Part shown: piece after piece, positions 1 to 64,000 of the stretch | Layout of the letters: the number at the start of each line of letters is the position of its first letter | Numbering within the stretch: the first letter of the stretch is position 1 | DNA from: Candidatus Enterousia sp. | GTDB lineage: Bacteria > Pseudomonadota > Alphaproteobacteria > Rs-D84 | DNA: 64,000 bases | Direction of reading: 5' to 3' | Assembly: GCA_045636045.1 (NCBI GenBank) | Contig: JAZTWT010000019.1 | Location: 15,355-79,354, forward strand | Notes under the pieces: model-generated | Database searches by the model: none | What the model was told of the DNA's origin: nothing | The model's input: only the letters and a program-made list of their open reading frames with translations | Translations under genes and position numbers: made by a program

Positions 1-966
1 CTTATCGGCCTTTGCTTTTGCATCTGCTGCCGCATCAGTCTTCGCAGTTTCAATCGCCGATGTCAAAGTTGTGTTCTGCTGTGAAACAACACTTTCCAAC
101 ACATCAACTTCGCCCTGTGCTTTATTTGCTGCTGTCTGTGCCGCTGCAGCTTCTGTAACAACTTCTTTAATAGCCCCAACAACTGTAGTTGCATCTGTTC
201 CCATATTGGCTGATGTCACAGTACCCAAATTAGTTTCAACTGTCTGAATCTTATTTGCAACAGAGCCCTCTGCCGAGGCGTTATTCATGTTTTGAATTGT
301 CTGATTTATTTCAGTTTTTGCTGAATTGATTTGTGCCGCTATAGAACCAGTCACATCTGTACCACCCATCAAAGTACCAATATCACTTTCTGTACCACCA
401 ACACGATCCTCCAATTCTCCAACACTAACACTCAAACCGTCAGATACTTGCTTTAATTCATTGTCAATCATACTGTATGTCGCTTTGGCAGACAAATATT
501 TTGTATCATCTTCTTTCGTTGTGGCATCTTGAACTTTCGCATTCTGAATCATATTACCAACAATTTGTTTTTCATTCAACGCATCCTGCAAACCAGAAAC
601 CTTACCAATCGAAATTGAATCTACAACCGCATCTGTAATCTTACCTGTCGTTCCAGTAACCGCACCATTTTCCTGTTTAACAGTCAACACAACCTTTCCA
701 TCTTCAGCAACTGAACCATTTAATGCATTAATTTTACCATCAATCTGGTCAGAAACAGACCCTGCGCCAGAACCTGCAACCGTCCCCAACTTTGTATCCA
801 AGGCTTTAACAGCTTCCGTCAAGTTCTGTGCATTTTTTGCGATCTGCGCATCTGCAAATGACACATCACCAGTACGTGTTGTAACATAATCAGTTGATGC
901 GATTTCTGCGCGTGCCGCGGTCACCGCCATAATTGCAACCAAAGATGCAGTTAATATTTTTTTCAT
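1..966 (-). CDS. Secreted fibrous repeat protein, array member 1 (5' part only; C-terminus lies beyond window start)
   Basis: Open at the window edge, so absent from the ORF track. My reverse-strand translation from ATG 964-966 (RBS AGGAAGGA upstream) reads MKKILTASLVAIMAVTAARA then EIASTDYV: a Sec-type signal plus the S-T-x-Y-V motif. The block DDTKYLSAKATYSMIDNELKQVSDGLSVSVGELEDRVGG parallels DDKYLSAKATYAAIDNQLTAVSNGLQLSVNALDQRVGD in the next gene. Confidence 0.75.
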   Translation of the reverse strand, partial: MKKILTASLVAIMAVTAARAEIASTDYVTTRTGDVSFADAQIAKNAQNLTEAVKALDTKLGTVAGSGAGSVSDQIDGKINALNGSVAEDGKVVLTVKQENGAVTGTTGKITDAVVDSISIGKVSGLQDALNEKQIVGNMIQNAKVQDATTKEDDTKYLSAKATYSMIDNELKQVSDGLSVSVGELEDRVGGTESDIGTLMGGTDVTGSIAAQINSAKTEINQTIQNMNNASAEGSVANKIQTVETNLGTVTSANMGTDATTVVGAIKEVVTEAAAAQTAANKAQGEVDVLESVVSQQNTTLTSAIETAKTDAAADAKAKADK

Positions 967-1016
967 GTTTTCCTTCCTTTCTTTTTGTTTTATTGTTCTC
1001 TTTCTCTTCGAAACCT

Positions 1017-1046
1017 ATTTTATCATAAAATGCGAATCGCTGTCTA
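1017..1046 (-). promoter_or_regulatory. Putative sigma70-type promoter of array member 1
   Basis: The reverse strand reads TAGACA-18 nt-TAAAAT. The spacer begins GCGATTCGC and ends TTTTATGA. Confidence 0.35.
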
Positions 1047-1072
1047 TAATAAAATTTCCTAATTTTGTTTTT

Positions 1073-2512
1073 TTAACGTCCGGCAATATTTTCCCACGCA
1101 TATGTGACCTGGTCACCCTTTTGCGTGGCGGTCAATACATACATACCGTCTTCGGTACGGGTCTCGTATGCCGGAACCTCAAACTTCTTCTCCAACGTTG
1201 TCGACAAATCCTTAATCTTGGCAACTGACAATTCACCATCGTTAATTGTTGCATTCGTCACCGCACCGGCCGCAATTGTACCGGCCGTCACCGCATTCTG
1301 TGCCAAGTTTCCAGCCTCAACCGCACCGGCGGCCAAATTTCCCGCAACAACTGCACCATCTGCAATCGTCCCTTCGGTCACTGCATCCGCCGCAATTTTA
1401 CCGGCGGTCACTGCATTTGCCCCCAATTTATCAGATGTCACGGCACCGTCATTAATCTTTTCCGTCGTAACCGCAGAATCCGCAATCATACCTGTTCCAA
1501 TACTTTTTGATGCAATTGAAATATTACCAGACGCATCTATAACAATAACACCATCCGCACTGGTCAATTTCACCTGTTTTGCATCCAATGCCGCCTGCAG
1601 TCCATCAACCTGGGAAATCGCAATTACCGGGATATCAGACGCCACCAACGCCGCACGTGTCACGGTAATAACACCATTTTCCTGGGATACAGATTTAACA
1701 AATTCTTTGGCAACTGGTTCGTCAACATTTTTAAGTGCCGCGATACGATCAACAACCGATGTGTCACCAACTTTATCTTCCAGTGCACCAATTCTAACAC
1801 CATGTCCTGCAACCGTACCCTGCAAACCAGTACCACCGGTACCATCTTCACCGGGACCAACACTACCCAAATCTTCGGTCAACTTCTTAATTTGGTTATC
1901 TGTATACGCCTTGGCATCTGTCAACTTCTGTGTTGCCGCCGTCTGCGCTTCGAACAATTTATCCGCCGCATCTTTTGAATAAACATCGGCAATATTGGCC
2001 TTTAAATCAATATTTGCCTGCAATGCATTATCCGCAGATTCACGTGCTGTTTTTTCAGCCGCGATTGCTGTTTCATTCGCAGCAACCTTAACATTTGTTG
2101 CATCTAATGCAGTCTGGTCCGCTTTCAGGTCAATATTCGCCTGCAAATCCGTTTTTAACTTAGAAATCGACCCCTCTCCATTTCCATTCAAGACCTTAAT
2201 TTCACCTTCTGCATCACCAACACGCTGATCCAATGCGTTAACAGACAACTGCAAACCATTAGAAACAGCAGTCAATTGATTATCAATCGCCGCATATGTT
2301 GCCTTGGCTGACAAATATTTATCATCCGCTGCCTGCGTCGTCGTATCTGTTGCATTTTCCGATAACACCATATTAGACGCAACCTGCATATCCTTTAATT
2401 CCAACTCTAATTTATCATTTAAATATTCCGTAGAAACAACGGCCGCTTTTGCCGTACCGACAGACACCAGTCCCAACAACAGGGTAAAAATTCCCGCGGT
2501 CAATTTTCTCAT
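1073..2512 (-). CDS. Secreted fibrous repeat protein, array member 2 (decapeptide AVTxGxIAxG repeats)
   Basis: ORF 1073-2626. Start moved to the internal ATG at 2510-2512 (MRKLTAGIFTLLLGLVSVGTAKA, AGGAAGG RBS). VVSTEYL motif after the signal. Ala/Asp/Leu/Gln-rich core, about 9 tandem 10-aa repeats, and a C-terminal GMYVLTATQKGDQVTYAWENI module. Confidence 0.8.
   Translation of the reverse strand: MRKLTAGIFTLLLGLVSVGTAKAAVVSTEYLNDKLELELKDMQVASNMVLSENATDTTTQAADDKYLSAKATYAAIDNQLTAVSNGLQLSVNALDQRVGDAEGEIKVLNGNGEGSISKLKTDLQANIDLKADQTALDATNVKVAANETAIAAEKTARESADNALQANIDLKANIADVYSKDAADKLFEAQTAATQKLTDAKAYTDNQIKKLTEDLGSVGPGEDGTGGTGLQGTVAGHGVRIGALEDKVGDTSVVDRIAALKNVDEPVAKEFVKSVSQENGVITVTRAALVASDIPVIAISQVDGLQAALDAKQVKLTSADGVIVIDASGNISIASKSIGTGMIADSAVTTEKINDGAVTSDKLGANAVTAGKIAADAVTEGTIADGAVVAGNLAAGAVEAGNLAQNAVTAGTIAAGAVTNATINDGELSVAKIKDLSTTLEKKFEVPAYETRTEDGMYVLTATQKGDQVTYAWENIAGR
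1208..1504 (-). repeat. About 9 tandem 30-bp (10-aa) repeats, consensus AVTxGxIAxG, inside array member 2
   Basis: The translation reads ADSAVTTEKINDG AVTSDKLGAN AVTAGKIAAD AVTEGTIADG AVVAGNLAAG AVEAGNLAQN AVTAGTIAAG AVTNATINDG ELSVAKIKD. Confidence 0.85.
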
Positions 2513-2543
2513 ACTAAATCCCTTCCTTCCTTTCGTATGGTGC

Positions 2544-2573
2544 ATTATATCATATTTACCCGAATCGCGTAAA
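2544..2573 (-). promoter_or_regulatory. Putative promoter of array member 2
   Basis: The reverse strand reads TTTACG-18 nt-TATAAT. The spacer begins CGATTCGGG and ends AATATGA. Confidence 0.35.
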
Positions 2574-2659
2574 GCAAAAATATAAATTTTTTTACAAAAT
2601 GATAAAAAAAGGAGCAGATTACCCACCCCTTTTTTTATATCAGAATCACATTCTGTTAA

Positions 2660-3658
2660 TTACAAAGACAATGCCAATTCCATCCAGTATGGCTGTCCAG
2701 ACCCATCAACCGACAAAACGCACTTTTCATTTGCACAGTTTGCGTTTGGCTTTGGGATTGCATAACCTTGGACAGTTGTCTTAGCAGTATTCGCAACCGA
2801 ACCAGCCTCAGTATCTGCAGCGTTCAACTTTGCAATCGCATCCTGATTTGCTTTTACTTCTGTATCTTTCAATGATGTCACAGATGTTGACACATCCCCA
2901 ATCATTGCAACCACAGTTTTACCATCGGCAACTGTACCAATCTTTGCCTCGATTTTATCATCTTCTGTTTCGGCATAACTTTTTGCCTGTGCCAGAATAC
3001 CGGTTGTCTCATCGGTCAAACCTTCAATCGCTTCCTTATTCCCTGTCGCGATTGTATATGTCGCCGCCAAACCAGTTGCTTCATTATCAACTTTACCTGC
3101 CAGACTTGTTAAATCAGACGCATCTGCCTTACCCTGCAATGCAGTATCTAAGCCCTGAACCTGTGTCTGCTGAATAACCGCATTTGCAATTTTATATGCA
3201 ACAGAACCTTGCTTTGATGCATCCACATCGTTCAACAAAGCGATATCAGATTTATTCGTCGCAACATCCTGTACCAATGTCGCAACACCATCCACACCAC
3301 TTTCACCACCCAACATGTTGATTGCTTGAGTATTTGCAGCAATATCTTCACTCTGTTTCTTATCAACGCCAGCCTGAGTCGTAACAAACTGATTGTAAAC
3401 AGATGTATCTAATTTGAGCCCCAATGCAGATTCCACACCCTGTGCAGCAGTCTGCGCATCAGCTTTGGTCTGATAATCCTTTGCAACATTTGCTTCTAAA
3501 GCTACAACGTCCTGAGAAACTTTACCAACCTTAGCTTCAACATAGCCTGTTGAAGCAACGCTAACCGGTTTCGCTTCCCCTTCTGCCATTGCAGCGCCAG
3601 ATGCCGTCATCAGAATTGCCGCCATAACGCCTGAAAACATAATATTTTTAACTTTCAT
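2660..3658 (-). CDS. Secreted fibrous repeat protein, array member 3
   Basis: Signal MKVKNIMFSGVMAAILMTASGAAMA. VASTGYVEAKV motif. Ala/Thr/Asp/Gln-rich core. C-terminal EKCVLSVDGSGQPYWMEL module. Confidence 0.8.
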   Translation of the reverse strand: MKVKNIMFSGVMAAILMTASGAAMAEGEAKPVSVASTGYVEAKVGKVSQDVVALEANVAKDYQTKADAQTAAQGVESALGLKLDTSVYNQFVTTQAGVDKKQSEDIAANTQAINMLGGESGVDGVATLVQDVATNKSDIALLNDVDASKQGSVAYKIANAVIQQTQVQGLDTALQGKADASDLTSLAGKVDNEATGLAATYTIATGNKEAIEGLTDETTGILAQAKSYAETEDDKIEAKIGTVADGKTVVAMIGDVSTSVTSLKDTEVKANQDAIAKLNAADTEAGSVANTAKTTVQGYAIPKPNANCANEKCVLSVDGSGQPYWMELALSL

Positions 3659-3730
3659 TGTCTTTCCTTTCTTTTCTTTCTTTTTTTTAATTACGCCACA
3701 TTCATTATGACGGCGAATTTAAGTTTTGTA

Positions 3731-4822
3731 TTACTGCGCCTGTGGTTGCACCGTTGTCAAAGACACTGGCTGTCCATTAGCACCCAAAATCTGAATTGGC
3801 GCATATGATACCGCACCTGTTTCAGTAAAGTTTACCAAATAAGTACCTGGCTGTTTGATATTAGAAACCTTCATCGCAACTTCATCTTTTGTCGCCAAAT
3901 CATCCAGGTCACCAGAATCCGCCTTACCTGCCAACGCAGTTTTAATCGCAGCCTGGGTCATTGTACCATCTGTCGCATCACCTTCGGCTCCATACAACTT
4001 TGTCAAACCTTCTGTTTGTGCCGTACCAACATTATATGTCGTATTATTATCAGTTGCACTAATCGTGTAAACACCATCTGCAAAATTGACAGAAACACTT
4101 TCTGAACCCGAAACAACATTCGCCGCGGTCAAAGTATTCTGTTTCTTTCCTAATTCCGTATCAACCTCATCCTTGGTGTAAACATCTGCAGAATTTGCCT
4201 TTAACGCAATATTTTGTGTATTTTCTGCAACCTGTTTTACCAAACCAGAATTCTCATCACCAACTGCGATTTGCAATTTTGAAACTTTGGTCACAATACC
4301 TTCATCGACACCTTCTACACCCTGCAGGGTATCAACCACCTTGTCCAACTCTTCGATATCTTTTTCAGCATTGGTGACGCGTGTATCTAATGCACTTGTA
4401 ATTGCATGTACAACACCACCTGTCACCAGACCAGTATTACCTTCTGCAACTTGCCCATCTGCTGTCACTGTGATTTTATTATCAGCAACAGAAACATAAC
4501 CTTCGCCCTCATATTCGGTATTATTGTCGGTAATTGTATAAACACCCGTTTGGTCATTAAATGAAACAGCATTACCATTAATGGCCGAACCTGTTAATTT
4601 CTTATTAACTTCTTCTTTAGTTGCCAAATCAGACAAATCAACATCAATTTTATTATCTTCGGAAATTGTCACATTACCTTCTGCAACCAACTTTGCCTGC
4701 AATTTAGCATCTGCATAGTCTTTTGAAATCAAAGACACATCTGCTGCTGCACTGGCCGCCCCACAAACTGTGGCAAAAATTGCCGCCGCAAAACCCGAGA
4801 ACATTACATTTTTAATTTTCAT
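3731..4822 (-). CDS. Secreted fibrous repeat protein, array member 4
   Basis: Signal MKIKNVMFSGFAAAIFATVCGAASA. LISKDYADAKL motif. Repeated YTITDNNTEY / YTISATDNNTTY segments. C-terminal PGTYLVNFTETGAVSYAPI module. Confidence 0.8.
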   Translation of the reverse strand: MKIKNVMFSGFAAAIFATVCGAASAAADVSLISKDYADAKLQAKLVAEGNVTISEDNKIDVDLSDLATKEEVNKKLTGSAINGNAVSFNDQTGVYTITDNNTEYEGEGYVSVADNKITVTADGQVAEGNTGLVTGGVVHAITSALDTRVTNAEKDIEELDKVVDTLQGVEGVDEGIVTKVSKLQIAVGDENSGLVKQVAENTQNIALKANSADVYTKDEVDTELGKKQNTLTAANVVSGSESVSVNFADGVYTISATDNNTTYNVGTAQTEGLTKLYGAEGDATDGTMTQAAIKTALAGKADSGDLDDLATKDEVAMKVSNIKQPGTYLVNFTETGAVSYAPIQILGANGQPVSLTTVQPQAQ

Positions 4823-4865
4823 CTTTCCTTCCTTTCCTTTTTATGGTCTTACCGACCTATTTTGT

Positions 4866-6002
4866 TTACTTCAAAATCTCTACTGATAACCAGGTAACAT
4901 TTCCTTCCGCATCAACACTCATCAACAGTGTTTCACCCGGTTTCGGCATTCTACCTGCAATCTTTTCCAATGTGACCGCATCAGGTTGAATCTGGTCTGC
5001 AGCAACTGAATCCTTGGTTGCCAACACCCCCAATTCATCCGTCTTGGCATAACCACCCAGCTCGGATTCAGTCACAAAATCCGCAGTTGCTGTTGTAATC
5101 GCACCCTGAACTGCTTCTGCATCTTGATAACCTGCCCCCTTAATAGCAGCAATATCAGCAGTATTCGTACCAACCTGGGTCTGCAATTTTGACAAATCGC
5201 CGGCAACAGAATTAACCTTGGTCACAGCTGTATCCGCAATAGTCTGCGCAACCGCAATCGAAGGAAACTTCTTCGCCTTGTCCTCTGTTGTCATTTCTGC
5301 CAATTCTTCTTCTGTAATTGTCGAAACCTTATTTGCCGCATCTTCCTTGGCATCCAATTTAGCCAGGAAACCATCAATCGCATTCTGCAATTCTGTCAAA
5401 GCAGACACATCCGCCTTGTTAGACTGCAGGGCGTTTATCGCCTGATTTATACTCTGCAAACTTTCCGCCGTCAAATAATCACCAGATGCCTGCTTCTTTG
5501 CAATTTCTGCTAACAAATCTTCCTGTAAATCTAATAATTCTTGACTGGTGGCCAAACCATCAATTGATGGAATTTCTGGTGCATCAACTAAATCATTAAA
5601 TGAACCAGTCGTCGCAACAGTTGCCAACCCTGAAATATTTTCTGCCGGCAATTTATTTTGCTCATTAATAACTGGATGTTTACCCTGCAACCCATGATAC
5701 AATTCATTAATCGCCGGGATTGCCAACTTCTGATTTGTTTCCAACTCTATCCATTGACCTGTATTATCTTGGGCATTCAACATATCACGCACTAATACCA
5801 AACGCCCATTCAACGTATTCAATCGATCTGCCAGCTGGTTATCTCGACTATAAAGGGTGTTATCCTTGGTATTAACATGCCCCACAACGCTTACTACCTG
5901 GCTATCAACGTATTCCTTGGTCGCATAACCATCTTCTGAATACGCCGCCCTAGAAGCCATGGCACAAAGTAAAGACACTAATAAAAGATTCTTTTTTCTC
6001 AT
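4866..6002 (-). CDS. Secreted fibrous repeat protein, array member 5
   Basis: ORF 4866-6044. Start moved to ATG 6000-6002 (MRKKNLLLVSLLCAMASRAA). YATKEYVDSQV motif. VATTGSFNDLVDAPEIPSIDGLAT motif. C-terminal GETLLMSVDAEGNVTWLSV module. Confidence 0.78.
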   Translation of the reverse strand: MRKKNLLLVSLLCAMASRAAYSEDGYATKEYVDSQVVSVVGHVNTKDNTLYSRDNQLADRLNTLNGRLVLVRDMLNAQDNTGQWIELETNQKLAIPAINELYHGLQGKHPVINEQNKLPAENISGLATVATTGSFNDLVDAPEIPSIDGLATSQELLDLQEDLLAEIAKKQASGDYLTAESLQSINQAINALQSNKADVSALTELQNAIDGFLAKLDAKEDAANKVSTITEEELAEMTTEDKAKKFPSIAVAQTIADTAVTKVNSVAGDLSKLQTQVGTNTADIAAIKGAGYQDAEAVQGAITTATADFVTESELGGYAKTDELGVLATKDSVAADQIQPDAVTLEKIAGRMPKPGETLLMSVDAEGNVTWLSVEILK

Positions 6003-6056
6003 TGCAAATTCTCTCACACTACTAAATTTATCCAATCCCAACAATTAAAAATAAAC

Positions 6057-8078
6057 TTACCAGCCACCATCATCACCCCAATCGAAACCATCGCCACTAG
6101 AACCAGATGAGCTTACAGTTTTCCACGAATACGAACACGTTTCAGTTGTACAGGTTGCCACCAACATATAATCACCGATTGTTGTTGGTTTTGTTGGGTT
6201 TGCAATATACTTATCCGCCGACGAATACGCAGCAGACCCCAGCCCCTTAACCGCAACGTCCACACCATTAACCGCCAGCGTACCATTCGCACCACCTGGC
6301 ACAACTGTCACAACAGCAGCATCCGCCTTGTCCAAAGAAGCCTGAACCCCTTCTGCCAAAGCCGCCTTAGCAACAGTCCCTGCTGCAATATTCGCACCAT
6401 TCAGCTCACTTGCTGCGGTCAAATAATCACCTTTTGCCTGATATTTAGAATCCAGCGCCGACAACTGTTCAACGGTTGCATATCCCGACAAATCGATCGA
6501 ACCACCAGTTGCCGCTTCCGCAATCTTCTGATCAACCTCAGCCTTGGTATAAACTTTGCCTGTCAATTCCGCCAAAGAATCCGACACCGTTTTCAAGCCA
6601 GCCGCCGTCGCATAATCACCCGACGCCTGCTTTTTTTCAATCTCAGTTTCTAACGCAGTACGCAATGCTGATAACTGATCACTTGTCACCAAATCAGACA
6701 GCTGCTCTGTTTTTGCATAATCTGTCAAATCAACATTCGCAGAAATCGTATTATCTTCTGAAATACTGATATTTGCCCCAGGCGTTAACTTATCCTGCTT
6801 ATCCTGCAATTCTGCCTTGGTCGCTAAACCATCAATCGATGGCAATTCCGCCTTGGTCGCAAAAGTCTTTGCCGATTCCAATGTCACATAATTATCCGCA
6901 ACAAATTGCTTAGTTGCATATGCATCCAAACTAGGAATATCAATCGCATTGATTGCATTCTGCAATCTTAACTCAACTGCATCCAATTCTGACTTCTTGG
7001 CATAATCATCACTAATTGTCTTTAATGACGCCTTTAACCCTTCAACAACCGATGCATCCGCCTTGTTAGTTTTTAACAACTCTATCGCTGCATTAATTTC
7101 CAACAAATCATCAGATTCTAACTTTGCTTCAATCGCTGCTTGCAACGCTTCCTGAACCTCTGCCAAGGCCGCCGTATCAACCAGACCATCAGTCGATGGC
7201 AATTCCGCCTTGGTCGCATAATCTGTCAAATCAACATCCGCAGAAATCACATTGCCAGAAATCGTAATATTCTGACCCGCCGTCAATTTATCCTGCTTTC
7301 CCGCTAAATCATCTTTTGTCGCCAAACCTGCTGTTGCTGAATCAATCGCCGTCTCAACCTGCCCTGCGGTCTGATACCCTGCTGCCTTAATCCCTGCAAT
7401 ATCTGTTTCCATACCTGAAATATCAGCCGATGTCACAAAATCACTGTCATTCTGCAACTGTGAAATTTTTTCTGGAATTGTCGGCGTGTCTTTCAAGCTG
7501 TTATAAGAACCCGTGGTTGCAACCGCAGCCAAATCAGTCAATTTAACATAACCATCCAAACTTGGTATAATAATTGCATTGATTGCATTCTGCAATCTTA
7601 ACTCAACCGCGTTTAATTCCGACTTCTTGGCATAATTTTCAATAATCGAATCTACAGATGCACGTAATCCCTCTATGGCCACATTATCAACACCACCTGC
7701 CTGCAAACCTTCTACAACCACCTGCAAATCTTCCAACTGTTTAACCGTTGCATAATCGCCAGCCACCTGCTTGGCCGCAATCTCATCCTGCAAAGCCTTC
7801 TTTACATTCTGCAAATCTTCATCTTTTACAAACGTTGCAAAATCAGGAAGTTCACCATTTTTCACAAACCCAGTGGTATCAACAACAGACTTAATCACAT
7901 TATTCTTAATTTCAATACCTTCACCTGCCGTCAAAGCACCTTGCTTTAATGCCAAGGCATCATCAACATATTTCTTGCTGACCAAATTTACAGTCGTAGT
8001 CGTCGCACCAGCAACACCGGACACAGCCATCAGAATAGCAGCCATAAATCCAGAAAAAGCAATATTCTTAACTTTCAT
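6057..8078 (-). CDS. Secreted fibrous repeat protein, array member 6 (673 aa, internally duplicated modules)
   Basis: Signal MKVKNIAFSGFMAAILMAVSGVAGA. LVSKKYVDDAL motif. VATTGSYNSLKDTPTIPEKISQLQND and KQDKLTAGQNITISGNVISADVDL motifs. The module ...AKKSELDAVELRLQNAINAI.IPSLD.Y occurs twice. C-terminal GDYMLVATCTTETCSYSWKTV module followed by a Gly/Asp/Trp tail. Confidence 0.85.
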   Translation of the reverse strand: MKVKNIAFSGFMAAILMAVSGVAGATTTTVNLVSKKYVDDALALKQGALTAGEGIEIKNNVIKSVVDTTGFVKNGELPDFATFVKDEDLQNVKKALQDEIAAKQVAGDYATVKQLEDLQVVVEGLQAGGVDNVAIEGLRASVDSIIENYAKKSELNAVELRLQNAINAIIIPSLDGYVKLTDLAAVATTGSYNSLKDTPTIPEKISQLQNDSDFVTSADISGMETDIAGIKAAGYQTAGQVETAIDSATAGLATKDDLAGKQDKLTAGQNITISGNVISADVDLTDYATKAELPSTDGLVDTAALAEVQEALQAAIEAKLESDDLLEINAAIELLKTNKADASVVEGLKASLKTISDDYAKKSELDAVELRLQNAINAIDIPSLDAYATKQFVADNYVTLESAKTFATKAELPSIDGLATKAELQDKQDKLTPGANISISEDNTISANVDLTDYAKTEQLSDLVTSDQLSALRTALETEIEKKQASGDYATAAGLKTVSDSLAELTGKVYTKAEVDQKIAEAATGGSIDLSGYATVEQLSALDSKYQAKGDYLTAASELNGANIAAGTVAKAALAEGVQASLDKADAAVVTVVPGGANGTLAVNGVDVAVKGLGSAAYSSADKYIANPTKPTTIGDYMLVATCTTETCSYSWKTVSSSGSSGDGFDWGDDGGW
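6859..7636 (-). repeat. Near-identical co-linear block shared with 8406-9349 (array member 6 copy)
   Basis: By manual alignment, 6859-7199 matches 8406-8746 with about 9 mismatches in ~341 bp. 7201-7307 matches 8799-8905, and 7447-7563 matches 8958-9074. A weaker second copy of the first segment starts near 7545. Confidence 0.85.
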
Positions 8079-8107
8079 CTTTCTTCCTTATCCCCTGCAA
8101 ATTTTAC

Positions 8108-10078
8108 TTAGTCAACCACAACATTAACCCATTCCGAAGTGCCATCAGATTTAGCCTGCAACATCATATAACCAGAAGTCGCTTCACCCGCCGCACCTAA
8201 ATCCAACATACTTGGCACAACCTGACTCTCTGCACCCTTCTTAACATAATCCTCAGATGCCGTCGCAATCAAACCTTGAACCTGCGTCGCCGTCTGATAA
8301 CCCGCTTTTTCCAACACCTGAACACGACCATCAATCGCTTCAACATCTGATACCGACGCTTTTTCAGCCAACGCAGAAACAATACCCTGAACATCCTCAC
8401 TCAAAGCAAAAGTCTTTGCCGATTCCAATGTCACATAATTATCCGCAACAAATTGCTTAGTTGCATATGCATCCAAACTAGGAATATCAATCGCATCAAT
8501 CGCATTCTGCAATCTTAACTCAACTGCATCCAATTCTGACTTCTTGGCATAATCATCACTAATTGTCTTTAATGATGCCTTTAACCCTTCAACAACCGAT
8601 GCATCCGCCTTGTCAGTTTTTAACAACTCTATCGCTGCATTAATTTCCAACAAATCACCAGATTCTAACTTTGCATCAATCGCCGCTTGCAACGCTTCCT
8701 GAACCTCTGCCAAGGCCGCCGTATCAACCAGACCATCAATCGATGGAATATCCAATGCCTCTAATTCTGCCTTGGTCGCCAAACCATCAATCGATGGTAA
8801 TTCCGCCTTGGTTGCATAACCAGACAAATCAACATCCGCAGAAATCACATTGCCAGAAATCGTAATATTCTGACCCGCCGTCAATTTATCCTGCTTTCCC
8901 GCTAATTCGCCCTTGTTCACATAATTTCCTAACTCTGTCGCAACAACAAAGTGCGCATCATTCTGCAACTGTGAAATTTTTTCTGGAATTGTCGGCTTGT
9001 CTTTTAAGCTGTTATAAGAACCCGTGGTTGCAACCTCAGCCAAATCAGTCGATTTAACATAGCCATCCAAACTAGGAATATCAATCGCATCAATCGCACT
9101 CTGTAATCTTAACTCAACCGCATCCAATTCTGACTTCTTGGCATAATCATCACTAATTGTCTTTAATGACGCCTTTAACCCTTCAACAACCGATGCATCC
9201 GCCTTGTCAGTTTTTAACAACTTTATCGCTGCATCAATTTCCAACAAATCATCAGATTCTAACTTTGCATCAATCGCTGCTTGCAACGCTTCCTGAACCT
9301 CTACCAAGGCCGCCGTATCAACCAAACCATCAATCGACGGCAATTCCGCCTTGGTTGCATAATTTGCCAAAATTGCATCCGTTTCAACCTTAGTATAATA
9401 ATCCGACAAACGCCCATTCAAATCAGTAATATCATCCAAGACAGCCTGCAAAGCCTCTTTAACACGCCCATCAAAATAATCCGATAATTTATATGGCGGC
9501 AACTGTTGCCCATCAACCGAAACAAACAACTCGCCCGTCGCCTCATCGAACACAACATCAGTCACAAAACCGGTCACATTCTTCAAATCTTCCTTCAAGC
9601 TTTCAACATCCAACTTAACTGCCGACAACTGCTCTGCCAACGTTTCTCCACTGGCTTTAAAATCAACAAACCCCTCCAACGCCGCAACACGATCACGCAA
9701 ATCATTACCCGAATTGGACGAACCACCAACATTAACACCACCCTGGGTCGAAGAACCACCACTAATCGCACTAGACCCCGACAGATACTTACCAATTGAC
9801 AAACGCGGTGTTGTGGCCGCACGCGTTGACCCCACACGCGTCGCACCTGCCGCACCATTCGAAACATTATTCACACGCATCGACCCCGCACGCACCGAAC
9901 CAGACATATCAACCGACGAATTACCACCAGACTTTGCCGCAACAGCACTTGAAGCACCATTATATGTACCCACACCCCCCAACGAGCGCACAGAAGATGC
10001 AGAAAACGCAGGCATTACCACCGTTGCACACATCACACACACAACAGACAGCATAGATATTTTCAGTTCGTTTTTCAT
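8108..10078 (-). CDS. Secreted fibrous repeat protein, array member 7 (656 aa, Ser/Gly/Arg-rich N-terminal region)
   Basis: Signal MKNELKISMLSVVCVMCATVVMPAFS. A Ser/Gly/Arg/Val-rich low-complexity region of about 100 aa follows. After that it has the same modules as member 6 (VATTGSYNSLKDKPTIP, KQDKLTAGQNITISGNVISA, duplicated LESDDLLEI.AAI.LLKTDKADASVVEGLKASLKTISDDYAKKSELDAVELRLQ). C-terminal SGYMMLQAKSDGTSEWVNV module. Confidence 0.85.
   Translation of the reverse strand: MKNELKISMLSVVCVMCATVVMPAFSASSVRSLGGVGTYNGASSAVAAKSGGNSSVDMSGSVRAGSMRVNNVSNGAAGATRVGSTRAATTPRLSIGKYLSGSSAISGGSSTQGGVNVGGSSNSGNDLRDRVAALEGFVDFKASGETLAEQLSAVKLDVESLKEDLKNVTGFVTDVVFDEATGELFVSVDGQQLPPYKLSDYFDGRVKEALQAVLDDITDLNGRLSDYYTKVETDAILANYATKAELPSIDGLVDTAALVEVQEALQAAIDAKLESDDLLEIDAAIKLLKTDKADASVVEGLKASLKTISDDYAKKSELDAVELRLQSAIDAIDIPSLDGYVKSTDLAEVATTGSYNSLKDKPTIPEKISQLQNDAHFVVATELGNYVNKGELAGKQDKLTAGQNITISGNVISADVDLSGYATKAELPSIDGLATKAELEALDIPSIDGLVDTAALAEVQEALQAAIDAKLESGDLLEINAAIELLKTDKADASVVEGLKASLKTISDDYAKKSELDAVELRLQNAIDAIDIPSLDAYATKQFVADNYVTLESAKTFALSEDVQGIVSALAEKASVSDVEAIDGRVQVLEKAGYQTATQVQGLIATASEDYVKKGAESQVVPSMLDLGAAGEATSGYMMLQAKSDGTSEWVNVVVD
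8406..9349 (-). repeat. Near-identical co-linear block shared with 6859-7636 (array member 7 copy), itself internally duplicated
   Basis: See the partner feature. In addition, 9064-9349 repeats 8470-8746 within the same gene. Confidence 0.85.
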
Positions 10079-10106
10079 GTTTTTATATTCCCTCTACTTG
10101 TTTTTA

Positions 10107-10136
10107 ATCTTATCATAAAATTCGAATCGGGGTCAA
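10107..10136 (-). promoter_or_regulatory. Putative promoter of array member 7 (and probably members 6-3 downstream)
   Basis: The reverse strand reads TTGACC-18 nt-TAAGAT. The spacer begins CCGATTCGA and ends TTTTATGA. Confidence 0.4.
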
Positions 10137-10163
10137 CACCCTTTTTATCTAAAGAAAGATTTT

Positions 10164-10850
10164 TTAGAATTCATACCGCAAACCAACCGAGAAAGAATTG
10201 CTAAAGATTGAATTAATATTAGTCTTCAACCAATATTCACCAGCATCTGATATACCACTGGCTTTAACATCTGGACCAAACATCAAAGATAAACGATAAC
10301 GAAAATCCAAACTTACACGCTCCGCCAATTTATGAGAATAACCGACCATCAAATCAAATTTTGGCGACACTATACGATCATCTGAATCAAACGTATGCCA
10401 CGCCAATTCAGCCTTTGGCAGCGCAACCCCTAAGCCTCCACCGACATAAACATTATTTCCAAAATCATAAATCACATTGACTGACAGATATGGTATCGTC
10501 AACTTAAAATCCGCACCATAACCACTATCCGTAAATTGACCAATAATACCAGCCTCTAATTCACCACGCCAATCTGCAGTCGCCATATTACCAATCGCCA
10601 ACGATCCCCCAAAAACAGATTCAAATGAAAAATTTTCAGATTTTCCATCCAAATCTACAACATCCGAAGAATACTTGTTCTTCCAATTTAACAATGACAT
10701 TTCACCACGGATCGTACCATACCAAGAACCAGCATCCGCAGAACGCACAGCATGCGATTTAACCGCATAACGATCCCCCGTACGCTGTGGCGCAGCAAAA
10801 GCTGGCGCAATTAACAATGCACAAACTGCAACAGATATAATTTTTTTCAT
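10164..10850 (-). CDS. Small outer-membrane beta-barrel protein (Omp25/OmpA-like barrel family)
   Basis: Signal MKKIISVAVCALLIAPAFA. Alternating hydrophobic beta-strand pattern and Gly/Tyr-rich sequence. C-terminus ...SVGLRYEF ends in an aromatic residue, typical of OM barrels. Confidence 0.65.
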   Translation of the reverse strand: MKKIISVAVCALLIAPAFAAPQRTGDRYAVKSHAVRSADAGSWYGTIRGEMSLLNWKNKYSSDVVDLDGKSENFSFESVFGGSLAIGNMATADWRGELEAGIIGQFTDSGYGADFKLTIPYLSVNVIYDFGNNVYVGGGLGVALPKAELAWHTFDSDDRIVSPKFDLMVGYSHKLAERVSLDFRYRLSLMFGPDVKASGISDAGEYWLKTNINSIFSNSFSVGLRYEF

Positions 10851-10957
10851 AGATTACCCCTTTTCCTTTTTTCCTAAGTATACCACAAAACCCCAATCAA
10901 CGAAACACAAAAAAACAAATATTGACCACAAATATTTTTTTTTATATATTCCAAGAC

Positions 10958-11752
10958 ATGGAAGAAAAGACAGCGATATCATTTGCAAATGTGGCGGCGC
11001 GTTACGACGAATCGCCAGAAATACTAACTGACGTATCATTTAATATCAGCAACGGCGGCTTTTATTTTTTATCTGGTGCATCTGGCGCAGGAAAAACAAC
11101 ATTGCTGCGCTTGATATATCAACTGCACCATCCATCACGCGGACAGATTAAATTATTTGGCCGCACCACTAACGACATGACCCGCAACGAAATAACAAAA
11201 CTGCGCCAAAAAATGGCAATCGTGTTCCAAGAATACTCATTATTATCACACATGTCGGTATTTGATAATGTTGCACTGCCCCTGCGCGTTCGCGGCACCC
11301 CCGAAGATAAAATAAAAAAACTGGTTGCCAAGGTACTGGATTGGGTTGGACTGGGCAAATACGCAGATTCAAATCCGAAATCATTATCTGGCGGTCAGCA
11401 ACAACGTGTTTCTGTTGCACGCGCAATCATCACACAACCCGCAATCCTGCTGGCGGACGAGCCAACCGGAAATCTGGACGACGAAAACGCAACACGCCTG
11501 ATGGAATTATTTGTTCAAATGAATAAAATGTTTGGAACAACAATTATACTGGCAACACACAGTAAAAAACTGATGGAAACCTATAAATACCCTGTAATAC
11601 AGGTTGACAACCACCGCGTAACATTTAGCGGCCAAGACACAACCCAAACATCAAAAAAAGACTCCGAACCCAAGAAAATTTGGCGTGGTCCAAAACCTCA
11701 AAATTACTTTAATGAATTATCAAAACAATTTGACGACATTGGGAACGCATAA
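10958..11752 (+). CDS. ftsE: Cell division ABC ATPase FtsE
   Basis: ORF 10922-11752 opens with TTG; I used ATG 10958 instead. Walker A GASGAGKTT, signature LSGGQQQRV, Walker B ILLADEPTGNLD. An FtsX-like permease follows after 2 nt. Confidence 0.85.
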   Translation: MEEKTAISFANVAARYDESPEILTDVSFNISNGGFYFLSGASGAGKTTLLRLIYQLHHPSRGQIKLFGRTTNDMTRNEITKLRQKMAIVFQEYSLLSHMSVFDNVALPLRVRGTPEDKIKKLVAKVLDWVGLGKYADSNPKSLSGGQQQRVSVARAIITQPAILLADEPTGNLDDENATRLMELFVQMNKMFGTTIILATHSKKLMETYKYPVIQVDNHRVTFSGQDTTQTSKKDSEPKKIWRGPKPQNYFNELSKQFDDIGNA

Positions 11753-11754
11753 AA

Positions 11755-12609
11755 ATGACAAAACAACAAAAAAAATCAACTGTATTCTCGCTTGCTCACG
11801 GACAATCTATGTTCATGACAACCATAATGTCTTTACTGACATTTTTATCGGTTTTAGCACTTGGGGTCGCCCTGGCCATCGGAACCGGTGTCATACGCTG
11901 GAACAATCAATGGGATTTATTTGCCACCATCCAGGTCACTGATACAACAAAATACGATACCGCAAAAAAAATTATTGATTCCAATGCCGACAAAATAGAA
12001 TCCAGCACGCAGGTCAGCACTGCCGAAATGCAGGACCTGATGTCACCATGGGTATCAGGCAACAACAATGTACTAAAAAACTATCTGCCAAAAATGTGGG
12101 AAATCAAATTCAAATCTTCAGATGCGATGGATAAATTTTCAGAACAAATATCATCACACGCACGTTTTCTGCCACATGCCACAGCATTAAAATCATCAAC
12201 AACAGCCGGCATATACATGATATTAATGTCTGGACTAATACTTGCAATGATTCTGGGTGCCATTGGAATATGCATATCATATATTGCACACAACACCGCA
12301 ATGTTACACCGCCGCGAACTGGAAATCCTGAACCAAATCGGGGCATCTGATAATTTTATCGCACACCAAATGCAAATTATTGTCACAAAAATATCAATCA
12401 TCGCAACAAGTATTGGATTTTTGACCGCATGCCCAATATTATTGCTTATTATATGGGCCGCACATCGCGCCCGCATCGGCCTTATGGCTACAATAAACAT
12501 ATCCTGTGGCGGCTGGATAACACTGGCGCTGTTGCCAATCGCTATCATATTTTTTGCAATATTCGTCACACGCCGCACCACAATAAACATACTAGAAAAC
12601 AGCCAATAA
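11755..12609 (+). CDS. ftsX: Cell division permease FtsX-like
   Basis: Four predicted TM helices with a periplasmic loop between TM1 and TM2. Sits immediately downstream of ftsE. Contains the ILNQIGASDNFI motif region. Confidence 0.7.
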   Translation: MTKQQKKSTVFSLAHGQSMFMTTIMSLLTFLSVLALGVALAIGTGVIRWNNQWDLFATIQVTDTTKYDTAKKIIDSNADKIESSTQVSTAEMQDLMSPWVSGNNNVLKNYLPKMWEIKFKSSDAMDKFSEQISSHARFLPHATALKSSTTAGIYMILMSGLILAMILGAIGICISYIAHNTAMLHRRELEILNQIGASDNFIAHQMQIIVTKISIIATSIGFLTACPILLLIIWAAHRARIGLMATINISCGGWITLALLPIAIIFFAIFVTRRTTINILENSQ

Positions 12610-13125
12610 ATGCTAAAACGACTGCTAACACCATCTTTTTTAATTTTCAGTCTGTTCATTCTTGGCGGAATGGTATTTAAATCCATCGCCCCAATTCAGT
12701 GCGGCGCAATTCTGCCAAATGACAGCATATTTGTCCTGACTGGGGACGAACGCCGAATCCCATTTGCTATACGTAAAATGCATGAATTTCCAAATGCAGA
12801 CCTGTACATAATCGGAGCCGGCGCCCAGGGAAAAATATCAGTATCACGCCCAGCAATTATAGAATCAAAATCAAAATCCACATATCAGAACGCATTGGCA
12901 ATTCGCAACATCGCAGAATCGCGTGACTTAAAACGCTTGGTAATAATCACAACCGAAGACCACATGAATCGCGCAAAACACCTGGTACAATCCGAATTGC
13001 CCGACACAGAAATTATTGCTTGCCCCGCAATACTAACAGGTATGTCACCATCAAAAAGACTTGAAAGATGGGCAACCGAATATATAAAATATATCGTCAC
13101 AATGTTTGGAATTAAAGAAAGCTAA
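12610..13125 (+). CDS. DUF218 (YdcF/ElyC-like) domain protein
   Basis: N-terminal TM helix. VLTGDERRI and ITTEDHMNRA motifs are typical of DUF218. The ATG directly abuts the ftsX stop codon. Confidence 0.6.
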   Translation: MLKRLLTPSFLIFSLFILGGMVFKSIAPIQCGAILPNDSIFVLTGDERRIPFAIRKMHEFPNADLYIIGAGAQGKISVSRPAIIESKSKSTYQNALAIRNIAESRDLKRLVIITTEDHMNRAKHLVQSELPDTEIIACPAILTGMSPSKRLERWATEYIKYIVTMFGIKES

Positions 13126-13141
13126 GAAAAAGGAAAGAAAA

Positions 13142-13849
13142 ATGTTCAGAACTATATTATTTAAAATTGCATTGCCAATCTATTTCATACTATGGTCACC
13201 ACTTTTGTTAATTGGCCTGGTTTCAAAAAAACTGTCACACAAGTTGGTATTCGCAGATGCCGCTGGTGTTTTGGTTTTGGCACGTCTGATTTGTGGCATC
13301 AAGTACCAGGTACACTATCCACAAACCGAAGAAAACGGTATACCAGCAATGCCTGACGGCAATAAACGTCTGGACGGCAAATCAATAATCGCCGCAAAAC
13401 ACATGTCTATTTTGGAAATCGCAGTAATTTCCCGTGTCGTTCCAAATTCTTTCTTTATAATGAAACGTGAATTACTGTGGATACCTGTTTACGGCTGGGC
13501 ATTCTGGCGTTGCGGCATGCTGGGGGTAAATCGCGCACGTGGCAAAACAAACATGAAAAAATTAGCAGACGATGTTGAACAACGTGTCCTGAATGGTGGC
13601 ACACTAGTAATATTCCCCGAAGGTACGCGTGCAAAACCAGGTGAACACATACCATTAAAACGTGGTCTGCTGTTATTGGCACACACATTAAAACTGCCAA
13701 TCCTGCCTGTCGGCACAGATGCAGGTCTGTACTGGCCTAAACACGGTCGCATGCACCCAGGAACAGCGAATGTATGGTTTGAACCTTTATTACCATGCAA
13801 CGCATCATTGGATGAAATTTCCGAAGCCATAAATCGCCACAGCGCATAA
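13142..13849 (+). CDS. plsC: 1-acyl-sn-glycerol-3-phosphate acyltransferase
   Basis: ORF 13106-13849; start moved to ATG 13142 (MFRTILF...). HX4D-like KHMSILE motif and FPEGTR motif. N-terminal TM helix. Confidence 0.75.
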   Translation: MFRTILFKIALPIYFILWSPLLLIGLVSKKLSHKLVFADAAGVLVLARLICGIKYQVHYPQTEENGIPAMPDGNKRLDGKSIIAAKHMSILEIAVISRVVPNSFFIMKRELLWIPVYGWAFWRCGMLGVNRARGKTNMKKLADDVEQRVLNGGTLVIFPEGTRAKPGEHIPLKRGLLLLAHTLKLPILPVGTDAGLYWPKHGRMHPGTANVWFEPLLPCNASLDEISEAINRHSA

Positions 13850-13860
13850 CTATACAATTA

Positions 13861-13945
13861 ATAAAAATAAATCGAGAATCACAGTGTACACAACACTACA
13901 CAAGATTCCCGATTTATTTTTAGATAAATTATTATAATTTATATT
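13861..13945. repeat. Long-palindrome intergenic element, copy A (left arm shortened)
   Basis: TAAAAATAAATCGAGAATC ...loop... GATTCCCGATTTATTTTTAGATAAATTATTATAATTTAT. Lies between the convergent plsC and SNase genes. The SNase stop codon falls inside the right flank. Confidence 0.7.
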
Positions 13946-14352
13946 TTACACCAACTTTTTCTTTTGCCACCACTGTAGCGTCGCGCTAATTTTTCGCGAA
14001 CCAAAACATCACCAACATCACGACCATCTGGGACAATGACATTAGCATCAATCCGCCCCAAATATTTGTCATCCTTTATATTTTTCAGTTCTATTTTTGC
14101 GCCACGGGGCAATAATTTTTCCAACCGTCCACGTGCACGCTGCGCCATTTTGATTTCTGAATCACATTCACCACTTAATTCCGGCGTATCAACATTTATC
14201 AAACGAACACGAACCGTAACTTGAACATCATCTGCAACACCAACACGTGCTGCGAATGTATCTCCATCCAAAACATAATCAACAACTGCCGGCACTGCAT
14301 GCGCAGACAGCGTAAAAACCATCACAAATAAAGCAACCAGACATACCTTCAT
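13939..14352 (-). CDS. Secreted staphylococcal-nuclease-like (SNase/thermonuclease) protein
   Basis: ORF 13939-14391; start moved to ATG 14350-14352 (MKVCLVALFVMVFTLSAHA signal). SNase motifs are present: DGDTF, RLINVDTPE and YLGRIDA. Confidence 0.8.
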   Translation of the reverse strand: MKVCLVALFVMVFTLSAHAVPAVVDYVLDGDTFAARVGVADDVQVTVRVRLINVDTPELSGECDSEIKMAQRARGRLEKLLPRGAKIELKNIKDDKYLGRIDANVIVPDGRDVGDVLVREKLARRYSGGKRKSWCKI

Positions 14353-14353
14353 T

Positions 14354-15673
14354 TTATGGCAATTTCGGCGACCATGTTGGCTCGGTTCCATTTACGCCAT
14401 CAGGCAATTCAATATCATAAAAATTTTGTCCTGTTATATCCACACTGCGAATATGACTGATTCTATCTATTCCATCCAGATGTTTTTCCGTTTCATAGTA
14501 CACAATTCGACGCGATCCGGGCGCCCAGGACGGCGCCTCCATAAACCAACCGCCAGCCAAGATTTTTTCATTCCGACCACGCGGATCCATAATCCCAACA
14601 TAAAAAGTATCATCTGCAATCTTGGTAAATGCGATAAATTGACCGTCCGGGGACCAGGCTGGTGTCGCATAACGCCCAGAACCATACGTAATACGTTCAA
14701 CTTCGCCCGATTCTAAATCCAAAACATGAATCTGCTGACGCCCAGAACGATCGGAATTAAATGCCATTTTTTTGCCATCCGGCGAATAAGACGGACTGGT
14801 ATTAATCGAATTGCCAAATGTCAACTGTCGCAATTCATTGGTCTGCAAATTAAATTCATATATATGCGTAATCCCATTTTTTACCAAAGATATCGCAACA
14901 CGATTTCCATCTGGTGAAAAGCGCGGTGCGAAATTCATTCCACCAAATTGCCCCAACCTGCGCTGTTCGCCTGTATCCAGGTCTAAACTCCACACCATTG
15001 GGTCATCATTATAATAGGACAAGAAAACAATCGACTGCATATTTGGCGAAAAGTGCGGCGACATAACCATCACCCCTTCATCCGACAGATAACGCAACCC
15101 TGCCCCATCTTGATCCATAATAGCCAAACGCTTTTCACGTTTTGAAACATCACCCGTTTCTGCAATAAACACAATCTGAGTATCAAAATACCCCACCTCT
15201 CCTGTTAAACGTTCATAAATCGCATCAGCCATGATATGCGCCAAACGACGGGCAGTTTTACGTGATGCAACCAGCGATTGTGCCTCTATCTGTTCCTGAC
15301 CTTTAACATCCCAAACAAAAAAATCCAACTTATAACGATTATCTGATTCTGTTGTTAATTTTGCCTGAACCAAGACCTGAGTCTTAATCGCGCCCCACGT
15401 TTTAAAAGTTGGCATTGCATGCATCTTAACATATTCTGGGAACGCATCATGATTCACAATACGAAACAACCCCGTACTTTTCAAATCCTTCTCGACCACA
15501 CTGCGCATCATTGATGCAACCTTGACCGGCACCCCATCACCAGTTTCAAATTTCTGCACCGCAATTGATATCGGTTCAGCCGCACCTGCAATAATATCAA
15601 CCTTTAATTCTGCATGTGCATTAGGCAACAAAACAAACATCGCCACAATCGCAACAATAAGACGCTTTAACAT
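14354..15673 (-). CDS. tolB: Tol-Pal system periplasmic protein TolB
   Basis: Signal peptide, TolB N-terminal domain, and beta-propeller repeats (PHFSPNMQ, PRFSPDGNRVA, PSYSPDGKKMAF, PAWSPDGQFIAF, PSWAPGSRRIVY). Confidence 0.9.
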   Translation of the reverse strand: MLKRLIVAIVAMFVLLPNAHAELKVDIIAGAAEPISIAVQKFETGDGVPVKVASMMRSVVEKDLKSTGLFRIVNHDAFPEYVKMHAMPTFKTWGAIKTQVLVQAKLTTESDNRYKLDFFVWDVKGQEQIEAQSLVASRKTARRLAHIMADAIYERLTGEVGYFDTQIVFIAETGDVSKREKRLAIMDQDGAGLRYLSDEGVMVMSPHFSPNMQSIVFLSYYNDDPMVWSLDLDTGEQRRLGQFGGMNFAPRFSPDGNRVAISLVKNGITHIYEFNLQTNELRQLTFGNSINTSPSYSPDGKKMAFNSDRSGRQQIHVLDLESGEVERITYGSGRYATPAWSPDGQFIAFTKIADDTFYVGIMDPRGRNEKILAGGWFMEAPSWAPGSRRIVYYETEKHLDGIDRISHIRSVDITGQNFYDIELPDGVNGTEPTWSPKLP

Positions 15674-15792
15674 CTAAAAATCCTTTCCTTTTTTATACAA
15701 AGCAATTTTAAACACACAAAACACAAAAATCAAACCAAAAGCACACCACAACACAAACAGCAACACAACAGCCATTACAATCGCAAACACAA

Positions 15793-15837
15793 GTGTATTT
15801 ATATTTGTATTGACAAATGTATTTACAATGGTATAGT
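15793..15837 (+). promoter_or_regulatory. Putative promoter with three TGTATT(TA) direct repeats upstream of the RHH/DinD-like pair
   Basis: TTGACA (15810-15815), 16-nt spacer, TATAGT (15832-15837). TGTATTTA at 15793 and 15818 and TGTATT at 15806 overlap the -35 and spacer, giving an operator-like layout. Confidence 0.45.
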
Positions 15838-15882
15838 TCGTTGTAATTACCGCTGTATTGTGGTTCGTATAGGAGAATGTGT

Positions 15883-16107
15883 ATGCCAAATGTAATGCAA
15901 CAATTATTTGTAATGAACATGGAATCCCTGCTGCGCGAGTATGCAGCATACAAGGCATTTAACAAATCCGATTGCGTTATCAACATGCGCATACCACGCC
16001 CAATCCTGGACAAAATAAAAGAACTGGCCGACACGCAACACGTCCCATACCAATCACTAATATCATCCGTACTATATTCACTGGCCAACCTGGATGAAAA
16101 AAAATAA
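15883..16107 (+). CDS. Ribbon-helix-helix (CopG/BrnA-like antitoxin family) protein
   Basis: ORF 15877-16107; ATG 15883 gives better spacing from the AGGAG at 15871-15875. INMRIPRPILDKIKELADTQHVPYQSLISSVLYSLAN resembles the BrnA/CopG RHH signature (...IRLP...L...K..A...G.PYQTLI...L). Confidence 0.5.
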   Translation: MPNVMQQLFVMNMESLLREYAAYKAFNKSDCVINMRIPRPILDKIKELADTQHVPYQSLISSVLYSLANLDEKK

Positions 16108-16133
16108 CCATCACAAGACCGAGAGAGAACATC

Positions 16134-17072
16134 ATGCCTGCCCCATCCAAAGAATCAATTTTCGAAATACTGAACACAAAACAGATTAATCAACCTGATA
16201 CACCATCACTGTTCCCAGAACTAACCCCCAGCAAATTCGAAACATCAGATGGATGGTACTATTCCGACCTGCATAATTTATATGGCGAAATCCAATTTCC
16301 AACACAACCGTCATTCAGCGCGCACATCTGGCAAAATATGGTCATGCCCACACCTTCAAATTCCAGACGCGCATTTCCGCAACTGGCCCCAACCAGCCTG
16401 GATTTTTACAACAACCACGTAATTCAAATTACACACCCATACACATTGGACACACACCAATATAAACACGCCAAGGACTTTAAACTGTCACGATATGCAT
16501 GCTGGTGCATGTCACGAAATAATCCCAACATGATTTTTTCACGCACATATTTTATCAGCCCAATCATCAACCCCAACATGTCTTTTACCGACATGAATGC
16601 ATGGTGCTATCAATTTGCACGCGTACACCTGCGCGAACAATTAACAAAACATGAAAAAATCATAAACGCAATCGCCAACAAACACAAAATTGATTTCAAC
16701 AAATTCAGACGCGTCAATCGCGCTGCACTGTTTGGCAACCACAGCAAATCACACATCGCCGAACAAAATGATTTCTATATACCACACCACACACCATTGG
16801 CCGACCACATGGGCGCCGCAACATTATACGAACGCGCAAACGCACTAACCCGTGCGATACAACGCATCAACAACACCCCAAAAATCACACAAAACGCAAT
16901 TCTTGAAATCATATATACCGAATTAAATAACGCACGCCATATTATGATTCACAACCTGCACATCGACCCATGCAACGATATACGCAGAACCCCAGTTCAA
17001 AAAATTCAATCAATACTGATGCAAACCGAACGAGACTTTATATTAAAATACGGATTTCAAAATATTAGATAA
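16134..17072 (+). CDS. DinD-like (DNA-damage-inducible protein D family) protein
   Basis: LSRYACWCMSRNNPNMIFSRTYF resembles LSRYACYLVVQNGDP...QTYF of E. coli DinD. ADHMGAATLYERANALT resembles LDHMGSTELAANLFRAT. The N-terminal ~110 aa are unrelated. Confidence 0.5.
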   Translation: MPAPSKESIFEILNTKQINQPDTPSLFPELTPSKFETSDGWYYSDLHNLYGEIQFPTQPSFSAHIWQNMVMPTPSNSRRAFPQLAPTSLDFYNNHVIQITHPYTLDTHQYKHAKDFKLSRYACWCMSRNNPNMIFSRTYFISPIINPNMSFTDMNAWCYQFARVHLREQLTKHEKIINAIANKHKIDFNKFRRVNRAALFGNHSKSHIAEQNDFYIPHHTPLADHMGAATLYERANALTRAIQRINNTPKITQNAILEIIYTELNNARHIMIHNLHIDPCNDIRRTPVQKIQSILMQTERDFILKYGFQNIR

Positions 17073-17082
17073 CAAAACAAAT

Positions 17083-17109
17083 AAAAAATGGGGCCAGACC
17101 CCATTTTTT
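17083..17109. terminator. Bidirectional intrinsic terminator (DinD-like gene / VirB2-like gene)
   Basis: AAAAAATGGGG-CCAGA-CCCCATTTTTT. Confidence 0.7.
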
Positions 17110-17473
17110 AAAAGAACGTTTTAATATCACACCCCAAACCGCCATCCGGTCCAACCATATCAATAAATATACTTAATAACGTACCAACTCCAAACAACAG
17201 GAAGAATCCAATCAACATGCCAACACCCTTTTCCTTAACTTCCTTAACAACGTCAACAGCTTTTCCGCCAGAAATATATCCCCACGCCCATCCTGCGATT
17301 GTAACACCCGCACCAACAAACGCCAATATCTGCAGTATGTTAAAAATCCCTTTAAATTCAGCACCTATTTTACACAAGGCATCTTTTGCAGCACCATTAT
17401 TTAAAGCCATCGCCGGCATAGATACCATAATCCCAATTATTGCAAAATTCAATCTTTTCATCAGTTTTTTCAT
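17108..17473 (-). CDS. Small membrane protein, VirB2/TrbC-like (T4SS pilin-like) architecture
   Basis: 121 aa. Long signal peptide (MKKLMKRLNFAIIGIMVSMPAMA), then two hydrophobic helices separated by a charged loop (ILAFVGAGVTIAGWAWGYISGGKAVD...GMLIGFFLLFGVGTLLSIF), as in VirB2/TrbC pilins. Confidence 0.4.
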   Translation of the reverse strand: MKKLMKRLNFAIIGIMVSMPAMALNNGAAKDALCKIGAEFKGIFNILQILAFVGAGVTIAGWAWGYISGGKAVDVVKEVKEKGVGMLIGFFLLFGVGTLLSIFIDMVGPDGGLGCDIKTFF

Positions 17474-17498
17474 ACCAAAACCCTTTTCCTTTTACGTG

Positions 17499-17527
17499 AT
17501 TATACCACAAAAAAAATAATATTTCAA
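17499..17527 (-). promoter_or_regulatory. Putative strong promoter of the VirB2-like gene
   Basis: The reverse strand reads TTGAAA-17 nt-TATAAT with a TG at the extended -10 position (TGGTATAAT). Confidence 0.5.
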
Positions 17528-17535
17528 ACATATAT

Positions 17536-17567
17536 TAAAAAATCCCACACAATGTGGGACTTTTTTT
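17536..17567 (-). terminator. Intrinsic terminator after lipoprotein gene 17566-17916
   Basis: AAAAAATCCCACA-CAA-TGTGGGACTTTTTTT, with U-runs on both strands. Confidence 0.65.
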
Positions 17568-17916
17568 ATTTAACAAAAACATATTTCTTTTTTGTTGCGC
17601 ACTTATTGCACTGATTGCATTTAGGCGACCCCACAACAGCATCTGCAGCCGGCACCAAAACCTGGCGTGAATTTGTTGACACAACCCCCATATTATCGCG
17701 CACATACAAATCACGACACATCGTGTTACGATACACAATTTCCTTATCCATATCCAAAGAACGAATATCCTCTGAATAGCGACGACCACGCTCCGCAGAA
17801 TAGAAGATACAATCTTCACCATCCTGAACATAGCGCACATCACCCTTGTAATAATCATATGCAGAACAACCAAACAACATCGCCAAAGAAAATACGGCAA
17901 CTAAACTTTTTTTCAT
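17566..17916 (-). CDS. Lipoprotein, unknown function
   Basis: ORF 17566-17985; start moved to ATG 17914-17916. Lipobox in MKKSLVAVFSLAMLFGC. Basic Cys-containing C-terminus (CNQCNKCATKKK). Confidence 0.6.
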   Translation of the reverse strand: MKKSLVAVFSLAMLFGCSAYDYYKGDVRYVQDGEDCIFYSAERGRRYSEDIRSLDMDKEIVYRNTMCRDLYVRDNMGVVSTNSRQVLVPAADAVVGSPKCNQCNKCATKKKYVFVK

Positions 17917-18056
17917 CTCTAACACCTTTTTATATCTACCTCTCTGCCCGACCCCCGATTCGTCATAATTGTTGCACAAATACACCCCCTGTCAAGATTT
18001 TGAATTTAAAAAGCCAACAAAGTATGCTATAATTCACCCCAAAGAAAGGATTTTTT

Positions 18057-19016
18057 ATGAAATATTCGGAACTTGGTCTGGTTAATACAAATGAAATTTT
18101 TCGCGACGCCATTGCACGCAACTATGCCGTGCCCGCATTTAATTTTTATAACATGGAAACACTGCAATCAATTCTGGACGCCGCACACATAACACACAGC
18201 CCCGTGATATTGGCGGTTTCAGAATCCGCCTTGAAATACATGGGGGACGATATGCTGATTGGCATGATTCATGGCGCAAACATTTCGCCCGACGATAAAA
18301 TCGCCCTGCACCTGGACCACGGGGGCAGTTTTGAGGCATGCGCCCACGCAATAGAAATTGGATTCTCGTCCGTTATGATTGACGCCAGCAAATTAGCATT
18401 TGACGAAAATATCGCATTAACACACCATGTCGCCGAACACGCACACAAACACAATGTATCTACCGAGGCAGAACTGGGCATCCTGGCCGGCATCGAAGAC
18501 GAAAATACACAATCTAAATTTTCCACATACACAAACCCAGACGATGTTGAAAAATTTGTAAAAGCAACCAACATTGATTCCCTGGCCATCGCAATCGGCA
18601 CCAGTCACGGCGCATACAAACGCAAAAAAGACGATGAAGAATTACGTTTTGACATATTGGCCGATGTTGCCACACGCCTGCCTGGATTCCCACTGGTTCT
18701 GCACGGCGCATCAAGCATTCCACAAAACTTAATTACAACAATAAATGAATTTGGTGGGAAATTATCTGGCACACGTGGCATTGACGAAAATCAACTGCGC
18801 CACGCAACAAAAATGAACGTGTGCAAAATCAATGTTGACAGCGACCTGCGCCTGGGCTTTACCGCCGCAGTACGCAAATCGCTGTTTGAAAAAGACAAAA
18901 ACTTTAACCCACGTGAATTTTTATCTGCCGCACGTCAAGAAATGACACAAATATGCATTGATGAAATCCGCAATATCATGGGCTCAGAAAATATGACTAA
19001 AGAAATAAGTATATAA
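18057..19016 (+). CDS. fba: Class II fructose-bisphosphate aldolase
   Basis: N-terminal ...YAVPAFNFYNMETLQSILDAA..SPVILAVSE, plus DHG and LHGASS motifs typical of class II ketose-bisphosphate aldolases. Confidence 0.85.
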   Translation: MKYSELGLVNTNEIFRDAIARNYAVPAFNFYNMETLQSILDAAHITHSPVILAVSESALKYMGDDMLIGMIHGANISPDDKIALHLDHGGSFEACAHAIEIGFSSVMIDASKLAFDENIALTHHVAEHAHKHNVSTEAELGILAGIEDENTQSKFSTYTNPDDVEKFVKATNIDSLAIAIGTSHGAYKRKKDDEELRFDILADVATRLPGFPLVLHGASSIPQNLITTINEFGGKLSGTRGIDENQLRHATKMNVCKINVDSDLRLGFTAAVRKSLFEKDKNFNPREFLSAARQEMTQICIDEIRNIMGSENMTKEISI

Positions 19017-19051
19017 AAAAGAAAAAAATAAAGATAACACTATAAATAAAA

Positions 19052-19161
19052 GTTAAATGAATTAGAATGATTCAGATAAAAACAAATCAGGAATCGTAAC
19101 GCACAAAAAAAACACAAGAGATTCCCGATTTGCCTTCTAGATGAATTATTGTAATTTATTT
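19052..19161. repeat. Long-palindrome intergenic element, copy B
   Basis: GTTAAATGAATTAGAATGATTCAGATAAAAACAAATCAGGAATC ...loop... GATTCCCGATTTGCCTTCTAGATGAATTATTGTAATTTATTTAAC. The arms are ~45 nt and imperfect. Lies between the convergent fba and trxB. The last 5 trxB codons and the stop fall inside the right arm. Confidence 0.75.
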
Positions 19162-20048
19162 AACATAGCGACAGCATCCATCCCCACCTCACACCCTGTT
19201 CCAACTGCTGTGGCAATTTGCATTTTAATTCCACTGCGCACATCACCAGCAACAAACATGCCAGCCGGCATCTCTTCTGGCGCCAAACGCCCCAACGCAT
19301 CACGTTTAATATCCTCGCTCAAAAAATCTGTATTTGCTTCATGTCCAATGGCAACAAAGACACCATCAACAACCATTTCGTCCCCATCTGTTGTTGTCAC
19401 AACCAACTCGCCATCAGCCGAATCTGGCTTTTCCGCAATCTTTAACAAATCTGTATTAAACAAACATTCAATATTTTCACGCGCCGCCACACGTTCACGC
19501 AATACAGCCTCGGCCCGGGTAAAAGAATCCTTGCGATATACAATTTTCACTGTTTTCGCCAAATCCGCCAGATATAACGCATCATTCAATGCACTGTTTC
19601 CACCACCCAAAACAATAACTGTTTTACCAGTATAAAAGAACCCATCACACGTCGCGCAATATGAAACACCACATCCCATCAGTTCACGCGCACCTTCGAC
19701 CTGTAATTTTCGTGGCGATGCACCTGTTGAAACAATCACAGTACGACCACGATATTCATTACCATCATCACACGCAACAACAAAGCCATCTGCTGCATCA
19801 CCTGAAACATTTTTTGCGGAAACAAATTTCACACTCGCCCCAAATGTCTCGCACTGTTTTTGCATAAACTGGGCCAATTCTAATCCCGAACCTGCCCAAC
19901 CAGGATAATTTTCCAGAACTGCAATCCCGGCGGTCTGCCCACCCAATCTATCACCACCCAAAACCAATGTCTTTTTATTTGCACGTGCAGTATACAGTGC
20001 CGCCGTCAAACCCGCAGGCCCCGACCCCAAAATAATAACATCATACAT
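19146..20048 (-). CDS. trxB: Thioredoxin-disulfide reductase
   Basis: FAD motif GSGPAG, redox-active CATCDG, NADPH motif GGGNSA, about 300 aa. Confidence 0.9.
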   Translation of the reverse strand: MYDVIILGSGPAGLTAALYTARANKKTLVLGGDRLGGQTAGIAVLENYPGWAGSGLELAQFMQKQCETFGASVKFVSAKNVSGDAADGFVVACDDGNEYRGRTVIVSTGASPRKLQVEGARELMGCGVSYCATCDGFFYTGKTVIVLGGGNSALNDALYLADLAKTVKIVYRKDSFTRAEAVLRERVAARENIECLFNTDLLKIAEKPDSADGELVVTTTDGDEMVVDGVFVAIGHEANTDFLSEDIKRDALGRLAPEEMPAGMFVAGDVRSGIKMQIATAVGTGCEVGMDAVAMLNKLQ

Positions 20049-20115
20049 GATTACCTTCCTTTACCTTTGTTGTCCATAACATACAAAATAGATACATAAT
20101 ATGCAAATGAAATCA

Positions 20116-20144
20116 TTGCAATTAAAATTTGATTAATCTATAAT
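20116..20144 (+). promoter_or_regulatory. Putative serS promoter
   Basis: TTGCAA-17 nt-TATAAT. The inverted repeat TTGATTA-N5-TAATCAA (20129-20147) overlaps the spacer and the -10 element. Confidence 0.4.
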
Positions 20145-20281
20145 CAAAGCAACATGAATATAAAGTTTTCTTTTTTCAGTCGCTTTTCATCCCCGTTGGG
20201 GGAATGATTTATCACGCACTTTACATTACAATTTAAATTCTTAAAGAACACATAAAAACACAGCAAAAAAGGTTATATAAC

Positions 20282-21559
20282 ATGCTTGATATAAAATTTA
20301 TTCGTGAAAATCCAGATGCCGTTAAACGTGCCTGCGAATTAAAAGGCTTCACAGACTATACCGATGAAATTCTGGCATTAGATACACGCGTTCGTGAATT
20401 AAAAACCATTACCCAGGCCAAGACAGCCGAAAAAAACAAAATCACGCGTGAAATTCCAACTGCAACTGACAAGGCCCCATTAATTGCCGCTTCCAAGGCA
20501 ATCGCCAATGAAATCGCTGCCGATATGTCAGAACTGGCAGAAAAAGAAGAAAAATTACAAGACCTGTTACATCGCGTTCCACAAATTCCATCTGATGCCG
20601 CCCCAATCGGCCGTGACGACACAGAAAATATCGAGGTAAGACGCGTTGGCACACCACGCAAATTCGATTTTACACCGCGTCCACAATGGGATTTATTAGA
20701 AATGAACGGCTGGTGGAAGCCTGAAAAAATCGCTTCAATTTGTGGCACACGTACATACGCCCTGTTTGGCGAAGCCGCTGAACTAGAATTAGCAATCGAA
20801 ACATATGTTCTGCAAAAATTAATGGGCAAAGGTTTCACATTCGTCAGCTGTCCATCAATTACCAAGCCACAAACAATCTTTAACGCCGGACATTTTATGG
20901 GCACAGACCAATCCGTTATGAATAATGACGTATTTATGTTAACAGATACCGACCGTTGTTTGGCTGGCACGGCAGAAATTATTTTGAACTGCCTGCACAG
21001 TGACGAAGTATTGAATGAAAAAGACCTGCCAATTAAATACGCAGGCTTCTCGCCATGTTTCCGCAAAGAAGCAGGTGCCGCCGGACGTGACACACGCGGA
21101 ATCGTGCGTATACATCAATTTAACAAGGTTGAACAATACATCTATTGCACACCCGAACAATCAGACGAAATGCATGAACATTTGCTGAATAATTTATGCG
21201 AAGTTATGGAAGATTTGGAATTACCATACCGCGTTATCGCAGCATGTACGGGCGACATGGGATTCAACAAAGTAAAAATGAACGATGTCGAAGCCTGGTT
21301 CCCCAGCGAAGGCGCATATCGCGAACTGGGGTCTTGCTCGTCAATTGGCCAATTCCAGGCACGTCGCACAAATACGCGCTATCGCGACAAAAATGGCAAC
21401 ATGCAATTCTGTGCGACATTAAACAACACAGGCATCGCCCTACCACGCGCAATTGTACCTGTTATTGAAAACCACCAAAACCCAGACGGATCTGTAAACA
21501 TCCCCCAGAAATTACAACCATTAATGGGTGGCCGAACAAAAATTGGTGGCAAACACTAA
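20282..21559 (+). CDS. serS: Seryl-tRNA synthetase
   Basis: MLDIKFIRENPD... N-terminal coiled-coil arm. Class II core (FRKEAGAAGRDTRGIVRIHQFNKVE, LNNTGIALPR). Confidence 0.95.
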   Translation: MLDIKFIRENPDAVKRACELKGFTDYTDEILALDTRVRELKTITQAKTAEKNKITREIPTATDKAPLIAASKAIANEIAADMSELAEKEEKLQDLLHRVPQIPSDAAPIGRDDTENIEVRRVGTPRKFDFTPRPQWDLLEMNGWWKPEKIASICGTRTYALFGEAAELELAIETYVLQKLMGKGFTFVSCPSITKPQTIFNAGHFMGTDQSVMNNDVFMLTDTDRCLAGTAEIILNCLHSDEVLNEKDLPIKYAGFSPCFRKEAGAAGRDTRGIVRIHQFNKVEQYIYCTPEQSDEMHEHLLNNLCEVMEDLELPYRVIAACTGDMGFNKVKMNDVEAWFPSEGAYRELGSCSSIGQFQARRTNTRYRDKNGNMQFCATLNNTGIALPRAIVPVIENHQNPDGSVNIPQKLQPLMGGRTKIGGKH

Positions 21560-21563
21560 AAAA

Positions 21564-21591
21564 CAAAAAAACGCCCTAATGGGCGTTTTTT
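21564..21591. terminator. Bidirectional terminator (serS / 21590-22042)
   Basis: AAAAAAACGCCC-TAAT-GGGCGTTTTTT. Confidence 0.75.
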
Positions 21592-22042
21592 ATCTTTGAA
21601 ACATATGCGCTAATTTCTTAAACGGACGCACCAACGCATTTGAATTTTGCAAATCCAACATATTATTTAAACGTTTTGATTCTGCAATAATCTTCTTGGC
21701 CTGCTTTGCATCTTTAGTACCTGTGAACCAATGATCAACATATACAGAAAAATTATGGAACATGACATACAAATCATGATCACAGCTAGCACCCAAAATC
21801 CCTTCTACATCATCTATTATCTTATCGGAAATAGATTTTTTTCCACCCATATCCTTATACGCATCTAACGCATTACGTGGTCTTTTTATAATCAAATCTA
21901 TATTTTCCATTGATTTTTTTACCATCACCTGGCTTTTGGGCAAAGAATGTTTTTTCAATGAATTTTCTGACAACCCTTTTAGCGCAACAAAGGCCGACTT
22001 AATCGCCAAATAAACCTCTGCATCTGAAAATTTATCACTCAT
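21590..22042 (-). CDS. Hypothetical helical protein (paralog of 22108-22548)
   Basis: ORF 21590-22090; start moved to ATG 22040-22042 behind a GGGAG RBS. No recognisable motifs. Confidence 0.5.
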   Translation of the reverse strand: MSDKFSDAEVYLAIKSAFVALKGLSENSLKKHSLPKSQVMVKKSMENIDLIIKRPRNALDAYKDMGGKKSISDKIIDDVEGILGASCDHDLYVMFHNFSVYVDHWFTGTKDAKQAKKIIAESKRLNNMLDLQNSNALVRPFKKLAHMFQR

Positions 22043-22077
22043 ATTAAACTCCCTTAACTTTTCTGTCATTATACCAC

Positions 22078-22106
22078 GAAAAACGCCCAAATAGGCGTTT
22101 TTTTTT
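22078..22106 (-). terminator. Terminator after 22108-22548
   Basis: GAAAAACGCC-CAAATA-GGCGTTTTTTTTT. The stem sequence is nearly the same as in the 21564-21591 terminator. Confidence 0.6.
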
Positions 22107-22107
22107 A

Positions 22108-22548
22108 TTATTTCTGCTTCACTTTCACCGCAAAACTTTCCCTTGAACGAAACGGAAAAACAAAATCTTTTAAAATACTTGTTGAGTTTTTATATTCAAT
22201 CGCCCTTTTGGCATTCAACAATACCTTTTGCGCCTCTTCACGTTTCCATGAAAATTCACTGTCCAATTCCCCCATACAATTCAAAACTTTACTGTATAAC
22301 TGATATACAGAATTATCACGCGTCCCTGCCATAAAACCATCCACAATACTATGCTGCTCCAAATTCGCTTTGACACGCACATTATAATCTGCATACATTT
22401 TTGGATAATCCGCAATCGTACGCACAGCCCAAATCGCATCAAACACACTCTGCTGAACATGTTTATCCTTGGATTTCTTGACACACTTATCCAAATATTT
22501 CAAAATCTCTTCAAAAAACTTTCTTAATGTTGCATCGTAATCTATCAT
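22108..22548 (-). CDS. Hypothetical helical protein (paralog of 21590-22042)
   Basis: ORF 22108-22602; start moved to ATG 22546-22548 behind an AGGAGA RBS. The C-terminal part (AQKVLLNAKRAIEY...DFVFPFRS) parallels AKQAKKIIAESKRL...ALVRPFKK of the neighbour. Confidence 0.5.
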   Translation of the reverse strand: MIDYDATLRKFFEEILKYLDKCVKKSKDKHVQQSVFDAIWAVRTIADYPKMYADYNVRVKANLEQHSIVDGFMAGTRDNSVYQLYSKVLNCMGELDSEFSWKREEAQKVLLNAKRAIEYKNSTSILKDFVFPFRSRESFAVKVKQK

Positions 22549-22700
22549 TCCATATCTCCTTTGGCTATATTTACTAACAACACACACAACAAATATAGAC
22601 AAAATTAAACAAATGTCAATATTTTGTATAAAAAAGTTGAAAATTCATTATTTTAGTTATACCCTGTATCCGATTAAAACAAAATTATGGGGATAAAATC

Positions 22701-24533
22701 ATGAAAATTCGCAACATTGCAATTATTGCGCACGTTGACCATGGCAAGACAACACTGGTTGACAATATGTTAAAACAGGCTGGGACATTCCGCGAAAACG
22801 AACGCGTTGACGAACGCGTCATGGACAGCGGAGATATCGAACGCGAACGCGGCATTACCATTTCTGCAAAACCAACTTCTATTCAATGGGGCGAATATAA
22901 AATTAATATTGTTGACACACCAGGGCACGCAGACTTTGGCGGCGAAGTAGAACGTATATTATCCATGGTTGATGGTGTTGTCCTACTGGTTGACAGTGCC
23001 GAAGGCCCACTGCCCCAAACCAAGTTTGTATTATCCAAGGCCCTAAAACTGGGACTACGCCCAATCGTTTGCATTAACAAAGTCGATCGTGGCGACGCAC
23101 GCCCAGATGAAGTATTGTCTGAAACTTTCGATTTATTTGATAAATTAGGAGCAACCGATTCGCAACTTGATTTCCCATATCTATATTCTGTTGGACGCGA
23201 TGGCTGGGCAGTACGCGACTTAAACGACGAAAAGAAAGATTTAACCCCATTATTCCAATTAATTGTCGACCATGTACCAGCCCCAGATTGCAATGGCAGC
23301 CGCTGTCAACTGGATGCGCCATTCACAATGCTGGCAACAACGCTTGAGGCCGACCCATATGTCGGTCGTATTCTGACCGGAAAAATCGAATCAGGTACAG
23401 TTCGCGTTGGTCAATCAGTCAAGGCTATAAATCGCAACGGTGAATTTATCGAAAATGCAAAAATCACAAAAATTATTGAACACCGCGGCATTGAAAAAGT
23501 TTCACGCGACACTGCATCTGCCGGTGACATTGTCGTTGTCGCAGGATTTTCCAAGGCAACCGTGGCAGACACCCTGTGTGACCCATCTGTTAACGAACCA
23601 ATTCCAGCAATGCCAATCGATCCACCAACCCTGACGATGACATTCTTTGTAAACACATCGCCATTGGCAGGGAAATCCGGTAAAAAATTAACATCACGAA
23701 TGATTGGCGAAAGATTATTCAAAGAAGCCGAAACAAACATCGCTTTAAAGGTTGAACAAAGTGAAAACAACGAAGCGTTCGAAGTATCTGGTCGTGGTGA
23801 ATTACAACTGGGCATCTTAATTGAAACAATGCGCCGCGAAGGCTTTGAATTATCCGTATCACGCCCACGCGTTGTTATGCAAACAAATGAAAACGGTGAA
23901 AAACTAGAACCAATCGAAGATGTCGTAATTGATGTTGATGACGAATTTTCTGGTGTTGTTATAGAAAAAATGACCAAACGCAAAGCAACAATCACAGAAA
24001 TGAAGGCATCAGGCGCCGGTAAAACACGTATTGTATTTTCTGCACCATCACGCGGTCTGATTGGCTATCTGTCCGAATTTCGCACAGACACACGTGGCAC
24101 AGGTATCATGAACCGCGTATTTGATAAATACGACACATACCGTGGTGCAATTCAACAGTACCGTCCAGGCGTTCTAGTATCAATGGAAAAAGGCGCCGCT
24201 GCAACATACGCGCTGTTTAATCTGCAACCACGCGGCACACTGTTTATCGACCCACAAACAGAAGTATATTCTGGTATGATTATCGGCGAACACAGCAAAG
24301 AAAACGATTTGGAAGTAAACCCGATTAAGGGCAAAGAATTAACCAACATGCGTTCAGTCACCGCAGATGAAAAATTATTCTTGGCCCCACCACGCCGTAT
24401 TTCTTTGGAAGAAGCACTGTCCTATATCCTGGACGATGAATTGGTTGAAATCACACCAGATACGATTCGTCTGCGCAAAAAAGAACTGGACAGCAACACA
24501 CGTAAAAAATTAAAAAAACACACAGAAGAATAA
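22701..24533 (+). CDS. typA: Translational GTPase TypA/BipA
   Basis: G motifs AHVDHGKTT, DTPGH and NKVD. 610 aa, with EF-G-like domains. Confidence 0.95.
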   Translation: MKIRNIAIIAHVDHGKTTLVDNMLKQAGTFRENERVDERVMDSGDIERERGITISAKPTSIQWGEYKINIVDTPGHADFGGEVERILSMVDGVVLLVDSAEGPLPQTKFVLSKALKLGLRPIVCINKVDRGDARPDEVLSETFDLFDKLGATDSQLDFPYLYSVGRDGWAVRDLNDEKKDLTPLFQLIVDHVPAPDCNGSRCQLDAPFTMLATTLEADPYVGRILTGKIESGTVRVGQSVKAINRNGEFIENAKITKIIEHRGIEKVSRDTASAGDIVVVAGFSKATVADTLCDPSVNEPIPAMPIDPPTLTMTFFVNTSPLAGKSGKKLTSRMIGERLFKEAETNIALKVEQSENNEAFEVSGRGELQLGILIETMRREGFELSVSRPRVVMQTNENGEKLEPIEDVVIDVDDEFSGVVIEKMTKRKATITEMKASGAGKTRIVFSAPSRGLIGYLSEFRTDTRGTGIMNRVFDKYDTYRGAIQQYRPGVLVSMEKGAAATYALFNLQPRGTLFIDPQTEVYSGMIIGEHSKENDLEVNPIKGKELTNMRSVTADEKLFLAPPRRISLEEALSYILDDELVEITPDTIRLRKKELDSNTRKKLKKHTEE

Positions 24534-24560
24534 AAAGTCCCCCACCAGGGGATTTTTTTT
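24534..24560 (+). terminator. typA intrinsic terminator
   Basis: AAAAGTCCCC-CACCA-GGGGATTTTTTTT, immediately after the stop codon. Confidence 0.75.
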
Positions 24561-24581
24561 ACAATTATTACTTATATAAAC

Positions 24582-24686
24582 AAAATAAATTAGAATGATT
24601 TAGATAAAAACAATTCGGGCATCTTATGTTGCGTTTGTACACTACGATGCCCGAATTGTTTTTAGATGAATTATTATAATTTATTT
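24582..24686. repeat. Long-palindrome intergenic element, copy C
   Basis: CAAAATAAATTAGAATGATTTAGATAAAAACAATTCGGGCATC, a 22-nt loop, then GATGCCCGAATTGTTTTTAGATGAATTATTATAATTTATTTTG. The arms are 43 nt with 5 mismatches. Lies between the convergent typA and efp. The efp stop falls inside the right arm. Confidence 0.8.
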
Positions 24687-25250
24687 TGCGCGTTCAACGT
24701 ACTCCAGTGTTTCTGTATTCACAACAATCTTTTCACCCTGTTCAATAAATACAGGAACCTGAACACGAACACCGTTATCCAGAATCGCTGGCTTACCACC
24801 ACTACCAGAAACCGTCTGCCCCTTCAGCGCTGGCTCTGTTTCCTTAACAGTCGCAATAACTGTCTTAGGCAAAGAAATTGATACAGGTTGGCCTTCTACA
24901 AAGTTTGCCTTAACAATCATTTCTGGCGCCAAAAATTTCATTGCGTCACCCATTGTTTCAACAGGCATTGTAAACTGTTCATAATCTGACAAATTCATAA
25001 AGAAAGCATCTGTTCCATCAGCATACAAATACTGACAATCAAAATCTTCGACCATCAATTTTTCAACTTTGTCTTCTGCGCGCCAACGGTCACCACCTTT
25101 GTTTCCAGAATCAATATCTCGCAAATCTGCTTGAACAAATGCGCCACCCTTACCTGGTTTTACCTTGGTAATAGATGTCACAGAATAACGTTTACCATTG
25201 TGTGAAATAACCCAACCCACACGCATATCATTTGCAATATAAGATGCCAT
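24681..25250 (-). CDS. efp: Elongation factor P
   Basis: 189 aa. The KPGKGGAFVQ loop and overall EF-P pattern are present. Confidence 0.95.
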   Translation of the reverse strand: MASYIANDMRVGWVISHNGKRYSVTSITKVKPGKGGAFVQADLRDIDSGNKGGDRWRAEDKVEKLMVEDFDCQYLYADGTDAFFMNLSDYEQFTMPVETMGDAMKFLAPEMIVKANFVEGQPVSISLPKTVIATVKETEPALKGQTVSGSGGKPAILDNGVRVQVPVFIEQGEKIVVNTETLEYVERAK

Positions 25251-25291
25251 TTTATACCCTTTTGTTTTTTATTATTTAACTGTCGCGAACA

Positions 25292-25834
25292 TTATTGCAT
25301 TCCACGCTTATGCGCCCAATAACGGTCAATACTATCCATAATTAACTTATCAGCAGTTTCACGATCTGCCCACCCCAAAATCTTAGACCACGCATTTGGT
25401 TGCAAATCTTTATAATGCTGAAAGAAATATTCAATTTTAGAACGCAGAATTGCTGGCAACTGCTCAACAAATTCTGTATTTGTATAATAAGGATCAATTT
25501 TATCCAGTGGCACACAAATAATCTTTTCATCACCGCCGGCCTGATCTTCCATCAATAAAACCCCGATTGGTCGTACCTCAATCAAAACACCGGGACGCAG
25601 TGGCGCATTACAAACAACAACACAATCCAACGGGTCACCATCATCACCCAATGTACCTGGAAAATATCCATAGTTCGCAGGATATGCCATTGGGGCATGC
25701 AAAATTCGATCCACCTTTAACAGACCCGTTTCTTTATTAATTTCATACTTAACATATCCGTTTTCTGGCACTTCAATAATCGCATTCATACGTTTCGGTG
25801 GCAGTTTACCCGGTGAAATTTCTTCTAATGTCAT
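25292..25834 (-). CDS. ppa: Inorganic pyrophosphatase (family I)
   Basis: IEVPENGYVKYE, DGDPLDCVV and DEKIICVP motifs. Confidence 0.9.
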   Translation of the reverse strand: MTLEEISPGKLPPKRMNAIIEVPENGYVKYEINKETGLLKVDRILHAPMAYPANYGYFPGTLGDDGDPLDCVVVCNAPLRPGVLIEVRPIGVLLMEDQAGGDEKIICVPLDKIDPYYTNTEFVEQLPAILRSKIEYFFQHYKDLQPNAWSKILGWADRETADKLIMDSIDRYWAHKRGMQ

Positions 25835-25905
25835 TTATAATCCTCTTAATATGTTGACAAAATAATATCATATAAAATTCAATTTGCAATTATTATCGGA
25901 AAAAA

Positions 25906-25936
25906 TTAAAAATCCCGTCAATTGACGGGACAAAAA
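25906..25936 (-). terminator. dnaN terminator
   Basis: TCCCGTCAATTGACGGGA palindrome flanked by A and T runs. Confidence 0.6.
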
Positions 25937-26028
25937 ATAACGATAATAACACAGCTAAACAAACAACAGGAAGGTTCATAGTACACATACCCCCAAAATT
26001 CGCTATGGATATTACATTAGATTCAATT

Positions 26029-27147
26029 TTACATTCTCATCGGCATTAATACATATAACGCATCTGTATCTTTATCAACCGAATTAATCTTGGTCGGCGC
26101 CAATGGATCCTGCATCTCCATTTGGAACTTTTCACCTTCTACCTGGCCAGCAACATCCAACAAGAACTTCACATTAAACACAACAGTAAACGAACTGTCA
26201 CCATTATATTCAATATCTAATTCCTGGGTCGCAGTACCAGCATCTGGGCTGGATGCATTAATAACCAATTTATTCATACTGAATGTCAACTGAACAGATT
26301 TAGTTTTATCAACACTTGCAACTGAAACCAAGTCAACCGCATTAATAAACTGCTTTCTGTCCAAGATTGCAATCTTGTCATTCCCTTTTGGAATAACAAC
26401 ACGATAGTTTGGATATTGCGCATCAACCAATTTACTGGTCAATATCGCACTGCCCACTGTAAAGCGCGCCTTGGTATCAGACAATTCAACCATAACATCA
26501 TCAACATTGGCATCTTCTAACAACTTTGACAATTCACCAATTACGCGACGTGGCAGAATAACCGCTGGCATTTCCGCACTGCCCACCGGCGCCGGCATTG
26601 CACACAGTGCCATACGCTGCGCATCGGTTGCAACCGCAGTCAATTTCTTCGCATCACCTTCATCTGCGATATGGAAATAAATTCCCCCCAAATGATAACG
26701 CACATCATCTGTTGGAATTGCAAATTTTGTCTGATTAATCAGATGGGCCAAATCCCCGGTTGTCATCTGAAACTTGGTCGTCAAATTACTGCCTGCCATT
26801 GCTGGAAAATTTTCTGCCGGCAACGTTGGCAAACGGAACACTGCGCGCCCACTGGATACAACCAACTGATCCCCAGATTGTTTAAAAGAAATTTCCGCAT
26901 CATCTGGCAATTTGCGCACGATATCATACAGCATCTGAACCGGCACAGTAATTTTACCACCCAATGTTATATCGGCTGCGACATGTTCAACCAATTCCAA
27001 ATCAACATTTGTTGCAGACAAAACCAAATCATCTGCTGCTTCAATCTTAACATTCATCAAAATAGGCAATGTCGCACGCTTCTCTACAATCGATTGCATA
27101 TGCCCCAGCGCACGTATCAAGACCTGACGAAACACTGAAAATTCCAT
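26029..27147 (-). CDS. dnaN: DNA polymerase III beta sliding clamp
   Basis: 372 aa with three-domain clamp pattern. Ends ...YVLMPMRM. Confidence 0.9.
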   Translation of the reverse strand: MEFSVFRQVLIRALGHMQSIVEKRATLPILMNVKIEAADDLVLSATNVDLELVEHVAADITLGGKITVPVQMLYDIVRKLPDDAEISFKQSGDQLVVSSGRAVFRLPTLPAENFPAMAGSNLTTKFQMTTGDLAHLINQTKFAIPTDDVRYHLGGIYFHIADEGDAKKLTAVATDAQRMALCAMPAPVGSAEMPAVILPRRVIGELSKLLEDANVDDVMVELSDTKARFTVGSAILTSKLVDAQYPNYRVVIPKGNDKIAILDRKQFINAVDLVSVASVDKTKSVQLTFSMNKLVINASSPDAGTATQELDIEYNGDSSFTVVFNVKFLLDVAGQVEGEKFQMEMQDPLAPTKINSVDKDTDALYVLMPMRM

Positions 27148-27201
27148 AATACTACTCCTGTTTCCTTATATTATATGTGTATTCCACACTCTTTTATCTC
27201 A

Positions 27202-27231
27202 ACCATACCAAAAAACCCCGATTCGGTGCAA
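27202..27231 (-). promoter_or_regulatory. Putative dnaN promoter
   Basis: The reverse strand reads TTGCAC-18 nt-TATGGT. The spacer begins CGAATCGGGG. Confidence 0.35.
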
Positions 27232-27244
27232 GGGCAAAAGAAAA

Positions 27245-27293
27245 CAAAAAAATCCGTTGGATGCATATGTTTAAATATACTCAACCAACGGAT
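27245..27293 (-). terminator. cdaA-operon terminator (large loop)
   Basis: ATCCGTTGG ...24 nt... CCAACGGAT, with a U-run on the minus-strand side. Confidence 0.45.
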
Positions 27294-27319
27294 TCACATA
27301 CGAATAAAACACTAGCTTC

Positions 27320-28078
27320 CTAGCGTCCCAAAATCTTTTCTAATTTTGTACGTAACTTCTTAACATCATCATATTTGGTAAACCTACCTTTCTCGGCGAT
27401 TGAAATATCCCCACTTTCTTCGGACACAATTAACACTGTTGCTGCAGATACCTCGCTAAGCCCCAGTGCAGCACGATGACGTGTTCCATATTTCCAATTT
27501 AAATTATTCTGCGACAATGGCAAAATTGCCCCTGCATACGCAACACGTCCATTTTCAATTATAACCGCCCCATCATGCAATGGTGTTTTATTAAAAAATA
27601 ATGTTAACAACAATTCACTGCTTATCTCAGCATCAATGGCAACACCTTTTTTTTCAATCGCACTTTCATCTAACGACCCAGAAAAAACAATCAGCGCCCC
27701 AGTATGCTTTTGCGACATATATTCAACCGCAGACACAATTGCATCCAACCCATCTGTTTTTTTTACCCTGACACCACCACGTTTAAATACACGCCTCCAC
27801 TGTCCAACATTCCCCATCAAGGCCACAAATTTTCGCAATTCCGGCTGAAAAACAACAATCAAACTTAACGACAAGAACAATGCCACCCAATGCAAAAAAG
27901 TTGACAACAAATCCAAACGCGCCCAACTTAACACAAACGACAACACCCACAACGCCGCCAACCCCAGCAACCCACGCACCAATTTTTCAGATTGCGTATT
28001 CTGAATAAAACTGCGATAGAATAACCACATCGCCCCACCAATAATCAAAACCTGCGCTAAATCAATCCACCATTGCAT
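27320..28078 (-). CDS. cdaA: Membrane-anchored diadenylate cyclase (CdaA/DacA type)
   Basis: Three N-terminal TM helices, then a DAC domain with the canonical LHDGAVII (DGA) and GTRHRAALG (RHR) motifs. Confidence 0.8.
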   Translation of the reverse strand: MQWWIDLAQVLIIGGAMWLFYRSFIQNTQSEKLVRGLLGLAALWVLSFVLSWARLDLLSTFLHWVALFLSLSLIVVFQPELRKFVALMGNVGQWRRVFKRGGVRVKKTDGLDAIVSAVEYMSQKHTGALIVFSGSLDESAIEKKGVAIDAEISSELLLTLFFNKTPLHDGAVIIENGRVAYAGAILPLSQNNLNWKYGTRHRAALGLSEVSAATVLIVSEESGDISIAEKGRFTKYDDVKKLRTKLEKILGR

Positions 28079-28090
28079 TTTCTTCTCTCC

Positions 28091-30157
28091 CTAATTATTA
28101 AAAACAATATTCATCAATTCAGATATCGGCTGTGACAGCCATTCTGGATCATCACGTCTATCTGGCGCCCCACTTTCCAATGCTGTTTCACATGGATTAC
28201 TGTCCGCCAACCAATTTTCCAGCAAATCTCCTGCGACCAATCCTAATCCCGCACCTGCAACCAAACTAATACCACCCGTAAAAGGCGCCAACAACAATCC
28301 CAATCCGGTTGCAGACGCAACCTTGCCCGCCATTGCCGCACCACTGATTTTTATATCTGGCTGTGCCAAACTGCCCGACAAAGACACGGAATTAACAACA
28401 TTCCCTGTCAAAGACAATTTCAATCCACGCACCGGTACCGTTGTCAAAGACAACTTCATATCTTCATCACCCAAATTCAACGAACCAGCCAATCGCATAT
28501 TAATCGCATTTGTTTCAATCGCGAAACCATTCTGTGTTTCAAATGCACCATCACGCAACTTAACATTCAACGCAACACAGGAAATCTTAATCTGATCATG
28601 TTTTTTCTGTGATGAAAACAAATCCTGGATACTATGACGTAGCGATGTCAAGAAATCCGTTCCATACATATACGCAACCAATGCAGAATGTGCATACCCA
28701 CTGCCCGAAGAATACACACGAACAGGCCCTGTAATGGTTTGCATAATTTCAGACAAATTTTTGCCGTTTGCTTGAACATAAAATTCCAGATCCATCGGCA
28801 ATTCCGATATCAAATCCCTTTTGTTAATTTCATCCAAAATTTCACCAACATATATTTTTTCACCATACGCTGCAGACTGCAACCATACATGACCATTATC
28901 TTCTATATTTGCATCTATCCCAACCTTCACATTTCCATCTGCGAAACCTGTATCAATGTCAATTCGCACATAATTATTGTTAGCACCAATTTTCAAATTT
29001 AATTTTGATAGATTCAAATCACGATACATTATAAAATCGTCAATTTTTATATTTAAATCAACCTGCCTGTCAATTAATTCATCTGCGAACAATGGAATAT
29101 CTTTAAAAACATTCAAATCCCTGTTTTTACGAACACGAATACCACCATACAACCCTGGGAATAATTGCGATAAATCCAAACGTGGTGAATAAACATTCAA
29201 ATTAGATAACAAATTTTTCTTACCCCAATCCAAATCGCCAGACACAACAAATTTAGTTCCACGCACAACAATTTCTGATTTTCGCAATGTAATCTTCTTT
29301 CTATCCATACCACCTACGACATTCAAACTAAACGGTGGCACATCCGATAACCCCAGATTGAACAAGCGCCCAAATTTTTCCGCATCTAAAACCTCGCCCC
29401 TGACAATAAAGTCTATTGGCATCTTGCTTTTTCCTTCCAGCGCAACATTTGCAATCAACGCATCACCACCTGTAGATATTGCGATTCGCACAGGGTAAAT
29501 TTTACGCACCGTATTATATTCAGACAGCGACACAATAAACGGCAACACATCATCACCCGATTTCACCCAGCCCGAGTACTCACGCCCAACAGAAGTTGGC
29601 ATCAATCGAATATTAAACCCTGCAACGGAATAAGAATCGCCCAAAAAATTCAACCGCAAATTTTTAACCTGAATCGCGCCCAACCCTGCCTCTCGAAACG
29701 GATATTTTTCTGGCGCCTGAACACTATCATCAGATGGCAAAACCGGCTTTACCAATCGCTGCAACGAATACATACCTTCGCTGTTTTTTTCAATATTTAT
29801 ATCTGCATCATACACACGAACATTTTGAATTGTTGGGCGGTCACGAAACAGTGACACCAAATTCAATCGGACATCTATTCTTTCTGCGCTGAATGCATAT
29901 TTAGCCTTGGCCCACTGTGCATTTGGAATACGAACCTGATTTAATTCCACACGCGGTCGCAAAGAAAACTTCCATGAAACCGCACCATCAATTTCAACCG
30001 GCATACCCGTTGCATCACGCAACACCGCAACCAAATTTCCACGCAACGTTTCCAGATTAACGCGACTTAACGCTACCACAACCGCAACAACCAGTCCGAC
30101 AAAAAACAGACCGATAATTCGCAATATTGGTAAAAAAGCGCTTCTTCTAACTCTCAT
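28091..30157 (-). CDS. asmA: AsmA-family outer-membrane assembly protein
   Basis: 688 aa. N-terminal TM anchor and a long beta-rich periplasmic region. The C-terminal ...GSLAQPDIKISGAA... segment is typical of the AsmA C-terminal region. Confidence 0.6.
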   Translation of the reverse strand: MRVRRSAFLPILRIIGLFFVGLVVAVVVALSRVNLETLRGNLVAVLRDATGMPVEIDGAVSWKFSLRPRVELNQVRIPNAQWAKAKYAFSAERIDVRLNLVSLFRDRPTIQNVRVYDADINIEKNSEGMYSLQRLVKPVLPSDDSVQAPEKYPFREAGLGAIQVKNLRLNFLGDSYSVAGFNIRLMPTSVGREYSGWVKSGDDVLPFIVSLSEYNTVRKIYPVRIAISTGGDALIANVALEGKSKMPIDFIVRGEVLDAEKFGRLFNLGLSDVPPFSLNVVGGMDRKKITLRKSEIVVRGTKFVVSGDLDWGKKNLLSNLNVYSPRLDLSQLFPGLYGGIRVRKNRDLNVFKDIPLFADELIDRQVDLNIKIDDFIMYRDLNLSKLNLKIGANNNYVRIDIDTGFADGNVKVGIDANIEDNGHVWLQSAAYGEKIYVGEILDEINKRDLISELPMDLEFYVQANGKNLSEIMQTITGPVRVYSSGSGYAHSALVAYMYGTDFLTSLRHSIQDLFSSQKKHDQIKISCVALNVKLRDGAFETQNGFAIETNAINMRLAGSLNLGDEDMKLSLTTVPVRGLKLSLTGNVVNSVSLSGSLAQPDIKISGAAMAGKVASATGLGLLLAPFTGGISLVAGAGLGLVAGDLLENWLADSNPCETALESGAPDRRDDPEWLSQPISELMNIVFNN

Positions 30158-31131
30158 TATGGCAATTTAAATTCTAAAAATTTCATCAACGGCACCATAA
30201 AATCTGGCACACTGGCACGTAATGTTAACATGCGACCTGTTGACGGATGTTGGAATGTTAACTTATACGCAAATAAAAACAAGTTATTTGTTTCCAACAT
30301 AGAAGCCAACGCCCCATCTAAATTTTTCTTTGCACCACCATATAACACATCACCAACAATCGGTGCATTCAAAGATATTGCACTATGCAATCTCAACTGA
30401 TGTGTACGCCCGGTTTTTGGCAAAAAACGCACCCAAGAAACACACCCTGCCGCACATGTTAATACAGAATATTCTGTAATCGCACGCTGGGGACGCGGTC
30501 CTGTTCCGTTGTTTAAACGCGTTGGGCTATCGAACACCTGCCCCTTTAACATATAATTATCTATAACACCATTTTTCGGACTAACATCACCAGACAACAG
30601 CGCCAAATATTCCTTGTGCGCTGTCTTAGTTTGAAACTGCATTGACAAACTTTGTGCTGCTTTTTGATTTTTTGCAACAACCAATATTCCACTGGTCTCT
30701 CTATCTAAACGATGCACCAAAGAAATTTTATCATATGGAAATAATGCAGCCGCCATTTTATCAACAGATTTACGAATTCCTGTTCCGCCCTGCACCGCCA
30801 AACCTGCCGGTTTATTAAAAACAACCACGTCTGCATCATTATGAATTATACACTTACGCAGTCCTTCTAAATCTTCCAGTGTAAAAAATTCACCACTTTC
30901 TGTTTTCTTTGGTCGCGCCTCTGCATAACCAGCAACAGTCGGGGGAATACGCACCGCATCCCCCGCACTTAAGACCTCTGTTCCACGCACACGTTTTGAA
31001 TTCACGCGTATCTGTCCACCACGACACAAACGATAAAATTCACGCTGCGGCATTGATGGAAAATGTCGCAAAAACCACCGCAACAGGCGTGTTCCTTCTT
31101 CTACTTTTGAAACTTCAACAAAATCTGCCAT
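30157..31131 (-). CDS. rluC: RluA-family 23S rRNA pseudouridine synthase (RluC/RluD-like) with S4 domain
   Basis: N-terminal S4-like region, catalytic HRLDRETSGILVVAKN motif, and HQLRLH. Its stop overlaps the asmA start by 1 nt. Confidence 0.75.
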   Translation of the reverse strand: MADFVEVSKVEEGTRLLRWFLRHFPSMPQREFYRLCRGGQIRVNSKRVRGTEVLSAGDAVRIPPTVAGYAEARPKKTESGEFFTLEDLEGLRKCIIHNDADVVVFNKPAGLAVQGGTGIRKSVDKMAAALFPYDKISLVHRLDRETSGILVVAKNQKAAQSLSMQFQTKTAHKEYLALLSGDVSPKNGVIDNYMLKGQVFDSPTRLNNGTGPRPQRAITEYSVLTCAAGCVSWVRFLPKTGRTHQLRLHSAISLNAPIVGDVLYGGAKKNLDGALASMLETNNLFLFAYKLTFQHPSTGRMLTLRASVPDFMVPLMKFLEFKLP

Positions 31132-31159
31132 ACTTCAACCTCAACTGGCACAAAAAAAA

Positions 31160-31624
31160 TCATTCACCATAAACAATCTGAACAGAATTATTTGCCCCTG
31201 CTGATTTACAATCACCGGTTGCACCACCCTGTTTACCGTTTGACAACTGATACCCAACCGAATCAGACCACGCCTTGGCCAATAACGATTCGCACTCAGA
31301 CTGCGCCAACCCATCAATACCAACAATAAACTGACGCGGATTAGACGGATCAACCGACAAAGTATATTTACCTCCATATGGATTCTGATTACTCATGCCA
31401 ATCGCACCAAATATGGTTGTTCCATTCATATTTGAAAAATCATCATATTCACCATGAATATTACGAACCATGGTCACCATCTGAACCACCTGGTCATTAA
31501 TAGTTGTTAATTTCTGGGTTCGCATCGCAGTTGAAATCATACCTATTGCCCCAACTGTAATCACCCCCATAATTGCCAGCACCCCCAGCATTTCAATCAT
31601 TGAACGACCTGATTCCTGATTCAT
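31160..31624 (-). CDS. Type IV pilin-like / pseudopilin protein
   Basis: Class III signal MNQESG/RSMIEMLGVLAIMGVITVGAI with Glu at +5. About 150 aa, with a C-terminal Cys pair (SECES...GDCKS). Confidence 0.75.
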   Translation of the reverse strand: MNQESGRSMIEMLGVLAIMGVITVGAIGMISTAMRTQKLTTINDQVVQMVTMVRNIHGEYDDFSNMNGTTIFGAIGMSNQNPYGGKYTLSVDPSNPRQFIVGIDGLAQSECESLLAKAWSDSVGYQLSNGKQGGATGDCKSAGANNSVQIVYGE

Positions 31625-31675
31625 TGAAAAACCTCTTATTTGCTATTTACTAATTATTATTCTATCATAAAGATT

Positions 31676-33103
31676 ATGAATATTCAATTTTCTGATTTAA
31701 TTGAAAACGCACCACACGCACCTGGCGTGTACCGCATGTATGACAGCGACGGAAACCTGCTCTATGTGGGCAAGGCAAAAAACCTGTCCAATCGCCTTCG
31801 TCAATATATGGACATAGAAAAACTAGAATTACACAAACAGGTTATGCGTACACTGGTTTCACGGGTTGAATGGGAAACAGTTGCTACAGAATCAGATGCC
31901 CTTATTCGCGAACAAGAACTGATTAAATCTGAAAAACCAAAATACAACATCATGCTGACAGACGGAAAAATGTATCCAATGCTGGCTTTAACATCTGGCG
32001 ACTTTCCGCGCCTATTAAAATTCCGCGGTCGTATCAACCAACGACGTGATGTATATGGTCCATACCCGTCTGTATCCAGTTTAAACGAAACAATCAAAAC
32101 AATACAAAAAGTATGTCAAATTCGCACCTGCACAGACATACAAATGCACAACCGAACACGCCCCTGTCTGTTGTATCAAATTGGTCGATGCAGCGCACCA
32201 TGCTGCAATCCAGACAAACAAAAATACGCAGATTCAGTGCGTACAGCGCGAAAAATACTAACTGGCGACAGCGGCCCTATAATATCTGATCTAACCAAAC
32301 AAATGCAAACACTTGCAAAAAACATGGACTATGAATCAGCCGCAATAATTCGCGATAAAATTTCGGCACTAACACACACATCAAACCGCGGAAACGCACA
32401 AAAACATGCGTACACACCGAATCTAAACTGGGACAAAAATGTTTCAGAACTGGAAAAATGGCTGGGGATAAAAATTAATCTGGCTGGTGTTTTTGATAAC
32501 TCACACTTATTTGGAAAACAACCCGTTGGTGCAATGATAACCTTTGGACACAACGGCTTTGAAAAATCCGGATACAGACACTTTAAATTACAGGATAAAT
32601 CACGCGCCGGCAACGACATTGCAATGATGTCAGAATTTGTAAAACGCGCATGCGAACGCGGACCAAAACTGGATTTAATAATCGTTGACGGTGGTATTGC
32701 ACAATGGCGCATTGCAAAACGCGCCGCCCCCAACACACCAATATTCGGTGTCACCAAGGGCGAAGTTCGTGATGGCGACGAACACTTTATCCTGCCCGAC
32801 GGCAATATCTATCACGACCTACCAAAAGACTCGCCTTTATTCCTAATGTTGCGCACTGTACGTGACGAAGCCCACCGTTTCGTCATAACATACCATCGCA
32901 CACTGCGTGCAAAACAAATGACTGCCTCTGTTTTAGACGAAATCGACGGCATTGGTCCCGCGCGCAAACGCGCGCTGCTGCAACACTTTGGCACGCCACG
33001 TGCAATCATCGACGCAGACCTGAATGCACTAAAACACGTACCTGGCCTTGGGGATAATATCGCAGAAAAAATTTATGCCCATTTTCATACAGAAGTGATA
33101 TAA
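31676..33103 (+). CDS. uvrC: Excinuclease ABC subunit C (compact, 475 aa)
   Basis: ORF 31640-33103; start moved to ATG 31676. GIY-YIG motif (GVYRMYD...LLYVGKAKNL), Cys cluster, UVR motif (DYESAAIIRDKISAL), and C-terminal (HhH)2 (GIGPARKRALLQHFG...VPGLG). Confidence 0.85.
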   Translation: MNIQFSDLIENAPHAPGVYRMYDSDGNLLYVGKAKNLSNRLRQYMDIEKLELHKQVMRTLVSRVEWETVATESDALIREQELIKSEKPKYNIMLTDGKMYPMLALTSGDFPRLLKFRGRINQRRDVYGPYPSVSSLNETIKTIQKVCQIRTCTDIQMHNRTRPCLLYQIGRCSAPCCNPDKQKYADSVRTARKILTGDSGPIISDLTKQMQTLAKNMDYESAAIIRDKISALTHTSNRGNAQKHAYTPNLNWDKNVSELEKWLGIKINLAGVFDNSHLFGKQPVGAMITFGHNGFEKSGYRHFKLQDKSRAGNDIAMMSEFVKRACERGPKLDLIIVDGGIAQWRIAKRAAPNTPIFGVTKGEVRDGDEHFILPDGNIYHDLPKDSPLFLMLRTVRDEAHRFVITYHRTLRAKQMTASVLDEIDGIGPARKRALLQHFGTPRAIIDADLNALKHVPGLGDNIAEKIYAHFHTEVI

Positions 33104-33145
33104 TTAAACCAATTCATATATAATCATAATAAAAAGGAGACACAT

Positions 33146-33745
33146 ATGAAGTTCTTTGTAAATTTCTTATCCGCATTCAGGATCGCTGCATCATTTGCAA
33201 TAATTCCAACACTGATGTTCCAAATGTATTGGACAACATTTATATTATATGCACTGGCCGCTATATCCGACTGGTTTGATGGATATCTGGCACGCAAATA
33301 CAATGTATGCACAAAAATTGGTGGCGTAATGGATCACATTGGTGACAAATTACTGGTTGTGAATACATTAATTATGCTAACCATTATGATGCCTGTATGG
33401 TTTGTCATCGTGCCCGTAATCATCATGATTGCACGCGAACTGTACATATCCGGCCTGCGCGAATTCCTGGGCACACAGAAAATCGAAATGCCTGTACCTA
33501 AGGCACGCTTTTCCGTAGGCAAAATCAAAACAACATTTCAGATGATTTCCATCGGCGCATTTTTATTAATCTTTGCAATCGGCACATTAATCAAACCAGA
33601 CACAGACAGTCGCATATTAATGTACATGGTATATGCCCTGCCACAAATTGGCATTTACGGATTGTGGATTTCATTGATTGCATCTGTATGGTCTGCAACC
33701 CAATACACAAAAACATTCCTGGGCCACATGAAAAAAATAAAATAA
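33146..33745 (+). CDS. pgsA: CDP-diacylglycerol--glycerol-3-phosphate 3-phosphatidyltransferase
   Basis: CDP-alcohol phosphatidyltransferase motif DWFDGYLARK...GGVMDHIGDKLL. Multi-TM protein. Confidence 0.85.
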   Translation: MKFFVNFLSAFRIAASFAIIPTLMFQMYWTTFILYALAAISDWFDGYLARKYNVCTKIGGVMDHIGDKLLVVNTLIMLTIMMPVWFVIVPVIIMIARELYISGLREFLGTQKIEMPVPKARFSVGKIKTTFQMISIGAFLLIFAIGTLIKPDTDSRILMYMVYALPQIGIYGLWISLIASVWSATQYTKTFLGHMKKIK

Positions 33746-33763
33746 AAAATATGCCATACATAT

Positions 33764-33789
33764 AAAAACCGCCATTTGGCGGTTTTTTT
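33764..33789. terminator. Bidirectional terminator (pgsA / 33791-34165)
   Basis: AAAAACCGCC-ATTT-GGCGGTTTTTTT. Confidence 0.75.
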
Positions 33790-33790
33790 C

Positions 33791-34165
33791 TTATTTCTGT
33801 TTCATAAAATTATCTAATCTACATTTTCTTTCCAACAGTTGAACAACCTTGCAATCTGCATCAATAACAACGACATCACTATCTTGCACAGTTGTAACAT
33901 TATCTCTCATGCCACGAACCATCTGCCTTGTTCCATGACGATTTGTAAAAACTACATCATAGGCATTTGATGACACTGATGGCCATGCACCTAAAACATA
34001 CAATGTATCACGCCACGCACTATCATCTTGTTTAACTGATTTTGTTTTTTTTACCTGTCCCGCTTCATCATCTTTTTTTGAAGCAAAACCAGACGCGCCA
34101 GTTAAAGCCAACATAAAACACAGACCAAGCACAAAAGAATTCAATCTGTTATTATTTTTTTTCAT
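33791..34165 (-). CDS. Hypothetical secreted protein
   Basis: N-terminal signal (MKKNNNRLNSFVLGLCFMLALTGASG). No recognised motifs. Confidence 0.5.
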   Translation of the reverse strand: MKKNNNRLNSFVLGLCFMLALTGASGFASKKDDEAGQVKKTKSVKQDDSAWRDTLYVLGAWPSVSSNAYDVVFTNRHGTRQMVRGMRDNVTTVQDSDVVVIDADCKVVQLLERKCRLDNFMKQK

Positions 34166-34234
34166 ATTTCATATCCTTTTATTTTTTCACAAAAAAAAGC
34201 TAAGATATCATATATAAAATAAAATTCAATGCAA

Positions 34235-34262
34235 CAAAAAATCGCCACATATGTGACGATTC
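34235..34262 (-). terminator. dnaJ terminator
   Basis: The minus strand reads AATCGTCACAT-ATGTGGCGATTTTTTG. It is perfectly paired only on the minus-strand RNA (G-U pair). Confidence 0.65.
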
Positions 34263-34284
34263 CTATACAATCACCCCTCCAGAA

Positions 34285-35421
34285 TCAAAACCAACCCTTT
34301 TTATCAGATTTCAATCCTGCAAACTCAGTCAACACCTTCTTTTGCTTATCCGTCAATTTTGTTGGTATTTTTATAGCAATTTCTATATACAAATCACCAT
34401 AACTGCCACTGCGACGAACACTTGGCATACCGTGTCCACGGACACGCAATTTTTCGCCAACCTGGGTTCCTGCAGGCACCTTAACATCTAACTTTTTATC
34501 GTCAATGGTTTCAACCTCGACTTCACCCCCCAGCGCCAGTGTCGTAAACGGCACATCCATACGCATAATCAAATCATCACCACGCCGTTCAAAACGCTTA
34601 TCTGACCGAACACGCACATCTAAATAGAAATCACCTGCAGGCGCACCATTTGAACCTGCCTCGCCCTGACCAGCCAGACGCAAGCGCGCCCCATCTTCAA
34701 TTCCTGCTGGAATTTTCACCTCTAATGTACGCTGTTTATGCTGGGTTCCCGTACCATCACATTCAGAACATTTTTTATCAATCTTTCTACCCAAACCATT
34801 ACATTCTGGGCACGGTGTTTCCATTGCAAAGAATCCCTGACGCGTATGCACAAAACCACTGCCACCACAACGCGAACAACTTGGGGCCGGTTTACCATCT
34901 GCCGTACCATACCCATTACATTTTTCACATTTAACATTACTGGAAAATTTAACAGTATGCACCTTGCCAAAATATGCATCTTTTAAATCAATCACAACTT
35001 CATCCAGCAAATCACGCCCACCGCGTTGCGGCGCACCACGACTGGTCGACGCACCACCACCAAAATCACCAAATCCAAAACCACGCATTGCCTCGCGCAG
35101 GATATCTTCCATTCCTGCACCACCCCCCATATTAAAATGGAATGCACCATCACCAAATGGATTACCCCCACCGAATCCGGCACCTGCACCATTACCATTT
35201 GCAAACGCTGCGTCTCCGAATCGGTCATACGCCGCACGCTTTTGCGGATCTTTTAAAATATCAAATGCATTATTAACTTCCTTGAACTTTTCTTCTGCAT
35301 CCTTGTTATCTGGATTTCTGTCCGGATGATATTTCATCACTAACTTATGATACGCTTTTTTAATATCAGCATCTGTCGCATCACGGGCCACGCCCAAAAC
35401 TTCGTACGGGTTTTTATTCAT
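34285..35421 (-). CDS. dnaJ: Chaperone DnaJ
   Basis: ORF 34285-35469; start moved to ATG 35419-35421 (MNKNPYEVLGV). J domain with HPD, G/F-rich region, and four CxxCxGxG zinc motifs. Confidence 0.95.
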   Translation of the reverse strand: MNKNPYEVLGVARDATDADIKKAYHKLVMKYHPDRNPDNKDAEEKFKEVNNAFDILKDPQKRAAYDRFGDAAFANGNGAGAGFGGGNPFGDGAFHFNMGGGAGMEDILREAMRGFGFGDFGGGASTSRGAPQRGGRDLLDEVVIDLKDAYFGKVHTVKFSSNVKCEKCNGYGTADGKPAPSCSRCGGSGFVHTRQGFFAMETPCPECNGLGRKIDKKCSECDGTGTQHKQRTLEVKIPAGIEDGARLRLAGQGEAGSNGAPAGDFYLDVRVRSDKRFERRGDDLIMRMDVPFTTLALGGEVEVETIDDKKLDVKVPAGTQVGEKLRVRGHGMPSVRRSGSYGDLYIEIAIKIPTKLTDKQKKVLTEFAGLKSDKKGWF

Positions 35422-35558
35422 GATATTTGTCCATATGGTTTTTGTTGTTAACAAATATATAAGTTGCACACATCAAAAATTCAACCCCAAAATATGAATT
35501 AGGCGGAAATTCTTTAGACTTGCGTAAAATTTAAAAATGTTTTAATAATATTATCATT

Positions 35559-37538
35559 ATGACAGAAAAAAATACACACACATACGATGCATCGGATATC
35601 CAGGTTCTCGAAGGTCTTGAGCCCGTTCGCCTGCGCCCAGGAATGTACATTGGTGGCACAGACGAAAAGGCATGGCACCACCTGCCGATTGAAATTATGG
35701 ACAATTCCATTGACGAAGCCGTTGCTGGCTTTGCCAAGAAAATAACCGTAAAATTAATCGATTCTAAAACGATTGAAATTGCCGATGATGGTCGTGGAAT
35801 ACCAGTTGACGAACACCCAAAATATCCTGGCAAATCCGCGCTAGAGGTTATTTTAACAACACTGCATTCTGGTGGTAAGTTTAATAATAATGTTTACAAA
35901 ACCAGCGGCGGTCTGCATGGCGTAGGTTCTGCCGTGGTAAATGCCCTATCGTCTGAAATGATTGTTGACATCGCACGCGATGGTTATAATTGGCATCAAA
36001 CATTTTCGCGTGGTATAACCACATCCCCTATGACACGCGGCGACGCAACCAAAGCGCACGGCACAAAAATCAGATTTACAATCGACGATGAGATCTTTGG
36101 CGCAAACGCCGTATTCAAACCAGTAAAAATTTATCGCATGGCCCGGGCCAAAGCATTTCTGTCACGCGGTGTAAAAATTGAATGGGTATGTAATCCAGAA
36201 TTATTAACCGAAGACATGAACATTCCTGCCAACACAACATTCTTTTATCCGAATGGCGTTGCAGACTTCTTGGCGGAAAAGACAGATAACAAACCACGCA
36301 TCTTGCCACGCATATTCAGTGGCAGCGTAGATTTTCCTGACGACTGTGGCCGCGTTGAATGGGCATTAACATTTCTAACCGACGAAAACGGTGCTGCATC
36401 TGATGACGGATTCTTTTCATCATACTGCAACACAATCGCAACAATTGACGGCGGCACGCACGAAACCGGTTTCAAATCCGCAATAACCAAGGGGATTAAG
36501 GCATACGGCGAAAAAGTTAACAACAAGACCGCATCAACAATCATCGGCGAAGATGTATTTGATTCTGTGGCTGCTATTGTATCTGTATTCTATAAAACAC
36601 CACAATTTCTTGGACAAACCAAGGAAAAATTATCCAACCCTGAGGTTGCACGTTTCACTGAAAACGCACTGCGTGACCCGTGGGAAATGTTTTTGGCATC
36701 TGATCCCAAAACCGCAAACGCATTATTGGAATTTGTTGTTAATCTGGCAAATGCACGCATCAAAACCAAACAGATCAAAGACGTCGCACGTAAAACCCCA
36801 ACAAAACGCATTCGCATGCCCGCAAAATTGGCGGATTGTTCGAAACATGGAATCGCTGGCACAGAATTATTTATTGTTGAGGGGGAATCAGCTGGTGGAA
36901 CCGCAAAACAGGCACGTGATCGTGCAACCCAGGCGATTATGCCCCTGCGCGGCAAGGTTTTAAATGTTATATCAAATTCTGATGAACGTTTCGGCGCAAA
37001 CAAAGAATTAAACGATTTGATTGACATTATTGGCGCTGGCACTGCCAAAGATTGGAACGAAGATAAATTGCGTTATGAAAAAATCATTATCATGACCGAT
37101 GCTGACGTTGACGGCAGCCATATCGCATCATTATTGATGGCATTCTTCTATCAATTCATGCCCCAGTTAATTTACGGCGGCCACCTGTATTTATCATGTC
37201 CACCACTGTATAAACTGACATGCGGCACCGAATCGATATATGTTGATACAGACGAAGAATTAGAAAATCTAAAGGCAAATAAATACAAAAATAAACGTGT
37301 TGAAATTTCACGATTCAAAGGTTTGGGCGAAATGATGCCAAATCAATTAAAAGAAACAACCATGTCACCCAAGACACGCAGATTGATTCGTGTTGACCTG
37401 CCACCGCGCACCGAAGAAGGGGCCGAAGACACAGAAAAAACACGCACAATCGTATCCGAACTGATGGGCAAAAAACCAGAATTCCGTTTCAAGTTCATAA
37501 CCGAACACGCCCAGTTTGTTAAAGATTTATTCGTATAA
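35559..37538 (+). CDS. parE: Type IIA topoisomerase B subunit, most likely topoisomerase IV ParE
   Basis: GHKL ATPase (LEGLEPVRLRPGMYIG), Toprim EGESAGG, and the PLRGKVLNV motif. At 659 aa it fits ParE better than the ~800-aa GyrB. Confidence 0.7.
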   Translation: MTEKNTHTYDASDIQVLEGLEPVRLRPGMYIGGTDEKAWHHLPIEIMDNSIDEAVAGFAKKITVKLIDSKTIEIADDGRGIPVDEHPKYPGKSALEVILTTLHSGGKFNNNVYKTSGGLHGVGSAVVNALSSEMIVDIARDGYNWHQTFSRGITTSPMTRGDATKAHGTKIRFTIDDEIFGANAVFKPVKIYRMARAKAFLSRGVKIEWVCNPELLTEDMNIPANTTFFYPNGVADFLAEKTDNKPRILPRIFSGSVDFPDDCGRVEWALTFLTDENGAASDDGFFSSYCNTIATIDGGTHETGFKSAITKGIKAYGEKVNNKTASTIIGEDVFDSVAAIVSVFYKTPQFLGQTKEKLSNPEVARFTENALRDPWEMFLASDPKTANALLEFVVNLANARIKTKQIKDVARKTPTKRIRMPAKLADCSKHGIAGTELFIVEGESAGGTAKQARDRATQAIMPLRGKVLNVISNSDERFGANKELNDLIDIIGAGTAKDWNEDKLRYEKIIIMTDADVDGSHIASLLMAFFYQFMPQLIYGGHLYLSCPPLYKLTCGTESIYVDTDEELENLKANKYKNKRVEISRFKGLGEMMPNQLKETTMSPKTRRLIRVDLPPRTEEGAEDTEKTRTIVSELMGKKPEFRFKFITEHAQFVKDLFV

Positions 37539-37540
37539 CA

Positions 37541-37570
37541 AAAAAACACCGAAAATTCGGTGTTTTTTTT
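37541..37570 (+). terminator. parE terminator
   Basis: AAAAAACACCG-AAAA-TTCGGTGTTTTTTTT. Confidence 0.75.
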
Positions 37571-37634
37571 ATCTTCCATGATTGACAAGCATTTTTTCAT
37601 AACTAATATATCCATATATAACAAAGGATAAAAC

Positions 37635-38156
37635 ATGGGCTTTTTTAGTATTTTTAAACACAAAAACATAAACAAACCTGAAACAAATGAAACAGGCAAA
37701 CAAAAAACAAACATTCCTGAAAATCACATCAGCAAAAAGAAAAAAAATACATACACAATAATGTTCAATGTAATGTCAGAACACGAAATGCTTGATCTGT
37801 GCAAATCTGCAAAACTACCTGTTATTGAAATCAATGGTGTAAAGCAAGAAGCAAAAACAGGCTGGATAACCTGTTTACCATTTCCAAATCCGTGCGCAAC
37901 AGAAATGATGACAGGTCATGAAATACTGCGTGAAGTTATGGGCGATAAAATATCCGCAACAATTATCGAATATCTGGATAAATATACCGGAAAACCCGTT
38001 GTCCAGGTCTACCCAGAAGGCTGGTACGTGTTCGATAAATACGAAGCTGATTATATGCTGCACCTGAATCATGCATCACGTCGCGATTTAAACAAACAAT
38101 TAAGATTACGTGAACAAAAAATAAATGACTATCTGGCAACCCAGAAACAACGATAA
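37635..38156 (+). CDS. Hypothetical protein
   Basis: 173 aa with a Lys/Asn-rich N-terminus. No recognised motifs. Followed by a strong bidirectional terminator. Confidence 0.45.
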   Translation: MGFFSIFKHKNINKPETNETGKQKTNIPENHISKKKKNTYTIMFNVMSEHEMLDLCKSAKLPVIEINGVKQEAKTGWITCLPFPNPCATEMMTGHEILREVMGDKISATIIEYLDKYTGKPVVQVYPEGWYVFDKYEADYMLHLNHASRRDLNKQLRLREQKINDYLATQKQR

Positions 38157-38163
38157 ACAATCA

Positions 38164-38203
38164 AATGAATAAAAAAACGGCGATTGCCGTTTTTTTATTC
38201 ATT
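38164..38203. terminator. Bidirectional terminator (37635-38156 / Cys-rich protein gene)
   Basis: Extended perfect palindrome AATGAATAAAAAAACGGC-GATT-GCCGTTTTTTTATTCATT. Confidence 0.75.
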
Positions 38204-38216
38204 TTTATTTATTCCA

Positions 38217-40397
38217 CTATTCCACATTCGTGGACTGCACCGTTTTTTGACATACACCATAACTATCTCGCTCCTCATCATCGTTGCATGTTTTGACACA
38301 CGCACTTCCTGAAACCTCGTACCCTGAATTACACTTGCAATGCGAATTAACATCTCCACTACCTGATGTCTGATACGTTGAATTTTCCGGACACAATAAT
38401 GACTGATAAAACATTTCTGATATTGATGCAATGCACGTCTGCGCATCATTAGACGGACAACTATTCCCATCATCCTTAAACACTGCATACGCACATGTCA
38501 ATGCCACATTTCTGCACGCACCGGCCAGAACCCTCTGAACACTGCCAACATTTGCACCCGAAGCCCATGTGTTAACCTGGGTTATTTGTGAATTATAGCA
38601 ATCTGCAATATCAACAATACAACTTGATGCATATTCTGAAATAATCCTGCTTTGGGCCGCGCGAATGTTCACCATTGCACGCTGAATATAATTCACAACA
38701 ACATCATTATATGGTTGATAAACACCTTCGGAATTATATGTATACGCCTGACACTTGTCCAAAACCGCGCGACATAACCCTTCTTCCGTCACCTTTTGCT
38801 TGGTCCCAATCTTCTGCAATAAATATTTAGCAACGCATTTTGGTCCATTGTTACCCGTACAATTTGTCATATTTATAGTTGTTGTCTCATACGCACCTTT
38901 CAAAAAGTCCTCAACAATCACTGCATTATTATAAGATGTCATAAATTTCTGAATATCCGATACCTTTTGCCCCAGAACAACCTCGCCATTTTCATCAATA
39001 TAAATCTTGGTCGGATCAACACATTTATAGTATTTTTCACCACAAACCATTTCATCTTTCATACAGGCTTCCAATGCGCCGATACACCCCTTGGCATCAT
39101 ACATGTTTTTATTCTGCAAAACCGCCAAACGCGCCTTTTGCAACATACGATTTGCACTGCCGACATTCGCGACCAATGTTTCATTCATCTTCTTTAAGCC
39201 TTTCTCGTACGCAATACAATCTTTATCAATCGCCAAATCATAATTACCTGTGATTTGTGATGTTGTCGACCCCGCTTCCTTGCACTGGGTCAAGACTGTA
39301 TTACAGCGTTTCTTGGCCGCACGGTACAATTCATCCCCACGCAGATTTGAAAAACTTCCTGTATTACCCGTCCCCAGAAAATCCAAATTAAATATATCAA
39401 CACTTTCAGAAGAAAAATCTAAATCCAAATCCAGACCAAAACTGTCCGATTCTGTAAATGTTGCCGTATTTGAAACCGGGTCACGAATTAATTCTTCTAT
39501 CTGTTCCAACATATTACGATTTTCAGAATTATCCGTTGTCCCCGACAACGCTTCTTCTGCCTCGGTCTCGGTCAGAATTGCACGAATTTCATCCGCAGAC
39601 AACCCAACATAACGGATACGCTGTGCGACCTCATTTAATTTATTATTTGCATCTTTAACCGCTTCTTCAACCTTGGTATATCTGGATAAATTCGACGAAC
39701 ACGAACAACGTCCCTGGTTTGCATCAATTACCGCACAGAATTGATCCATACAATCATTATACTGTTCCTGACAGGACTTGTTCAATTCTGCCGTCTGTTC
39801 CAGACGCGATGTTGCCTCAGCAATACTTTCTGCGGTCACTTCTTTTTTTGCCGCACGTGAATGCACAGAACGCAACTGTTCATCTATATTCGACCCTGTC
39901 TGAAGCCCCGTATCACCAATTGTTGCACGTCCACCAACCTCGGCCGTACTGGGGCGCAATGTCACACCTAATCTGCGCACTGCTGGATTACTGTTAATAC
40001 TGGCATCCGCAACGCGCTTATTACGCCCAACGGTATTTACCGCCGCATCCAAACCACTGCGCGCATCTGTCACAGATTTCACAGAACGCGATACAACCGC
40101 CCCCCTGACCTGCTGTAGTTTAGAATCATTATTTTGCTTAACCACTGGCGTGCCAGCAAACACACGCGATACAGCACTGCGCACAGCAGTACTTTCCGGC
40201 ATATCTGTTGTCTTACCTTTTTCCGACACATCAACCGCACGCGTTGCCGTACGTGCAACCGTTGTACGATTTGAAACCTCTTGTGCCTTAACATCAGATG
40301 AACTGGTTGGAATTACACGCGAAACAGCACCATCGGCACCAAATGCACCGGGCGCAGTTAAAAACACACCGAAAAAACACAACAACAGTTTTTTCAT
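38217..40397 (-). CDS. Large secreted Cys-rich protein, unknown function
   Basis: Signal MKKLLLCFFGVFLTAPGAFG. An Arg/Ser/Val/Thr-rich low-complexity region of about 180 aa follows, then ~520 aa with many spaced Cys residues (CQEQYNDCMDQFC, CSCSS, CIGALEACMKDEMVCGEKYYKC, CKCNSGYEVSGSACVKTC). Confidence 0.7.
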   Translation of the reverse strand: MKKLLLCFFGVFLTAPGAFGADGAVSRVIPTSSSDVKAQEVSNRTTVARTATRAVDVSEKGKTTDMPESTAVRSAVSRVFAGTPVVKQNNDSKLQQVRGAVVSRSVKSVTDARSGLDAAVNTVGRNKRVADASINSNPAVRRLGVTLRPSTAEVGGRATIGDTGLQTGSNIDEQLRSVHSRAAKKEVTAESIAEATSRLEQTAELNKSCQEQYNDCMDQFCAVIDANQGRCSCSSNLSRYTKVEEAVKDANNKLNEVAQRIRYVGLSADEIRAILTETEAEEALSGTTDNSENRNMLEQIEELIRDPVSNTATFTESDSFGLDLDLDFSSESVDIFNLDFLGTGNTGSFSNLRGDELYRAAKKRCNTVLTQCKEAGSTTSQITGNYDLAIDKDCIAYEKGLKKMNETLVANVGSANRMLQKARLAVLQNKNMYDAKGCIGALEACMKDEMVCGEKYYKCVDPTKIYIDENGEVVLGQKVSDIQKFMTSYNNAVIVEDFLKGAYETTTINMTNCTGNNGPKCVAKYLLQKIGTKQKVTEEGLCRAVLDKCQAYTYNSEGVYQPYNDVVVNYIQRAMVNIRAAQSRIISEYASSCIVDIADCYNSQITQVNTWASGANVGSVQRVLAGACRNVALTCAYAVFKDDGNSCPSNDAQTCIASISEMFYQSLLCPENSTYQTSGSGDVNSHCKCNSGYEVSGSACVKTCNDDEERDSYGVCQKTVQSTNVE

Positions 40398-40490
40398 TCT
40401 CTTCCCAGAATTATAACATAAAAAACAATTATTTAAAACAGTAAAATACTAACTAAACACCAACCACTCTGACCACCAGCAGAGATACCA

Positions 40491-40973
40491 TCAGATTTTA
40501 ATTTTCAGCATGTTGGTATGGGCTAATGCTATGGCAATCGCATCTGCTTCGTCTGCTGTTTTTGGATGCGCCATCGGCAGCAGCATTTTTACCATTTTAT
40601 CAACAGCAGATTTATCCGCATGCCCAGCCCCGGTCAGTGCTTTTTTTATCACATTCGGTTCATATTCAAAAACCGGAATATCACTTTCTGCAACCGCAAC
40701 AATCGCAGATGCACGCGCCTGCCCTAACAACAATGTTGTTTTCGGATTTTTATTAACAAAAATAATTTCAATACTGCATTCATCAGGTGAATAAGTTTCA
40801 CAAATTTTTCGCAATTCACGAAATATCGTCACCAATCGCTGTGCCATCTCCATTTTTGGATTTGGCAAAATCACACCACTTGCAATATATTTGCGCGATT
40901 GCCCCGTTGAATCCACCACCGCCCAACCTGTATGCAACAAACCCGGATCAATTCCCAAAACACGTGTCGTCAT
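40491..40973 (-). CDS. ruvC: Holliday junction resolvase RuvC
   Basis: VLGIDPGLLHTGWAVV N-terminus, 160 aa, RNase H-like fold motifs, DEADAIAIAL near the C-terminus. Confidence 0.9.
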   Translation of the reverse strand: MTTRVLGIDPGLLHTGWAVVDSTGQSRKYIASGVILPNPKMEMAQRLVTIFRELRKICETYSPDECSIEIIFVNKNPKTTLLLGQARASAIVAVAESDIPVFEYEPNVIKKALTGAGHADKSAVDKMVKMLLPMAHPKTADEADAIAIALAHTNMLKIKI

Positions 40974-41344
40974 TTTGATTTTTTCACCACACGGCGTTTA
41001 GTCGCCTTTACTTCTTTAACAGAAATAATATTTTTATACCACCCCAAGAACGGAGCACGAATACCACATGTCTTTATATCATAGGTTTTTCCTACCTTTA
41101 ACCCTGCAAATAATTCATCTGAACGAAACTTGGCAAAAAATAACAAATTAGTATTCCGCAACACTTGGCCATCTTTTGTGTATACCATGTATTGGGACGA
41201 ACCTGCATCTGCACCATATTTTAAATATTTTATCGTCACACGTTGTGTCTTAATTGTCGAATATTGATACACCACACGCACAAACATCCAAACACCAAAC
41301 AACGCCAAAGTATACAGTACTTCATCCAAAGTCATATCGTCCAT
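40970..41344 (-). CDS. Membrane-anchored small protein, DUF1523-like
   Basis: One N-terminal TM helix. VLRNTNLLFFAKFRSDELFAGLKVGKTYDIKTCGIRAPFLGWYKNIISV resembles my memory of the DUF1523 pattern. Its stop overlaps the ruvC start by 4 nt. Confidence 0.5.
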   Translation of the reverse strand: MDDMTLDEVLYTLALFGVWMFVRVVYQYSTIKTQRVTIKYLKYGADAGSSQYMVYTKDGQVLRNTNLLFFAKFRSDELFAGLKVGKTYDIKTCGIRAPFLGWYKNIISVKEVKATKRRVVKKSK

Positions 41345-41373
41345 ATTTTACCCCTTTTGTTACTTTCTAAAAC

Positions 41374-41802
41374 TTATTTTTTTATTTTATCCACAGACCA
41401 AATACATCTATTTTTAGTCCCCAATAAATAATAATGCTTTATACGATATTTTTGCCCAACCTTTATTTTCTTAAATTCCTGATCTGTCAACCTAGGCATC
41501 ATATTTAACCAAACAAACGGCTCAAACAATATCATAGTTAAGTTAAACCCATTCCATACTTCAAAACAACGATTATCATTGACACACAATATCTTTACAG
41601 TCTTTCTACCAACCTTAACTATTTCCTTTTTTTTAACAACCAATACTTCCGTTTTAATTGTACACCAAACATATATAAAGTACATTAACAACAAACAAAG
41701 CAATAAATTAATTGGTTGCATCGTTTCAGGCAAATTTTCCGACATCAGCTTATACAAAACAACAATCGGACAAAACAGCAAAACAAATAAAACTATTTTC
41801 AC
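41374..41802 (-). CDS. Membrane-anchored small protein, paralog of 40970-41344
   Basis: Two N-terminal hydrophobic helices. The C-terminal FKKIKVGQKYRIKHYYLLGTKNRCIWSVDKIKK parallels FAGLKVGKTYDIKTCGIRAPFLGWYKNIISVKEVK. Confidence 0.45.
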   Translation of the reverse strand: MKIVLFVLLFCPIVVLYKLMSENLPETMQPINLLLCLLLMYFIYVWCTIKTEVLVVKKKEIVKVGRKTVKILCVNDNRCFEVWNGFNLTMILFEPFVWLNMMPRLTDQEFKKIKVGQKYRIKHYYLLGTKNRCIWSVDKIKK

Positions 41803-41813
41803 CCCACCCCCCT

Positions 41814-42143
41814 TTACTTTCTAAAACTTATTTTACTTACTGCATTATAACCAAAGTATTTATTTATCTTTTTTATAATCTCGTCAGACCTGTACGACAA
41901 CTGCAACGCATACGCTGGCACCGCCGGTCTGATAACAACATTAAATGTATTATCCCTGTTTTTTCTTATTGCTGCCAATCGTGCAACAGACGCTATATCC
42001 ACCCCCATAATTTCGTCCCACCGCTGCACCAAATCCGAATCCGATGCACGCACACCAAAGATTCTAATCAAACCGCCCAACGCCCCACCAATCGTCTGGG
42101 GGCGTTTTGAACGTTCTTCAAATTTCTTAGTTTGGTTTGACAT
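41814..42143 (-). CDS. DUF721 (DciA-like) protein
   Basis: IGGALGGLIRIFG...LVQRWDEIMG.DIASVARLAAI......FNVVIRPAVPAYALQLSYRSDEIIKKINKYFG fits the DUF721 pattern. The start overlaps the mltA 3' end by 17 nt. Confidence 0.65.
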   Translation of the reverse strand: MSNQTKKFEERSKRPQTIGGALGGLIRIFGVRASDSDLVQRWDEIMGVDIASVARLAAIRKNRDNTFNVVIRPAVPAYALQLSYRSDEIIKKINKYFGYNAVSKISFRK

Positions 42144-43227
42144 AACTGTATTCTTTTGGCATCAAGATAAACATTTGCCCCTGGGCATGTTGCCCCTGGG
42201 CGAACCTATACGCTTCGTCACCTTTGCCAAAGAAAATATCCGCACGAATCCACCCACGAATCGCACTGCCTGTATCCTGGGCAATCATCAGACGACGAAA
42301 CGCACGTCCATCTGACAGATTTGTATTAACATAGACCGGCAACCCCAATGTATACAAATCATCATCCATTGCAACGCTGCGAATCTTGGACAACGGCGTT
42401 CCCAATTTACCAATAACATCTGGTGGTGTTGATTCATAAAAATAAACATAGCGCGGATTTTTATAAATCACATCTTTTGCCAATTCTGGATTCGCCTTCA
42501 GATGTTGCCATACCGCCTCAGAAGAAAAGCCACCTTTAGGTCTAATACCACGCTTACGCAGTTCTTCACCGATTGATTTGAACGGCATATCATTTACCGC
42601 CGCAAAGTTCAATTTTACATCCGTCCCATCTTCCAGACGCAGATTCCCGGATCCCTGAATTTGAATATTTTGCACATCAACAATATTTGCCCAATACAAA
42701 ACACGCCCAATTTGTTTTTCAACAATATCCTTTTTTGACACACCCTTGTACTTACGCCCATCAGTTGGGATTCCCATCAACGGCTCATTACAAACAGATG
42801 TTTTTGTACGACAGGCCGGAATTATTGGGGAATAATACCCTGTATATGTTCCTTTATCACCACCATTATCATTAAAGATTTGATACGGCTGAAAATTCGA
42901 TTCAAACCATGCACGCACCGTTGCGATATCTGCAGACGCGCTTGGCAACATTCTGCATTTTTCTGCAAACAATTCTTTATCTGGAATCAAACGCCCCGTG
43001 TATTGAATTTTTGCCTTGCATGAATTACGAAATGCCTGCAATGCATATCTGACATCATCTTCACGCCACCCCGGCAAATCAGAATAAGACACGCGTTTAA
43101 AATTAGATGGTATTACCGAATTATCCCCAACAACTGTTGGTGTTGACACATCACAAGACGCCAATACAAACGCAGACAAAACAGCAATAAAAGAACGAAA
43201 AATTACATTTTTTTGAAAAAATTGCAT
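42127..43227 (-). CDS. mltA: Membrane-bound lytic murein transglycosylase A
   Basis: ORF 42127-43245 opens with GTG; I used ATG 43225-43227 instead (MQFFQKNVIFRSFIAVLSAFVLASC, with a lipobox). MltA-specific and 3D domain motifs are present (AQDTGSAIRG.IRADIFFGKGDEA). Confidence 0.75.
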   Translation of the reverse strand: MQFFQKNVIFRSFIAVLSAFVLASCDVSTPTVVGDNSVIPSNFKRVSYSDLPGWREDDVRYALQAFRNSCKAKIQYTGRLIPDKELFAEKCRMLPSASADIATVRAWFESNFQPYQIFNDNGGDKGTYTGYYSPIIPACRTKTSVCNEPLMGIPTDGRKYKGVSKKDIVEKQIGRVLYWANIVDVQNIQIQGSGNLRLEDGTDVKLNFAAVNDMPFKSIGEELRKRGIRPKGGFSSEAVWQHLKANPELAKDVIYKNPRYVYFYESTPPDVIGKLGTPLSKIRSVAMDDDLYTLGLPVYVNTNLSDGRAFRRLMIAQDTGSAIRGWIRADIFFGKGDEAYRFAQGQHAQGQMFILMPKEYSYVKPN

Positions 43228-43340
43228 TTTTACCAATCCCCCCACTTGTAAAACATTTTTATAATGCTATATTAACATAAAATCGGGACACAAGTCCAGA
43301 CATATAAGATTAAAAACAAAAACACCGAAGGAGAAAAACC

Positions 43341-43766
43341 ATGGCAAAATTTAATATTATTTCCCAGTTTTTAAAGGATATTTCTTTTGAAAGCCCAAAC
43401 GTACCAGAATTATTCTTTAAAAACGATAACGGCCAGGCGAAATTAGAAATCAACATTGACATTCAAATCAAAGGCGCAGACAATAATTTGTTCATGGTTG
43501 ATGTAATTACCAAGGTTCATTCAAAACTGGAAGCTGGCGATAAATCAATCTTTCTGATTGAATCAACATATTCTGGCCTGGTACAACTGGAAGAAGAAAA
43601 AGACGAAGAAGACAAAAAACGCACACTGTTAATTGATGTTCCAACATTGTTGTTCCCATCCGTTCGCGCGCTGATTACACGTTTAACATCTGAATCTGGT
43701 TTCCCAACATTTACAATGCAGCCGGTTGATTTTGCACAACTGTATGAACAGAAACAGGCAAAATAA
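43341..43766 (+). CDS. secB: Protein-export chaperone SecB
   Basis: 141 aa. FNIISQFLKDISFESPN, LLFPSVRALITRLTSESGFP and an acidic segment match the SecB pattern. Confidence 0.85.
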   Translation: MAKFNIISQFLKDISFESPNVPELFFKNDNGQAKLEINIDIQIKGADNNLFMVDVITKVHSKLEAGDKSIFLIESTYSGLVQLEEEKDEEDKKRTLLIDVPTLLFPSVRALITRLTSESGFPTFTMQPVDFAQLYEQKQAK

Positions 43767-43779
43767 TAAACACACAATT

Positions 43780-43806
43780 AAAAAATCCCCAAATCGGGGA
43801 TTTTTT
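43780..43806 (+). terminator. secB terminator
   Basis: AAAAAATCCCC-AAAT-CGGGGATTTTTT. Confidence 0.75.
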
Positions 43807-43840
43807 AATACCCAATATACTTGCAAGCACACAAATCAAT

Positions 43841-43908
43841 GTAATTTAGATAAAAAAAAACCGATGACACAACAAGTCACCGGTTTATATATTCCAGAAA
43901 ATTATTTT
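43841..43908. repeat. Related shorter element, copy D
   Basis: GTAATTTAGATAAAAAAAAACCGATGAC acaacaa GTCACCGGTTTATATATTCCAGAAAATTATTTT. Shares the TTTAGATAAAAA left flank and the AATTATT right flank. Lies between the convergent secB and yebC. Confidence 0.5.
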
Positions 43909-43911
43909 CAC

Positions 43912-44628
43912 TTATGCCGCAGCAGTGAAAACCTTCTGCACATCATCATTCGCATCCAATGCATCAACCAACTTTTCCAATTTGGCATATACTTCATCGT
44001 CCAAATCCATTGGCATATTTGGCAACCATGTTAATTCTGCCTGTTCTGGTTCACCCAATTTATCCGCCAAGAATTTCTGAACATTAACAAAATCTTCTGG
44101 TTTTGTTGTGATGATAAAACCTTCTTCGGATGCTTCCATATTATCTACTTCTGCCTCCATAATAATTTCCATCATCTCGTCTTCTGTTTTACCAACAGAT
44201 ACAGGATACATAATCTGACCTGCACGCGTAAACATAAACACCACAGACCCTTCTTCGCCCATATTACCGCCATTTTTACCAAAGATATTGCGAATTTCTG
44301 GCACTGTACGACGTGGATTATCGGTCAGCGCCTCAACAATAACCGGCACTGCCCCCGGACCATAACCTTCATAGCGCACTGCTTCATAATTTTCAGTATT
44401 CGCACCCGATGCCTTTTCGATTGCACGTTTAATATTATCATTTGGCATCGACGCCTTGCGTGCAGTTAAAATCGCCAAACGCAAACGTGGGTTATTATCT
44501 GGATTTTTGTCCCCCAACTTTGCCGCCATTGTAATTTCGCGCGCCAGTTTAGTAAACAAACCACTGCGTGCTGCATCGGCTGCACCCTTTTTATGCTGGA
44601 TGTTATGCCATTTACTGTGTCCACTCAT
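43912..44628 (-). CDS. yebC: YebC/PmpR-family transcriptional regulator
   Basis: MSGHSKWHNIQHKKGAADAARSGLFTKLAREI N-terminus; 238 aa. Confidence 0.9.
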   Translation of the reverse strand: MSGHSKWHNIQHKKGAADAARSGLFTKLAREITMAAKLGDKNPDNNPRLRLAILTARKASMPNDNIKRAIEKASGANTENYEAVRYEGYGPGAVPVIVEALTDNPRRTVPEIRNIFGKNGGNMGEEGSVVFMFTRAGQIMYPVSVGKTEDEMMEIIMEAEVDNMEASEEGFIITTKPEDFVNVQKFLADKLGEPEQAELTWLPNMPMDLDDEVYAKLEKLVDALDANDDVQKVFTAAA

Positions 44629-44678
44629 ATTTGACCTTTTTATTTATTTAGATTAAAATTACCCCAAAAGGGTAACAA

Positions 44679-45272
44679 ATGATTGGAAAAATGCAAGGCA
44701 TAGTTGACTATATTGGTGATGGTTTTGTTATTTTACTAACTGGCGGCGTTGGATACAAGGTACATACAGCAGAATACCTGACCCATAAATCAACGGTCGA
44801 ATTGTGGATTGAAACTGTTGTACGCGAAGATTCAATCCGTCTGTTTGGTTTTACGACATTGAATGGACAAAACCTGTTTAATATGCTAACCGGCGTTTCT
44901 GGCGTAGGCCCCAAGGTTGCATTGGCAATCCTTGGCACAATAAATTCAGACACATTAATGTCTGCAATCGCAACAGGCGACGCAAAAACAATCGCCACCG
45001 CCCCAGGGGTTGGTAAAAAAATGGCTGAAAAAATCATTGTTGAACTAAAGGGCAAAATTGGCGGCGCATCCGCAACATTATTTGCCCCGGACACAGGCGC
45101 AACGACATCCGCATCTTCTGCCCTGCCCGACCTGTTAATGGCGTTGGAAGCCTTGGGCTATCGCCGTTTGGACATAATTGAAATGGCACAGAAATTAGTA
45201 AACCAAAACCCAACGGCAGACGTATCAAAACTGGTCCCATTGGCATTAAAAGAAATAAGCAAGGGGAAATAA
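44679..45272 (+). CDS. ruvA: Holliday junction branch-migration protein RuvA
   Basis: MIGKMQGIV..., HhH motifs (VSGVGPKVALAIL, APGVGKKMAEKII), and a C-terminal domain III. Confidence 0.85.
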   Translation: MIGKMQGIVDYIGDGFVILLTGGVGYKVHTAEYLTHKSTVELWIETVVREDSIRLFGFTTLNGQNLFNMLTGVSGVGPKVALAILGTINSDTLMSAIATGDAKTIATAPGVGKKMAEKIIVELKGKIGGASATLFAPDTGATTSASSALPDLLMALEALGYRRLDIIEMAQKLVNQNPTADVSKLVPLALKEISKGK

Positions 45273-45275
45273 TAT

Positions 45276-46496
45276 ATGGTCGATTTTATCAAGAAAATTA
45301 ACGATGCAATTCGTACGATTAAATATCGCATTAATCCATATACCAAAATCAAAACAATTGATGAATTAAATAAAGTCTATGCGTTAAATTACCACGATTT
45401 ATCTGCACTGGATTTACGCGAACACGGCGATTTGTTTTATGACTATGATGGAAACAAAACCCACCCATGGACAAACAATGTCATATGGCCAACGCCTGAT
45501 AAAATGCCCGCGAACTTTAGCCCACAAAAACTGCTTGAATCATCTATGCGACCACGGTTAATCGAAGACTTGCACCAATCTGGAAAAACAGGACATGGCA
45601 TTAATATCGCCATCATAGACGGTCAAATCGACGCAACAAATCCAGAATACAGCAATCAAATAAAATTAATTTCCCACAGCACAAAAATACAGACATCAAA
45701 CACGACCCCTGAACACCACGGTCCCCTGGTTGCATGTCGCGCCGTTGGCAAAAATACAGGCACGGCCCCTGATGCCAATTTATATTATTTTAATGTCGCA
45801 AAAAATCGCGAAACAAATTTCTTTGACTCTAATATAGATGCATTTGAACGTGTCTTGGAATACCAAAAAAACGCCCCCGAATCTGAACGAATTCACATTT
45901 TATCATGCAGTTTTGGCTTGCGCGCCAATACCAGCGGTCAACGCGCCACCACCGAACAAATCGCAAAGGTATATGAACTTATACAACAATTACATAATCT
46001 TGGAATTCAAATAATACATTGTTCCCCCACCCCAACGGAACAAAACGACATTGAACAACGCGCCCAAGTCGAACAAATACTAAAACAACATGGCTATCAA
46101 ACAATTCATTGGCACGACCAAGAATTCAGCAATCGCAACCCAAACCAACCCATATTCGGACGATTTGTAAAATCACCAGATTTAATCAGTATTCCGACAC
46201 GCAATATGTCACACATTGACCACCACCAAGATGTGCGTTTTGACCCTAATGGCGGCGACTCATCTGCTGCACCATACCTGGCGGGGGTTTTTGCCTGCGC
46301 ACTACAGGGCAACACAATATTCTGCACCCGCAAAAATTGGCAGGATGAATTAACTGAAATTATGAAGCAAACCGCATCTGAACATCCAATGGGCGGAAAA
46401 ATCATAAACCCAACGGGCATTGTTGAACACGTATCTCAAATCGCCCGAACAATGGAAATGGATTTAATTAAACATCAGGCATCACAACATGAATAA
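45276..46496 (+). CDS. Subtilisin-like (S8) serine peptidase without signal peptide
   Basis: Asp motif GINIAIIDGQID, His motif PEHHGPLVACRAVG, Ser motif GGDSSAAPYLAGVFACAL. No N-terminal hydrophobic signal. Starts 3 nt after ruvA and overlaps mnmE by 8 nt. Confidence 0.65.
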   Translation: MVDFIKKINDAIRTIKYRINPYTKIKTIDELNKVYALNYHDLSALDLREHGDLFYDYDGNKTHPWTNNVIWPTPDKMPANFSPQKLLESSMRPRLIEDLHQSGKTGHGINIAIIDGQIDATNPEYSNQIKLISHSTKIQTSNTTPEHHGPLVACRAVGKNTGTAPDANLYYFNVAKNRETNFFDSNIDAFERVLEYQKNAPESERIHILSCSFGLRANTSGQRATTEQIAKVYELIQQLHNLGIQIIHCSPTPTEQNDIEQRAQVEQILKQHGYQTIHWHDQEFSNRNPNQPIFGRFVKSPDLISIPTRNMSHIDHHQDVRFDPNGGDSSAAPYLAGVFACALQGNTIFCTRKNWQDELTEIMKQTASEHPMGGKIINPTGIVEHVSQIARTMEMDLIKHQASQHE

Positions 46497-47805
46497 CGAC
46501 ACAATTTTTGCACTATCATCTGGTCACGGCAAATCTGGCGTGGCCGTAATACGTATATCTGGAAATGATTTGCACAATACATTTTCTAGATTTATAAACA
46601 AATCTGAATTTACAGATCGCTATGCATACTTTACAAACCTGCGCGATAATAATGGCGACCTGCTGGACCAGTGTTTATCAATATACTTTCACGGCCCAAA
46701 TTCATTTACTGGCGAAGATGTTATCGAATTGCACACACATGGCGCACCGGCAACAATTAATGCAATATTTGAATACCTGAAAACATTAGGAATGCGCATG
46801 GCAACCCCGGGCGAGTTTTCACGCCGCGCATTTTATAATAACAAAATGGACCTGACCGATATTGATGGTCTGGCAGCATTACTGGATGCACAAACAGACA
46901 TCCAACGCAAACACGCCCTGCGTTCCATGCTGGGCGCAGACAGCGAAATATACAACACATGGCGCACACAGATGGTTGAAATTTCTGCATATGCGGCGGC
47001 AATCCTGGATTACAACTCAGACGACCTGCCTGCAAACATTGGCGAAACTGTTTACACACGCACCATGAAATTACACAAAGAAATCTGCGCTGCATTAAAG
47101 AATTATCATACATCACGCGCAATTCGCGGTGGGATAAATATTGCACTGGTCGGCGAAACCAATGTTGGCAAATCATCAATATTTAATTATCTGGCCGGAT
47201 CAAACCGCGCAATCGTATCCGACATTGCCGGCACAACACGTGATGTCGTATCAATTAATTTGGACATTGATGGGTATATGGTAAACCTGTCAGACACTGC
47301 CGGCATTCGTAAAACAGATGACAAAATCGAATCAATCGGCATAGAACGCACAAAGACCGAAATCGAAAATGCAGACATTATAATTAACGTCTACACACCT
47401 GAAAATGTCCCAATGAAACAAATTGACAATGCGCAAATTAAACCAAGTATAAATATTGTAAACAAATCCGACACAATACCTGAATTGGAACAAAACACCG
47501 AATTCGGCCTATACACATCTGCAAAAACTGGATACGGCATGGATAAACTTACAGAAATCCTGCGCGAAAAAATTCATGAAATAATGGATAACACAGAAAA
47601 CGGATTAACAATAAACGCCCGAACCAAGACCCTATTAGAATCCGCATGCAGCGAACTTAACCACGCATTAGACACAAACGGAAACTATGACATATTTGCG
47701 GAACATACGCGTCGTGCCTCCGATTCCATTGGCAAAATTCTGGGCACAATCACCGCAACCGAAGTTCTGGATAAAACATTCGGTCAATTATGCCTGGGGA
47801 AATAA
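46489..47805 (+). CDS. mnmE: tRNA modification GTPase MnmE
   Basis: DTIFALSSGHGKSGVAVIRISG N-terminus, G domain (GETNVGKSS, DTAGIR, NKSD), and the C-terminal CLGK motif. Confidence 0.9.
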   Translation: MNNDTIFALSSGHGKSGVAVIRISGNDLHNTFSRFINKSEFTDRYAYFTNLRDNNGDLLDQCLSIYFHGPNSFTGEDVIELHTHGAPATINAIFEYLKTLGMRMATPGEFSRRAFYNNKMDLTDIDGLAALLDAQTDIQRKHALRSMLGADSEIYNTWRTQMVEISAYAAAILDYNSDDLPANIGETVYTRTMKLHKEICAALKNYHTSRAIRGGINIALVGETNVGKSSIFNYLAGSNRAIVSDIAGTTRDVVSINLDIDGYMVNLSDTAGIRKTDDKIESIGIERTKTEIENADIIINVYTPENVPMKQIDNAQIKPSINIVNKSDTIPELEQNTEFGLYTSAKTGYGMDKLTEILREKIHEIMDNTENGLTINARTKTLLESACSELNHALDTNGNYDIFAEHTRRASDSIGKILGTITATEVLDKTFGQLCLGK

Positions 47806-47834
47806 AAAATATCTAACCAAATTATCTACAGAAC

Positions 47835-47863
47835 AAAAAACCGCCCAATCAGGCGGATTTTTT
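47835..47863. terminator. Bidirectional terminator (mnmE / secretin gene)
   Basis: AAAAAACCGCC-CAATCA-GGCGGATTTTTT. Confidence 0.7.
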
Positions 47864-47881
47864 ATTCCAGGCAAGAACCTC

Positions 47882-49510
47882 TTAATTCAATGGAGCCCCC
47901 CAATGCTGCTGAATATTACGTTCCATATCCATTGGGCTAATCAAAACCTGTGGGGTCAATATAACCACCAAAACTTCACGTGTCGCCTGGGTTTCACGCG
48001 AACCAGACAGTGCCATAAAATCCGGATCACCCAAACCATAACGCGTATCCTGACTGGTCTGTTTCTCAAACCCAGAAACAACCAACATCTGACCAGATTC
48101 CATAATAACTTCCTGCATAAAACTACGTTCTTCAACCTCTGGCAACTGCAGGGTCACCTCGCCAATCGTCTGGGTTGACATACGCAACAATTCACGAACA
48201 GACATACGGAATAACAACAAGATTTTTCCATTCTCTAACACATTTGGCAACAACTGCATCGTGAAACCCGTTTCCAAATCATCCTGGTCAACGGTACTGG
48301 ATTCAACAGTTGTGAAATTACGCGATTCAAAACGTTTAATATATCCTGTTGTACGCGTATTGCTGACCGGTGCAACACGATTTGAACGTGTTGTCACACC
48401 AACATTTGTCACCAACGAAACCTTGCCCTGCTTTGCCAACGCTTCAATCAATGCATTACTGCCCGCTGCCCCTGACAAAGACCCATTCATAATTTGATCA
48501 TTTGTATAGGCCCCTTCTACGACCGAACCATTTTCCATATGTGTAGCACCTGTTAACGCAGATACAGTATTCGACAACACCGCAATATTCATAGAACTGG
48601 CCTCGGTCGAAGCCAAATTATTTTTAGGATTCGCAACAATATTCAACCCCGAAGTAGAGTTAATCGCTGCTGCCAAATTCAAACCAAATGCCGAATTATT
48701 AGAAATCGTCACTTGTAAAACCTTAACATCAATCGTAACCAACTGACTTAAACGCTTATTCTGACGATCAATATACTCACTGACACGCGTCAACACCGAT
48801 GGCGATGCCGTCACAGTAATCGTTCCCAAACTGCGCGACACTGTAAAATCTGCATTTTCTGCCTTGCCGATAATAGAACCAATGGCCTTTTCCACCTCGT
48901 CCCACTCTTTCAATGTCGACTCCAAAGAAACTTCATTAGAATCATCAGTTGAAACAGATGTGTTATATGCAACCTCGGTCCCCAATGCATACAACGAGAA
49001 AGTCTTGGTTTCTGTTTCATAGAACACGATCGAATTTTTATCATAATACCACAACAAATCCAAATCAGTTGCAACCTGATTCAACAGCCCCGACAAACGC
49101 CCCGTATACGCAACATTAACCTGTTTTTTTAACTTCTCACTGGACACCTGGCCATCGATTTTAACTGGTATTCCCGTCACAGAATAAACATCATTTGCCA
49201 AAACCTGTAACGCAACCGGTTCATCCAACAAAATAGTCACCCCCATATCCGTTTCAAATTTTGCTGGCAATTTATTTCTATGTTCCAACACAATCGATTT
49301 ATTTCCCAACCAAACCCCTTCGGACATAGAAACCGTATCACCACTGGCAACCTTGGCCCGGGGATTTTTCGCCATTTCAAAAGCATCATACGCATTAATA
49401 AAATCCTGGTCTACAGATGCCGCAACCTTGGCTGACTCACGTTTTGCACACCCTGTCACAGCCGCCAGCACCAGCGCAAACAAAACTAAAATTTTCATTG
49501 GCTTAATCAT
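47882..49510 (-). CDS. Secretin-family outer-membrane lipoprotein (type IVb pilus PilN-like)
   Basis: Lipobox LAAVTGC. C-terminal secretin domain (...VTIDVKVLQVTISNNSAFGLNL..., GFTMQLLPNVLENGKILLLF, SGQMLVVSGFEKQ..., REVLVVILTPQVL). Confidence 0.8.
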   Translation of the reverse strand: MIKPMKILVLFALVLAAVTGCAKRESAKVAASVDQDFINAYDAFEMAKNPRAKVASGDTVSMSEGVWLGNKSIVLEHRNKLPAKFETDMGVTILLDEPVALQVLANDVYSVTGIPVKIDGQVSSEKLKKQVNVAYTGRLSGLLNQVATDLDLLWYYDKNSIVFYETETKTFSLYALGTEVAYNTSVSTDDSNEVSLESTLKEWDEVEKAIGSIIGKAENADFTVSRSLGTITVTASPSVLTRVSEYIDRQNKRLSQLVTIDVKVLQVTISNNSAFGLNLAAAINSTSGLNIVANPKNNLASTEASSMNIAVLSNTVSALTGATHMENGSVVEGAYTNDQIMNGSLSGAAGSNALIEALAKQGKVSLVTNVGVTTRSNRVAPVSNTRTTGYIKRFESRNFTTVESSTVDQDDLETGFTMQLLPNVLENGKILLLFRMSVRELLRMSTQTIGEVTLQLPEVEERSFMQEVIMESGQMLVVSGFEKQTSQDTRYGLGDPDFMALSGSRETQATREVLVVILTPQVLISPMDMERNIQQHWGAPLN

Positions 49511-49543
49511 ATTTATATTCTCCTACGACATCTGTATATTTTA

Positions 49544-50515
49544 TTATTCCTGCGATGACGAAATCACCAATACACGATTTCCCTTATAGAACTTGGCATA
49601 TGGAATTGGTGTTGCACGTCCAAAATTACGAACCAAAGCCGACGCCACATCAACAAAACGTCCCTTAAACACAGCACTTGCCTCAATCGGATATTCACGC
49701 GGTGTTGTCCAAACCAAATCCCACCCCTCTTTATCACACCACGACTGCAAAACCTCGCGCAGGGTCTGACCATTTGCAACCACCCACGAACGCACCTGGT
49801 CCTTTACAACCTTTGGCGCTTCTGCATCCGCAGATGCATCAACCAAAATTTCTGTTTCGCTTTCTTCCTCTACAATTTCTTCTACAACAGTTGTACCATC
49901 TTCCTTGGTCACGATTTTCTTACCATCTGCGGTCTGCGCATCAACACGCATCCCATTACGCAACGCAAACGCTTCATAATTATCTGCATACTTACCGCAA
50001 TTCTTACGTCCACTGCGCGACACCGCCAACACATTTCCACCATCATCTTCCAAGACTTCACGATGCAACAACGGCATTTCAGAATTATTATAACATTCAT
50101 CATCAAACCCAACTGGAATCTGATTACCATGCAACATATTTGCACCACCAGACCACCCACCAAAAGAGCCACGCGCGCCCAAATTAAAATTATTTTCCAC
50201 AACCAAATCCGCACCAATCTTAGAAACTATGCGAATATTATCATCCTGCTTTTTCTTATTACACGCACCATGTTCACACGAAACCTCAACATCTGCCTCA
50301 CTTCCTGCCAACGGCCACGCCGGCACCTGTGCTGGCAACAAAAACCCGTCCTGGGCTTCAACTTGCATCATATCAGTCTGTTCATAATCCGCACCATTAA
50401 CAAATCTATCCTGCTCATAGAAAATCTCAGACGTGACAACCTGTGGCAATTCATCTGCAAAGCAATACCCCGCCGCAGTTGCAAACATAGCAAAAATCAA
50501 TACTTTACGGAACAT
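49544..50515 (-). CDS. TcpQ/PilL-like secretin-associated protein
   Basis: Has a signal peptide. The C-terminal WVVANGQTLREVLQSWCDKEGWDLVWTTPREYPIEASAVFKGRFVDVASALVRNF matches the W..G.TLR..L..W....GW.L.W motif of the TcpQ domain as I recall it. Lies directly upstream of the secretin on the same strand. Confidence 0.6.
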   Translation of the reverse strand: MFRKVLIFAMFATAAGYCFADELPQVVTSEIFYEQDRFVNGADYEQTDMMQVEAQDGFLLPAQVPAWPLAGSEADVEVSCEHGACNKKKQDDNIRIVSKIGADLVVENNFNLGARGSFGGWSGGANMLHGNQIPVGFDDECYNNSEMPLLHREVLEDDGGNVLAVSRSGRKNCGKYADNYEAFALRNGMRVDAQTADGKKIVTKEDGTTVVEEIVEEESETEILVDASADAEAPKVVKDQVRSWVVANGQTLREVLQSWCDKEGWDLVWTTPREYPIEASAVFKGRFVDVASALVRNFGRATPIPYAKFYKGNRVLVISSSQE

Positions 50516-50696
50516 AACAAACTTCCTTTCCCTAATAAAACTTCCCTTATTTTTAATATATTATAACAATTTGACCGAATCTGTGCAAGACCAAAAACAC
50601 ACAACAAACAACATAAAAAAAGATAAAATCGCACGACTCGCAAAAAGATGCTATACTATCGGCGAAAACAAATCAGCCACAGGGAGAAAACAAGAA

Positions 50697-51239
50697 ATGA
50701 CGAACACAATTATTTTTATCGCACTTGGTTTAATTATTTTATCCACCGCTTTTCTTGGCTTTTACATTTTCCGAACTAACCTGCAAATATCCAACATAAA
50801 CAAAACATTGGAACATCAATACAATCTGATGGTTAAAATTCAATCCATTCTTAAAAACAAATCTGCCACAAACGCGGTCGCAGAAAACGCAGAAATGATT
50901 TACCAAGACCTGCTGCAAAATCTAATTCCAATCATGGCAGCGATTGACATTATGCCACGCAATACCCCCGAACACGCATTATGGCGTGCACTGGGGGGGA
51001 TAATGGATGAATACGCAAAAAACCCATTCGCATTGGAAAAATTACGTCGTGCGATCAAACTGGATTCCGAAGTCGCACGAAACATCGACAACTACATGCG
51101 CCGTGCAGATAATTTTCTGCACCATTTGACAACGACCGAACCAGATGGTTTACTGTCTAATACATTTACAGACGGTCTGTTGGGCCAATCGCTAACATTC
51201 TTCGCCCAGGCAAAACAACTGGCCACACAAAACGGATAA
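50697..51239 (+). CDS. Membrane-anchored hypothetical protein
   Basis: ORF 50433-51239; start moved to ATG 50697 behind a GGGAGA RBS. The N-terminal TM helix (IIFIALGLIILSTAFLGFYIF) is followed by a helical soluble part. Confidence 0.5.
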   Translation: MTNTIIFIALGLIILSTAFLGFYIFRTNLQISNINKTLEHQYNLMVKIQSILKNKSATNAVAENAEMIYQDLLQNLIPIMAAIDIMPRNTPEHALWRALGGIMDEYAKNPFALEKLRRAIKLDSEVARNIDNYMRRADNFLHHLTTTEPDGLLSNTFTDGLLGQSLTFFAQAKQLATQNG

Positions 51240-51256
51240 TAATAAAAAAGGCATAA

Positions 51257-52585
51257 ATGGCAAAACTGTGTGAAAATCTTATTCGCGAAATATCATCAAA
51301 GCGTGACGAACCCACATGGTTATTGCAATGGCGTCTGGACGCATACTCTGCATGGTTAAAAATGCATGAACCCCACTGGGCTACAATTGATTATCAACCA
51401 ATCAATTATGACGACTTGGATTACTACAACACACCAAAACCCATTGACAATTCCGATTTAGAATCCGTTTATGACAAAATGGGCCTGCCAGAATCAGAAA
51501 AACACGCACTTATGGGCATGGCAACCGACACCGTCATCGACAGTCGGTCCGTCCACACATCATACACAGCAGAACTAGAAAAATACGGTATAATATTCCT
51601 GCCATTTTCAGACGCAGTAAAACAACACCCAGACTTAGTAAAAAAATACCTGGGTACAGTGGTGACAGCAACCGACAATTTCTTCGCGGCATTAAACGCA
51701 GCAGTCTTTTCCGATGGCACATTTGTATACATTCCTCCAAACACAAAATGCCCCATAGACCTGGCCAGTTATTTTAGAATCGAAACCGCAAAAATCGGCC
51801 AATTTGAACGAACACTAATCATCGCAGACAGCGGTGCAGAATTAACATACCTGGAAGGTTGCAGCGCACCCCGTCGTCCAAACCACCAGCTGCACAGTGG
51901 CGTTGTTGAAATAATCGCACACGATAACGCAACCATAAAATATGCCACCGTTCAAAACTGGTTTACCGGCGAATTTGACGGAACAAAAAACAATGGCGGT
52001 ATTTTAAACTTTGTCACAAAACGCGGCCTGTGTCACGATAACGCAAAATTATTATGGACCCAAATGGAAATCGGCAGTGCCCTTACCTGGAAATACCCAT
52101 CAACAATTTTGTGCGGAAACAATGCGTACAGCGATTTTTATTCATTATCCATAACCCGTGGTGCCCAACAGGCAGACACCGGCACAAAAATGATTCATAT
52201 TGGGAACAAAACCACATCAAATATTGTTTCATATGGTGTCGCACTTGACCATTCGATTCAAACATTCCGCAGCCTGGTATCATTCACCGGCAACAACTGC
52301 ACAAACGCATCAAAATGTGACAGTCGCCTGATTGGCAACAACGCAGCCGCAAACACATTGCCACGCATAATACATAACGGACTGAACAACCATCAATCGC
52401 ACGAGGCTCGCACCGGAACCATAGACACCACAACATTAAACTACCTAAACATGGCCGGCATAGACACAGATGTTGCAACCGCACTGATTATTGGCGCTGC
52501 GGCAACACCCGTACTATCACGCCTGCCCATGGAATTTCTGGTTGAATCTAAACAATTAATACAAATGGCATTATCCAAGGATTAA
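51257..52585 (+). CDS. sufB: Fe-S cluster assembly protein SufB
   Basis: FERTLIIADSGAELTYLEGCSAP, VEIIAHDNATIKYATVQNW and the beta-helix repeat region are present. sufC follows. Confidence 0.8.
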   Translation: MAKLCENLIREISSKRDEPTWLLQWRLDAYSAWLKMHEPHWATIDYQPINYDDLDYYNTPKPIDNSDLESVYDKMGLPESEKHALMGMATDTVIDSRSVHTSYTAELEKYGIIFLPFSDAVKQHPDLVKKYLGTVVTATDNFFAALNAAVFSDGTFVYIPPNTKCPIDLASYFRIETAKIGQFERTLIIADSGAELTYLEGCSAPRRPNHQLHSGVVEIIAHDNATIKYATVQNWFTGEFDGTKNNGGILNFVTKRGLCHDNAKLLWTQMEIGSALTWKYPSTILCGNNAYSDFYSLSITRGAQQADTGTKMIHIGNKTTSNIVSYGVALDHSIQTFRSLVSFTGNNCTNASKCDSRLIGNNAAANTLPRIIHNGLNNHQSHEARTGTIDTTTLNYLNMAGIDTDVATALIIGAAATPVLSRLPMEFLVESKQLIQMALSKD

Positions 52586-52588
52586 AGA

Positions 52589-53266
52589 ATGTTAAAGATA
52601 AAAAATTTATCCGTCACAATGGACGAACGCGAGTTGTTAACAAACATAAACCTGGAAATCAAACCAGGGGAACGCCACCTGTTATGCGGCCACAACGGTT
52701 CAGGCAAATCCACACTAGCACAAACCATTATCGGTATTCCAGAATACAAAATAAAATCGGGCCAGATATTTTTTAATGATTACAACATAACAAAAGAAAA
52801 CATAACAACACGCGCATTAATGGGAATATTTCTGGGCGCACAACACGTCCCTGAAATTCCCGGACTTACCTTAATCAGTTTCTTAAAGCACTCGTGCGCT
52901 GCACACACACACTACAACGATAAACGCGACCTGTCTATGGCAGAATTCCTTGAAAAACTAGAAACCATACGTACCGAACTAAGCATTCCACGCGAATGGC
53001 TGAACCGCAGTATAAACGTCGGCTTTTCTGGCGGAGAACGCAAACGAATAATGTTGCTGCGCCTGATGTTATGCAATCCAAAACTGGCGATACTGGACGA
53101 GCCAGATTCTGGCGCAGACATTGAAACCAAGAAATTGATTGCACAAACAATCCAAAAGATGTCAGACACAACATTCATGGTAATCAGCCACCAAACAGAT
53201 TTCACAGACATGATAAATATAACAAACACAACAACTTTGTCAGACGGAAAAATTATGATAAAATAG
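52589..53266 (+). CDS. sufC: Fe-S cluster assembly ATPase SufC
   Basis: Walker A GHNGSGKST, signature FSGGERKR, Walker B AILDEPDSG. Confidence 0.9.
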   Translation: MLKIKNLSVTMDERELLTNINLEIKPGERHLLCGHNGSGKSTLAQTIIGIPEYKIKSGQIFFNDYNITKENITTRALMGIFLGAQHVPEIPGLTLISFLKHSCAAHTHYNDKRDLSMAEFLEKLETIRTELSIPREWLNRSINVGFSGGERKRIMLLRLMLCNPKLAILDEPDSGADIETKKLIAQTIQKMSDTTFMVISHQTDFTDMINITNTTTLSDGKIMIK

Positions 53267-53294
53267 TAAAGGTATTACAGAAAAAGGGAAAGAA

Positions 53295-54212
53295 ATGAAA
53301 GAAACAAATACCACAAAATTATCATCGCTGGTATTATGGCAACCACTGCGATTCGCAACAATCACTTTTTTAGCGCTATCCATTACTGGATTACTATACT
53401 CATTAATCGCTGGCAAAATTTATGCCCCCGCCCCAGTTCCGCCCCAACCTCTTTTATGGTTATGCCTTTTTGCATTTATGTGTTGCACATCATTATTTTT
53501 CTATAAGGCTCCACGCTTTACACCAGACCGCACATCATTTATCGCAACACATAACGCACAAATATTATTAATCTCTGTCGCATTCATACTGATGTCGTAT
53601 TACCTGTCACAACACGCCCAGGAAATATTATTCAAACTGATGCTAGCCGAAACAACTTCAGCCCCGACATTCATCATAACAATTACTGCCTTTTGCTTGG
53701 TATTTTTATATCTTGTTGGCGTACTACTTTCAAATATTTTCCTGAAATTCCGCCGTATACAAAATTTTAACATTCCAACATGGAAAATTTTCTGCAGCAT
53801 ACCATTTGGCTTTTCCGCACTGTGGACACCTGGATATATATTACCTGATGAACACGCAAGCACAAACAACATCACAATAAAATCAAATTGGTATAAAAAG
53901 ATAACTAATACCATCACATCACACAAAACGACAACCATTTCAGCATTCACATTAATAACCATGTTGTCCGGTTTTATATACGGCATAAACACCATACTGT
54001 TAACATTTATACTCGCCCTGATTTTTGGTATATGGTCACTGACAACCGGAACAAAAAAATTTATAAAAAGCATGCCAAACAAATACTCAACCTTCTCAGT
54101 AATTATGAACATTGCAATAATCATAATCCTTACGCTGGGAACACGCATATATACAAATCTAAACAAGACAACAATAAATATTACCGAAACAACAGAAACA
54201 ATAAATCTGTAA
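53295..54212 (+). CDS. Multi-pass membrane protein, unknown function
   Basis: 305 aa with about 8 hydrophobic helices. No recognised motifs. Confidence 0.5.
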   Translation: MKETNTTKLSSLVLWQPLRFATITFLALSITGLLYSLIAGKIYAPAPVPPQPLLWLCLFAFMCCTSLFFYKAPRFTPDRTSFIATHNAQILLISVAFILMSYYLSQHAQEILFKLMLAETTSAPTFIITITAFCLVFLYLVGVLLSNIFLKFRRIQNFNIPTWKIFCSIPFGFSALWTPGYILPDEHASTNNITIKSNWYKKITNTITSHKTTTISAFTLITMLSGFIYGINTILLTFILALIFGIWSLTTGTKKFIKSMPNKYSTFSVIMNIAIIIILTLGTRIYTNLNKTTINITETTETINL

Positions 54213-54226
54213 AAGGACACAAAAAA

Positions 54227-55258
54227 ATGAACAAAATAATAATTTTTATCGGCAGTATTTTCCTACTATGGATTGGCCGCTCAGTATTCATACCGTTATT
54301 AATCGCTGGATTTTTATGGTATTTAATGAACGCAATTTCTGAATACTATCGTCGTGCAATACCAACAATAAAAGATAACAACATCCTGAATCACACATTT
54401 GATTGGATTGCAAACATCGCAACCCTGGCAACATTTTTTCTGGTCGGTTATATATTTACGACGCAAATTCGACCAATGTTTTCGGAACTGTTAGCAGCCC
54501 TGCCTACACTACAAACAAAAATAGCAGAATTCGGTGCCTATCTATCTAATTCTCTTGGGCTAAAATTCGATAACAACATGATACCAAACATCACAAAGAT
54601 CGCCGCCAACATTGGCTCATCTATTGCCGGCATTGCTGCATCTTTTGGCATGATTTTGGTCTATATGATATTTATGTTTGTTGAACAAAGTACATTTAAC
54701 AAAAAATTTTCAGCCATGTTCCCAGGCCGCAAACAATATAAAAAGATACGTTATATCCTAGACAGCATTGACACAAACATGAAAAAATATCTGTTTGTAA
54801 AAACAACCATATCCGCAATAACTGGTGTTGTATCATACTTCTGGATGCAAACAATAGATCTAGAATTTGCAGGCGTATGGGCATTTATTGTTTTCGTGAC
54901 CAGTTATATTCCAACCATCGGCGCAATTGTTGCATGTGGCATGCCAATAATCTATTCATTGGTCACCGCCCCATCACTGCAACAACCGATTCTGACCGCC
55001 ATCGGCTTAATCGGTCTGCAAATATTATTTGGAAACATTATTGAACCTAAATTAACCGGCAAGACCCTGAACCTGTCCACACTGGCTATATTAATAAACC
55101 TGGTTGTTTGGGGCATGATATGGGGAATCGCAGGTATGTTCTTTAGTGTTCCATTATTGGTTGCACTTTACATTGTATGCGCACAATTTGATTCCACACG
55201 CTGGATTGCAATACTATTATCTGCTGACGGTCAAATACCAGACAAAAACGAAGAATAA
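54227..55258 (+). CDS. AI-2E family (PerM/UPF0118) transporter
   Basis: ORF 54032-55258; start moved to ATG 54227 (MNKIIIFIGSIFLLW). Multi-TM protein. The C-terminal GMIWGIAGMFFSVPLL motif is typical of the AI-2E family. Confidence 0.7.
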   Translation: MNKIIIFIGSIFLLWIGRSVFIPLLIAGFLWYLMNAISEYYRRAIPTIKDNNILNHTFDWIANIATLATFFLVGYIFTTQIRPMFSELLAALPTLQTKIAEFGAYLSNSLGLKFDNNMIPNITKIAANIGSSIAGIAASFGMILVYMIFMFVEQSTFNKKFSAMFPGRKQYKKIRYILDSIDTNMKKYLFVKTTISAITGVVSYFWMQTIDLEFAGVWAFIVFVTSYIPTIGAIVACGMPIIYSLVTAPSLQQPILTAIGLIGLQILFGNIIEPKLTGKTLNLSTLAILINLVVWGMIWGIAGMFFSVPLLVALYIVCAQFDSTRWIAILLSADGQIPDKNEE

Positions 55259-55289
55259 AAATTCACACTATACGCATAAAAACCGGGCT

Positions 55290-55739
55290 TTATGCCCGGT
55301 TTATCATTGCAATCGCATTTTCTAAAATCACACGTGCAGATTCAGAATCCAACCGCTGTTTTAAATCACGAACACGCACGCGCCCCATATCTTCTTGAGC
55401 GGCAAGCGATGTTAAATTTTCTTCTATTCCACAAATTGGCAATAATGTTTTTTCTGATAATTTTTGCATAAACTCACGTACCAATTTTGTTGTATCAGAT
55501 TCTGCTCCATCCTCATACACTGGCACCCCAACTACAATTCCAACAACATTTTCTTGCGCTGCCAAAATCGCAACTAAATCTGCATGATTTTCTGCACCAC
55601 GCGGTACATTTATAATATCACGCACAAAGACAAAATTACGCATCGGATCAGATACCGCAACCCCTATTCTTCGCAGTCCCCAATCAACCCCTAAAACACG
55701 CCCTTCACGCGGAAAAGCCTTGAAATCTAGCAAAATCAT
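55290..55739 (-). CDS. ruvX: YqgF/RuvX putative pre-16S rRNA nuclease
   Basis: VLGVDWGLRRIGVAVSD N-terminus; 149 aa; YqgF pattern. Confidence 0.8.
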   Translation of the reverse strand: MILLDFKAFPREGRVLGVDWGLRRIGVAVSDPMRNFVFVRDIINVPRGAENHADLVAILAAQENVVGIVVGVPVYEDGAESDTTKLVREFMQKLSEKTLLPICGIEENLTSLAAQEDMGRVRVRDLKQRLDSESARVILENAIAMINRA

Positions 55740-55778
55740 AGTATAATTCCTCTTGCTTTATAAATAATAGGATTGAAA

Positions 55779-56075
55779 ATGGCATTTAGCAAGCAGCAAT
55801 TACAGAAATTTGCAGATTTAATTAAAATCGAAGTCGCACCAGAAAAACTGGAAGAAATGAATATTGATTCCGTTATTGAATGGTTGGACAAATTACAAAA
55901 AATCGACACAACCGGTGTCATACCGATGCTGAATCCGGCGGAACACAAATTACCACGTCGCCCAGACATTGTGACAGACGGCAACATTCGCGATTTAGTT
56001 CTGGCAAACACACCGGACAACGCCGGCACATCACGTGGCTATTTCGCAGTACCCAAGGTTATGGACGGTGAATAA
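55779..56075 (+). CDS. gatC: Glu/Asp-tRNA amidotransferase subunit C
   Basis: ORF 55773-56075 opens with TTG; I used ATG 55779 instead. ~98 aa. KFADLIKIEV...LEEM..D...I.EWLDKLQ..DT..V fits the GatC pattern. Confidence 0.8.
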   Translation: MAFSKQQLQKFADLIKIEVAPEKLEEMNIDSVIEWLDKLQKIDTTGVIPMLNPAEHKLPRRPDIVTDGNIRDLVLANTPDNAGTSRGYFAVPKVMDGE

Positions 56076-56076
56076 C

Positions 56077-56514
56077 ATGCCCGAAAAAAATATTCCCGTA
56101 AAATTCATTGTCACAGATGCATACGACCCAGAATTCGCATCGTTCGAACAGGAAATAGGAAAAATCAGTCGCAACGATTTAGAATGGCTGATGTCTGAAT
56201 TTTCCAACGAATATAATACTGTAAAACCAAACTCATGCGTACGTACGATGTCTATCCAGCATCTGGACACAGCCAATTTTGGCATGAATCCATTTCACAA
56301 CAAACGCAATCAGTCGGTCGAGATATCAAACATATTCTATTTCACAGACGCAAAACCTAAATGTACAAATGTACCATGTGGTGCAGACGAAGATATGAAA
56401 ATGAAGATATGTTGCAAAAATCTGACGGCTGGCAAATGTTGCGATAATTTTATGCGTTGCACGCTGGGCGCAACACTGTTCCCCCAACATTACGCAAAAG
56501 ACAAACAAAGATAA
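56077..56514 (+). CDS. Hypothetical Cys-rich protein inserted between gatC and gatA
   Basis: ORF 56035-56514; start moved to ATG 56077, 1 nt after the gatC stop. 145 aa. The C-terminus has 7 Cys in ~35 aa (CTNVPCGADEDMKMKICCKNLTAGKCCDNFMRC). Confidence 0.5.
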   Translation: MPEKNIPVKFIVTDAYDPEFASFEQEIGKISRNDLEWLMSEFSNEYNTVKPNSCVRTMSIQHLDTANFGMNPFHNKRNQSVEISNIFYFTDAKPKCTNVPCGADEDMKMKICCKNLTAGKCCDNFMRCTLGATLFPQHYAKDKQR

Positions 56515-56527
56515 AGAAGAGCAAAAG

Positions 56528-57994
56528 ATGATAAACCTGACATTAACAGAAGCCTTAGCAAAATTAAACAACCGTGAAATTTCTGCCGTGGAATTAACGC
56601 GATGCTATCTGAACCGTATTGAAAAATATGGTGCAGTTCTAAATTGTTACATCACAACCACACCTGAACGCGCAATGATGGATGCGGCTGCATCTGATGC
56701 ACGTCGCGCGGCTGGTGACATTAAATTCTTGGACGGCGCACCAATCGCAATGAAGGATTTATTTGCTACACGCGGCATTCGCACAACAGCAGCTTCACAC
56801 ATGTTGGAAAATTTTACACCCGAATACGAATCAACTGTATCACAAAAATTAATTGATGCAGGAACCGTATTACTGGGTAAAGCGAACCTGGATGAATTTG
56901 CAATGGGCACATTCAGCAAAACATCATACTTTGGTGCCCCAATCAACCCATGGCAAATTGAGCGCAACTTAACCGCCGGCGGTTCATCGGGCGGTTCTAC
57001 ATCTGCAGTGGCGGGGGGACTGGCCATTGCTGCAACCGGCACAGACACAGGCGGTTCAATCCGTTTCCCTGCTGCGATTACCGGACTGGTTGGCATGAAA
57101 CCAACATACGGCTTATGCTCGCGCTGGGGATGCGTTGCATTTGCATCATCACTTGATACACCAGGTCCAATCGCACGCACTGTAGACGACGCGGCATTAT
57201 TACTGTCCGCAATGGCAGGACACGATCCAAAAGATTCAACAAGTAGCCAAAACGGATTTACATGCACAGAACCATTAAAACCTATTCTGGGCGACGGCAA
57301 AAAATTACGTGTCGGGATTATCAAAGAATTTAATGATGTGAAAATTTCAGACGATATGAAAAATCTATTTGGAAAACGCATTGCCGATTTAAAATCTATG
57401 GGCGCAGAAATTGTTGAAGTGTCCATTCCAAACATCCTGGACGCATTGGCGGCATACTATATCATCGCCCCAGCCGAAGCCTCATCAAACCTGGCCCGTT
57501 ATGACGGCATGCGTTATGGTCTGCGTGTTGAAGGTACCGACTTGGTTGACACATATAAAAAGACACGCGCAGCCGGATTTGGTGACGAAGTACAACGCCG
57601 CATGATTATTGGCACCGCAGTGTTAAGCAGCGAATCGTACGATGTATATTTCATGCAGGCTGCCCGCGTTCGCCGCATGATTGCAGACAGTTTCAATTCT
57701 GCATTTGAACAATGCGATTTAATTATCTGTCCATCCAGTGCAGGTACCGCCATGCCATTGGCATCCGACCTGTCCCCGCTGGAATACTATGCATTGGATT
57801 TATTCACGGTTGCTATGAACCTGGCTGGCGTTCCTGCATGCAGTGTACCTGCGGGGCTTGCCACAAACGGTCTGCCACTGGGGATTCAGGTTGTGGGTCG
57901 CCGTTTTGACGACATGCGCGTTCTGCAATTGGCAAAACACATTGAAACCGCGGCCAGCATTGACAACCGCCCAACAAAAATTATGGGGAAATAA
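56528..57994 (+). CDS. gatA: Glu/Asp-tRNA amidotransferase subunit A
   Basis: Amidase signature (GGSSGGSTSAVA, TDTGGSIRFPAA); 488 aa. Confidence 0.95.
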   Translation: MINLTLTEALAKLNNREISAVELTRCYLNRIEKYGAVLNCYITTTPERAMMDAAASDARRAAGDIKFLDGAPIAMKDLFATRGIRTTAASHMLENFTPEYESTVSQKLIDAGTVLLGKANLDEFAMGTFSKTSYFGAPINPWQIERNLTAGGSSGGSTSAVAGGLAIAATGTDTGGSIRFPAAITGLVGMKPTYGLCSRWGCVAFASSLDTPGPIARTVDDAALLLSAMAGHDPKDSTSSQNGFTCTEPLKPILGDGKKLRVGIIKEFNDVKISDDMKNLFGKRIADLKSMGAEIVEVSIPNILDALAAYYIIAPAEASSNLARYDGMRYGLRVEGTDLVDTYKKTRAAGFGDEVQRRMIIGTAVLSSESYDVYFMQAARVRRMIADSFNSAFEQCDLIICPSSAGTAMPLASDLSPLEYYALDLFTVAMNLAGVPACSVPAGLATNGLPLGIQVVGRRFDDMRVLQLAKHIETAASIDNRPTKIMGK

Positions 57995-58031
57995 AAAATG
58001 ACCGTAAAAACGGCCGCTTTTAAAATAAAAG

Positions 58032-58107
58032 TGGTGGCTAGGGACGGAATCGAACCGCCGACACAGGGATTTTCAGTCCCTTGCTCTACCAACTGAGCTA
58101 CCTAGCC
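58032..58107 (-). tRNA. tRNA-Phe (anticodon GAA), CCA encoded
   Basis: The reverse strand reads GGCTAGG TA GCTC AGTTGGTA GAGC A AGGGA CTGAAAA TCCCT GTGTC GGCGG TTCGATT CCGTC CCTAGCC A CCA. It folds into a full cloverleaf: 7-bp acceptor stem, D, anticodon and T arms, and a GTTCGATT T-loop. Confidence 0.93.
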
Positions 58108-58119
58108 AACGCGACGACA

Positions 58120-58148
58120 ATAATAAGATACAAAAAATAAAAAAGCAA
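58120..58148 (-). promoter_or_regulatory. Putative tRNA-Phe promoter
   Basis: The reverse strand reads TTGCTT-17 nt-TATTAT, ending 12 nt before the mature tRNA 5' end. It overlaps the gatB 5' UTR on the other strand. Confidence 0.35.
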
Positions 58149-58162
58149 GGGAAAAAGACAAA

Positions 58163-59683
58163 ATGTTTACAATAAAAGGCAAAACATGTGATTGGGAATT
58201 GGTAATTGGGCTGGAAACACATATCGAAGTCCTTTCTAATTCAAAATTATTCAGCGGTGCATCGGCTGACTATAACCCAACCGTTTCACCCAACACCCAG
58301 GTTTCAATGGTTGACGTTGCCATGCCAGGTATGTTGCCGGTACTGAATGAATACTGTGTTGAACAGGCCATAAAAATGGGATTGGGACTGAATGCCGAAA
58401 TTTCACGTACCAGTCGTTTTGCCCGTAAACAGTATTTCTACCCCGACCTGCCCCAGGGATATCAGATTTCACAACCTGCCGACGAAGCACCGGTTGTTGG
58501 CCGTGGATGGGTTGAAATTATGGGCGACGACGGCAACCCAAAGAAAATTTTAATCGAACGTGCGCACCTGGAACAGGACGCCGGGAAATTAAAACACGAT
58601 GTCCATCCTACAAAATCCTTTGCAGACTATAACCGCACAGGTGTTGCCCTGCTAGAAATCGTCACATATTTAAATACCAAAGATACAGAAAATCGTTCAT
58701 ACATCTCGTCCCCTGACGAAGCTGAACGTTATCTGCGCGAAATTCGCGAAATTGCACGTGCACTTGGCGTATCCAAGGCAAATATGGAAGAAGGCTCTAT
58801 GCGCGCAGACGTCAATGTATCGGTTCGCCCCGTCGGTTCAACAGAATTTCGCACGCGCACCGAAACCAAAAACATGGTATCATTTAAATTTATTAAATCC
58901 GCCATCGAGTATGAGGCACGTCGCCAAATCGAAATATATGAAAACGGCGGCACCGTCTCACAAGATACAATGCGTTATCACCAAGGCGAAGGTGTCACAT
59001 CCGTAATGCGCAGCAAAGAAGACGCACTGGACTATCGTTATTTCCCAGATCCAGACCTGCTGCCTATTGAAATTTCAGACGAACAAATAGAACGTATACG
59101 CAGCACTATGCCAGAATTACCATCTGCAACCCGCGCGCGCTATACGCATGAATTCGGGCTGTCTGAATACGATGCCGCGCGTTTGACCGAAACAACCGAC
59201 ATATCACGTTGGTACGATACCGCAGTTAACGGGAATGCAAAGCGCGCCAAGGGAATCGCCAACTGGATGATTTCTGAATTATTCGCGCACCCAGAAAATT
59301 GGGATGTCAAAAACGAAAAATCAGGCATTGTGGACGACATGCGTATCATCACACCATCTGATTTAGCAGACCTGGTTGATATGATTGGTGAAAATACCAT
59401 TAACGGCAAACAGGCCAAAGAAATCTTTATCAAAATGCTGGATGGCGAATCGGGCAGTCCTCGTGAAATCGCAGACAAGTTCGGCATGAAACAAATGACC
59501 GACACTGGCGCAATAGAAGCAATCATTGACGAAGTCATCGCCGCCAACCCATCACAGGCTGAACAATACAAATCTGGCAAGGTTGGGTTACTAGGCTTCT
59601 TTGTAGGGAACGTTATGAAAAAAACCGGTGGCACTGCAAATCCAGCTGTTGTAAATGAAATTTTGCGCAACAAATTGGCATAA
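58163..59683 (+). CDS. gatB: Glu/Asp-tRNA amidotransferase subunit B
   Basis: WELVIGLETHIEV, YFYPDLPQGYQISQ and HLEQDAGK motifs; 506 aa with a C-terminal YqeY-like domain. Confidence 0.95.
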   Translation: MFTIKGKTCDWELVIGLETHIEVLSNSKLFSGASADYNPTVSPNTQVSMVDVAMPGMLPVLNEYCVEQAIKMGLGLNAEISRTSRFARKQYFYPDLPQGYQISQPADEAPVVGRGWVEIMGDDGNPKKILIERAHLEQDAGKLKHDVHPTKSFADYNRTGVALLEIVTYLNTKDTENRSYISSPDEAERYLREIREIARALGVSKANMEEGSMRADVNVSVRPVGSTEFRTRTETKNMVSFKFIKSAIEYEARRQIEIYENGGTVSQDTMRYHQGEGVTSVMRSKEDALDYRYFPDPDLLPIEISDEQIERIRSTMPELPSATRARYTHEFGLSEYDAARLTETTDISRWYDTAVNGNAKRAKGIANWMISELFAHPENWDVKNEKSGIVDDMRIITPSDLADLVDMIGENTINGKQAKEIFIKMLDGESGSPREIADKFGMKQMTDTGAIEAIIDEVIAANPSQAEQYKSGKVGLLGFFVGNVMKKTGGTANPAVVNEILRNKLA

Positions 59684-59711
59684 ACAAAACAACAAACAAA
59701 AGGAAAATAAA

Positions 59712-59891
59712 ATGGTACAAATTATTAAAATTATAGAAGATGACATATTATTCGGCGTGAAATACGGTCTGGTTGTTATTCCAGAACCAAAAAACACAGT
59801 GCCACATTTAGTAAAATACAAGGCAGCACAAGCCAAGACAAAAAAATGTTATACAAACCAACTCCATAATCAGCGAACACGTAAAAAATGA
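59712..59891 (+). CDS. Small basic protein 1 of 3 (unknown)
   Basis: ORF 59655-59891; start moved to ATG 59712 behind an AAGGAAA RBS. 59 aa, ending in NQRTRKK. Its TGA overlaps the next ATG (ATGA). Confidence 0.4.
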   Translation: MVQIIKIIEDDILFGVKYGLVVIPEPKNTVPHLVKYKAAQAKTKKCYTNQLHNQRTRKK

Positions 59892-60109
59892 TTATTACCG
59901 ATTATCTAAAAGAATTATTTATCGTCCTGCAGCAGAAAATGTATACAGACATGACTGGCATAAATCGTGAATTAGCCAGGCTGCAGGCACAATCTGATAC
60001 CAAATCACGCGAAGGTGCATATCAAAAACAATATGCCCTGCGTGATTTTCATGCACACAAAAAACAAATAAACAAAGTTGTTCGCTATACACGAACCAGA
60101 AATAAGTAA
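59888..60109 (+). CDS. Small basic protein 2 of 3 (unknown)
   Basis: 73 aa. The motif REGAYQKQYALRDFHAHKKQINK...RTRNK is shared with ORF 3. Confidence 0.45.
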   Translation: MIITDYLKELFIVLQQKMYTDMTGINRELARLQAQSDTKSREGAYQKQYALRDFHAHKKQINKVVRYTRTRNK

Positions 60110-60119
60110 AAACACAAAA

Positions 60120-60293
60120 ATGTATTCAGACTCAATTATTTCAATATTGCGTGAAATGGTAACAGCCGAGGCCCGTTCAAAAATAAAAGCACGCGAAGAA
60201 AAATATCAACGTCAATACGCCCTGCGTGCTTTTAACGCAAACAAAAAAATAACAAACAAGAACATTATCAACAAACGAACAAGACAAAAATAA
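60120..60293 (+). CDS. Small basic protein 3 of 3 (unknown)
   Basis: ORF 60078-60293; start moved to ATG 60120. 57 aa. Motif REEKYQRQYALRAFNANKKITNK...RTRQK. Its stop lies 1 nt before the miaB ATG. Confidence 0.45.
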   Translation: MYSDSIISILREMVTAEARSKIKAREEKYQRQYALRAFNANKKITNKNIINKRTRQK

Positions 60294-60294
60294 C

Positions 60295-61593
60295 ATGAAA
60301 AAATTCTTTATCCAAACCTTTGGCTGTCAAATGAATGTTTACGATGGTTGGCGCATTGCACGAATGCTGGAACATCGTGGTTTAACACAAACAGACAACA
60401 TTCCAGATGCAGACATTATAATTCTGAACACCTGTGCTGTACGCGCCAAGGCAACAGATAAAGTTTTTTCTGCCCTGGGACGCATCAGACGCATAAAAAA
60501 ACCAAGCGCACTGTTTGGTATTGTTGGTTGCGTTGCACGCGAAGCCGGCGCAAATGCATTTCGACGCATTCCAGAGTTAAATTTTGTTTTGGGGCCACAA
60601 AGTTATCACAAATTACCAGAAATCTTAGACAACCCCGATTCGCGTTTATTAAACATAGACCTGGGTGGACTGGAAAAATTTGATTCCCTACCACAACTGG
60701 AAAAATCACCACGAATTGCATACATACCAATCCAAGAAGGTTGCAATCACTGTTGCACGTACTGTATTGTTCCATACACACGTGGCCGTGAAATCTCACG
60801 TTCATTCGATTCGGTTATGACAGATACGATTCGCGCTGCGAAAACTGGGGCAATTGAAATTTGTTTTCTGGGGCAAAATGTAAACGGATACAAATACACA
60901 GACGAAAACGGCAACCTATTCCGTCTTTCAGACTTAATTCGCGAAACAGCAAAAATCCCAGAAATCATGCGTATACGCTTTACATCCAGTTATCCGACAG
61001 AAATGACAGACGATTTAATTTCTATGTTTGCAACAGAACCAAAACTGCTGCCATTTTTAAACATGCCAATACAAAGCGGTTCACAAAATGTATTATCACG
61101 CATGAATCGTCCATATACACTGGAACTATACTGTGACATAATAAATAAATTAAAAACAGCACGTCCAGATATTCAAATATCATCTGATTTCATTGTTGGT
61201 TTTCCTGGCGAATCTGATTCTGATTTTGATGACACAATGAAAATTGCACAGCAAATAAAATATATAAATTCATATTCATTTAAATACTCGCCACGACCAC
61301 ACACTGGCGCAGCATTAATGCCAGACCAAATTCCAGAAAACATCAAAGCAGAACGCCTGGCAAAACTGGACACACATTTAAACGAAGTTCAACGCGAATT
61401 TAACATCTCGTGCATCGAAAAAACACTATCTTGCCTGCTAGAAGGTCCTGACAAAACCGGCAAGCATCTAATATATCGCACCCCCTACATGCAACCGTGC
61501 ATTGTTGAATACCGCGACAAAGCCCCAGAATTAACTGATATTATCATTACGGATGCAAACAAAGCATGCCTGCGCGGTAAATTTAAAGACTAA
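60295..61593 (+). CDS. miaB: tRNA-2-methylthio-N6-dimethylallyladenosine synthase MiaB
   Basis: N-terminal UPF0004 domain (FIQTFGCQMNVYD), radical SAM CNHCCTYC, and a C-terminal TRAM-like region. Confidence 0.9.
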   Translation: MKKFFIQTFGCQMNVYDGWRIARMLEHRGLTQTDNIPDADIIILNTCAVRAKATDKVFSALGRIRRIKKPSALFGIVGCVAREAGANAFRRIPELNFVLGPQSYHKLPEILDNPDSRLLNIDLGGLEKFDSLPQLEKSPRIAYIPIQEGCNHCCTYCIVPYTRGREISRSFDSVMTDTIRAAKTGAIEICFLGQNVNGYKYTDENGNLFRLSDLIRETAKIPEIMRIRFTSSYPTEMTDDLISMFATEPKLLPFLNMPIQSGSQNVLSRMNRPYTLELYCDIINKLKTARPDIQISSDFIVGFPGESDSDFDDTMKIAQQIKYINSYSFKYSPRPHTGAALMPDQIPENIKAERLAKLDTHLNEVQREFNISCIEKTLSCLLEGPDKTGKHLIYRTPYMQPCIVEYRDKAPELTDIIITDANKACLRGKFKD

Positions 61594-63107
61594 AACAATA
61601 ACTGTGCGCCCAAAGATATCTTATATGTCATAACATCAAACATGCGAATCGCAGTAAAATTCATACTACCACCAATCATGTCCATATCGGACACAAATCC
61701 AACAGCGGCATTCAGCATAACATCCGAATCGCTATTAATCTCAACACCTATGGCATACTCATACTTAATCCCAAGCGATTCGAATTTATACTTAGCGCCC
61801 ATCCCAGAATACAGATTCAAATTATATCCCGAAACATCAACCACACTATATATTTCTGTCTTGGCACCCAAATAAACGCTCAATTTAAGTGAATCGAACA
61901 AATTATAATCATATACAACATCAGACTGCACATACCCCAGAAAAGGATTTGGATTTTCATAAACCTTGTTATCATAAAACACATCACCAATATCTGCATT
62001 CTCGTACAAAACACCACTTCGCCCACGTAAAACAATATCTCCCGTCACATTCCATATCGCAAACAAATCTACACCCAATAAATCACCAGAATAAGCATCA
62101 TACAAACCGTCATATTCTATTTTACCTGCACTGACCCCAATTCCTAATTCCAAGCCGGACAATACATTTTCTAACACCAACGCATTTATTCCAACAGAAT
62201 AAAAATCATCAGACAAAACAGCCCACCCACCAGCCGACACACCATCAAAATAATTCTGCGTATTGACTGCATTTAAAATTCTTAATGGACGCAACAATAT
62301 ATCATCATTAAAACGCGCACTTTGATTTAACACATGATTAAAAGAATCCATATCCCCCACAGAATCCAGCGCATACAACAATTTGTCATTATGATTGTTT
62401 CTTCGCAATAAATTTAAGAAAACGCCTTTTTTATCATTAAACACCTTTTGATAATCCAATTCACGACGCCGCTCAAAATATAATTTTCCATCATTCAACA
62501 CTGCAACATCTATAAACAACAAATCATGATTATCTGTAATTAAATAAATCATCCCATTGCCATGCACACCCGTTATAAATGGCAAATCATATAAACCATC
62601 AATATTATCTGCATACAAAAACACATTACCATTTAATTCTATACTAACATCATTACCGACACCCATCCCCTGAATATCAAACCAAGAATCACCCAAGATA
62701 ATTTTATCCGCCCCTTTTGCAAACCCTATTACATCAAACAGCGACAACATATTTGCCCCATCAACCATGACAGAATATGGTACATTAAAATCAATTTTGT
62801 TCATATCCGCCACATCAGAAACATGTTGAACAATACTTGCCCCATTTCCCAAAACAAACACAGAATTCACAATTGCATGATTTTCCAGATTCAATTGCAC
62901 ACCATCACGCACAACAATATTCGTTTCAATTAAACCATTATTCTCTATTTTAATGCTTTCTGAGATACTCAAAGTATCCGGCTTATAATATTCCCCCTTA
63001 TCAATAAACAAATCATTATATATAACCCTATCACCTGAAAACACTGATGCCAAAGCATTATTAGCAAACGACAAAATACAGCAAAATAACAGAAACAAAC
63101 TTCTCAT
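61590..63107 (-). CDS. Autotransporter-like outer-membrane protein (short passenger plus C-terminal beta-barrel)
   Basis: ORF 61590-63146; start moved to ATG 63105-63107 (MRSLFLLFCCILSFANNALA signal). The C-terminal ~270 aa have an alternating beta-strand pattern ending ...ISLGAQLLF. Confidence 0.55.
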   Translation of the reverse strand: MRSLFLLFCCILSFANNALASVFSGDRVIYNDLFIDKGEYYKPDTLSISESIKIENNGLIETNIVVRDGVQLNLENHAIVNSVFVLGNGASIVQHVSDVADMNKIDFNVPYSVMVDGANMLSLFDVIGFAKGADKIILGDSWFDIQGMGVGNDVSIELNGNVFLYADNIDGLYDLPFITGVHGNGMIYLITDNHDLLFIDVAVLNDGKLYFERRRELDYQKVFNDKKGVFLNLLRRNNHNDKLLYALDSVGDMDSFNHVLNQSARFNDDILLRPLRILNAVNTQNYFDGVSAGGWAVLSDDFYSVGINALVLENVLSGLELGIGVSAGKIEYDGLYDAYSGDLLGVDLFAIWNVTGDIVLRGRSGVLYENADIGDVFYDNKVYENPNPFLGYVQSDVVYDYNLFDSLKLSVYLGAKTEIYSVVDVSGYNLNLYSGMGAKYKFESLGIKYEYAIGVEINSDSDVMLNAAVGFVSDMDMIGGSMNFTAIRMFDVMTYKISLGAQLLF

Positions 63108-63196
63108 ACAAAAAAGTATACAAGAATTATTTCTTAAACCAAGCATAAAAGAACGCCCAGGAAATCCCCAGGCGTTTCAGCATTAAGTGATAAAAA

Positions 63197-63751
63197 TTAT
63201 TTTTCTAACTTACCCCATCCTGCCTTATAACCACCATCACGTTCCAGATAGATATTTGCACCATTTAACTGTGCCGCACTAATGCCTTGAATCAAATAGG
63301 TCTGATTCAAGCGGCCGCTCATACCTGTCTGCAACATAGGCAACTTGATATTCATCTTCTTTGAATTATTACAGCACCTTGCATCGTTATAACACATATC
63401 GCATTGATAGACCTTGACATTATATTGAACGCCTGGACGCATATCTTTTAAATCCACCATCATTTTTAAACCATTATCGGTTTCCTTGAATTTAATATGC
63501 CCCATTTTTGATTCACCACCATTACTGCTATGGGTGTACATTTTTGCATATACATAATCAACATCTGTGTTTTCGTGTGTCTGATAAACAACAATTGTAT
63601 CAGATTCGATAACTTCAACTGCCTGCGGTGTATTATGCATCATTTTTTTATGATGTTTTTTAGCCGGACATTCCATCATACATCCTGACAATACAGCCAT
63701 CGCTGCCATCAAAGATGCAAAAGTTAACATTTTTTTACCTGCATATTTCAT
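63197..63751 (-). CDS. Lipoprotein; possible degenerate Cu/Zn-SOD-like fold
   Basis: Lipobox AVLSGC. GHIKFKETDNGLKMMVDLKDMRPGVQYNVKVYQCDMC...LPMLQ...LNGANIYLE...GGYKAGWGKL loosely follows the SodC pattern, but the metal-binding His positions are substituted. Confidence 0.35.
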   Translation of the reverse strand: MKYAGKKMLTFASLMAAMAVLSGCMMECPAKKHHKKMMHNTPQAVEVIESDTIVVYQTHENTDVDYVYAKMYTHSSNGGESKMGHIKFKETDNGLKMMVDLKDMRPGVQYNVKVYQCDMCYNDARCCNNSKKMNIKLPMLQTGMSGRLNQTYLIQGISAAQLNGANIYLERDGGYKAGWGKLEK

Positions 63752-63945
63752 TTATTTCTCCTTTATGTTCCTTTGTGGTTACACATATACAGTTTACTAT
63801 ATTTTTTCATCGTTTACCCCAGGTTTGAATCCCTAGGATTTTATCAGTTTTCATGCGTACAGCGCACTTTTTTGACATCAATCCTGTGTCACAAAACAAA
63901 GAAACATGATATGTTTATCATGCATACAACCAAAGGAGAGAGAAA

Positions 63946-64000
63946 ATGTATGAATTAATACAACACCTGATTGCATTTAAATATGCATGTAAGGTAAACC
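63946..64000 (+). CDS. 5' end of an ORF running off the window (possible HTH regulator)
   Basis: ATG 63946 lies 6-7 nt after GGAGAG. MYELIQHLIAFKYACKVN stays open to the window end. It is divergent from the lipoprotein gene. The LysR-like reading is only a guess. Confidence 0.3.
   Translation, partial: MYELIQHLIAFKYACKVN

What the first reader, a model, noticed from the sequence alone, without database searches (positions are those of the whole stretch)
1..10078. Seven tandem genes for Sec-exported, phage-tail-fibre-like fibrous proteins: candidate cell-encoded surface fibre/adhesin arsenal
Seven consecutive minus-strand ORFs are separated by only 29-147 bp: 1-966 (partial), 1073-2512, 2660-3658, 3731-4822, 4866-6002, 6057-8078 and 8108-10078. 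All begin with a Sec-type signal peptide, and three share the opening MK[VI]KN[IV].FSG. Six continue with an S-[TK]-x-Y-[VLA] motif. Their cores are long Ala/Asp/Leu/Gln/Thr-rich coiled-coil-like or short-repeat regions. Several motifs are, to my recollection, hallmarks of phage tail-fibre or receptor-binding proteins: VATTGSYNSLKD[KT]PTIP, VATTGSFNDLVDAPEIP, KQDKLTAGQNITISGNVISA and the AVTxGxIAxG decapeptides. Here these motifs carry export signals, and the adjacent 54 kb shows no phage structural, lysis or integration genes. I also see no YadA-type anchor, autotransporter barrel, lipobox, LPXTG or obvious T1SS signal. My reading is a chromosomally encoded set of exported, probably trimeric fibres for adhesion or host, prey or partner recognition. 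The idea is analogous to the chimeric tail-fibre-like surface fibres reported for Bdellovibrio, but the architecture differs. A small OM barrel gene (10164-10850) sits immediately upstream on the same strand and could be a partner or anchor; that part is speculative. The array may continue beyond position 1.
Basis: partly seen in the sequence, partly recalled or inferred. Interest (0 to 1): 0.85.

Follow-up and report, generated by a model that had tools for sequence, protein, structure and literature searches.

The report
Conserved array of exported fibre proteins
A gut bacterium with a very small genome (Candidatus Enterousia group) keeps a conserved row of seven genes for exported, rod-like proteins built from the same blocks as phage tail fibres; they are most likely surface fibres for holding on to a partner cell, but their location and function are untested.

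Summary
Seven same-strand genes (1-966 partial, then up to 10078) plus an outer-membrane barrel gene (10164-10850) are present, with Sec-type leaders and the quoted motifs.

The locus is chromosomal, not a prophage. Relatives have the same order: TolB…FtsX-FtsE-OMP-[4-8 fibre genes]-DedA-RbfA-LepA. This holds in more than 50 species-level MAGs of order Rs-D84 (Candidatus Enterousia), gut Alphaproteobacteria with genomes under 1 Mb and a proposed partner-dependent lifestyle. The array ends with the partial gene at position 1.

Each protein consists of:
- a position-specific leader and N-terminus;
- a mosaic core of short helices and beta-hairpin modules;
- a roughly 30-aa C-terminal beta cap found only in this clade.

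The core modules recur in verified phage tail and fibre proteins. Gene interiors and C-terminal tips are reshuffled between species and strains, while gene junctions stay conserved.

No Pfam, NCBIfam or PDB family covers these proteins, and no anchor or secretion domain was found.

Best reading (about 0.55): phage-derived, probably trimeric surface fibres for partner or host recognition. They are functionally analogous to Bdellovibrio MAT fibres but are not members of that family. Oligomeric state, surface exposure and ligand remain inferred.

The parts
1..966 (-). W1 ('t1' type), last gene of the array. It is partial: the N-terminal 322 aa are present and the C-terminus lies off the window.
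   Evidence: Translation. The leader MKKILTASLVAIMAVTAARA|EIASTDYV is 82% identical to the last-gene orthologues in L001 and L004. Orthologues are 331-425 aa and are followed by DedA/VTT, rbfA and lepA.
1073..2512 (-). W2 ('t2' type), 479 aa. It has a leader, a long helix, a beta-hairpin, eight AVTxxxI decapeptide repeats (nt 1244-1474) and a C-terminal cap (nt 1094-1147).
   Evidence: Sequence. The repeat region matches PHROG tail-fibre families (E = 3e-10 to 1e-8). tblastn finds phage tail fibre, host-specificity J and WIAG-tail proteins. The AF2 monomer has a confident helix at 69-173 (pLDDT 82-95).
2660..3658 (-). W3, 332 aa, with an MKVKNIMFSG leader, STGYV motif and a cap containing a Cys pair (C308/C313).
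   Evidence: The orthologue in L008 has a near-identical cap, GYAVPKPGTNCAHAKCVLSVDQNGDPYWMELALSL.
3731..4822 (-). W4, 363 aa, with an MKIKNVMFSG leader, SKDYA motif, and the cap GTYLVNFTETGAVSY followed by a tail.
4866..6002 (-). W5, 378 aa, with a leader, TKEYVD motif, the VATTGSFNDLVDAPEIP module (nt 5568-5618), an AGYQ motif and the cap ETLLMSVDAEGNVTWLSVEILK.
   Evidence: An exhaustive HMMER search gave 986 representatives at E <= 1e-3. Outside the clade, the match is to residues about 118-154 and is repeated in large proteins. All six of those proteins scanned match PHROG families; three match families annotated tail or tail fibre at E <= 1e-10, and two more match such a family more weakly.
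6057..8078 (-). W6, 673 aa, with an MKVKNIAFSG leader, SKKYVD motif, repeated modules, the NGTLAVNGVDVAVKGLGSAAY module, a Cys-pair cap (nt 6123-6176) and an acidic Gly-rich tail ending in W.
   Evidence: It is 61% identical to W7 over 374 aa. It shares 300-nt DNA repeats with W7 at 97% and 81% identity. BLASTP against the fibre of phage contig L079 gives E = 5e-9.
8108..10078 (-). W7 ('t7' type), first gene of the array, 656 aa. After the leader comes a basic Ser/Gly/Ala-rich N-domain (aa 27-125, nt 9704-10000, pI 11.7), then an acidic rod and a cap.
   Evidence: The N-domain (SSVRSLGG…TPRLSIGKYL) is conserved across the clade and was not found outside it. The VATTGSYNSLKDKPTIPEKISQLQND module matches viral contig L073 (E = 1e-10).
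10164..10850 (-). Small outer-membrane beta-barrel protein, 228 aa, co-oriented and immediately upstream of the array.
   Evidence: Pfam OMP_b-brl, E = 2e-7. It is 43% identical to the orthologues in L001 and L004. In 53 of 54 related loci it lies 63-114 nt upstream of the t7 gene.
6859..7158 (.). Reference copy of a 300-nt DNA repeat shared by W6 and W7. The other copies are at 8406-8705 (97%) and 9000-9299 (81%).
   Evidence: This indicates recent gene conversion or duplication between paralogues.

Best explanation
The locus is a conserved chromosomal operon-like array in Rs-D84 / Candidatus Enterousia bacteria. It encodes a set of Sec-exported, acidic, elongated fibre proteins assembled from modules of phage tail-fibre origin.

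Proposed working, step by step:
1. Each protein is exported by Sec and its leader is cleaved. This is inferred from leader features and from Cys pairs that occur only in the mature C-terminal cap.
2. The roughly 30-residue C-terminal beta cap, which emerges last, nucleates oligomerisation, probably into trimers. The rod of short helices and beta-hairpin modules then zips up behind it. This is inferred by analogy with fibritin and phage fibres.
3. The fibres end up on the cell surface. The conserved N-terminal end is proximal. The first gene product (W7, with a basic disordered N-domain) and/or the adjacent small OMP may serve as a base. This step is inferred and the route across the outer membrane is unknown.
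4. The variable C-terminal parts act as distal, exchangeable tips that recognise a partner cell, host surface or mucus. Reassortment of the tips is shown; ligand binding is inferred.

These organisms have genomes under 1 Mb and lack most biosynthesis, so the fibres are most plausibly their attachment or recognition apparatus.
For: Chromosomal and conserved.
- The same gene order, flanked by housekeeping genes, is seen in L001-L005, L008, L011 and L023.
- 35 loci span the whole array and hold 4-8 fibre genes. The array always starts OMP then t7 and ends t2 then t1.

Taxon and lifestyle.
- 67 loci come almost entirely from Enterousia, uncultured Alphaproteobacteria or 'Rickettsiales' gut MAGs.
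- Rs-D84 genomes are under 1 Mb, lack flagella and are proposed to be obligate symbionts or parasites (PMC12306168).

Export.
- Leader features are present in all members.
- Mature proteins have pI 4.2-4.4, and Cys occurs only as pairs in the caps.

Fibre nature and phage ancestry of the modules.
- PHROG tail-fibre families match the W2 repeats, and tblastn finds phage tail fibres.
- The decapeptide module co-occurs with Collar, Mtd_N, S74 and YadA-anchor domains in other proteins.
- The fibre of IMG/VR phage contig L079 shares several modules with W6 (E = 5e-9), and the contig carries portal, capsid-like and tape-measure genes.
- L073 has an almost identical VATSGSYSDLSNKPTIPTRTSELTNDSGF module.
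- Large proteins that repeat this motif hit PHROG tail and tail-fibre families.
- The W2 model's best Foldseek/BFVD hits are phage fibre proteins (E about 1e-4).

Exposure-type evolution.
- Identical N-termini pair with 3-5 different C-terminal tip types.
- Strains 99.7% identical differ by a 148-aa repeat indel, and strains 94-97% identical have whole segments replaced.
- Flanks align at 75-83% nucleotide identity between species, but inside the array only gene junctions align.

Clade-specific ends.
- The cap HMM hits 115 of 120 W6 relatives and 0 of 1420 viral six-frame ORFs.
Against: - No outer-membrane anchor, translocator or sorting signal of any known type is present, so surface display is not explained.
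- Both AF2 monomer models are poor (pTM 0.24-0.26), and no multimer prediction was possible, so trimerisation is untested.
- The cap profile does not match the T4 foldon in the PDB.
- The heptad signal is weak in several members.
- OMP adjacency may only reflect the generally frozen gene order of these small genomes.
- No expression or localisation data exist.
- The hydrophobic leaders of W3, W4, W6 and W7 are 21-24 residues long and strongly conserved, which leaves room for an uncleaved signal-anchor.
Confidence: 0.55

Rival explanations
1. A surface coat rather than an adhesin. The fibres form a dense, antigenically variable, acidic fibrillar layer, comparable in role to an S-layer or capsule. 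It would shield the cell from phages, host immunity or predators, or act as a phage decoy. The shuffling would then serve evasion, not ligand recognition.
For: The evolutionary pattern is the same as for the best explanation: tip reassortment, repeat indels between near-identical strains, and conserved junctions. All members are uniformly acidic and low in aromatic residues. The number and order of paralogues is fixed across genera. Because the modules are shared with phage fibres, the proteins could mimic or compete with phage receptor-binding proteins.
Against: There is no self-assembly or lattice domain and no S-layer or RTX signature. The lineage appears to need physical access to a partner, which an inert coat would not provide. 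Like the best explanation, this reading lacks any shown surface route.
Confidence: 0.2
2. Envelope-internal proteins. The hydrophobic N-termini are uncleaved signal-anchors, or the mature proteins stay in the periplasm. They would work as spacers or tethers of the cell envelope together with the neighbouring Tol-Pal and FtsEX functions.
For: The array sits beside ftsE/ftsX, tolB and, in relatives, pal. The leaders are unusually conserved and 21-24 residues long in four members. No outer-membrane export or anchor feature is present.
Against: Orthologue lengths vary several-fold; t7, for example, ranges from 289 to 1063 aa. Tips are swapped between strains. Both features are unexpected for periplasmic rulers or tethers. 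Rods of 600-1000 aa would exceed the width of the periplasm. AXA cleavage motifs follow every leader. Homology is to virion-external fibre modules.
Confidence: 0.12
3. Structural fibres of a phage-derived particle (prophage remnant, tailocin or GTA) whose other genes lie elsewhere.
For: Module-level homology to phage tail and fibre proteins.
Against: Every member has a Sec leader, which virion proteins assembled in the cytoplasm lack. No phage structural, lysis or integration genes are present in the window or in the flanks of orthologous loci. The array occupies the same chromosomal position in more than 50 species. The cap and N-terminal regions are absent from the viral contigs examined.
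Confidence: 0.03

Closest known systems
Bdellovibrio bacteriovorus MAT (mosaic adhesive trimer) fibre proteins (Caulton et al. 2024, PMC10769870)
   Same: Both are cell-encoded, carry a signal peptide, occur as multi-paralogue sets, and are fibres chimeric with phage tail-fibre elements. Both have a conserved N-terminal end and diversified, exchangeable C-terminal ends. In both, the route to and the anchor on the surface are unknown.
   Different: MATs have an invariant beta-rich N-domain of about 130 aa after the leader, and many have an S74 chaperone-protease. Here the mature N-terminus runs within 3-15 residues into an ordinary fibre module ([ST]-K-x-Y-V-D…). No S74 domain is present. All members end in a small clade-specific beta cap. 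The genes form one syntenic array with an OMP gene, and the host is a bacterium with a genome under 1 Mb that is not a known predator.
Phage tail fibres and fibre-repeat proteins (PHROG 28766, 892, 9729, 11660, 17509; 'WIAG-tail' type decapeptide repeats)
   Same: Several sequence modules are shared: VATxGSYxDLxxKPxIPxKxSxLxND, KQxxLTAGxNIxIxxNVISA, NGTxxVxGxDVxVKGLGxAAY and I-x-D-G-A-V-T-x-x-K decapeptides.
   Different: These proteins carry Sec leaders, sit in a housekeeping chromosomal context, have no virion-attachment N-domain, and end in a cap absent from the viral loci examined. Overall similarity is modular; W6 had no tblastn hit in 50,697 phage genomes at E <= 1e-3.
T4 fibritin (Wac)
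   Same: The predicted architecture is alike: a segmented helical rod interrupted by loops, ended by a very small C-terminal beta element that could nucleate trimerisation. A '…L-x-x-AGY…' transition motif also occurs (my recollection of the fibritin sequence, not tested here).
   Different: No detectable sequence relationship. The cap profile does not hit the many foldon-tagged PDB chains. The cap is predicted as a 2-3-stranded meander that is longer than the foldon.
Trimeric autotransporter adhesins (YadA, Hia, BadA; type Vc secretion)
   Same: Both are Sec-dependent, fibrous and repetitive, and both use a modular 'stalk' design. One database protein even combines the W2-type decapeptide module with a YadA anchor.
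   Different: The defining C-terminal 4-strand beta-barrel anchor (PF03895) is absent from all seven proteins.

Membership tests
Trimeric autotransporter adhesins (type Vc) | C-terminal YadA-like membrane anchor (PF03895) forming a 12-strand trimeric barrel | tested here: not met
   No Pfam hit in any of the seven proteins, even at E <= 1. The C-termini are caps of about 30 aa.
Trimeric autotransporter adhesins (type Vc) | Head, neck or stalk domains (Pfam YadA_head, YadA_stalk, HIM, etc.) | tested here: not met
   None detected.
Bdellovibrio MAT fibres | Signal peptide | tested here: met
   Heuristic leader analysis of all seven proteins. SignalP was not run.
Bdellovibrio MAT fibres | Conserved beta-rich N-terminal domain of about 130 aa immediately after the signal peptide (PMC10769870) | tested here: not met
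   The mature N-termini enter a helix or fibre module within 3-15 residues. W7 instead has a basic, low-complexity region of about 100 aa. No direct sequence comparison with Bd proteins was possible.
Bdellovibrio MAT fibres | Trimeric fibre demonstrated on the cell surface | not testable with these tools
   Only monomer AF2 was available and confidence was low. No localisation data exist.
Bdellovibrio MAT fibres | S74 chaperone-protease (S74 subfamily only) | tested here: not met
   No PF13884 hit.
Phage tail fibre / receptor-binding proteins | Sequence modules of tail-fibre families | tested here: met
   PHROG tail-fibre hits for W2. Modules are shared with the L079 and L073 viral fibres. Proteins that repeat the motif are in PHROG tail families.
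Phage tail fibre / receptor-binding proteins | Encoded within a phage structural module and assembled in the cytoplasm (no export signal) | tested here: not met
   The flanks are housekeeping genes in the window and in more than 50 orthologous loci. All members carry leaders.
T4 fibritin-type foldon | C-terminal foldon sequence or fold | tested here: inconclusive
   The cap profile against PDB sequences gave no foldon hit. The models show a small C-terminal beta-hairpin or meander, but a trimer could not be modelled.
OMP_b-brl small outer-membrane barrels (gene 10164-10850 only) | Match to Pfam PF13505 above the gathering score, a signal peptide and a C-terminal aromatic residue | tested here: met
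   31.8 bits against a cut-off of 28.7. A leader is present. The protein ends …GLRYEF.
Flagellin/hook, S-layer, RTX/T1SS substrates | Family domains or repeats | tested here: not met
   No Pfam or NCBIfam hits.

The most novel reading that the evidence does not exclude
The OMP and the 4-8 fibre proteins together form one dedicated, phage-derived docking organelle. The basic-tailed first protein (t7) and the barrel protein would form a base. The position-specific paralogues would form a defined bundle or set of fibres. The exchangeable C-terminal tips would determine which partner cell (bacterium, archaeon or gut protist) these alphaproteobacteria with genomes under 1 Mb can attach to and live off. 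That would make it the host-range determinant of a so far uncharacterised episymbiotic or parasitic lifestyle, evolving like a phage receptor-binding locus.
Probability: 0.2. Interest if true: 0.85.

Novelty: new variant of a known kind. Interest (0 to 1): 0.62.

Why it matters
Rs-D84 / Enterousia bacteria are widespread in ruminant, horse, chicken and human guts. Their genomes are under 1 Mb with almost no biosynthesis, and nobody knows what they attach to or how (PMC12306168).

A conserved 10-kb array, about 1% of the genome, is a concrete and testable candidate for their partner-recognition apparatus. It encodes exported fibres made of phage-fibre modules, with recombining tips.

It would be a second, independent case, after the Bdellovibrio MAT proteins, of a bacterium using phage tail-fibre building blocks as its own exported fibres. 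It has a different N-terminal and C-terminal solution and an unexplained route across the outer membrane.

The tips could be used as probes to pull down the unknown partner or ligand. The conserved junctions could serve as PCR anchors for typing strain-level variation.

Tried and rejected
Orthologous loci were used instead.
- Pfam and NCBIfam gave nothing significant for the seven proteins.
- PDB sequence searches of W6 and W2 gave nothing. The OMP gave only spurious immunoglobulin hits.
- I hypothesised that the C-terminal cap is a T4-foldon homologue. Homology is rejected; an analogous role is retained as inference.
- tblastn of W6 against 50,697 phage genomes gave no hit. Module homology appeared only in the IMG/VR scan and the exhaustive HMMER search.
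- AF2 monomers were of low confidence: W6 mean pLDDT 52.6, W2 64.9, pTM about 0.25.
- Foldseek of W2 against the PDB and of W6 against BFVD gave nothing meaningful. W2 against BFVD gave only weak, partly sequence-driven hits to phage fibres.
- The promoter and terminator scan was not above the shuffled expectation.
- The prophage, tailocin or GTA reading was rejected on leaders and synteny.
- TAA, flagellin, S-layer and RTX readings were rejected for lack of their defining domains.
- Literature searches for Enterousia, Rs-D84 and exported tail-fibre-like proteins found no description of this array.
- Names for the large motif-repeat proteins were not available.


Full report

Yes. The ORF listing and translation reproduce the seven minus-strand ORFs at the stated coordinates: 1-966 (partial), 1073-2512, 2660-3658, 3731-4822, 4866-6002, 6057-8078 and 8108-10078. 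The 228-aa gene at 10164-10850 is also present. I call the seven W1 to W7, numbered upward from position 1.

The gaps between them are 106, 147, 72, 43, 54 and 29 bp. Each ATG is preceded by a purine-rich Shine-Dalgarno-like tract.

SignalP was not available, so I used a heuristic. It shows 2-3 basic residues in the first eight, an uncharged hydrophobic core and AXA-type sites near residues 20-26 in all seven proteins and in the barrel protein.

Two details differ. W5 has T-K-E-Y-V rather than S-[TK]-x-Y. W7 lacks that motif.

There is no lipobox and no LPXTG. Cys is almost absent from the mature chains.

**2. What are the organism and the context?**

A search of 5.8 billion proteins with W6 returned 566 relatives. 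All are unnamed or 'hypothetical', and the named ones come from 'Alphaproteobacteria bacterium' MAGs.

A scan of one genome per GTDB species found 67 loci. Almost all are labelled Candidatus Enterousia, uncultured Alphaproteobacteria or 'Rickettsiales', and come from ruminant, horse, pig and human guts. NCBI taxonomy places Enterousia in Alphaproteobacteria incertae sedis.

The one descriptive paper (PMC12306168) puts it in GTDB order Rs-D84. According to that paper, the genomes are 0.75-1.0 Mb. They have no flagella, no respiration and no amino-acid, nucleotide or lipid biosynthesis. The authors propose an obligate symbiont or parasite lifestyle.

The window's own contig could not be looked up. 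Orthologous loci give the context instead: TolB, SNase, acyltransferase, DUF218, FtsX, FtsE, (Pal), OMP, [fibre genes], DedA/VTT, RbfA, LepA.

In the window, Pfam and NCBIfam confirm DUF218, acyltransferase, SNase and TolB at 12610-15673. Only housekeeping and envelope genes follow up to 64 kb.

The array is therefore not in or next to a prophage or GTA. It ends with the partial gene at position 1, whose orthologues are 331-425 aa.

**3. How conserved is the array?**

I classified ORFs in all loci by their first 45 residues. The order is fixed: OMP, then t7 (W7 type), then one to five genes with MK[VI]KN-type or W5-type leaders, then t2 (W2 type), then t1 (W1 type).

Among 35 loci that span the array, there are 4 fibre genes in 4 loci, 5 in 17, 6 in 7, 7 in 6 and 8 in 1. 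The window is at the rich end.

The OMP gene lies 63-114 nt upstream of t7 on the same strand in 53 of 54 loci. All neighbouring genes are also syntenic in these small genomes, so this adjacency is suggestive and not specific evidence of partnership.

**4. What is the anatomy of the proteins?**

Each protein has three parts.

- *A position-specific leader and first roughly 40 residues.* These are far better conserved between genera than the rest. They are about 80% identical, against 30-35% overall. Identity to W6 by 25-residue block runs 64, 53, 31….
- *A core.* It is rich in Ala, Asp, Thr, Val, Gly, Lys and Leu, and almost lacks Cys, Trp, His, Arg and Pro. Mature pI is 4.2-4.4.
- *A C-terminal cap of about 30 residues.* Its pattern is (P-x-x-P)-x-G-x-[YLM]-x-L-x(5-12)-G-x(2-6)-W-x-x-[VI].

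Cys, where present in the mature chain, occurs as a pair inside the cap: W3 C308/C313 and W6 C643/C648. That fits disulfide formation outside the cytoplasm.

W7 is special. After its leader comes a segment of about 100 residues with 70% Ser/Gly/Ala/Thr/Asn and pI 11.7 (SSVRSLGG…SVRAGSMRV…TPRLSIGKYL). This segment is conserved across the clade and was found only there. The acidic rod follows. In some genomes, t7 is just this domain plus a short rod and the cap, 200-300 aa in all.

An HMM of the cap hits 115 of 120 W6 relatives. It hits only the Rs-D84 orthologues among W2 relatives. It hits none of 1420 six-frame ORFs from 25 viral loci. The ends are therefore the clade-specific parts.

**5. 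Are the proteins related to phage fibres?**

I tested it in several ways.

- W2's decapeptide repeats match PHROG tail-fibre families 28766, 892 and 21412, with E from 3e-10 to 7e-8.
- By tblastn, they match tail fibre, host-specificity J and 'WIAG tail domain' genes of phages.
- In the protein database, the same module sits in proteins that carry Collar, Mtd_N, S74, phage-tail and, once, YadA-anchor domains.
- W6 had no tblastn hit in 50,697 GenBank phages. An IMG/VR scan, however, found 25 viral loci.
- L079 is a real phage contig with portal, capsid-like and tape-measure matches. Its fibre of about 870 aa shares KQETLTAGKNISIIDNVISA, IPTKVSELTNDSNFVTEAEVSG and KTYVDEQLATKQ with W6. BLASTP gives E = 5e-9 for the best segment, plus several others.
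- L073 encodes a 1627-aa tail protein with LATVATSGSYSDLSNKPTIPTRTSELTNDSGFITG and GSANGTIAVDGTDVAVKGLGSAAY (E = 1e-10).
- A prophage-type protein with an Mtd_N/HylP-like N-terminus (my reading of the sequence; no family search was run on it), seen in Firmicutes- and Prevotella-labelled contigs, shares the last of those modules.
- An exhaustive HMMER search with W5 over 1.84 billion representatives gave 986 hits at E <= 1e-3, 179 at E <= 1e-10 and 24 at E <= 1e-30. Beyond about 30 family members, the hits are 600-2600-aa proteins that repeat the VATTGS… motif up to 25 times.
- All six of those proteins that I scanned match PHROG families, all of them phrog_17509 (function unknown). Five also match families annotated tail or tail fibre (9729, 11660, 31460), three of them at E <= 1e-10.

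The cores are therefore built from the module vocabulary of phage tail fibres. Even the N-terminal [ST]-K-x-Y-V-D…K-Q element is such a module.

**6. How does the array evolve?**

- W6 and W7 share 61% identity over 374 aa, and 300-nt DNA repeats at 97% and 81%.
- The best match of a core is often a different paralogue in another species. W5's core matches the L001 t6-type protein, and W4's core matches L001's last ORF.
- Proteins with identical N-termini carry three to five different cap or tip types.
- Two assemblies 99.7% identical across the array differ by a 148-aa tandem-module indel in t1. Assemblies 94-97% identical have whole segments replaced in three genes.
- Against five related species, the flanks, the OMP gene and the t7 N-domain align continuously at 75-83% nucleotide identity. 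Inside the array, only islands at gene junctions align (3' cap, intergenic region, 5' leader), at up to 82-87%.

This is cassette-style mosaic evolution with conserved junctions. It resembles phage receptor-binding loci and surface-antigen loci. It also offers a non-functional explanation for the unusually conserved leaders: they may act as recombination anchors.

**7. What do the structure predictions show?**

Only monomer AF2 was available.

- *W6, with 32 homologues:* mean pLDDT 52.6 and pTM 0.26. The model shows many helices of 12-50 residues, broken by loops and small hairpins at the NITISGNVISA-type modules, and a C-terminal hairpin.
- *W2, with 25 homologues:* mean pLDDT 64.9. There is a confident helix of about 105 residues (pLDDT 82-95) and an extended, non-regular decapeptide region (pLDDT 71-78). 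A helix followed by a three-strand meander forms the cap.

Foldseek against the PDB gave nothing. Against BFVD, W2's best hits are cyanophage and other phage fibre proteins, with E from 1e-4 to 1e-3 and TM below 0.2. W6 gave nothing.

The heptad signal exceeds shuffles modestly: 16% of windows in W1, 13% in W5 and 1% in W6.

'Elongated, segmented rod' is supported. 'Trimeric coiled coil' is not shown.

**8. What is the most likely mechanism?**

Shown:
- Sec-type leaders;
- an extracytoplasmic-type Cys pattern;
- a fibre-module composition;
- clade-specific ends;
- a fixed gene order with an OMP gene;
- recombining interiors and tips.

Inferred:
- The cap emerges last from Sec and nucleates oligomerisation, as C-terminal elements do in fibritin and many phage fibres.
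- The rods reach the cell surface.
- The conserved N-ends are proximal and the variable C-ends are distal.
- The basic tail of t7 and/or the OMP provides the base.
- The tips recognise a partner.

The organism's dependence on other cells makes attachment or recognition the most economical function. I give this reading 0.55.

The main weakness is that no known outer-membrane translocation or anchoring device is present. A PilN-type secretin with a TcpQ-like partner does lie 38 kb away, but I have no evidence linking it to the array.

Rival readings:
- a variable protective coat or decoy (0.2);
- periplasmic or inner-membrane-anchored envelope rods (0.12), disfavoured by several-fold length variation and tip swapping;
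- fibres of a phage-derived particle (0.03), disfavoured by the leaders and by synteny.

**9. How does it compare with what is known?**

Functionally, the closest system is the set of Bdellovibrio MAT proteins (PMC10769870). These are Sec-dependent, phage-like chimeric trimers on the predator surface, with conserved N-domains, swapped tips and an unknown anchor.

Membership fails. The MAT-defining beta-rich N-domain of about 130 aa and the S74 module are absent. The cap, the array organisation and the OMP linkage are different.

The proteins are not trimeric autotransporters, because they have no YadA anchor. They are not phage structural genes. They fall in no Pfam, NCBIfam or PDB family.

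I therefore rate this as a new variant of a known kind: cell-encoded, exported fibres of phage-fibre ancestry. The case is interesting mainly because of its host lineage and its evolutionary behaviour.

**10. Verdict**

Interest is 0.62. The locus is a well-defined, conserved, uncharacterised and experimentally approachable candidate for the partner-recognition apparatus of a widespread but unstudied lineage of reduced-genome gut bacteria. Its key functional claims are still inferential.

Noticed in passing
window 47882-50515 (-): A secretin gene (Pfam Secretin E = 1.6e-13; best NCBIfam model is the PilN type IVB pilus outer-membrane protein, 239 bits, below its cut-off of 287) sits next to a TcpQ-like gene (E = 5e-18). 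The pair is isolated between mnmE and sufB. It is a possible outer-membrane conduit in a genome under 1 Mb. No link to the fibre array was shown.
   Followed up: partly
window 38217-40397 (-): A 726-aa exported protein with no Pfam or NCBIfam match. After the leader comes a basic Ser/Thr/Arg/Val-rich region with repeated AVSRV / VRSAVSRV / VVSRSVKSV motifs. This resembles the basic N-domain of W7. The C-terminus is Cys-rich. The shared basic region may be an envelope-binding element.
   Followed up: no
window 61590-63146 (-): A 518-aa protein with a leader and a C-terminus typical of outer-membrane barrels (…ISLGAQLLF). It matches no family and could be an autotransporter-like protein.
   Followed up: no
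window 27320-28078 (-): A protein with a DisA-type diadenylate cyclase (DAC) domain (E = 2.7e-39). To my knowledge, c-di-AMP synthesis is uncommon in Alphaproteobacteria.
   Followed up: no
window 1-64000: GC skew on the + strand is negative in every 2-kb bin, down to -0.40 and cumulative -7.3, with GC around 41%. The whole window therefore lies on one replichore with unusually strong strand asymmetry.
   Followed up: no
L079 7767-10379 (IMG/VR phage contig, 31.8% GC): The phage fibre gene that shares modules with W6 is interrupted by a single in-frame TGA at 8247-8249, and the reading frame continues after it. This suggests TGA recoding or readthrough in this phage or its host.
   Followed up: partly
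L023 16503-18780: In this related genome, two extra ORFs follow the five-gene array. They are 488 and 262 aa and have outer-membrane-barrel-like C-termini (…GLQVMFQF and …GAQINVLF). In L050 the OMP gene lies after the array instead of before it.
   Followed up: no
L001 16167-17003 versus L002 16167-17447: Two assemblies 99.7% identical over the array differ by a 444-nt (148-aa) tandem-module insertion or deletion in the last fibre gene. This is strain-level length variation.
   Followed up: yes
L068 9623-11089 and L072 9575-11041: A nearly identical 488-aa tail-fibre protein with an Mtd_N/HylP-like N-terminus occurs in contigs labelled Hominicoprocola (Firmicutes) and Prevotella. The same phage may be binned into two phyla. 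It shares the NGT..V.G.DV.V.GLG.AAY module with W6.
   Followed up: partly
window 15708-16088 (-): A 126-aa ORF that is Cys/Tyr-rich and repetitive (…YKYKYTCVCDCNGCCVAVCVVVC…), with no family match. It is probably non-coding low-complexity DNA between tolB and the next gene.
   Followed up: no

Follow-up and report, generated by a model that had tools for sequence, protein, structure and literature searches.

How can two neighbouring genes whose ends cannot be aligned with each other come to share nearly identical DNA in their middles? The question is posed by g6 and g7 (members 6 and 7 of a first-pass annotation), which lie in a 64-kb stretch of DNA, here called the window, from an uncultured gut alphaproteobacterium of the Candidatus Enterousia type. 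These paralogues lie side by side and in the same direction within a conserved tandem array, which comprises at least seven genes for signal-peptide proteins and is located downstream of a gene for a small outer-membrane barrel and of FtsEX. We use "fibre" for a cellular, Sec-exported surface protein and not for a phage tail fibre. The locus is organized as follows:

10164–10850, minus strand: 228-aa outer-membrane beta-barrel (OMP) gene, directly upstream of the array (Pfam OMP_b-brl, E=2e-7)
8108–10078, minus strand: g7, 656 aa (open reading frame and translation)
6057–8078, minus strand: g6, 673 aa (open reading frame and translation)
4866–6044, minus strand: g4, array member with signal peptide
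3731–4822, minus strand: g3, array member with signal peptide
2660–3658, minus strand: g2, array member with signal peptide
1073–2626, minus strand: g1, array member with signal peptide
from about 960 and past the window start, minus strand: g0, array member with signal peptide

The signal peptides are visible in the translations, and g0–g4 are distant from g6 and g7 in protein similarity (21–34%). FtsE/FtsX, the OMP and TolB provide a chromosomal housekeeping context, and the position of the OMP gene is kept in related genomes (synteny in L001, L002, L003, L004 and L039). Phage tail-fibre identity was rejected on the basis of the FtsEX/TolB context, the signal peptides and a tblastn search with g6 against 50,697 phage genomes that gave no match. 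The PHROG matches of g6 and g7 are weak and of function not known; g1 alone of the array reaches PHROG tail-fibre families, via GAVT-type repeats.

The first-pass annotation had described a near-identical, co-linear block shared by the two genes and duplicated within them. An ungapped count yielded 9/341 differences (97.4% identity) between 6859–7199 and 8406–8746, exactly as claimed, and the co-linear continuations are real (4/107 differences between 7201–7307 and 8799–8905 and 6/117 between 7447–7563 and 8958–9074, both ungapped), as is the more diverged copy within g6 (15/100 ungapped differences between 6917–7016 and 7547–7646). Three details required correction or precision. Both genes are read from the minus strand. 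The intragenic copy in g7 is present (11/277 differences between 8470–8746 and 9064–9340), with its end at about 9340–9371 and not at 9349, and the extra segment of g7 is there with a length of 51 nt (17 aa), not 52. This segment can be placed at 8747–8797 (PSIDGLATKAELEALDI) or, equivalently, at 8729–8779 (ATKAELEALDIPSIDGL), an ambiguity of one repeat register that arises since the segment duplicates part of the YATKAELPSIDGL linker; it accounts for the difference between the two direct-repeat offsets of g6 and g7, 1547 and 1598. Self-BLASTN of positions 1–11000 paired 6859–7310 with 8406–8908 (15 mismatches and one 51-bp indel, E=0), 6917–7230 with 9058–9371 (93.9%), 8464–8746 with 9058–9340 (95.4%) and 7447–7646 with 8958–9157 (89%), and no further long repeats were found within the window besides the copies of this block. 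The block is far more alike than its flanks, where identity drops to about 35% within 20–60 nt beyond 6859/8406 and 7310/8908, and the N-terminal parts (g6 1–70 and g7 1–239) and C-terminal parts, which the annotation had called different, are unalignable as DNA (47–53% identity).

Both genes carry the same in-frame module series, alpha-beta-gamma-alpha-delta, in which alpha comprises about 100 residues. The map was drawn from BLASTP and alignment and, for g6, also from family alignment A1. In g7, the signal peptide and N-terminal region are followed by alpha7a, beta, gamma, the 17-aa linker duplication, alpha7b, delta and a unique tail. In g6, the order is signal peptide, gamma', alpha6a, beta, a 41-aa insert, gamma, alpha6b, delta and a unique distal part.

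9065–9361, minus strand: alpha7a, g7 aa 240–338, the YATKAELPSIDGL linker and four short helices (identities below)
8945–9064, minus strand: beta of g7, aa 339–378; 90% nt identity to g6 7434–7553, dS 0.25
8780–8908, minus strand: gamma of g7, aa 391–433, with the YATKAELPSIDGL linker at its end; 93.8% nt identity to g6 7182–7310, dS 0.14
8729–8779, minus strand: 51-nt (17-aa) partial linker duplication ATKAELEALDIPSIDGL, g7 only (from the offsets 1547 and 1598 and the translation)
8471–8728, minus strand: alpha7b core, g7 aa 451–536; 8/258 nt unlike alpha6b (96.9% identity), dS 0.075
8405–8470, minus strand: delta of g7, aa 537–558; 1/66 nt unlike g6 6858–6923
7554–7868, minus strand: alpha6a, g6 aa 71–175, the old diverged copy (BLASTN and dS)
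7434–7553, minus strand: beta of g6, aa 176–215 (nt identity and dS)
7311–7433, minus strand: 41-aa insert, g6 only, an AGYQTA-type module (BLASTP alignment)
7182–7310, minus strand: gamma of g6, aa 257–299 (nt identity and dS)
6924–7220, minus strand: alpha6b, g6 aa 287–385 (BLASTN, nt identity and dS)
6858–6923, minus strand: delta of g6, aa 386–407 (nt identity and dS)

Three alpha copies are thus 95–97% identical and accompanied by one old copy. The 86-codon core of alpha7a has 94.9% nt identity to alpha6b and 96.5% to alpha7b (dS 0.075–0.115), and in the window alpha7a and alpha7b match exactly over at most about 52 nt in a row. In alpha6a, only the last 31 codons (7554–7646) are still 82–86% identical to the other copies; its 3´ half has a dS of 0.53–0.80 and its 5´ half a nt identity of 47%. 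At the distal edge of delta in g7, homology stops abruptly, with about 35% identity beyond. The regions outside the series are a Ser/Gly-rich conserved N-terminal region in g7 (aa 1–236 with the signal peptide), of a type kept in many homologues, the unique g7 tail (aa 564–656), and the unique 266-aa distal part of g6 with its Cys-hairpin C-terminus. The 41-aa insert of g6 resembles the g7 tail at the protein level only.

The first-pass annotation had suggested a comparison of synonymous divergence inside and outside the block (here dS by NG86, with Fisher tests on site counts), and this gave 0.07–0.25 inside versus saturation in the flanks, heterogeneous and with abrupt edges. By module, dS is about 0.07 in alpha and delta, 0.14 in gamma, 0.25 in beta and 0.5–0.8 in the 3´ half of alpha6a. 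Substitution counts per module are small: the 3´ half of alpha6a versus alpha6b/7b gives 9/18 against 4/56 synonymous sites (p=2e-4), and beta versus alpha and delta taken alone reaches only p=0.07. The low core dS, the stepwise rise and the saturated flanks therefore point to sequence exchange and not to constraint at the protein level. The nearest relatives of alpha7a are alpha6b and alpha7b, and alpha6a, with which it is co-linear, is far more distant, so a non-co-linear overwrite has occurred.

Comparison between strains adds to this picture. The only other strain of the species on record, L001, is 98% identical and syntenic (FtsX-FtsE-OMP-g7-g6, as in the window), and is represented by a 4.1-kb low-coverage short-read contig (k-mer coverage 1.85; raw reads, ERZ1767644) that ends inside alpha6a. 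Its g7 counterpart, the 458-aa protein P0093, is without exactly one repeat period, a single 594-bp gap (198 aa) bounded by alpha7a and alpha7b. With 6 private changes removed, the single L001 alpha has 3 differences from alpha6b, 6 from alpha7b and 13 from alpha7a. It is no simple hybrid of a 5´ alpha7a and a 3´ alpha7b, and the 594-bp event can consequently be read as a deletion or as an insertion. Over alpha7a the two strains differ at 24/362 positions, in the flanks at 35/2700 (about 5-fold, p=1e-8). Assembly across repeats could account both for the period that L001 lacks and for its mosaic alpha. In a sister species, L039 and L040, from two independent samples, are about 99% identical to L004 except for a 1008-bp in-frame deletion. 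In the short allele, 106 consecutive discriminating sites are copy-1-like and the next 121 copy-2-like, and the switch point falls within a 114-bp identical core of intragenic repeats that are otherwise only 85% alike. One clean crossover between two intragenic repeats produced the short allele by deletion.

We consider it likely that non-allelic homologous recombination both homogenises and rearranges the copies in a modular surface-fibre array. Gene conversion would overwrite one copy by another, inside g7 as well as across the two genes. Whole in-frame module periods (594 bp within g7) would be gained or lost by unequal crossover between copies, and a crossover joining a g6 copy to a g7 copy, which lie 1547 or 2141 bp from each other, would put the N-terminal part of g7 onto the distal part of g6. 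Such in-frame changes are plausibly tolerated because the shaft would consist of autonomous helix and beta-layer units with the recurring YATKAELPSIDGL linker. Gene conversion or unequal recombination from the direct repeats had been proposed in the first-pass annotation and is supported by the dS pattern, the L001 period and the sister-species crossover. Its anticipated shaft-length variants have counterparts in L001 (one 594-bp period fewer, in a short-read contig) and in the 1008-bp crossover deletion, and the tip swaps and mosaic evolution that it foresaw find support in the wider family, where proteins of one N-terminal type end differently at the C-terminus.

Could similarity instead simply reflect age? 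The block might have been copied from one gene to the other, and alpha duplicated within g7, in a few recent segmental events of different date and without exchange since; a graded dS could then mirror the ages of these events. The distances among the three alpha copies are much the same (9–14 differences), and the window sequence by itself shows no direct turnover. We find such a history improbable, as several independent events with exactly nested boundaries would be needed, and the likeness of alpha7a to alpha6b and alpha7b over the co-linear alpha6a, the closeness of the L001 g7 alpha to alpha6b of g6 and the excess of between-strain divergence inside the repeat would be left unexplained, while the sister species displays an actual crossover product. 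The chance that the window repeats or the L001 short allele derive from mis-assembled metagenomic short reads appears slight. Repeats are classic collapse sites, and the coverage of L001 and the end of its contig inside alpha6a would fit; however, the window copies differ at 3–5% of sites, lie in frame in intact 650-aa open reading frames and have different flanks, and L001 independently confirms the g7 N-terminus, alpha, delta, tail and the start of g6. For the sister species, two independent assemblies gave the short form, and the repeats there have an identity of only 85%.

A diversity-generating retroelement has a reverse transcriptase close by and a template and a variable repeat whose differences are adenine-specific. 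That such an element made the differences, or that selection on the sequence itself (for the protein, or for an RNA or DNA element embedded in it) maintains the similarity, is hardly credible. The alpha module is indeed a unit conserved at the protein level across the whole family, but synonymous sites are conserved too, and orthologous alpha modules in other species are only 30–50% identical. Rfam finds nothing in the repeat region, against an embedded RNA element. Among the 17 sites that vary between the window copies, 16 are transitions in both directions and thus not adenine-specific, and no template-repeat copy exists outside the two open reading frames in the 64 kb; a retroelement target was rejected on these grounds.

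What kind of fibre would be reshuffled by this recombination? The beta-layer motif [aliphatic]-A-[T/K]-K-x-[D/E] is abundant in this family, with 6 copies in g6 and 5 in g7, where 0.08 and 0.05 are expected from 2000 shuffles (about 70–100-fold enrichment). The consensus is from Hartmann et al. (2016; PMC4786415), who list IDGLATKVE in the homotrimeric tail fibre 2C3F. AF2 secondary structure shows helices of 12–20 residues with loops between (monomer model, mean pLDDT 46). A trimeric alpha/beta coiled-coil structure is thus probable from sequence features, and we infer that the proteins are surface-exposed. Searches for Pfam or PDB relatives of the family found none, and a Pfam scan of all six complete array proteins (E≤0.1) gave no YadA_anchor, stalk, head or neck match and no Peptidase_S74. 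The array C-terminus is a hairpin motif of about 25–35 residues. A profile of 17 such tails matched no PDB chain at E≤10, and hhalign against the fibritin C-terminus (approximate query sequence) gave a probability of 0.3%, the likeness being visual only.

Several known fibre classes were considered. Type Vc trimeric autotransporter adhesins end in a C-terminal YadA-like beta-barrel anchor (Pfam PF03895). The array proteins resemble them in a signal peptide and a repetitive coiled-coil stalk with beta-layers, a likeness at the level of sequence, and are excluded from the class by the Pfam scan, which found no such anchor. T4 fibritin-like fibres have a C-terminal foldon trimerisation domain; this class was likewise rejected, no match to a foldon having been found in the C-terminal tails. 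Mosaic phage tail fibres are similarly modular, with conserved linkers and exchanged segments, and differ from the array in its chromosomal context, its signal peptides and the missing phage match of g6. The motif IDGLATKVE of 2C3F, a Streptococcus pyogenes prophage tail-fibre hyaluronidase, resembles IDGLATKAEL here at the motif level only, and no homology to 2C3F or any PDB chain was detected. The recurrent [aliphatic]-A-T-K-[polar]-[DE] between short helical segments is as in alpha/beta coiled coils, where it forms hexads or nonads that separate heptad segments (PMC4786415). The mosaic adhesive trimer (MAT) fibres of Bdellovibrio are many paralogous signal-peptide proteins per genome, mosaic in make-up like those of the array, and tip swapping has been proposed for them (Caulton et al., 2024; PMC10769870). 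In all MATs the signal peptide leads straight into a conserved, beta-rich N-terminal domain (about 130 aa); their shafts are beta-prisms or beta-helices, and many end in an S74 peptidase (PMC10769870). Compared by description only, g6 and g7 differ in that their N-termini are unrelated and the g6 shaft modules directly follow the signal peptide, and also in a shaft predicted to be helical (AF2, low confidence) and the lack of an S74 match.

The closest parallels in genetic behaviour are BadA/Vomp and UspA. In Bartonella, also an alphaproteobacterium, a long, modular and repetitive trimeric-autotransporter fibre gene lies beside paralogous copies; BadA of different strains varies in number and order of repeated domains, recombination in a repetitive island is held responsible, and a role in surface variation and host adaptation has been proposed (Thibau et al., 2022; PMC8859334). 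The g6/g7 pair likewise consists of paralogues with high-identity in-frame direct repeats, and between-strain indels end in repeats (594 bp in the short-read contig of L001, 1008 bp in the sister species), as in BadA/Vomp and the UspA type. Unlike BadA, with its YadA-type C-terminal membrane anchor and head, neck and stalk Pfam domains, none of which was detected in the array, the g6/g7 family is without described domains, and all array members look intact, whereas the BadA/Vomp locus has pseudogene donors. In Moraxella catarrhalis UspA1/UspA2/UspA2H, two fibre-adhesin genes share internal cassettes and differ elsewhere, and recombination gives hybrids (PMC3458076). The UspA genes are unlinked trimeric autotransporters, whereas g6 and g7 are adjacent and without an autotransporter anchor.

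Reshuffling surface fibres through repeats is a well-established way for bacteria to vary their antigens and their adhesion. The recombination mechanism itself is not new (BadA, UspA); what is new here is the protein family, which is uncharacterised and wholly unannotated. A more tentative idea, which we hold to be rather unlikely, is that the array represents an undescribed class of Sec-exported, anchor-less trimeric alpha/beta coiled-coil fibres working as a cassette-exchange system. Frequent recombination among modules of the paralogues would then generate within-population variation in fibre length and head/tip combinations, at a locus conserved as a tandem of 5–9 genes beside a small outer-membrane barrel in Candidatus Enterousia-like Alphaproteobacteria of the gut. 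If true, the array would do the work of BadA/Vomp variation with proteins of an unrelated family. We infer that the variation is under selection, for adhesion or for escape from host or phages.

The locus is a likely variable surface structure of a widespread uncultured lineage of gut Alphaproteobacteria. The mechanism predicts deletion or fusion products of 594, 1547 and 2141 bp, and mis-assembly or breaks are expected at the array locus in short-read MAGs of these bacteria. Relatives of the family, found in Candidatus Enterousia-like gut Alphaproteobacteria, number 566 and 678 in two database searches. Repeats of 150 bp or longer with a minimum identity of 85% are intragenic at 14 related loci and common to adjacent genes at 6.

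The first-pass annotation had described a near-identical, internally duplicated DNA block in two neighbouring genes for fibre-like surface proteins, here called g6 and g7. BLASTN of 1–11000 against itself, a check of the kind suggested there, recovered the repeats as described, and the paired coordinates proved exact, with 9 differences in 341 positions between 6859–7199 and 8406–8746. Minor points are amended: the genes are read from the minus strand, the extra segment in g7 exists and measures 51 nt (17 aa) rather than 52, and the copy within g7 is present and ends at ~9340–9371. A separate repeat search agrees with the BLASTN pairs. Outside the block identity falls to ~35% within 20–60 nt, and self-comparison of the whole 64-kb window revealed no other long repeats.

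Genes and BLASTN repeat pairs
6057–8078, minus strand: g6, long ORF, 673 aa
8108–10078, minus strand: g7, long ORF, 656 aa
6859–7310 and 8406–8908: 15 mismatches and one 51-bp indel
6917–7230 and 9058–9371: 93.9% identity
8464–8746 and 9058–9340: 95.4%
7447–7646 and 8958–9157: 89%
6917–7016 and 7547–7646: 85%

At the protein level, the two genes contain the same series of modules, which we denote alpha to delta. The linker YATKAELPSIDGL recurs between modules and at DNA level makes up a short repeat family as well (D3).

Modules of g6 and g7 (aa)
N-terminal part: g6, signal peptide and gamma' 42–70; g7, signal peptide and Ser/Gly-rich conserved region, 1–236
First alpha: alpha6a 71–175; alpha7a 240–338
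Beta: g6 176–215; g7 339–378
Insert: g6 only, 216–256 (41 aa)
Gamma: g6 257–299; g7 391–433
Extra linker: g7 only, 434–450 (17-aa partial linker duplication)
Second alpha: alpha6b 287/300–385; alpha7b 451–536
Delta: g6 386–407; g7 537–558
Distal part: g6 unique, 408–673; g7 unique tail, 564–656

Synonymous divergence inside and outside the block, a comparison that had also been proposed from the sequence, is low inside and saturated outside.

Nucleotide differences and dS (Nei-Gojobori)
alpha6b and alpha7b: 8/258 nt, dS 0.075
alpha7a and alpha7b: 9/258 nt, dS 0.075
alpha6b and alpha7a (99 codons): 15/297 nt, dS 0.115
delta, g6 and g7: 1/66 nt, dS 0.07
gamma, g6 and g7: 8/129 nt, dS 0.14
beta, g6 and g7: 12/120 nt, dS 0.25
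alpha6a 3´ half and other alpha copies: 13–17/93 nt, dS 0.53–0.80
alpha6a 5´ half and both gene ends: 47–53% nt identity, dS saturated

Several explanations of the similarity can be weighed against this pattern. Constraint on the proteins was rejected as its cause because synonymous sites are conserved inside the block as well. A single duplication of the whole block does not fit, since divergence along the co-linear block is significantly uneven (alpha6a 3´ half against alpha6b/7b, Fisher p=2e-4). The copy alpha7a is close to alpha6b and alpha7b and not to its positional partner alpha6a; there has been, at least once, either a non-co-linear overwrite (gene conversion) or a nested duplication. 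The 17 variable sites among these three copies comprise 16 transitions and one transversion with no adenine-type pattern; this speaks against a diversity-generating retroelement (DGR) and its adenine mutagenesis, which was rejected, and the differences are those of ordinary mutation. An assembly artefact in the window was likewise considered and rejected.

In both homology searches, the sole close relative of g7 was P0093 (458 aa), encoded on a 4113-nt ENA contig of ERZ1767644 (L001) from a second strain of the species with the gene order FtsX-FtsE-OMP-g7-g6 start, as in the window. A scan of JGI metagenomes with an exact alpha-module 23-mer and the g7 protein found no close relative from further strains. 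L001 is 98% identical to the window; its positions 142–3204 align to 12119–9058 and 2922–4113 to 8746–7555. Both alignments include the 283-nt alpha repeat, so that L001 has one alpha in place of alpha7a-beta-gamma-alpha7b and is shorter by exactly one period of 594 bp (198 aa). With six private changes removed, the 277-nt alpha of L001 differs at 3 sites from alpha6b, 6 from alpha7b and 13 from alpha7a, which makes the copy in g6 its nearest. The two strains diverge by 35/2700 (1.3%) across the unique flanks, against 24/362 (6.6%) over alpha7a (p=1e-8). The missing period, the mosaic alpha and the excess divergence are as non-allelic exchange predicts, with the serious caveat that L001 is a short-read contig (k-mer coverage 1.85, ending inside alpha6a) and that assembly across the repeats could have produced the missing period as well as the mosaic alpha. 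Within the window, alpha7a and alpha7b share no exact run longer than ~52 nt. From two strains, the 594-bp event may be either a deletion or an insertion of beta-gamma-alpha.

A crossover product that is hard to ascribe to assembly comes from a sister species. There, P0050 (795 aa, locus L004) has the same N- and C-termini as P0091 (431 aa), which was assembled from two different samples (L039 and L040) with like synteny. The DNA of L039/L040 is ~99% identical to L004 apart from an 84-bp indel and a 1008-bp in-frame deletion that joins two 342-bp repeats, only 85% alike in L004. Across the junction, 106 discriminating sites in a row are those of copy 1 and the 121 that follow are those of copy 2, with the crossover point inside a 114-bp stretch identical in both. 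Since each half of the hybrid is ~99% identical to its own parent copy and the parents differ by 15%, the short allele was derived by unequal crossover. The 84-bp (28-aa) indel (L004 10520–10666, L039 2449–2510) has at its edges a repeat that encodes KSADVAATYATK. P0083, a third allele found on a 1.7-kb contig of low coverage, has 9 additional residues inside the segment absent from P0091 and also differs in its distal part.

The dS pattern, the period difference in L001 (with its short-read caveat) and the sister-species crossover together support the initial suggestion of gene conversion or unequal recombination. This is best explained by RecA-type non-allelic homologous recombination between modules that are in frame and share one orientation. 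Conversion tracts would hold gamma-alpha-delta nearly identical in g6 and g7 and alpha7a close to alpha7b, and unequal crossover would alter shaft length by whole periods. Crossover between g6 and g7 copies is predicted to remove 1547 bp (alpha6b with alpha7b) or 2141 bp (alpha6b with alpha7a) and to fuse the N-terminal part of g7 to the distal part of g6. By analogy, such variation may be under selection for adhesion range or for evasion of host immunity or phages. The mechanism is well known; the newer part is an uncharacterised fibre locus conserved in an uncultured lineage of gut bacteria.

A family-alignment scan of species-representative genomes found 34 loci, in "Candidatus Enterousia sp." (a genus of uncertain placement within Alphaproteobacteria) and Alphaproteobacteria MAGs, many from ruminant colon, caecum and rectum. 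The window is placed in this group from its fibre homologues and synteny. We screened these, L002, L004 and seven metagenome contigs (43 related loci) for direct repeats of ≥150 bp and ≥85% identity, and found them within one gene at 14 loci and between adjacent genes at 6. The g7-type N-terminus (…SVRSLGG.GTY…PRLSIGKYL…) is joined to C-termini of at least three kinds, one of which, in P0121, is g6-type; this documents reassortment of heads and tips over longer time scales. This N-terminal region (9370–10078, minus strand, aa 1–236; SVRSLGG.GTY … SVR.GSMRV … TRAATTPRLSIGKYL) is strongly conserved in many species, and the shaft behind it is completely variable. In L001, L002 and L003, the contexts fetched, it belongs to the gene that comes next after the OMP barrel gene; the region may be an anchoring element. 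Direct tandem-like repeats of 92–94% identity also occur outside the called ORFs (≥150 aa), far upstream of the array in L004 (466–837) and downstream of the matched gene in L009 (19232–19589) and L025 (16162–16742), where further array genes may lie.

All seven array members start with a signal peptide. The array is divergent from ftsEX and has a 228-aa OMP_b-brl gene upstream, an arrangement conserved in other species together with TolB further along; its genes are chromosomal, not prophage. A phage origin was rejected on this context and because tblastn of g6 against 50,697 phage genomes gave no match. In a PHROG scan g6 and g7 had weak matches only, and g1 alone matched tail-fibre families, through GAVT-type repeats. 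No Pfam or NCBIfam domain, and no PDB relative by sequence or profile, scored above threshold for the array proteins. The AF2 monomer of g6 (26-sequence alignment) is a poor model, mean pLDDT 46, unsuited to a search for similar folds; it shows 12–20-residue helices in series separated by loops, the gamma modules and the C-terminus forming small hairpins. Trimeric alpha/beta coiled coils have the beta-layer consensus [aliphatic]-A-T-K-[polar]-[DE] (Hartmann et al., 2016; PMC4786415), and "IDGLATKVE" is listed for the homotrimeric streptococcal prophage tail fibre 2C3F (PMC4786415). Slightly relaxed, the consensus occurs six times in g6 and five in g7, against 0.05–0.08 expected; each alpha module starts with YATKAE and has YAKKSE inside. 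From these motifs we infer that g6 and g7 may form segmented trimeric alpha/beta coiled-coil fibres.

Three known systems come closest. In the Bartonella badA island, long-read sequencing revealed that repeated domains next to badA-like copies are reshuffled in a strain-specific way (PMC8859334); in Moraxella, recombination of UspA1/UspA2 gives UspA2H hybrids (PMC3458076); and Bdellovibrio has mosaic MAT fibres (PMC10769870). Membership is ruled out for BadA-/UspA-type autotransporters by the lack of a YadA anchor, and for MAT fibres by the lack of the shared beta-rich N-domain and S74 peptidase; the array also differs from T4 foldon-bearing fibres in having no foldon and from phage tail fibres in having no phage context. 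With each known family failing on a defining feature, the locus would appear to work like the badA, UspA and MAT systems and to belong to an undescribed family. A visual match of the C-terminal hairpin (…SDGTSEWVNVVV) to the T4 foldon (…KDGEWVLL) was discarded, PDB profile search and hhalign being unsupportive. All array C-termini, e.g. 6057–6180 and 8108–8190 (minus strand), share the short motif G-x-Y/M-x-L…(5–8 aa)…W/Y-x-x-[IV], in many cases with an acidic/aromatic tail behind it, and in g6-type proteins two Cys flank the C-terminal hairpin; the motif may serve in trimerisation or anchoring.

Other features of the array and window were observed. The array numbers seven genes or more, since a further member, g0 (MKKILTASLVAIMAVTAARA…), begins near position 960 on the minus strand and extends past the start of the window (1–960). 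The mechanical ORF of g1 (1073–2626, minus strand) starts with GTG, and its true start is probably an internal Met at aa 39 (MRKLTAGIFTLLLGLVSVGTAKA, signal peptide); residues 326–479 are GAVT-type pentapeptide-like repeats with the PHROG tail-fibre matches (E down to 5e-10). The signal-peptide coding regions of g2 and g6 (3608–3669 and 8028–8089; MKVKNI.FSG…) share 79% DNA identity, and M1, F8, S9 and G10 are invariant in 26 homologues, which is unusually conserved for a signal peptide. Promoter and terminator scans of the array performed no better than on shuffles. The terminator scan flagged a 17-pair hairpin at 2602–2638 (minus strand), between the g2 stop and the likely g1 start; A/T-rich (4 G-C pairs) and with a tail not clearly T-rich, it is the array's one candidate for an internal terminator, the genes being otherwise closely packed (12–85 bp gaps). 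GC skew is negative in every 2-kb bin of 1–64000 (cumulative −7.3) with no turning point, and hence no replication origin or terminus lies within the window. The window has a GC content of ~41% and carries one tRNA, at 58035–58107 on the minus strand.
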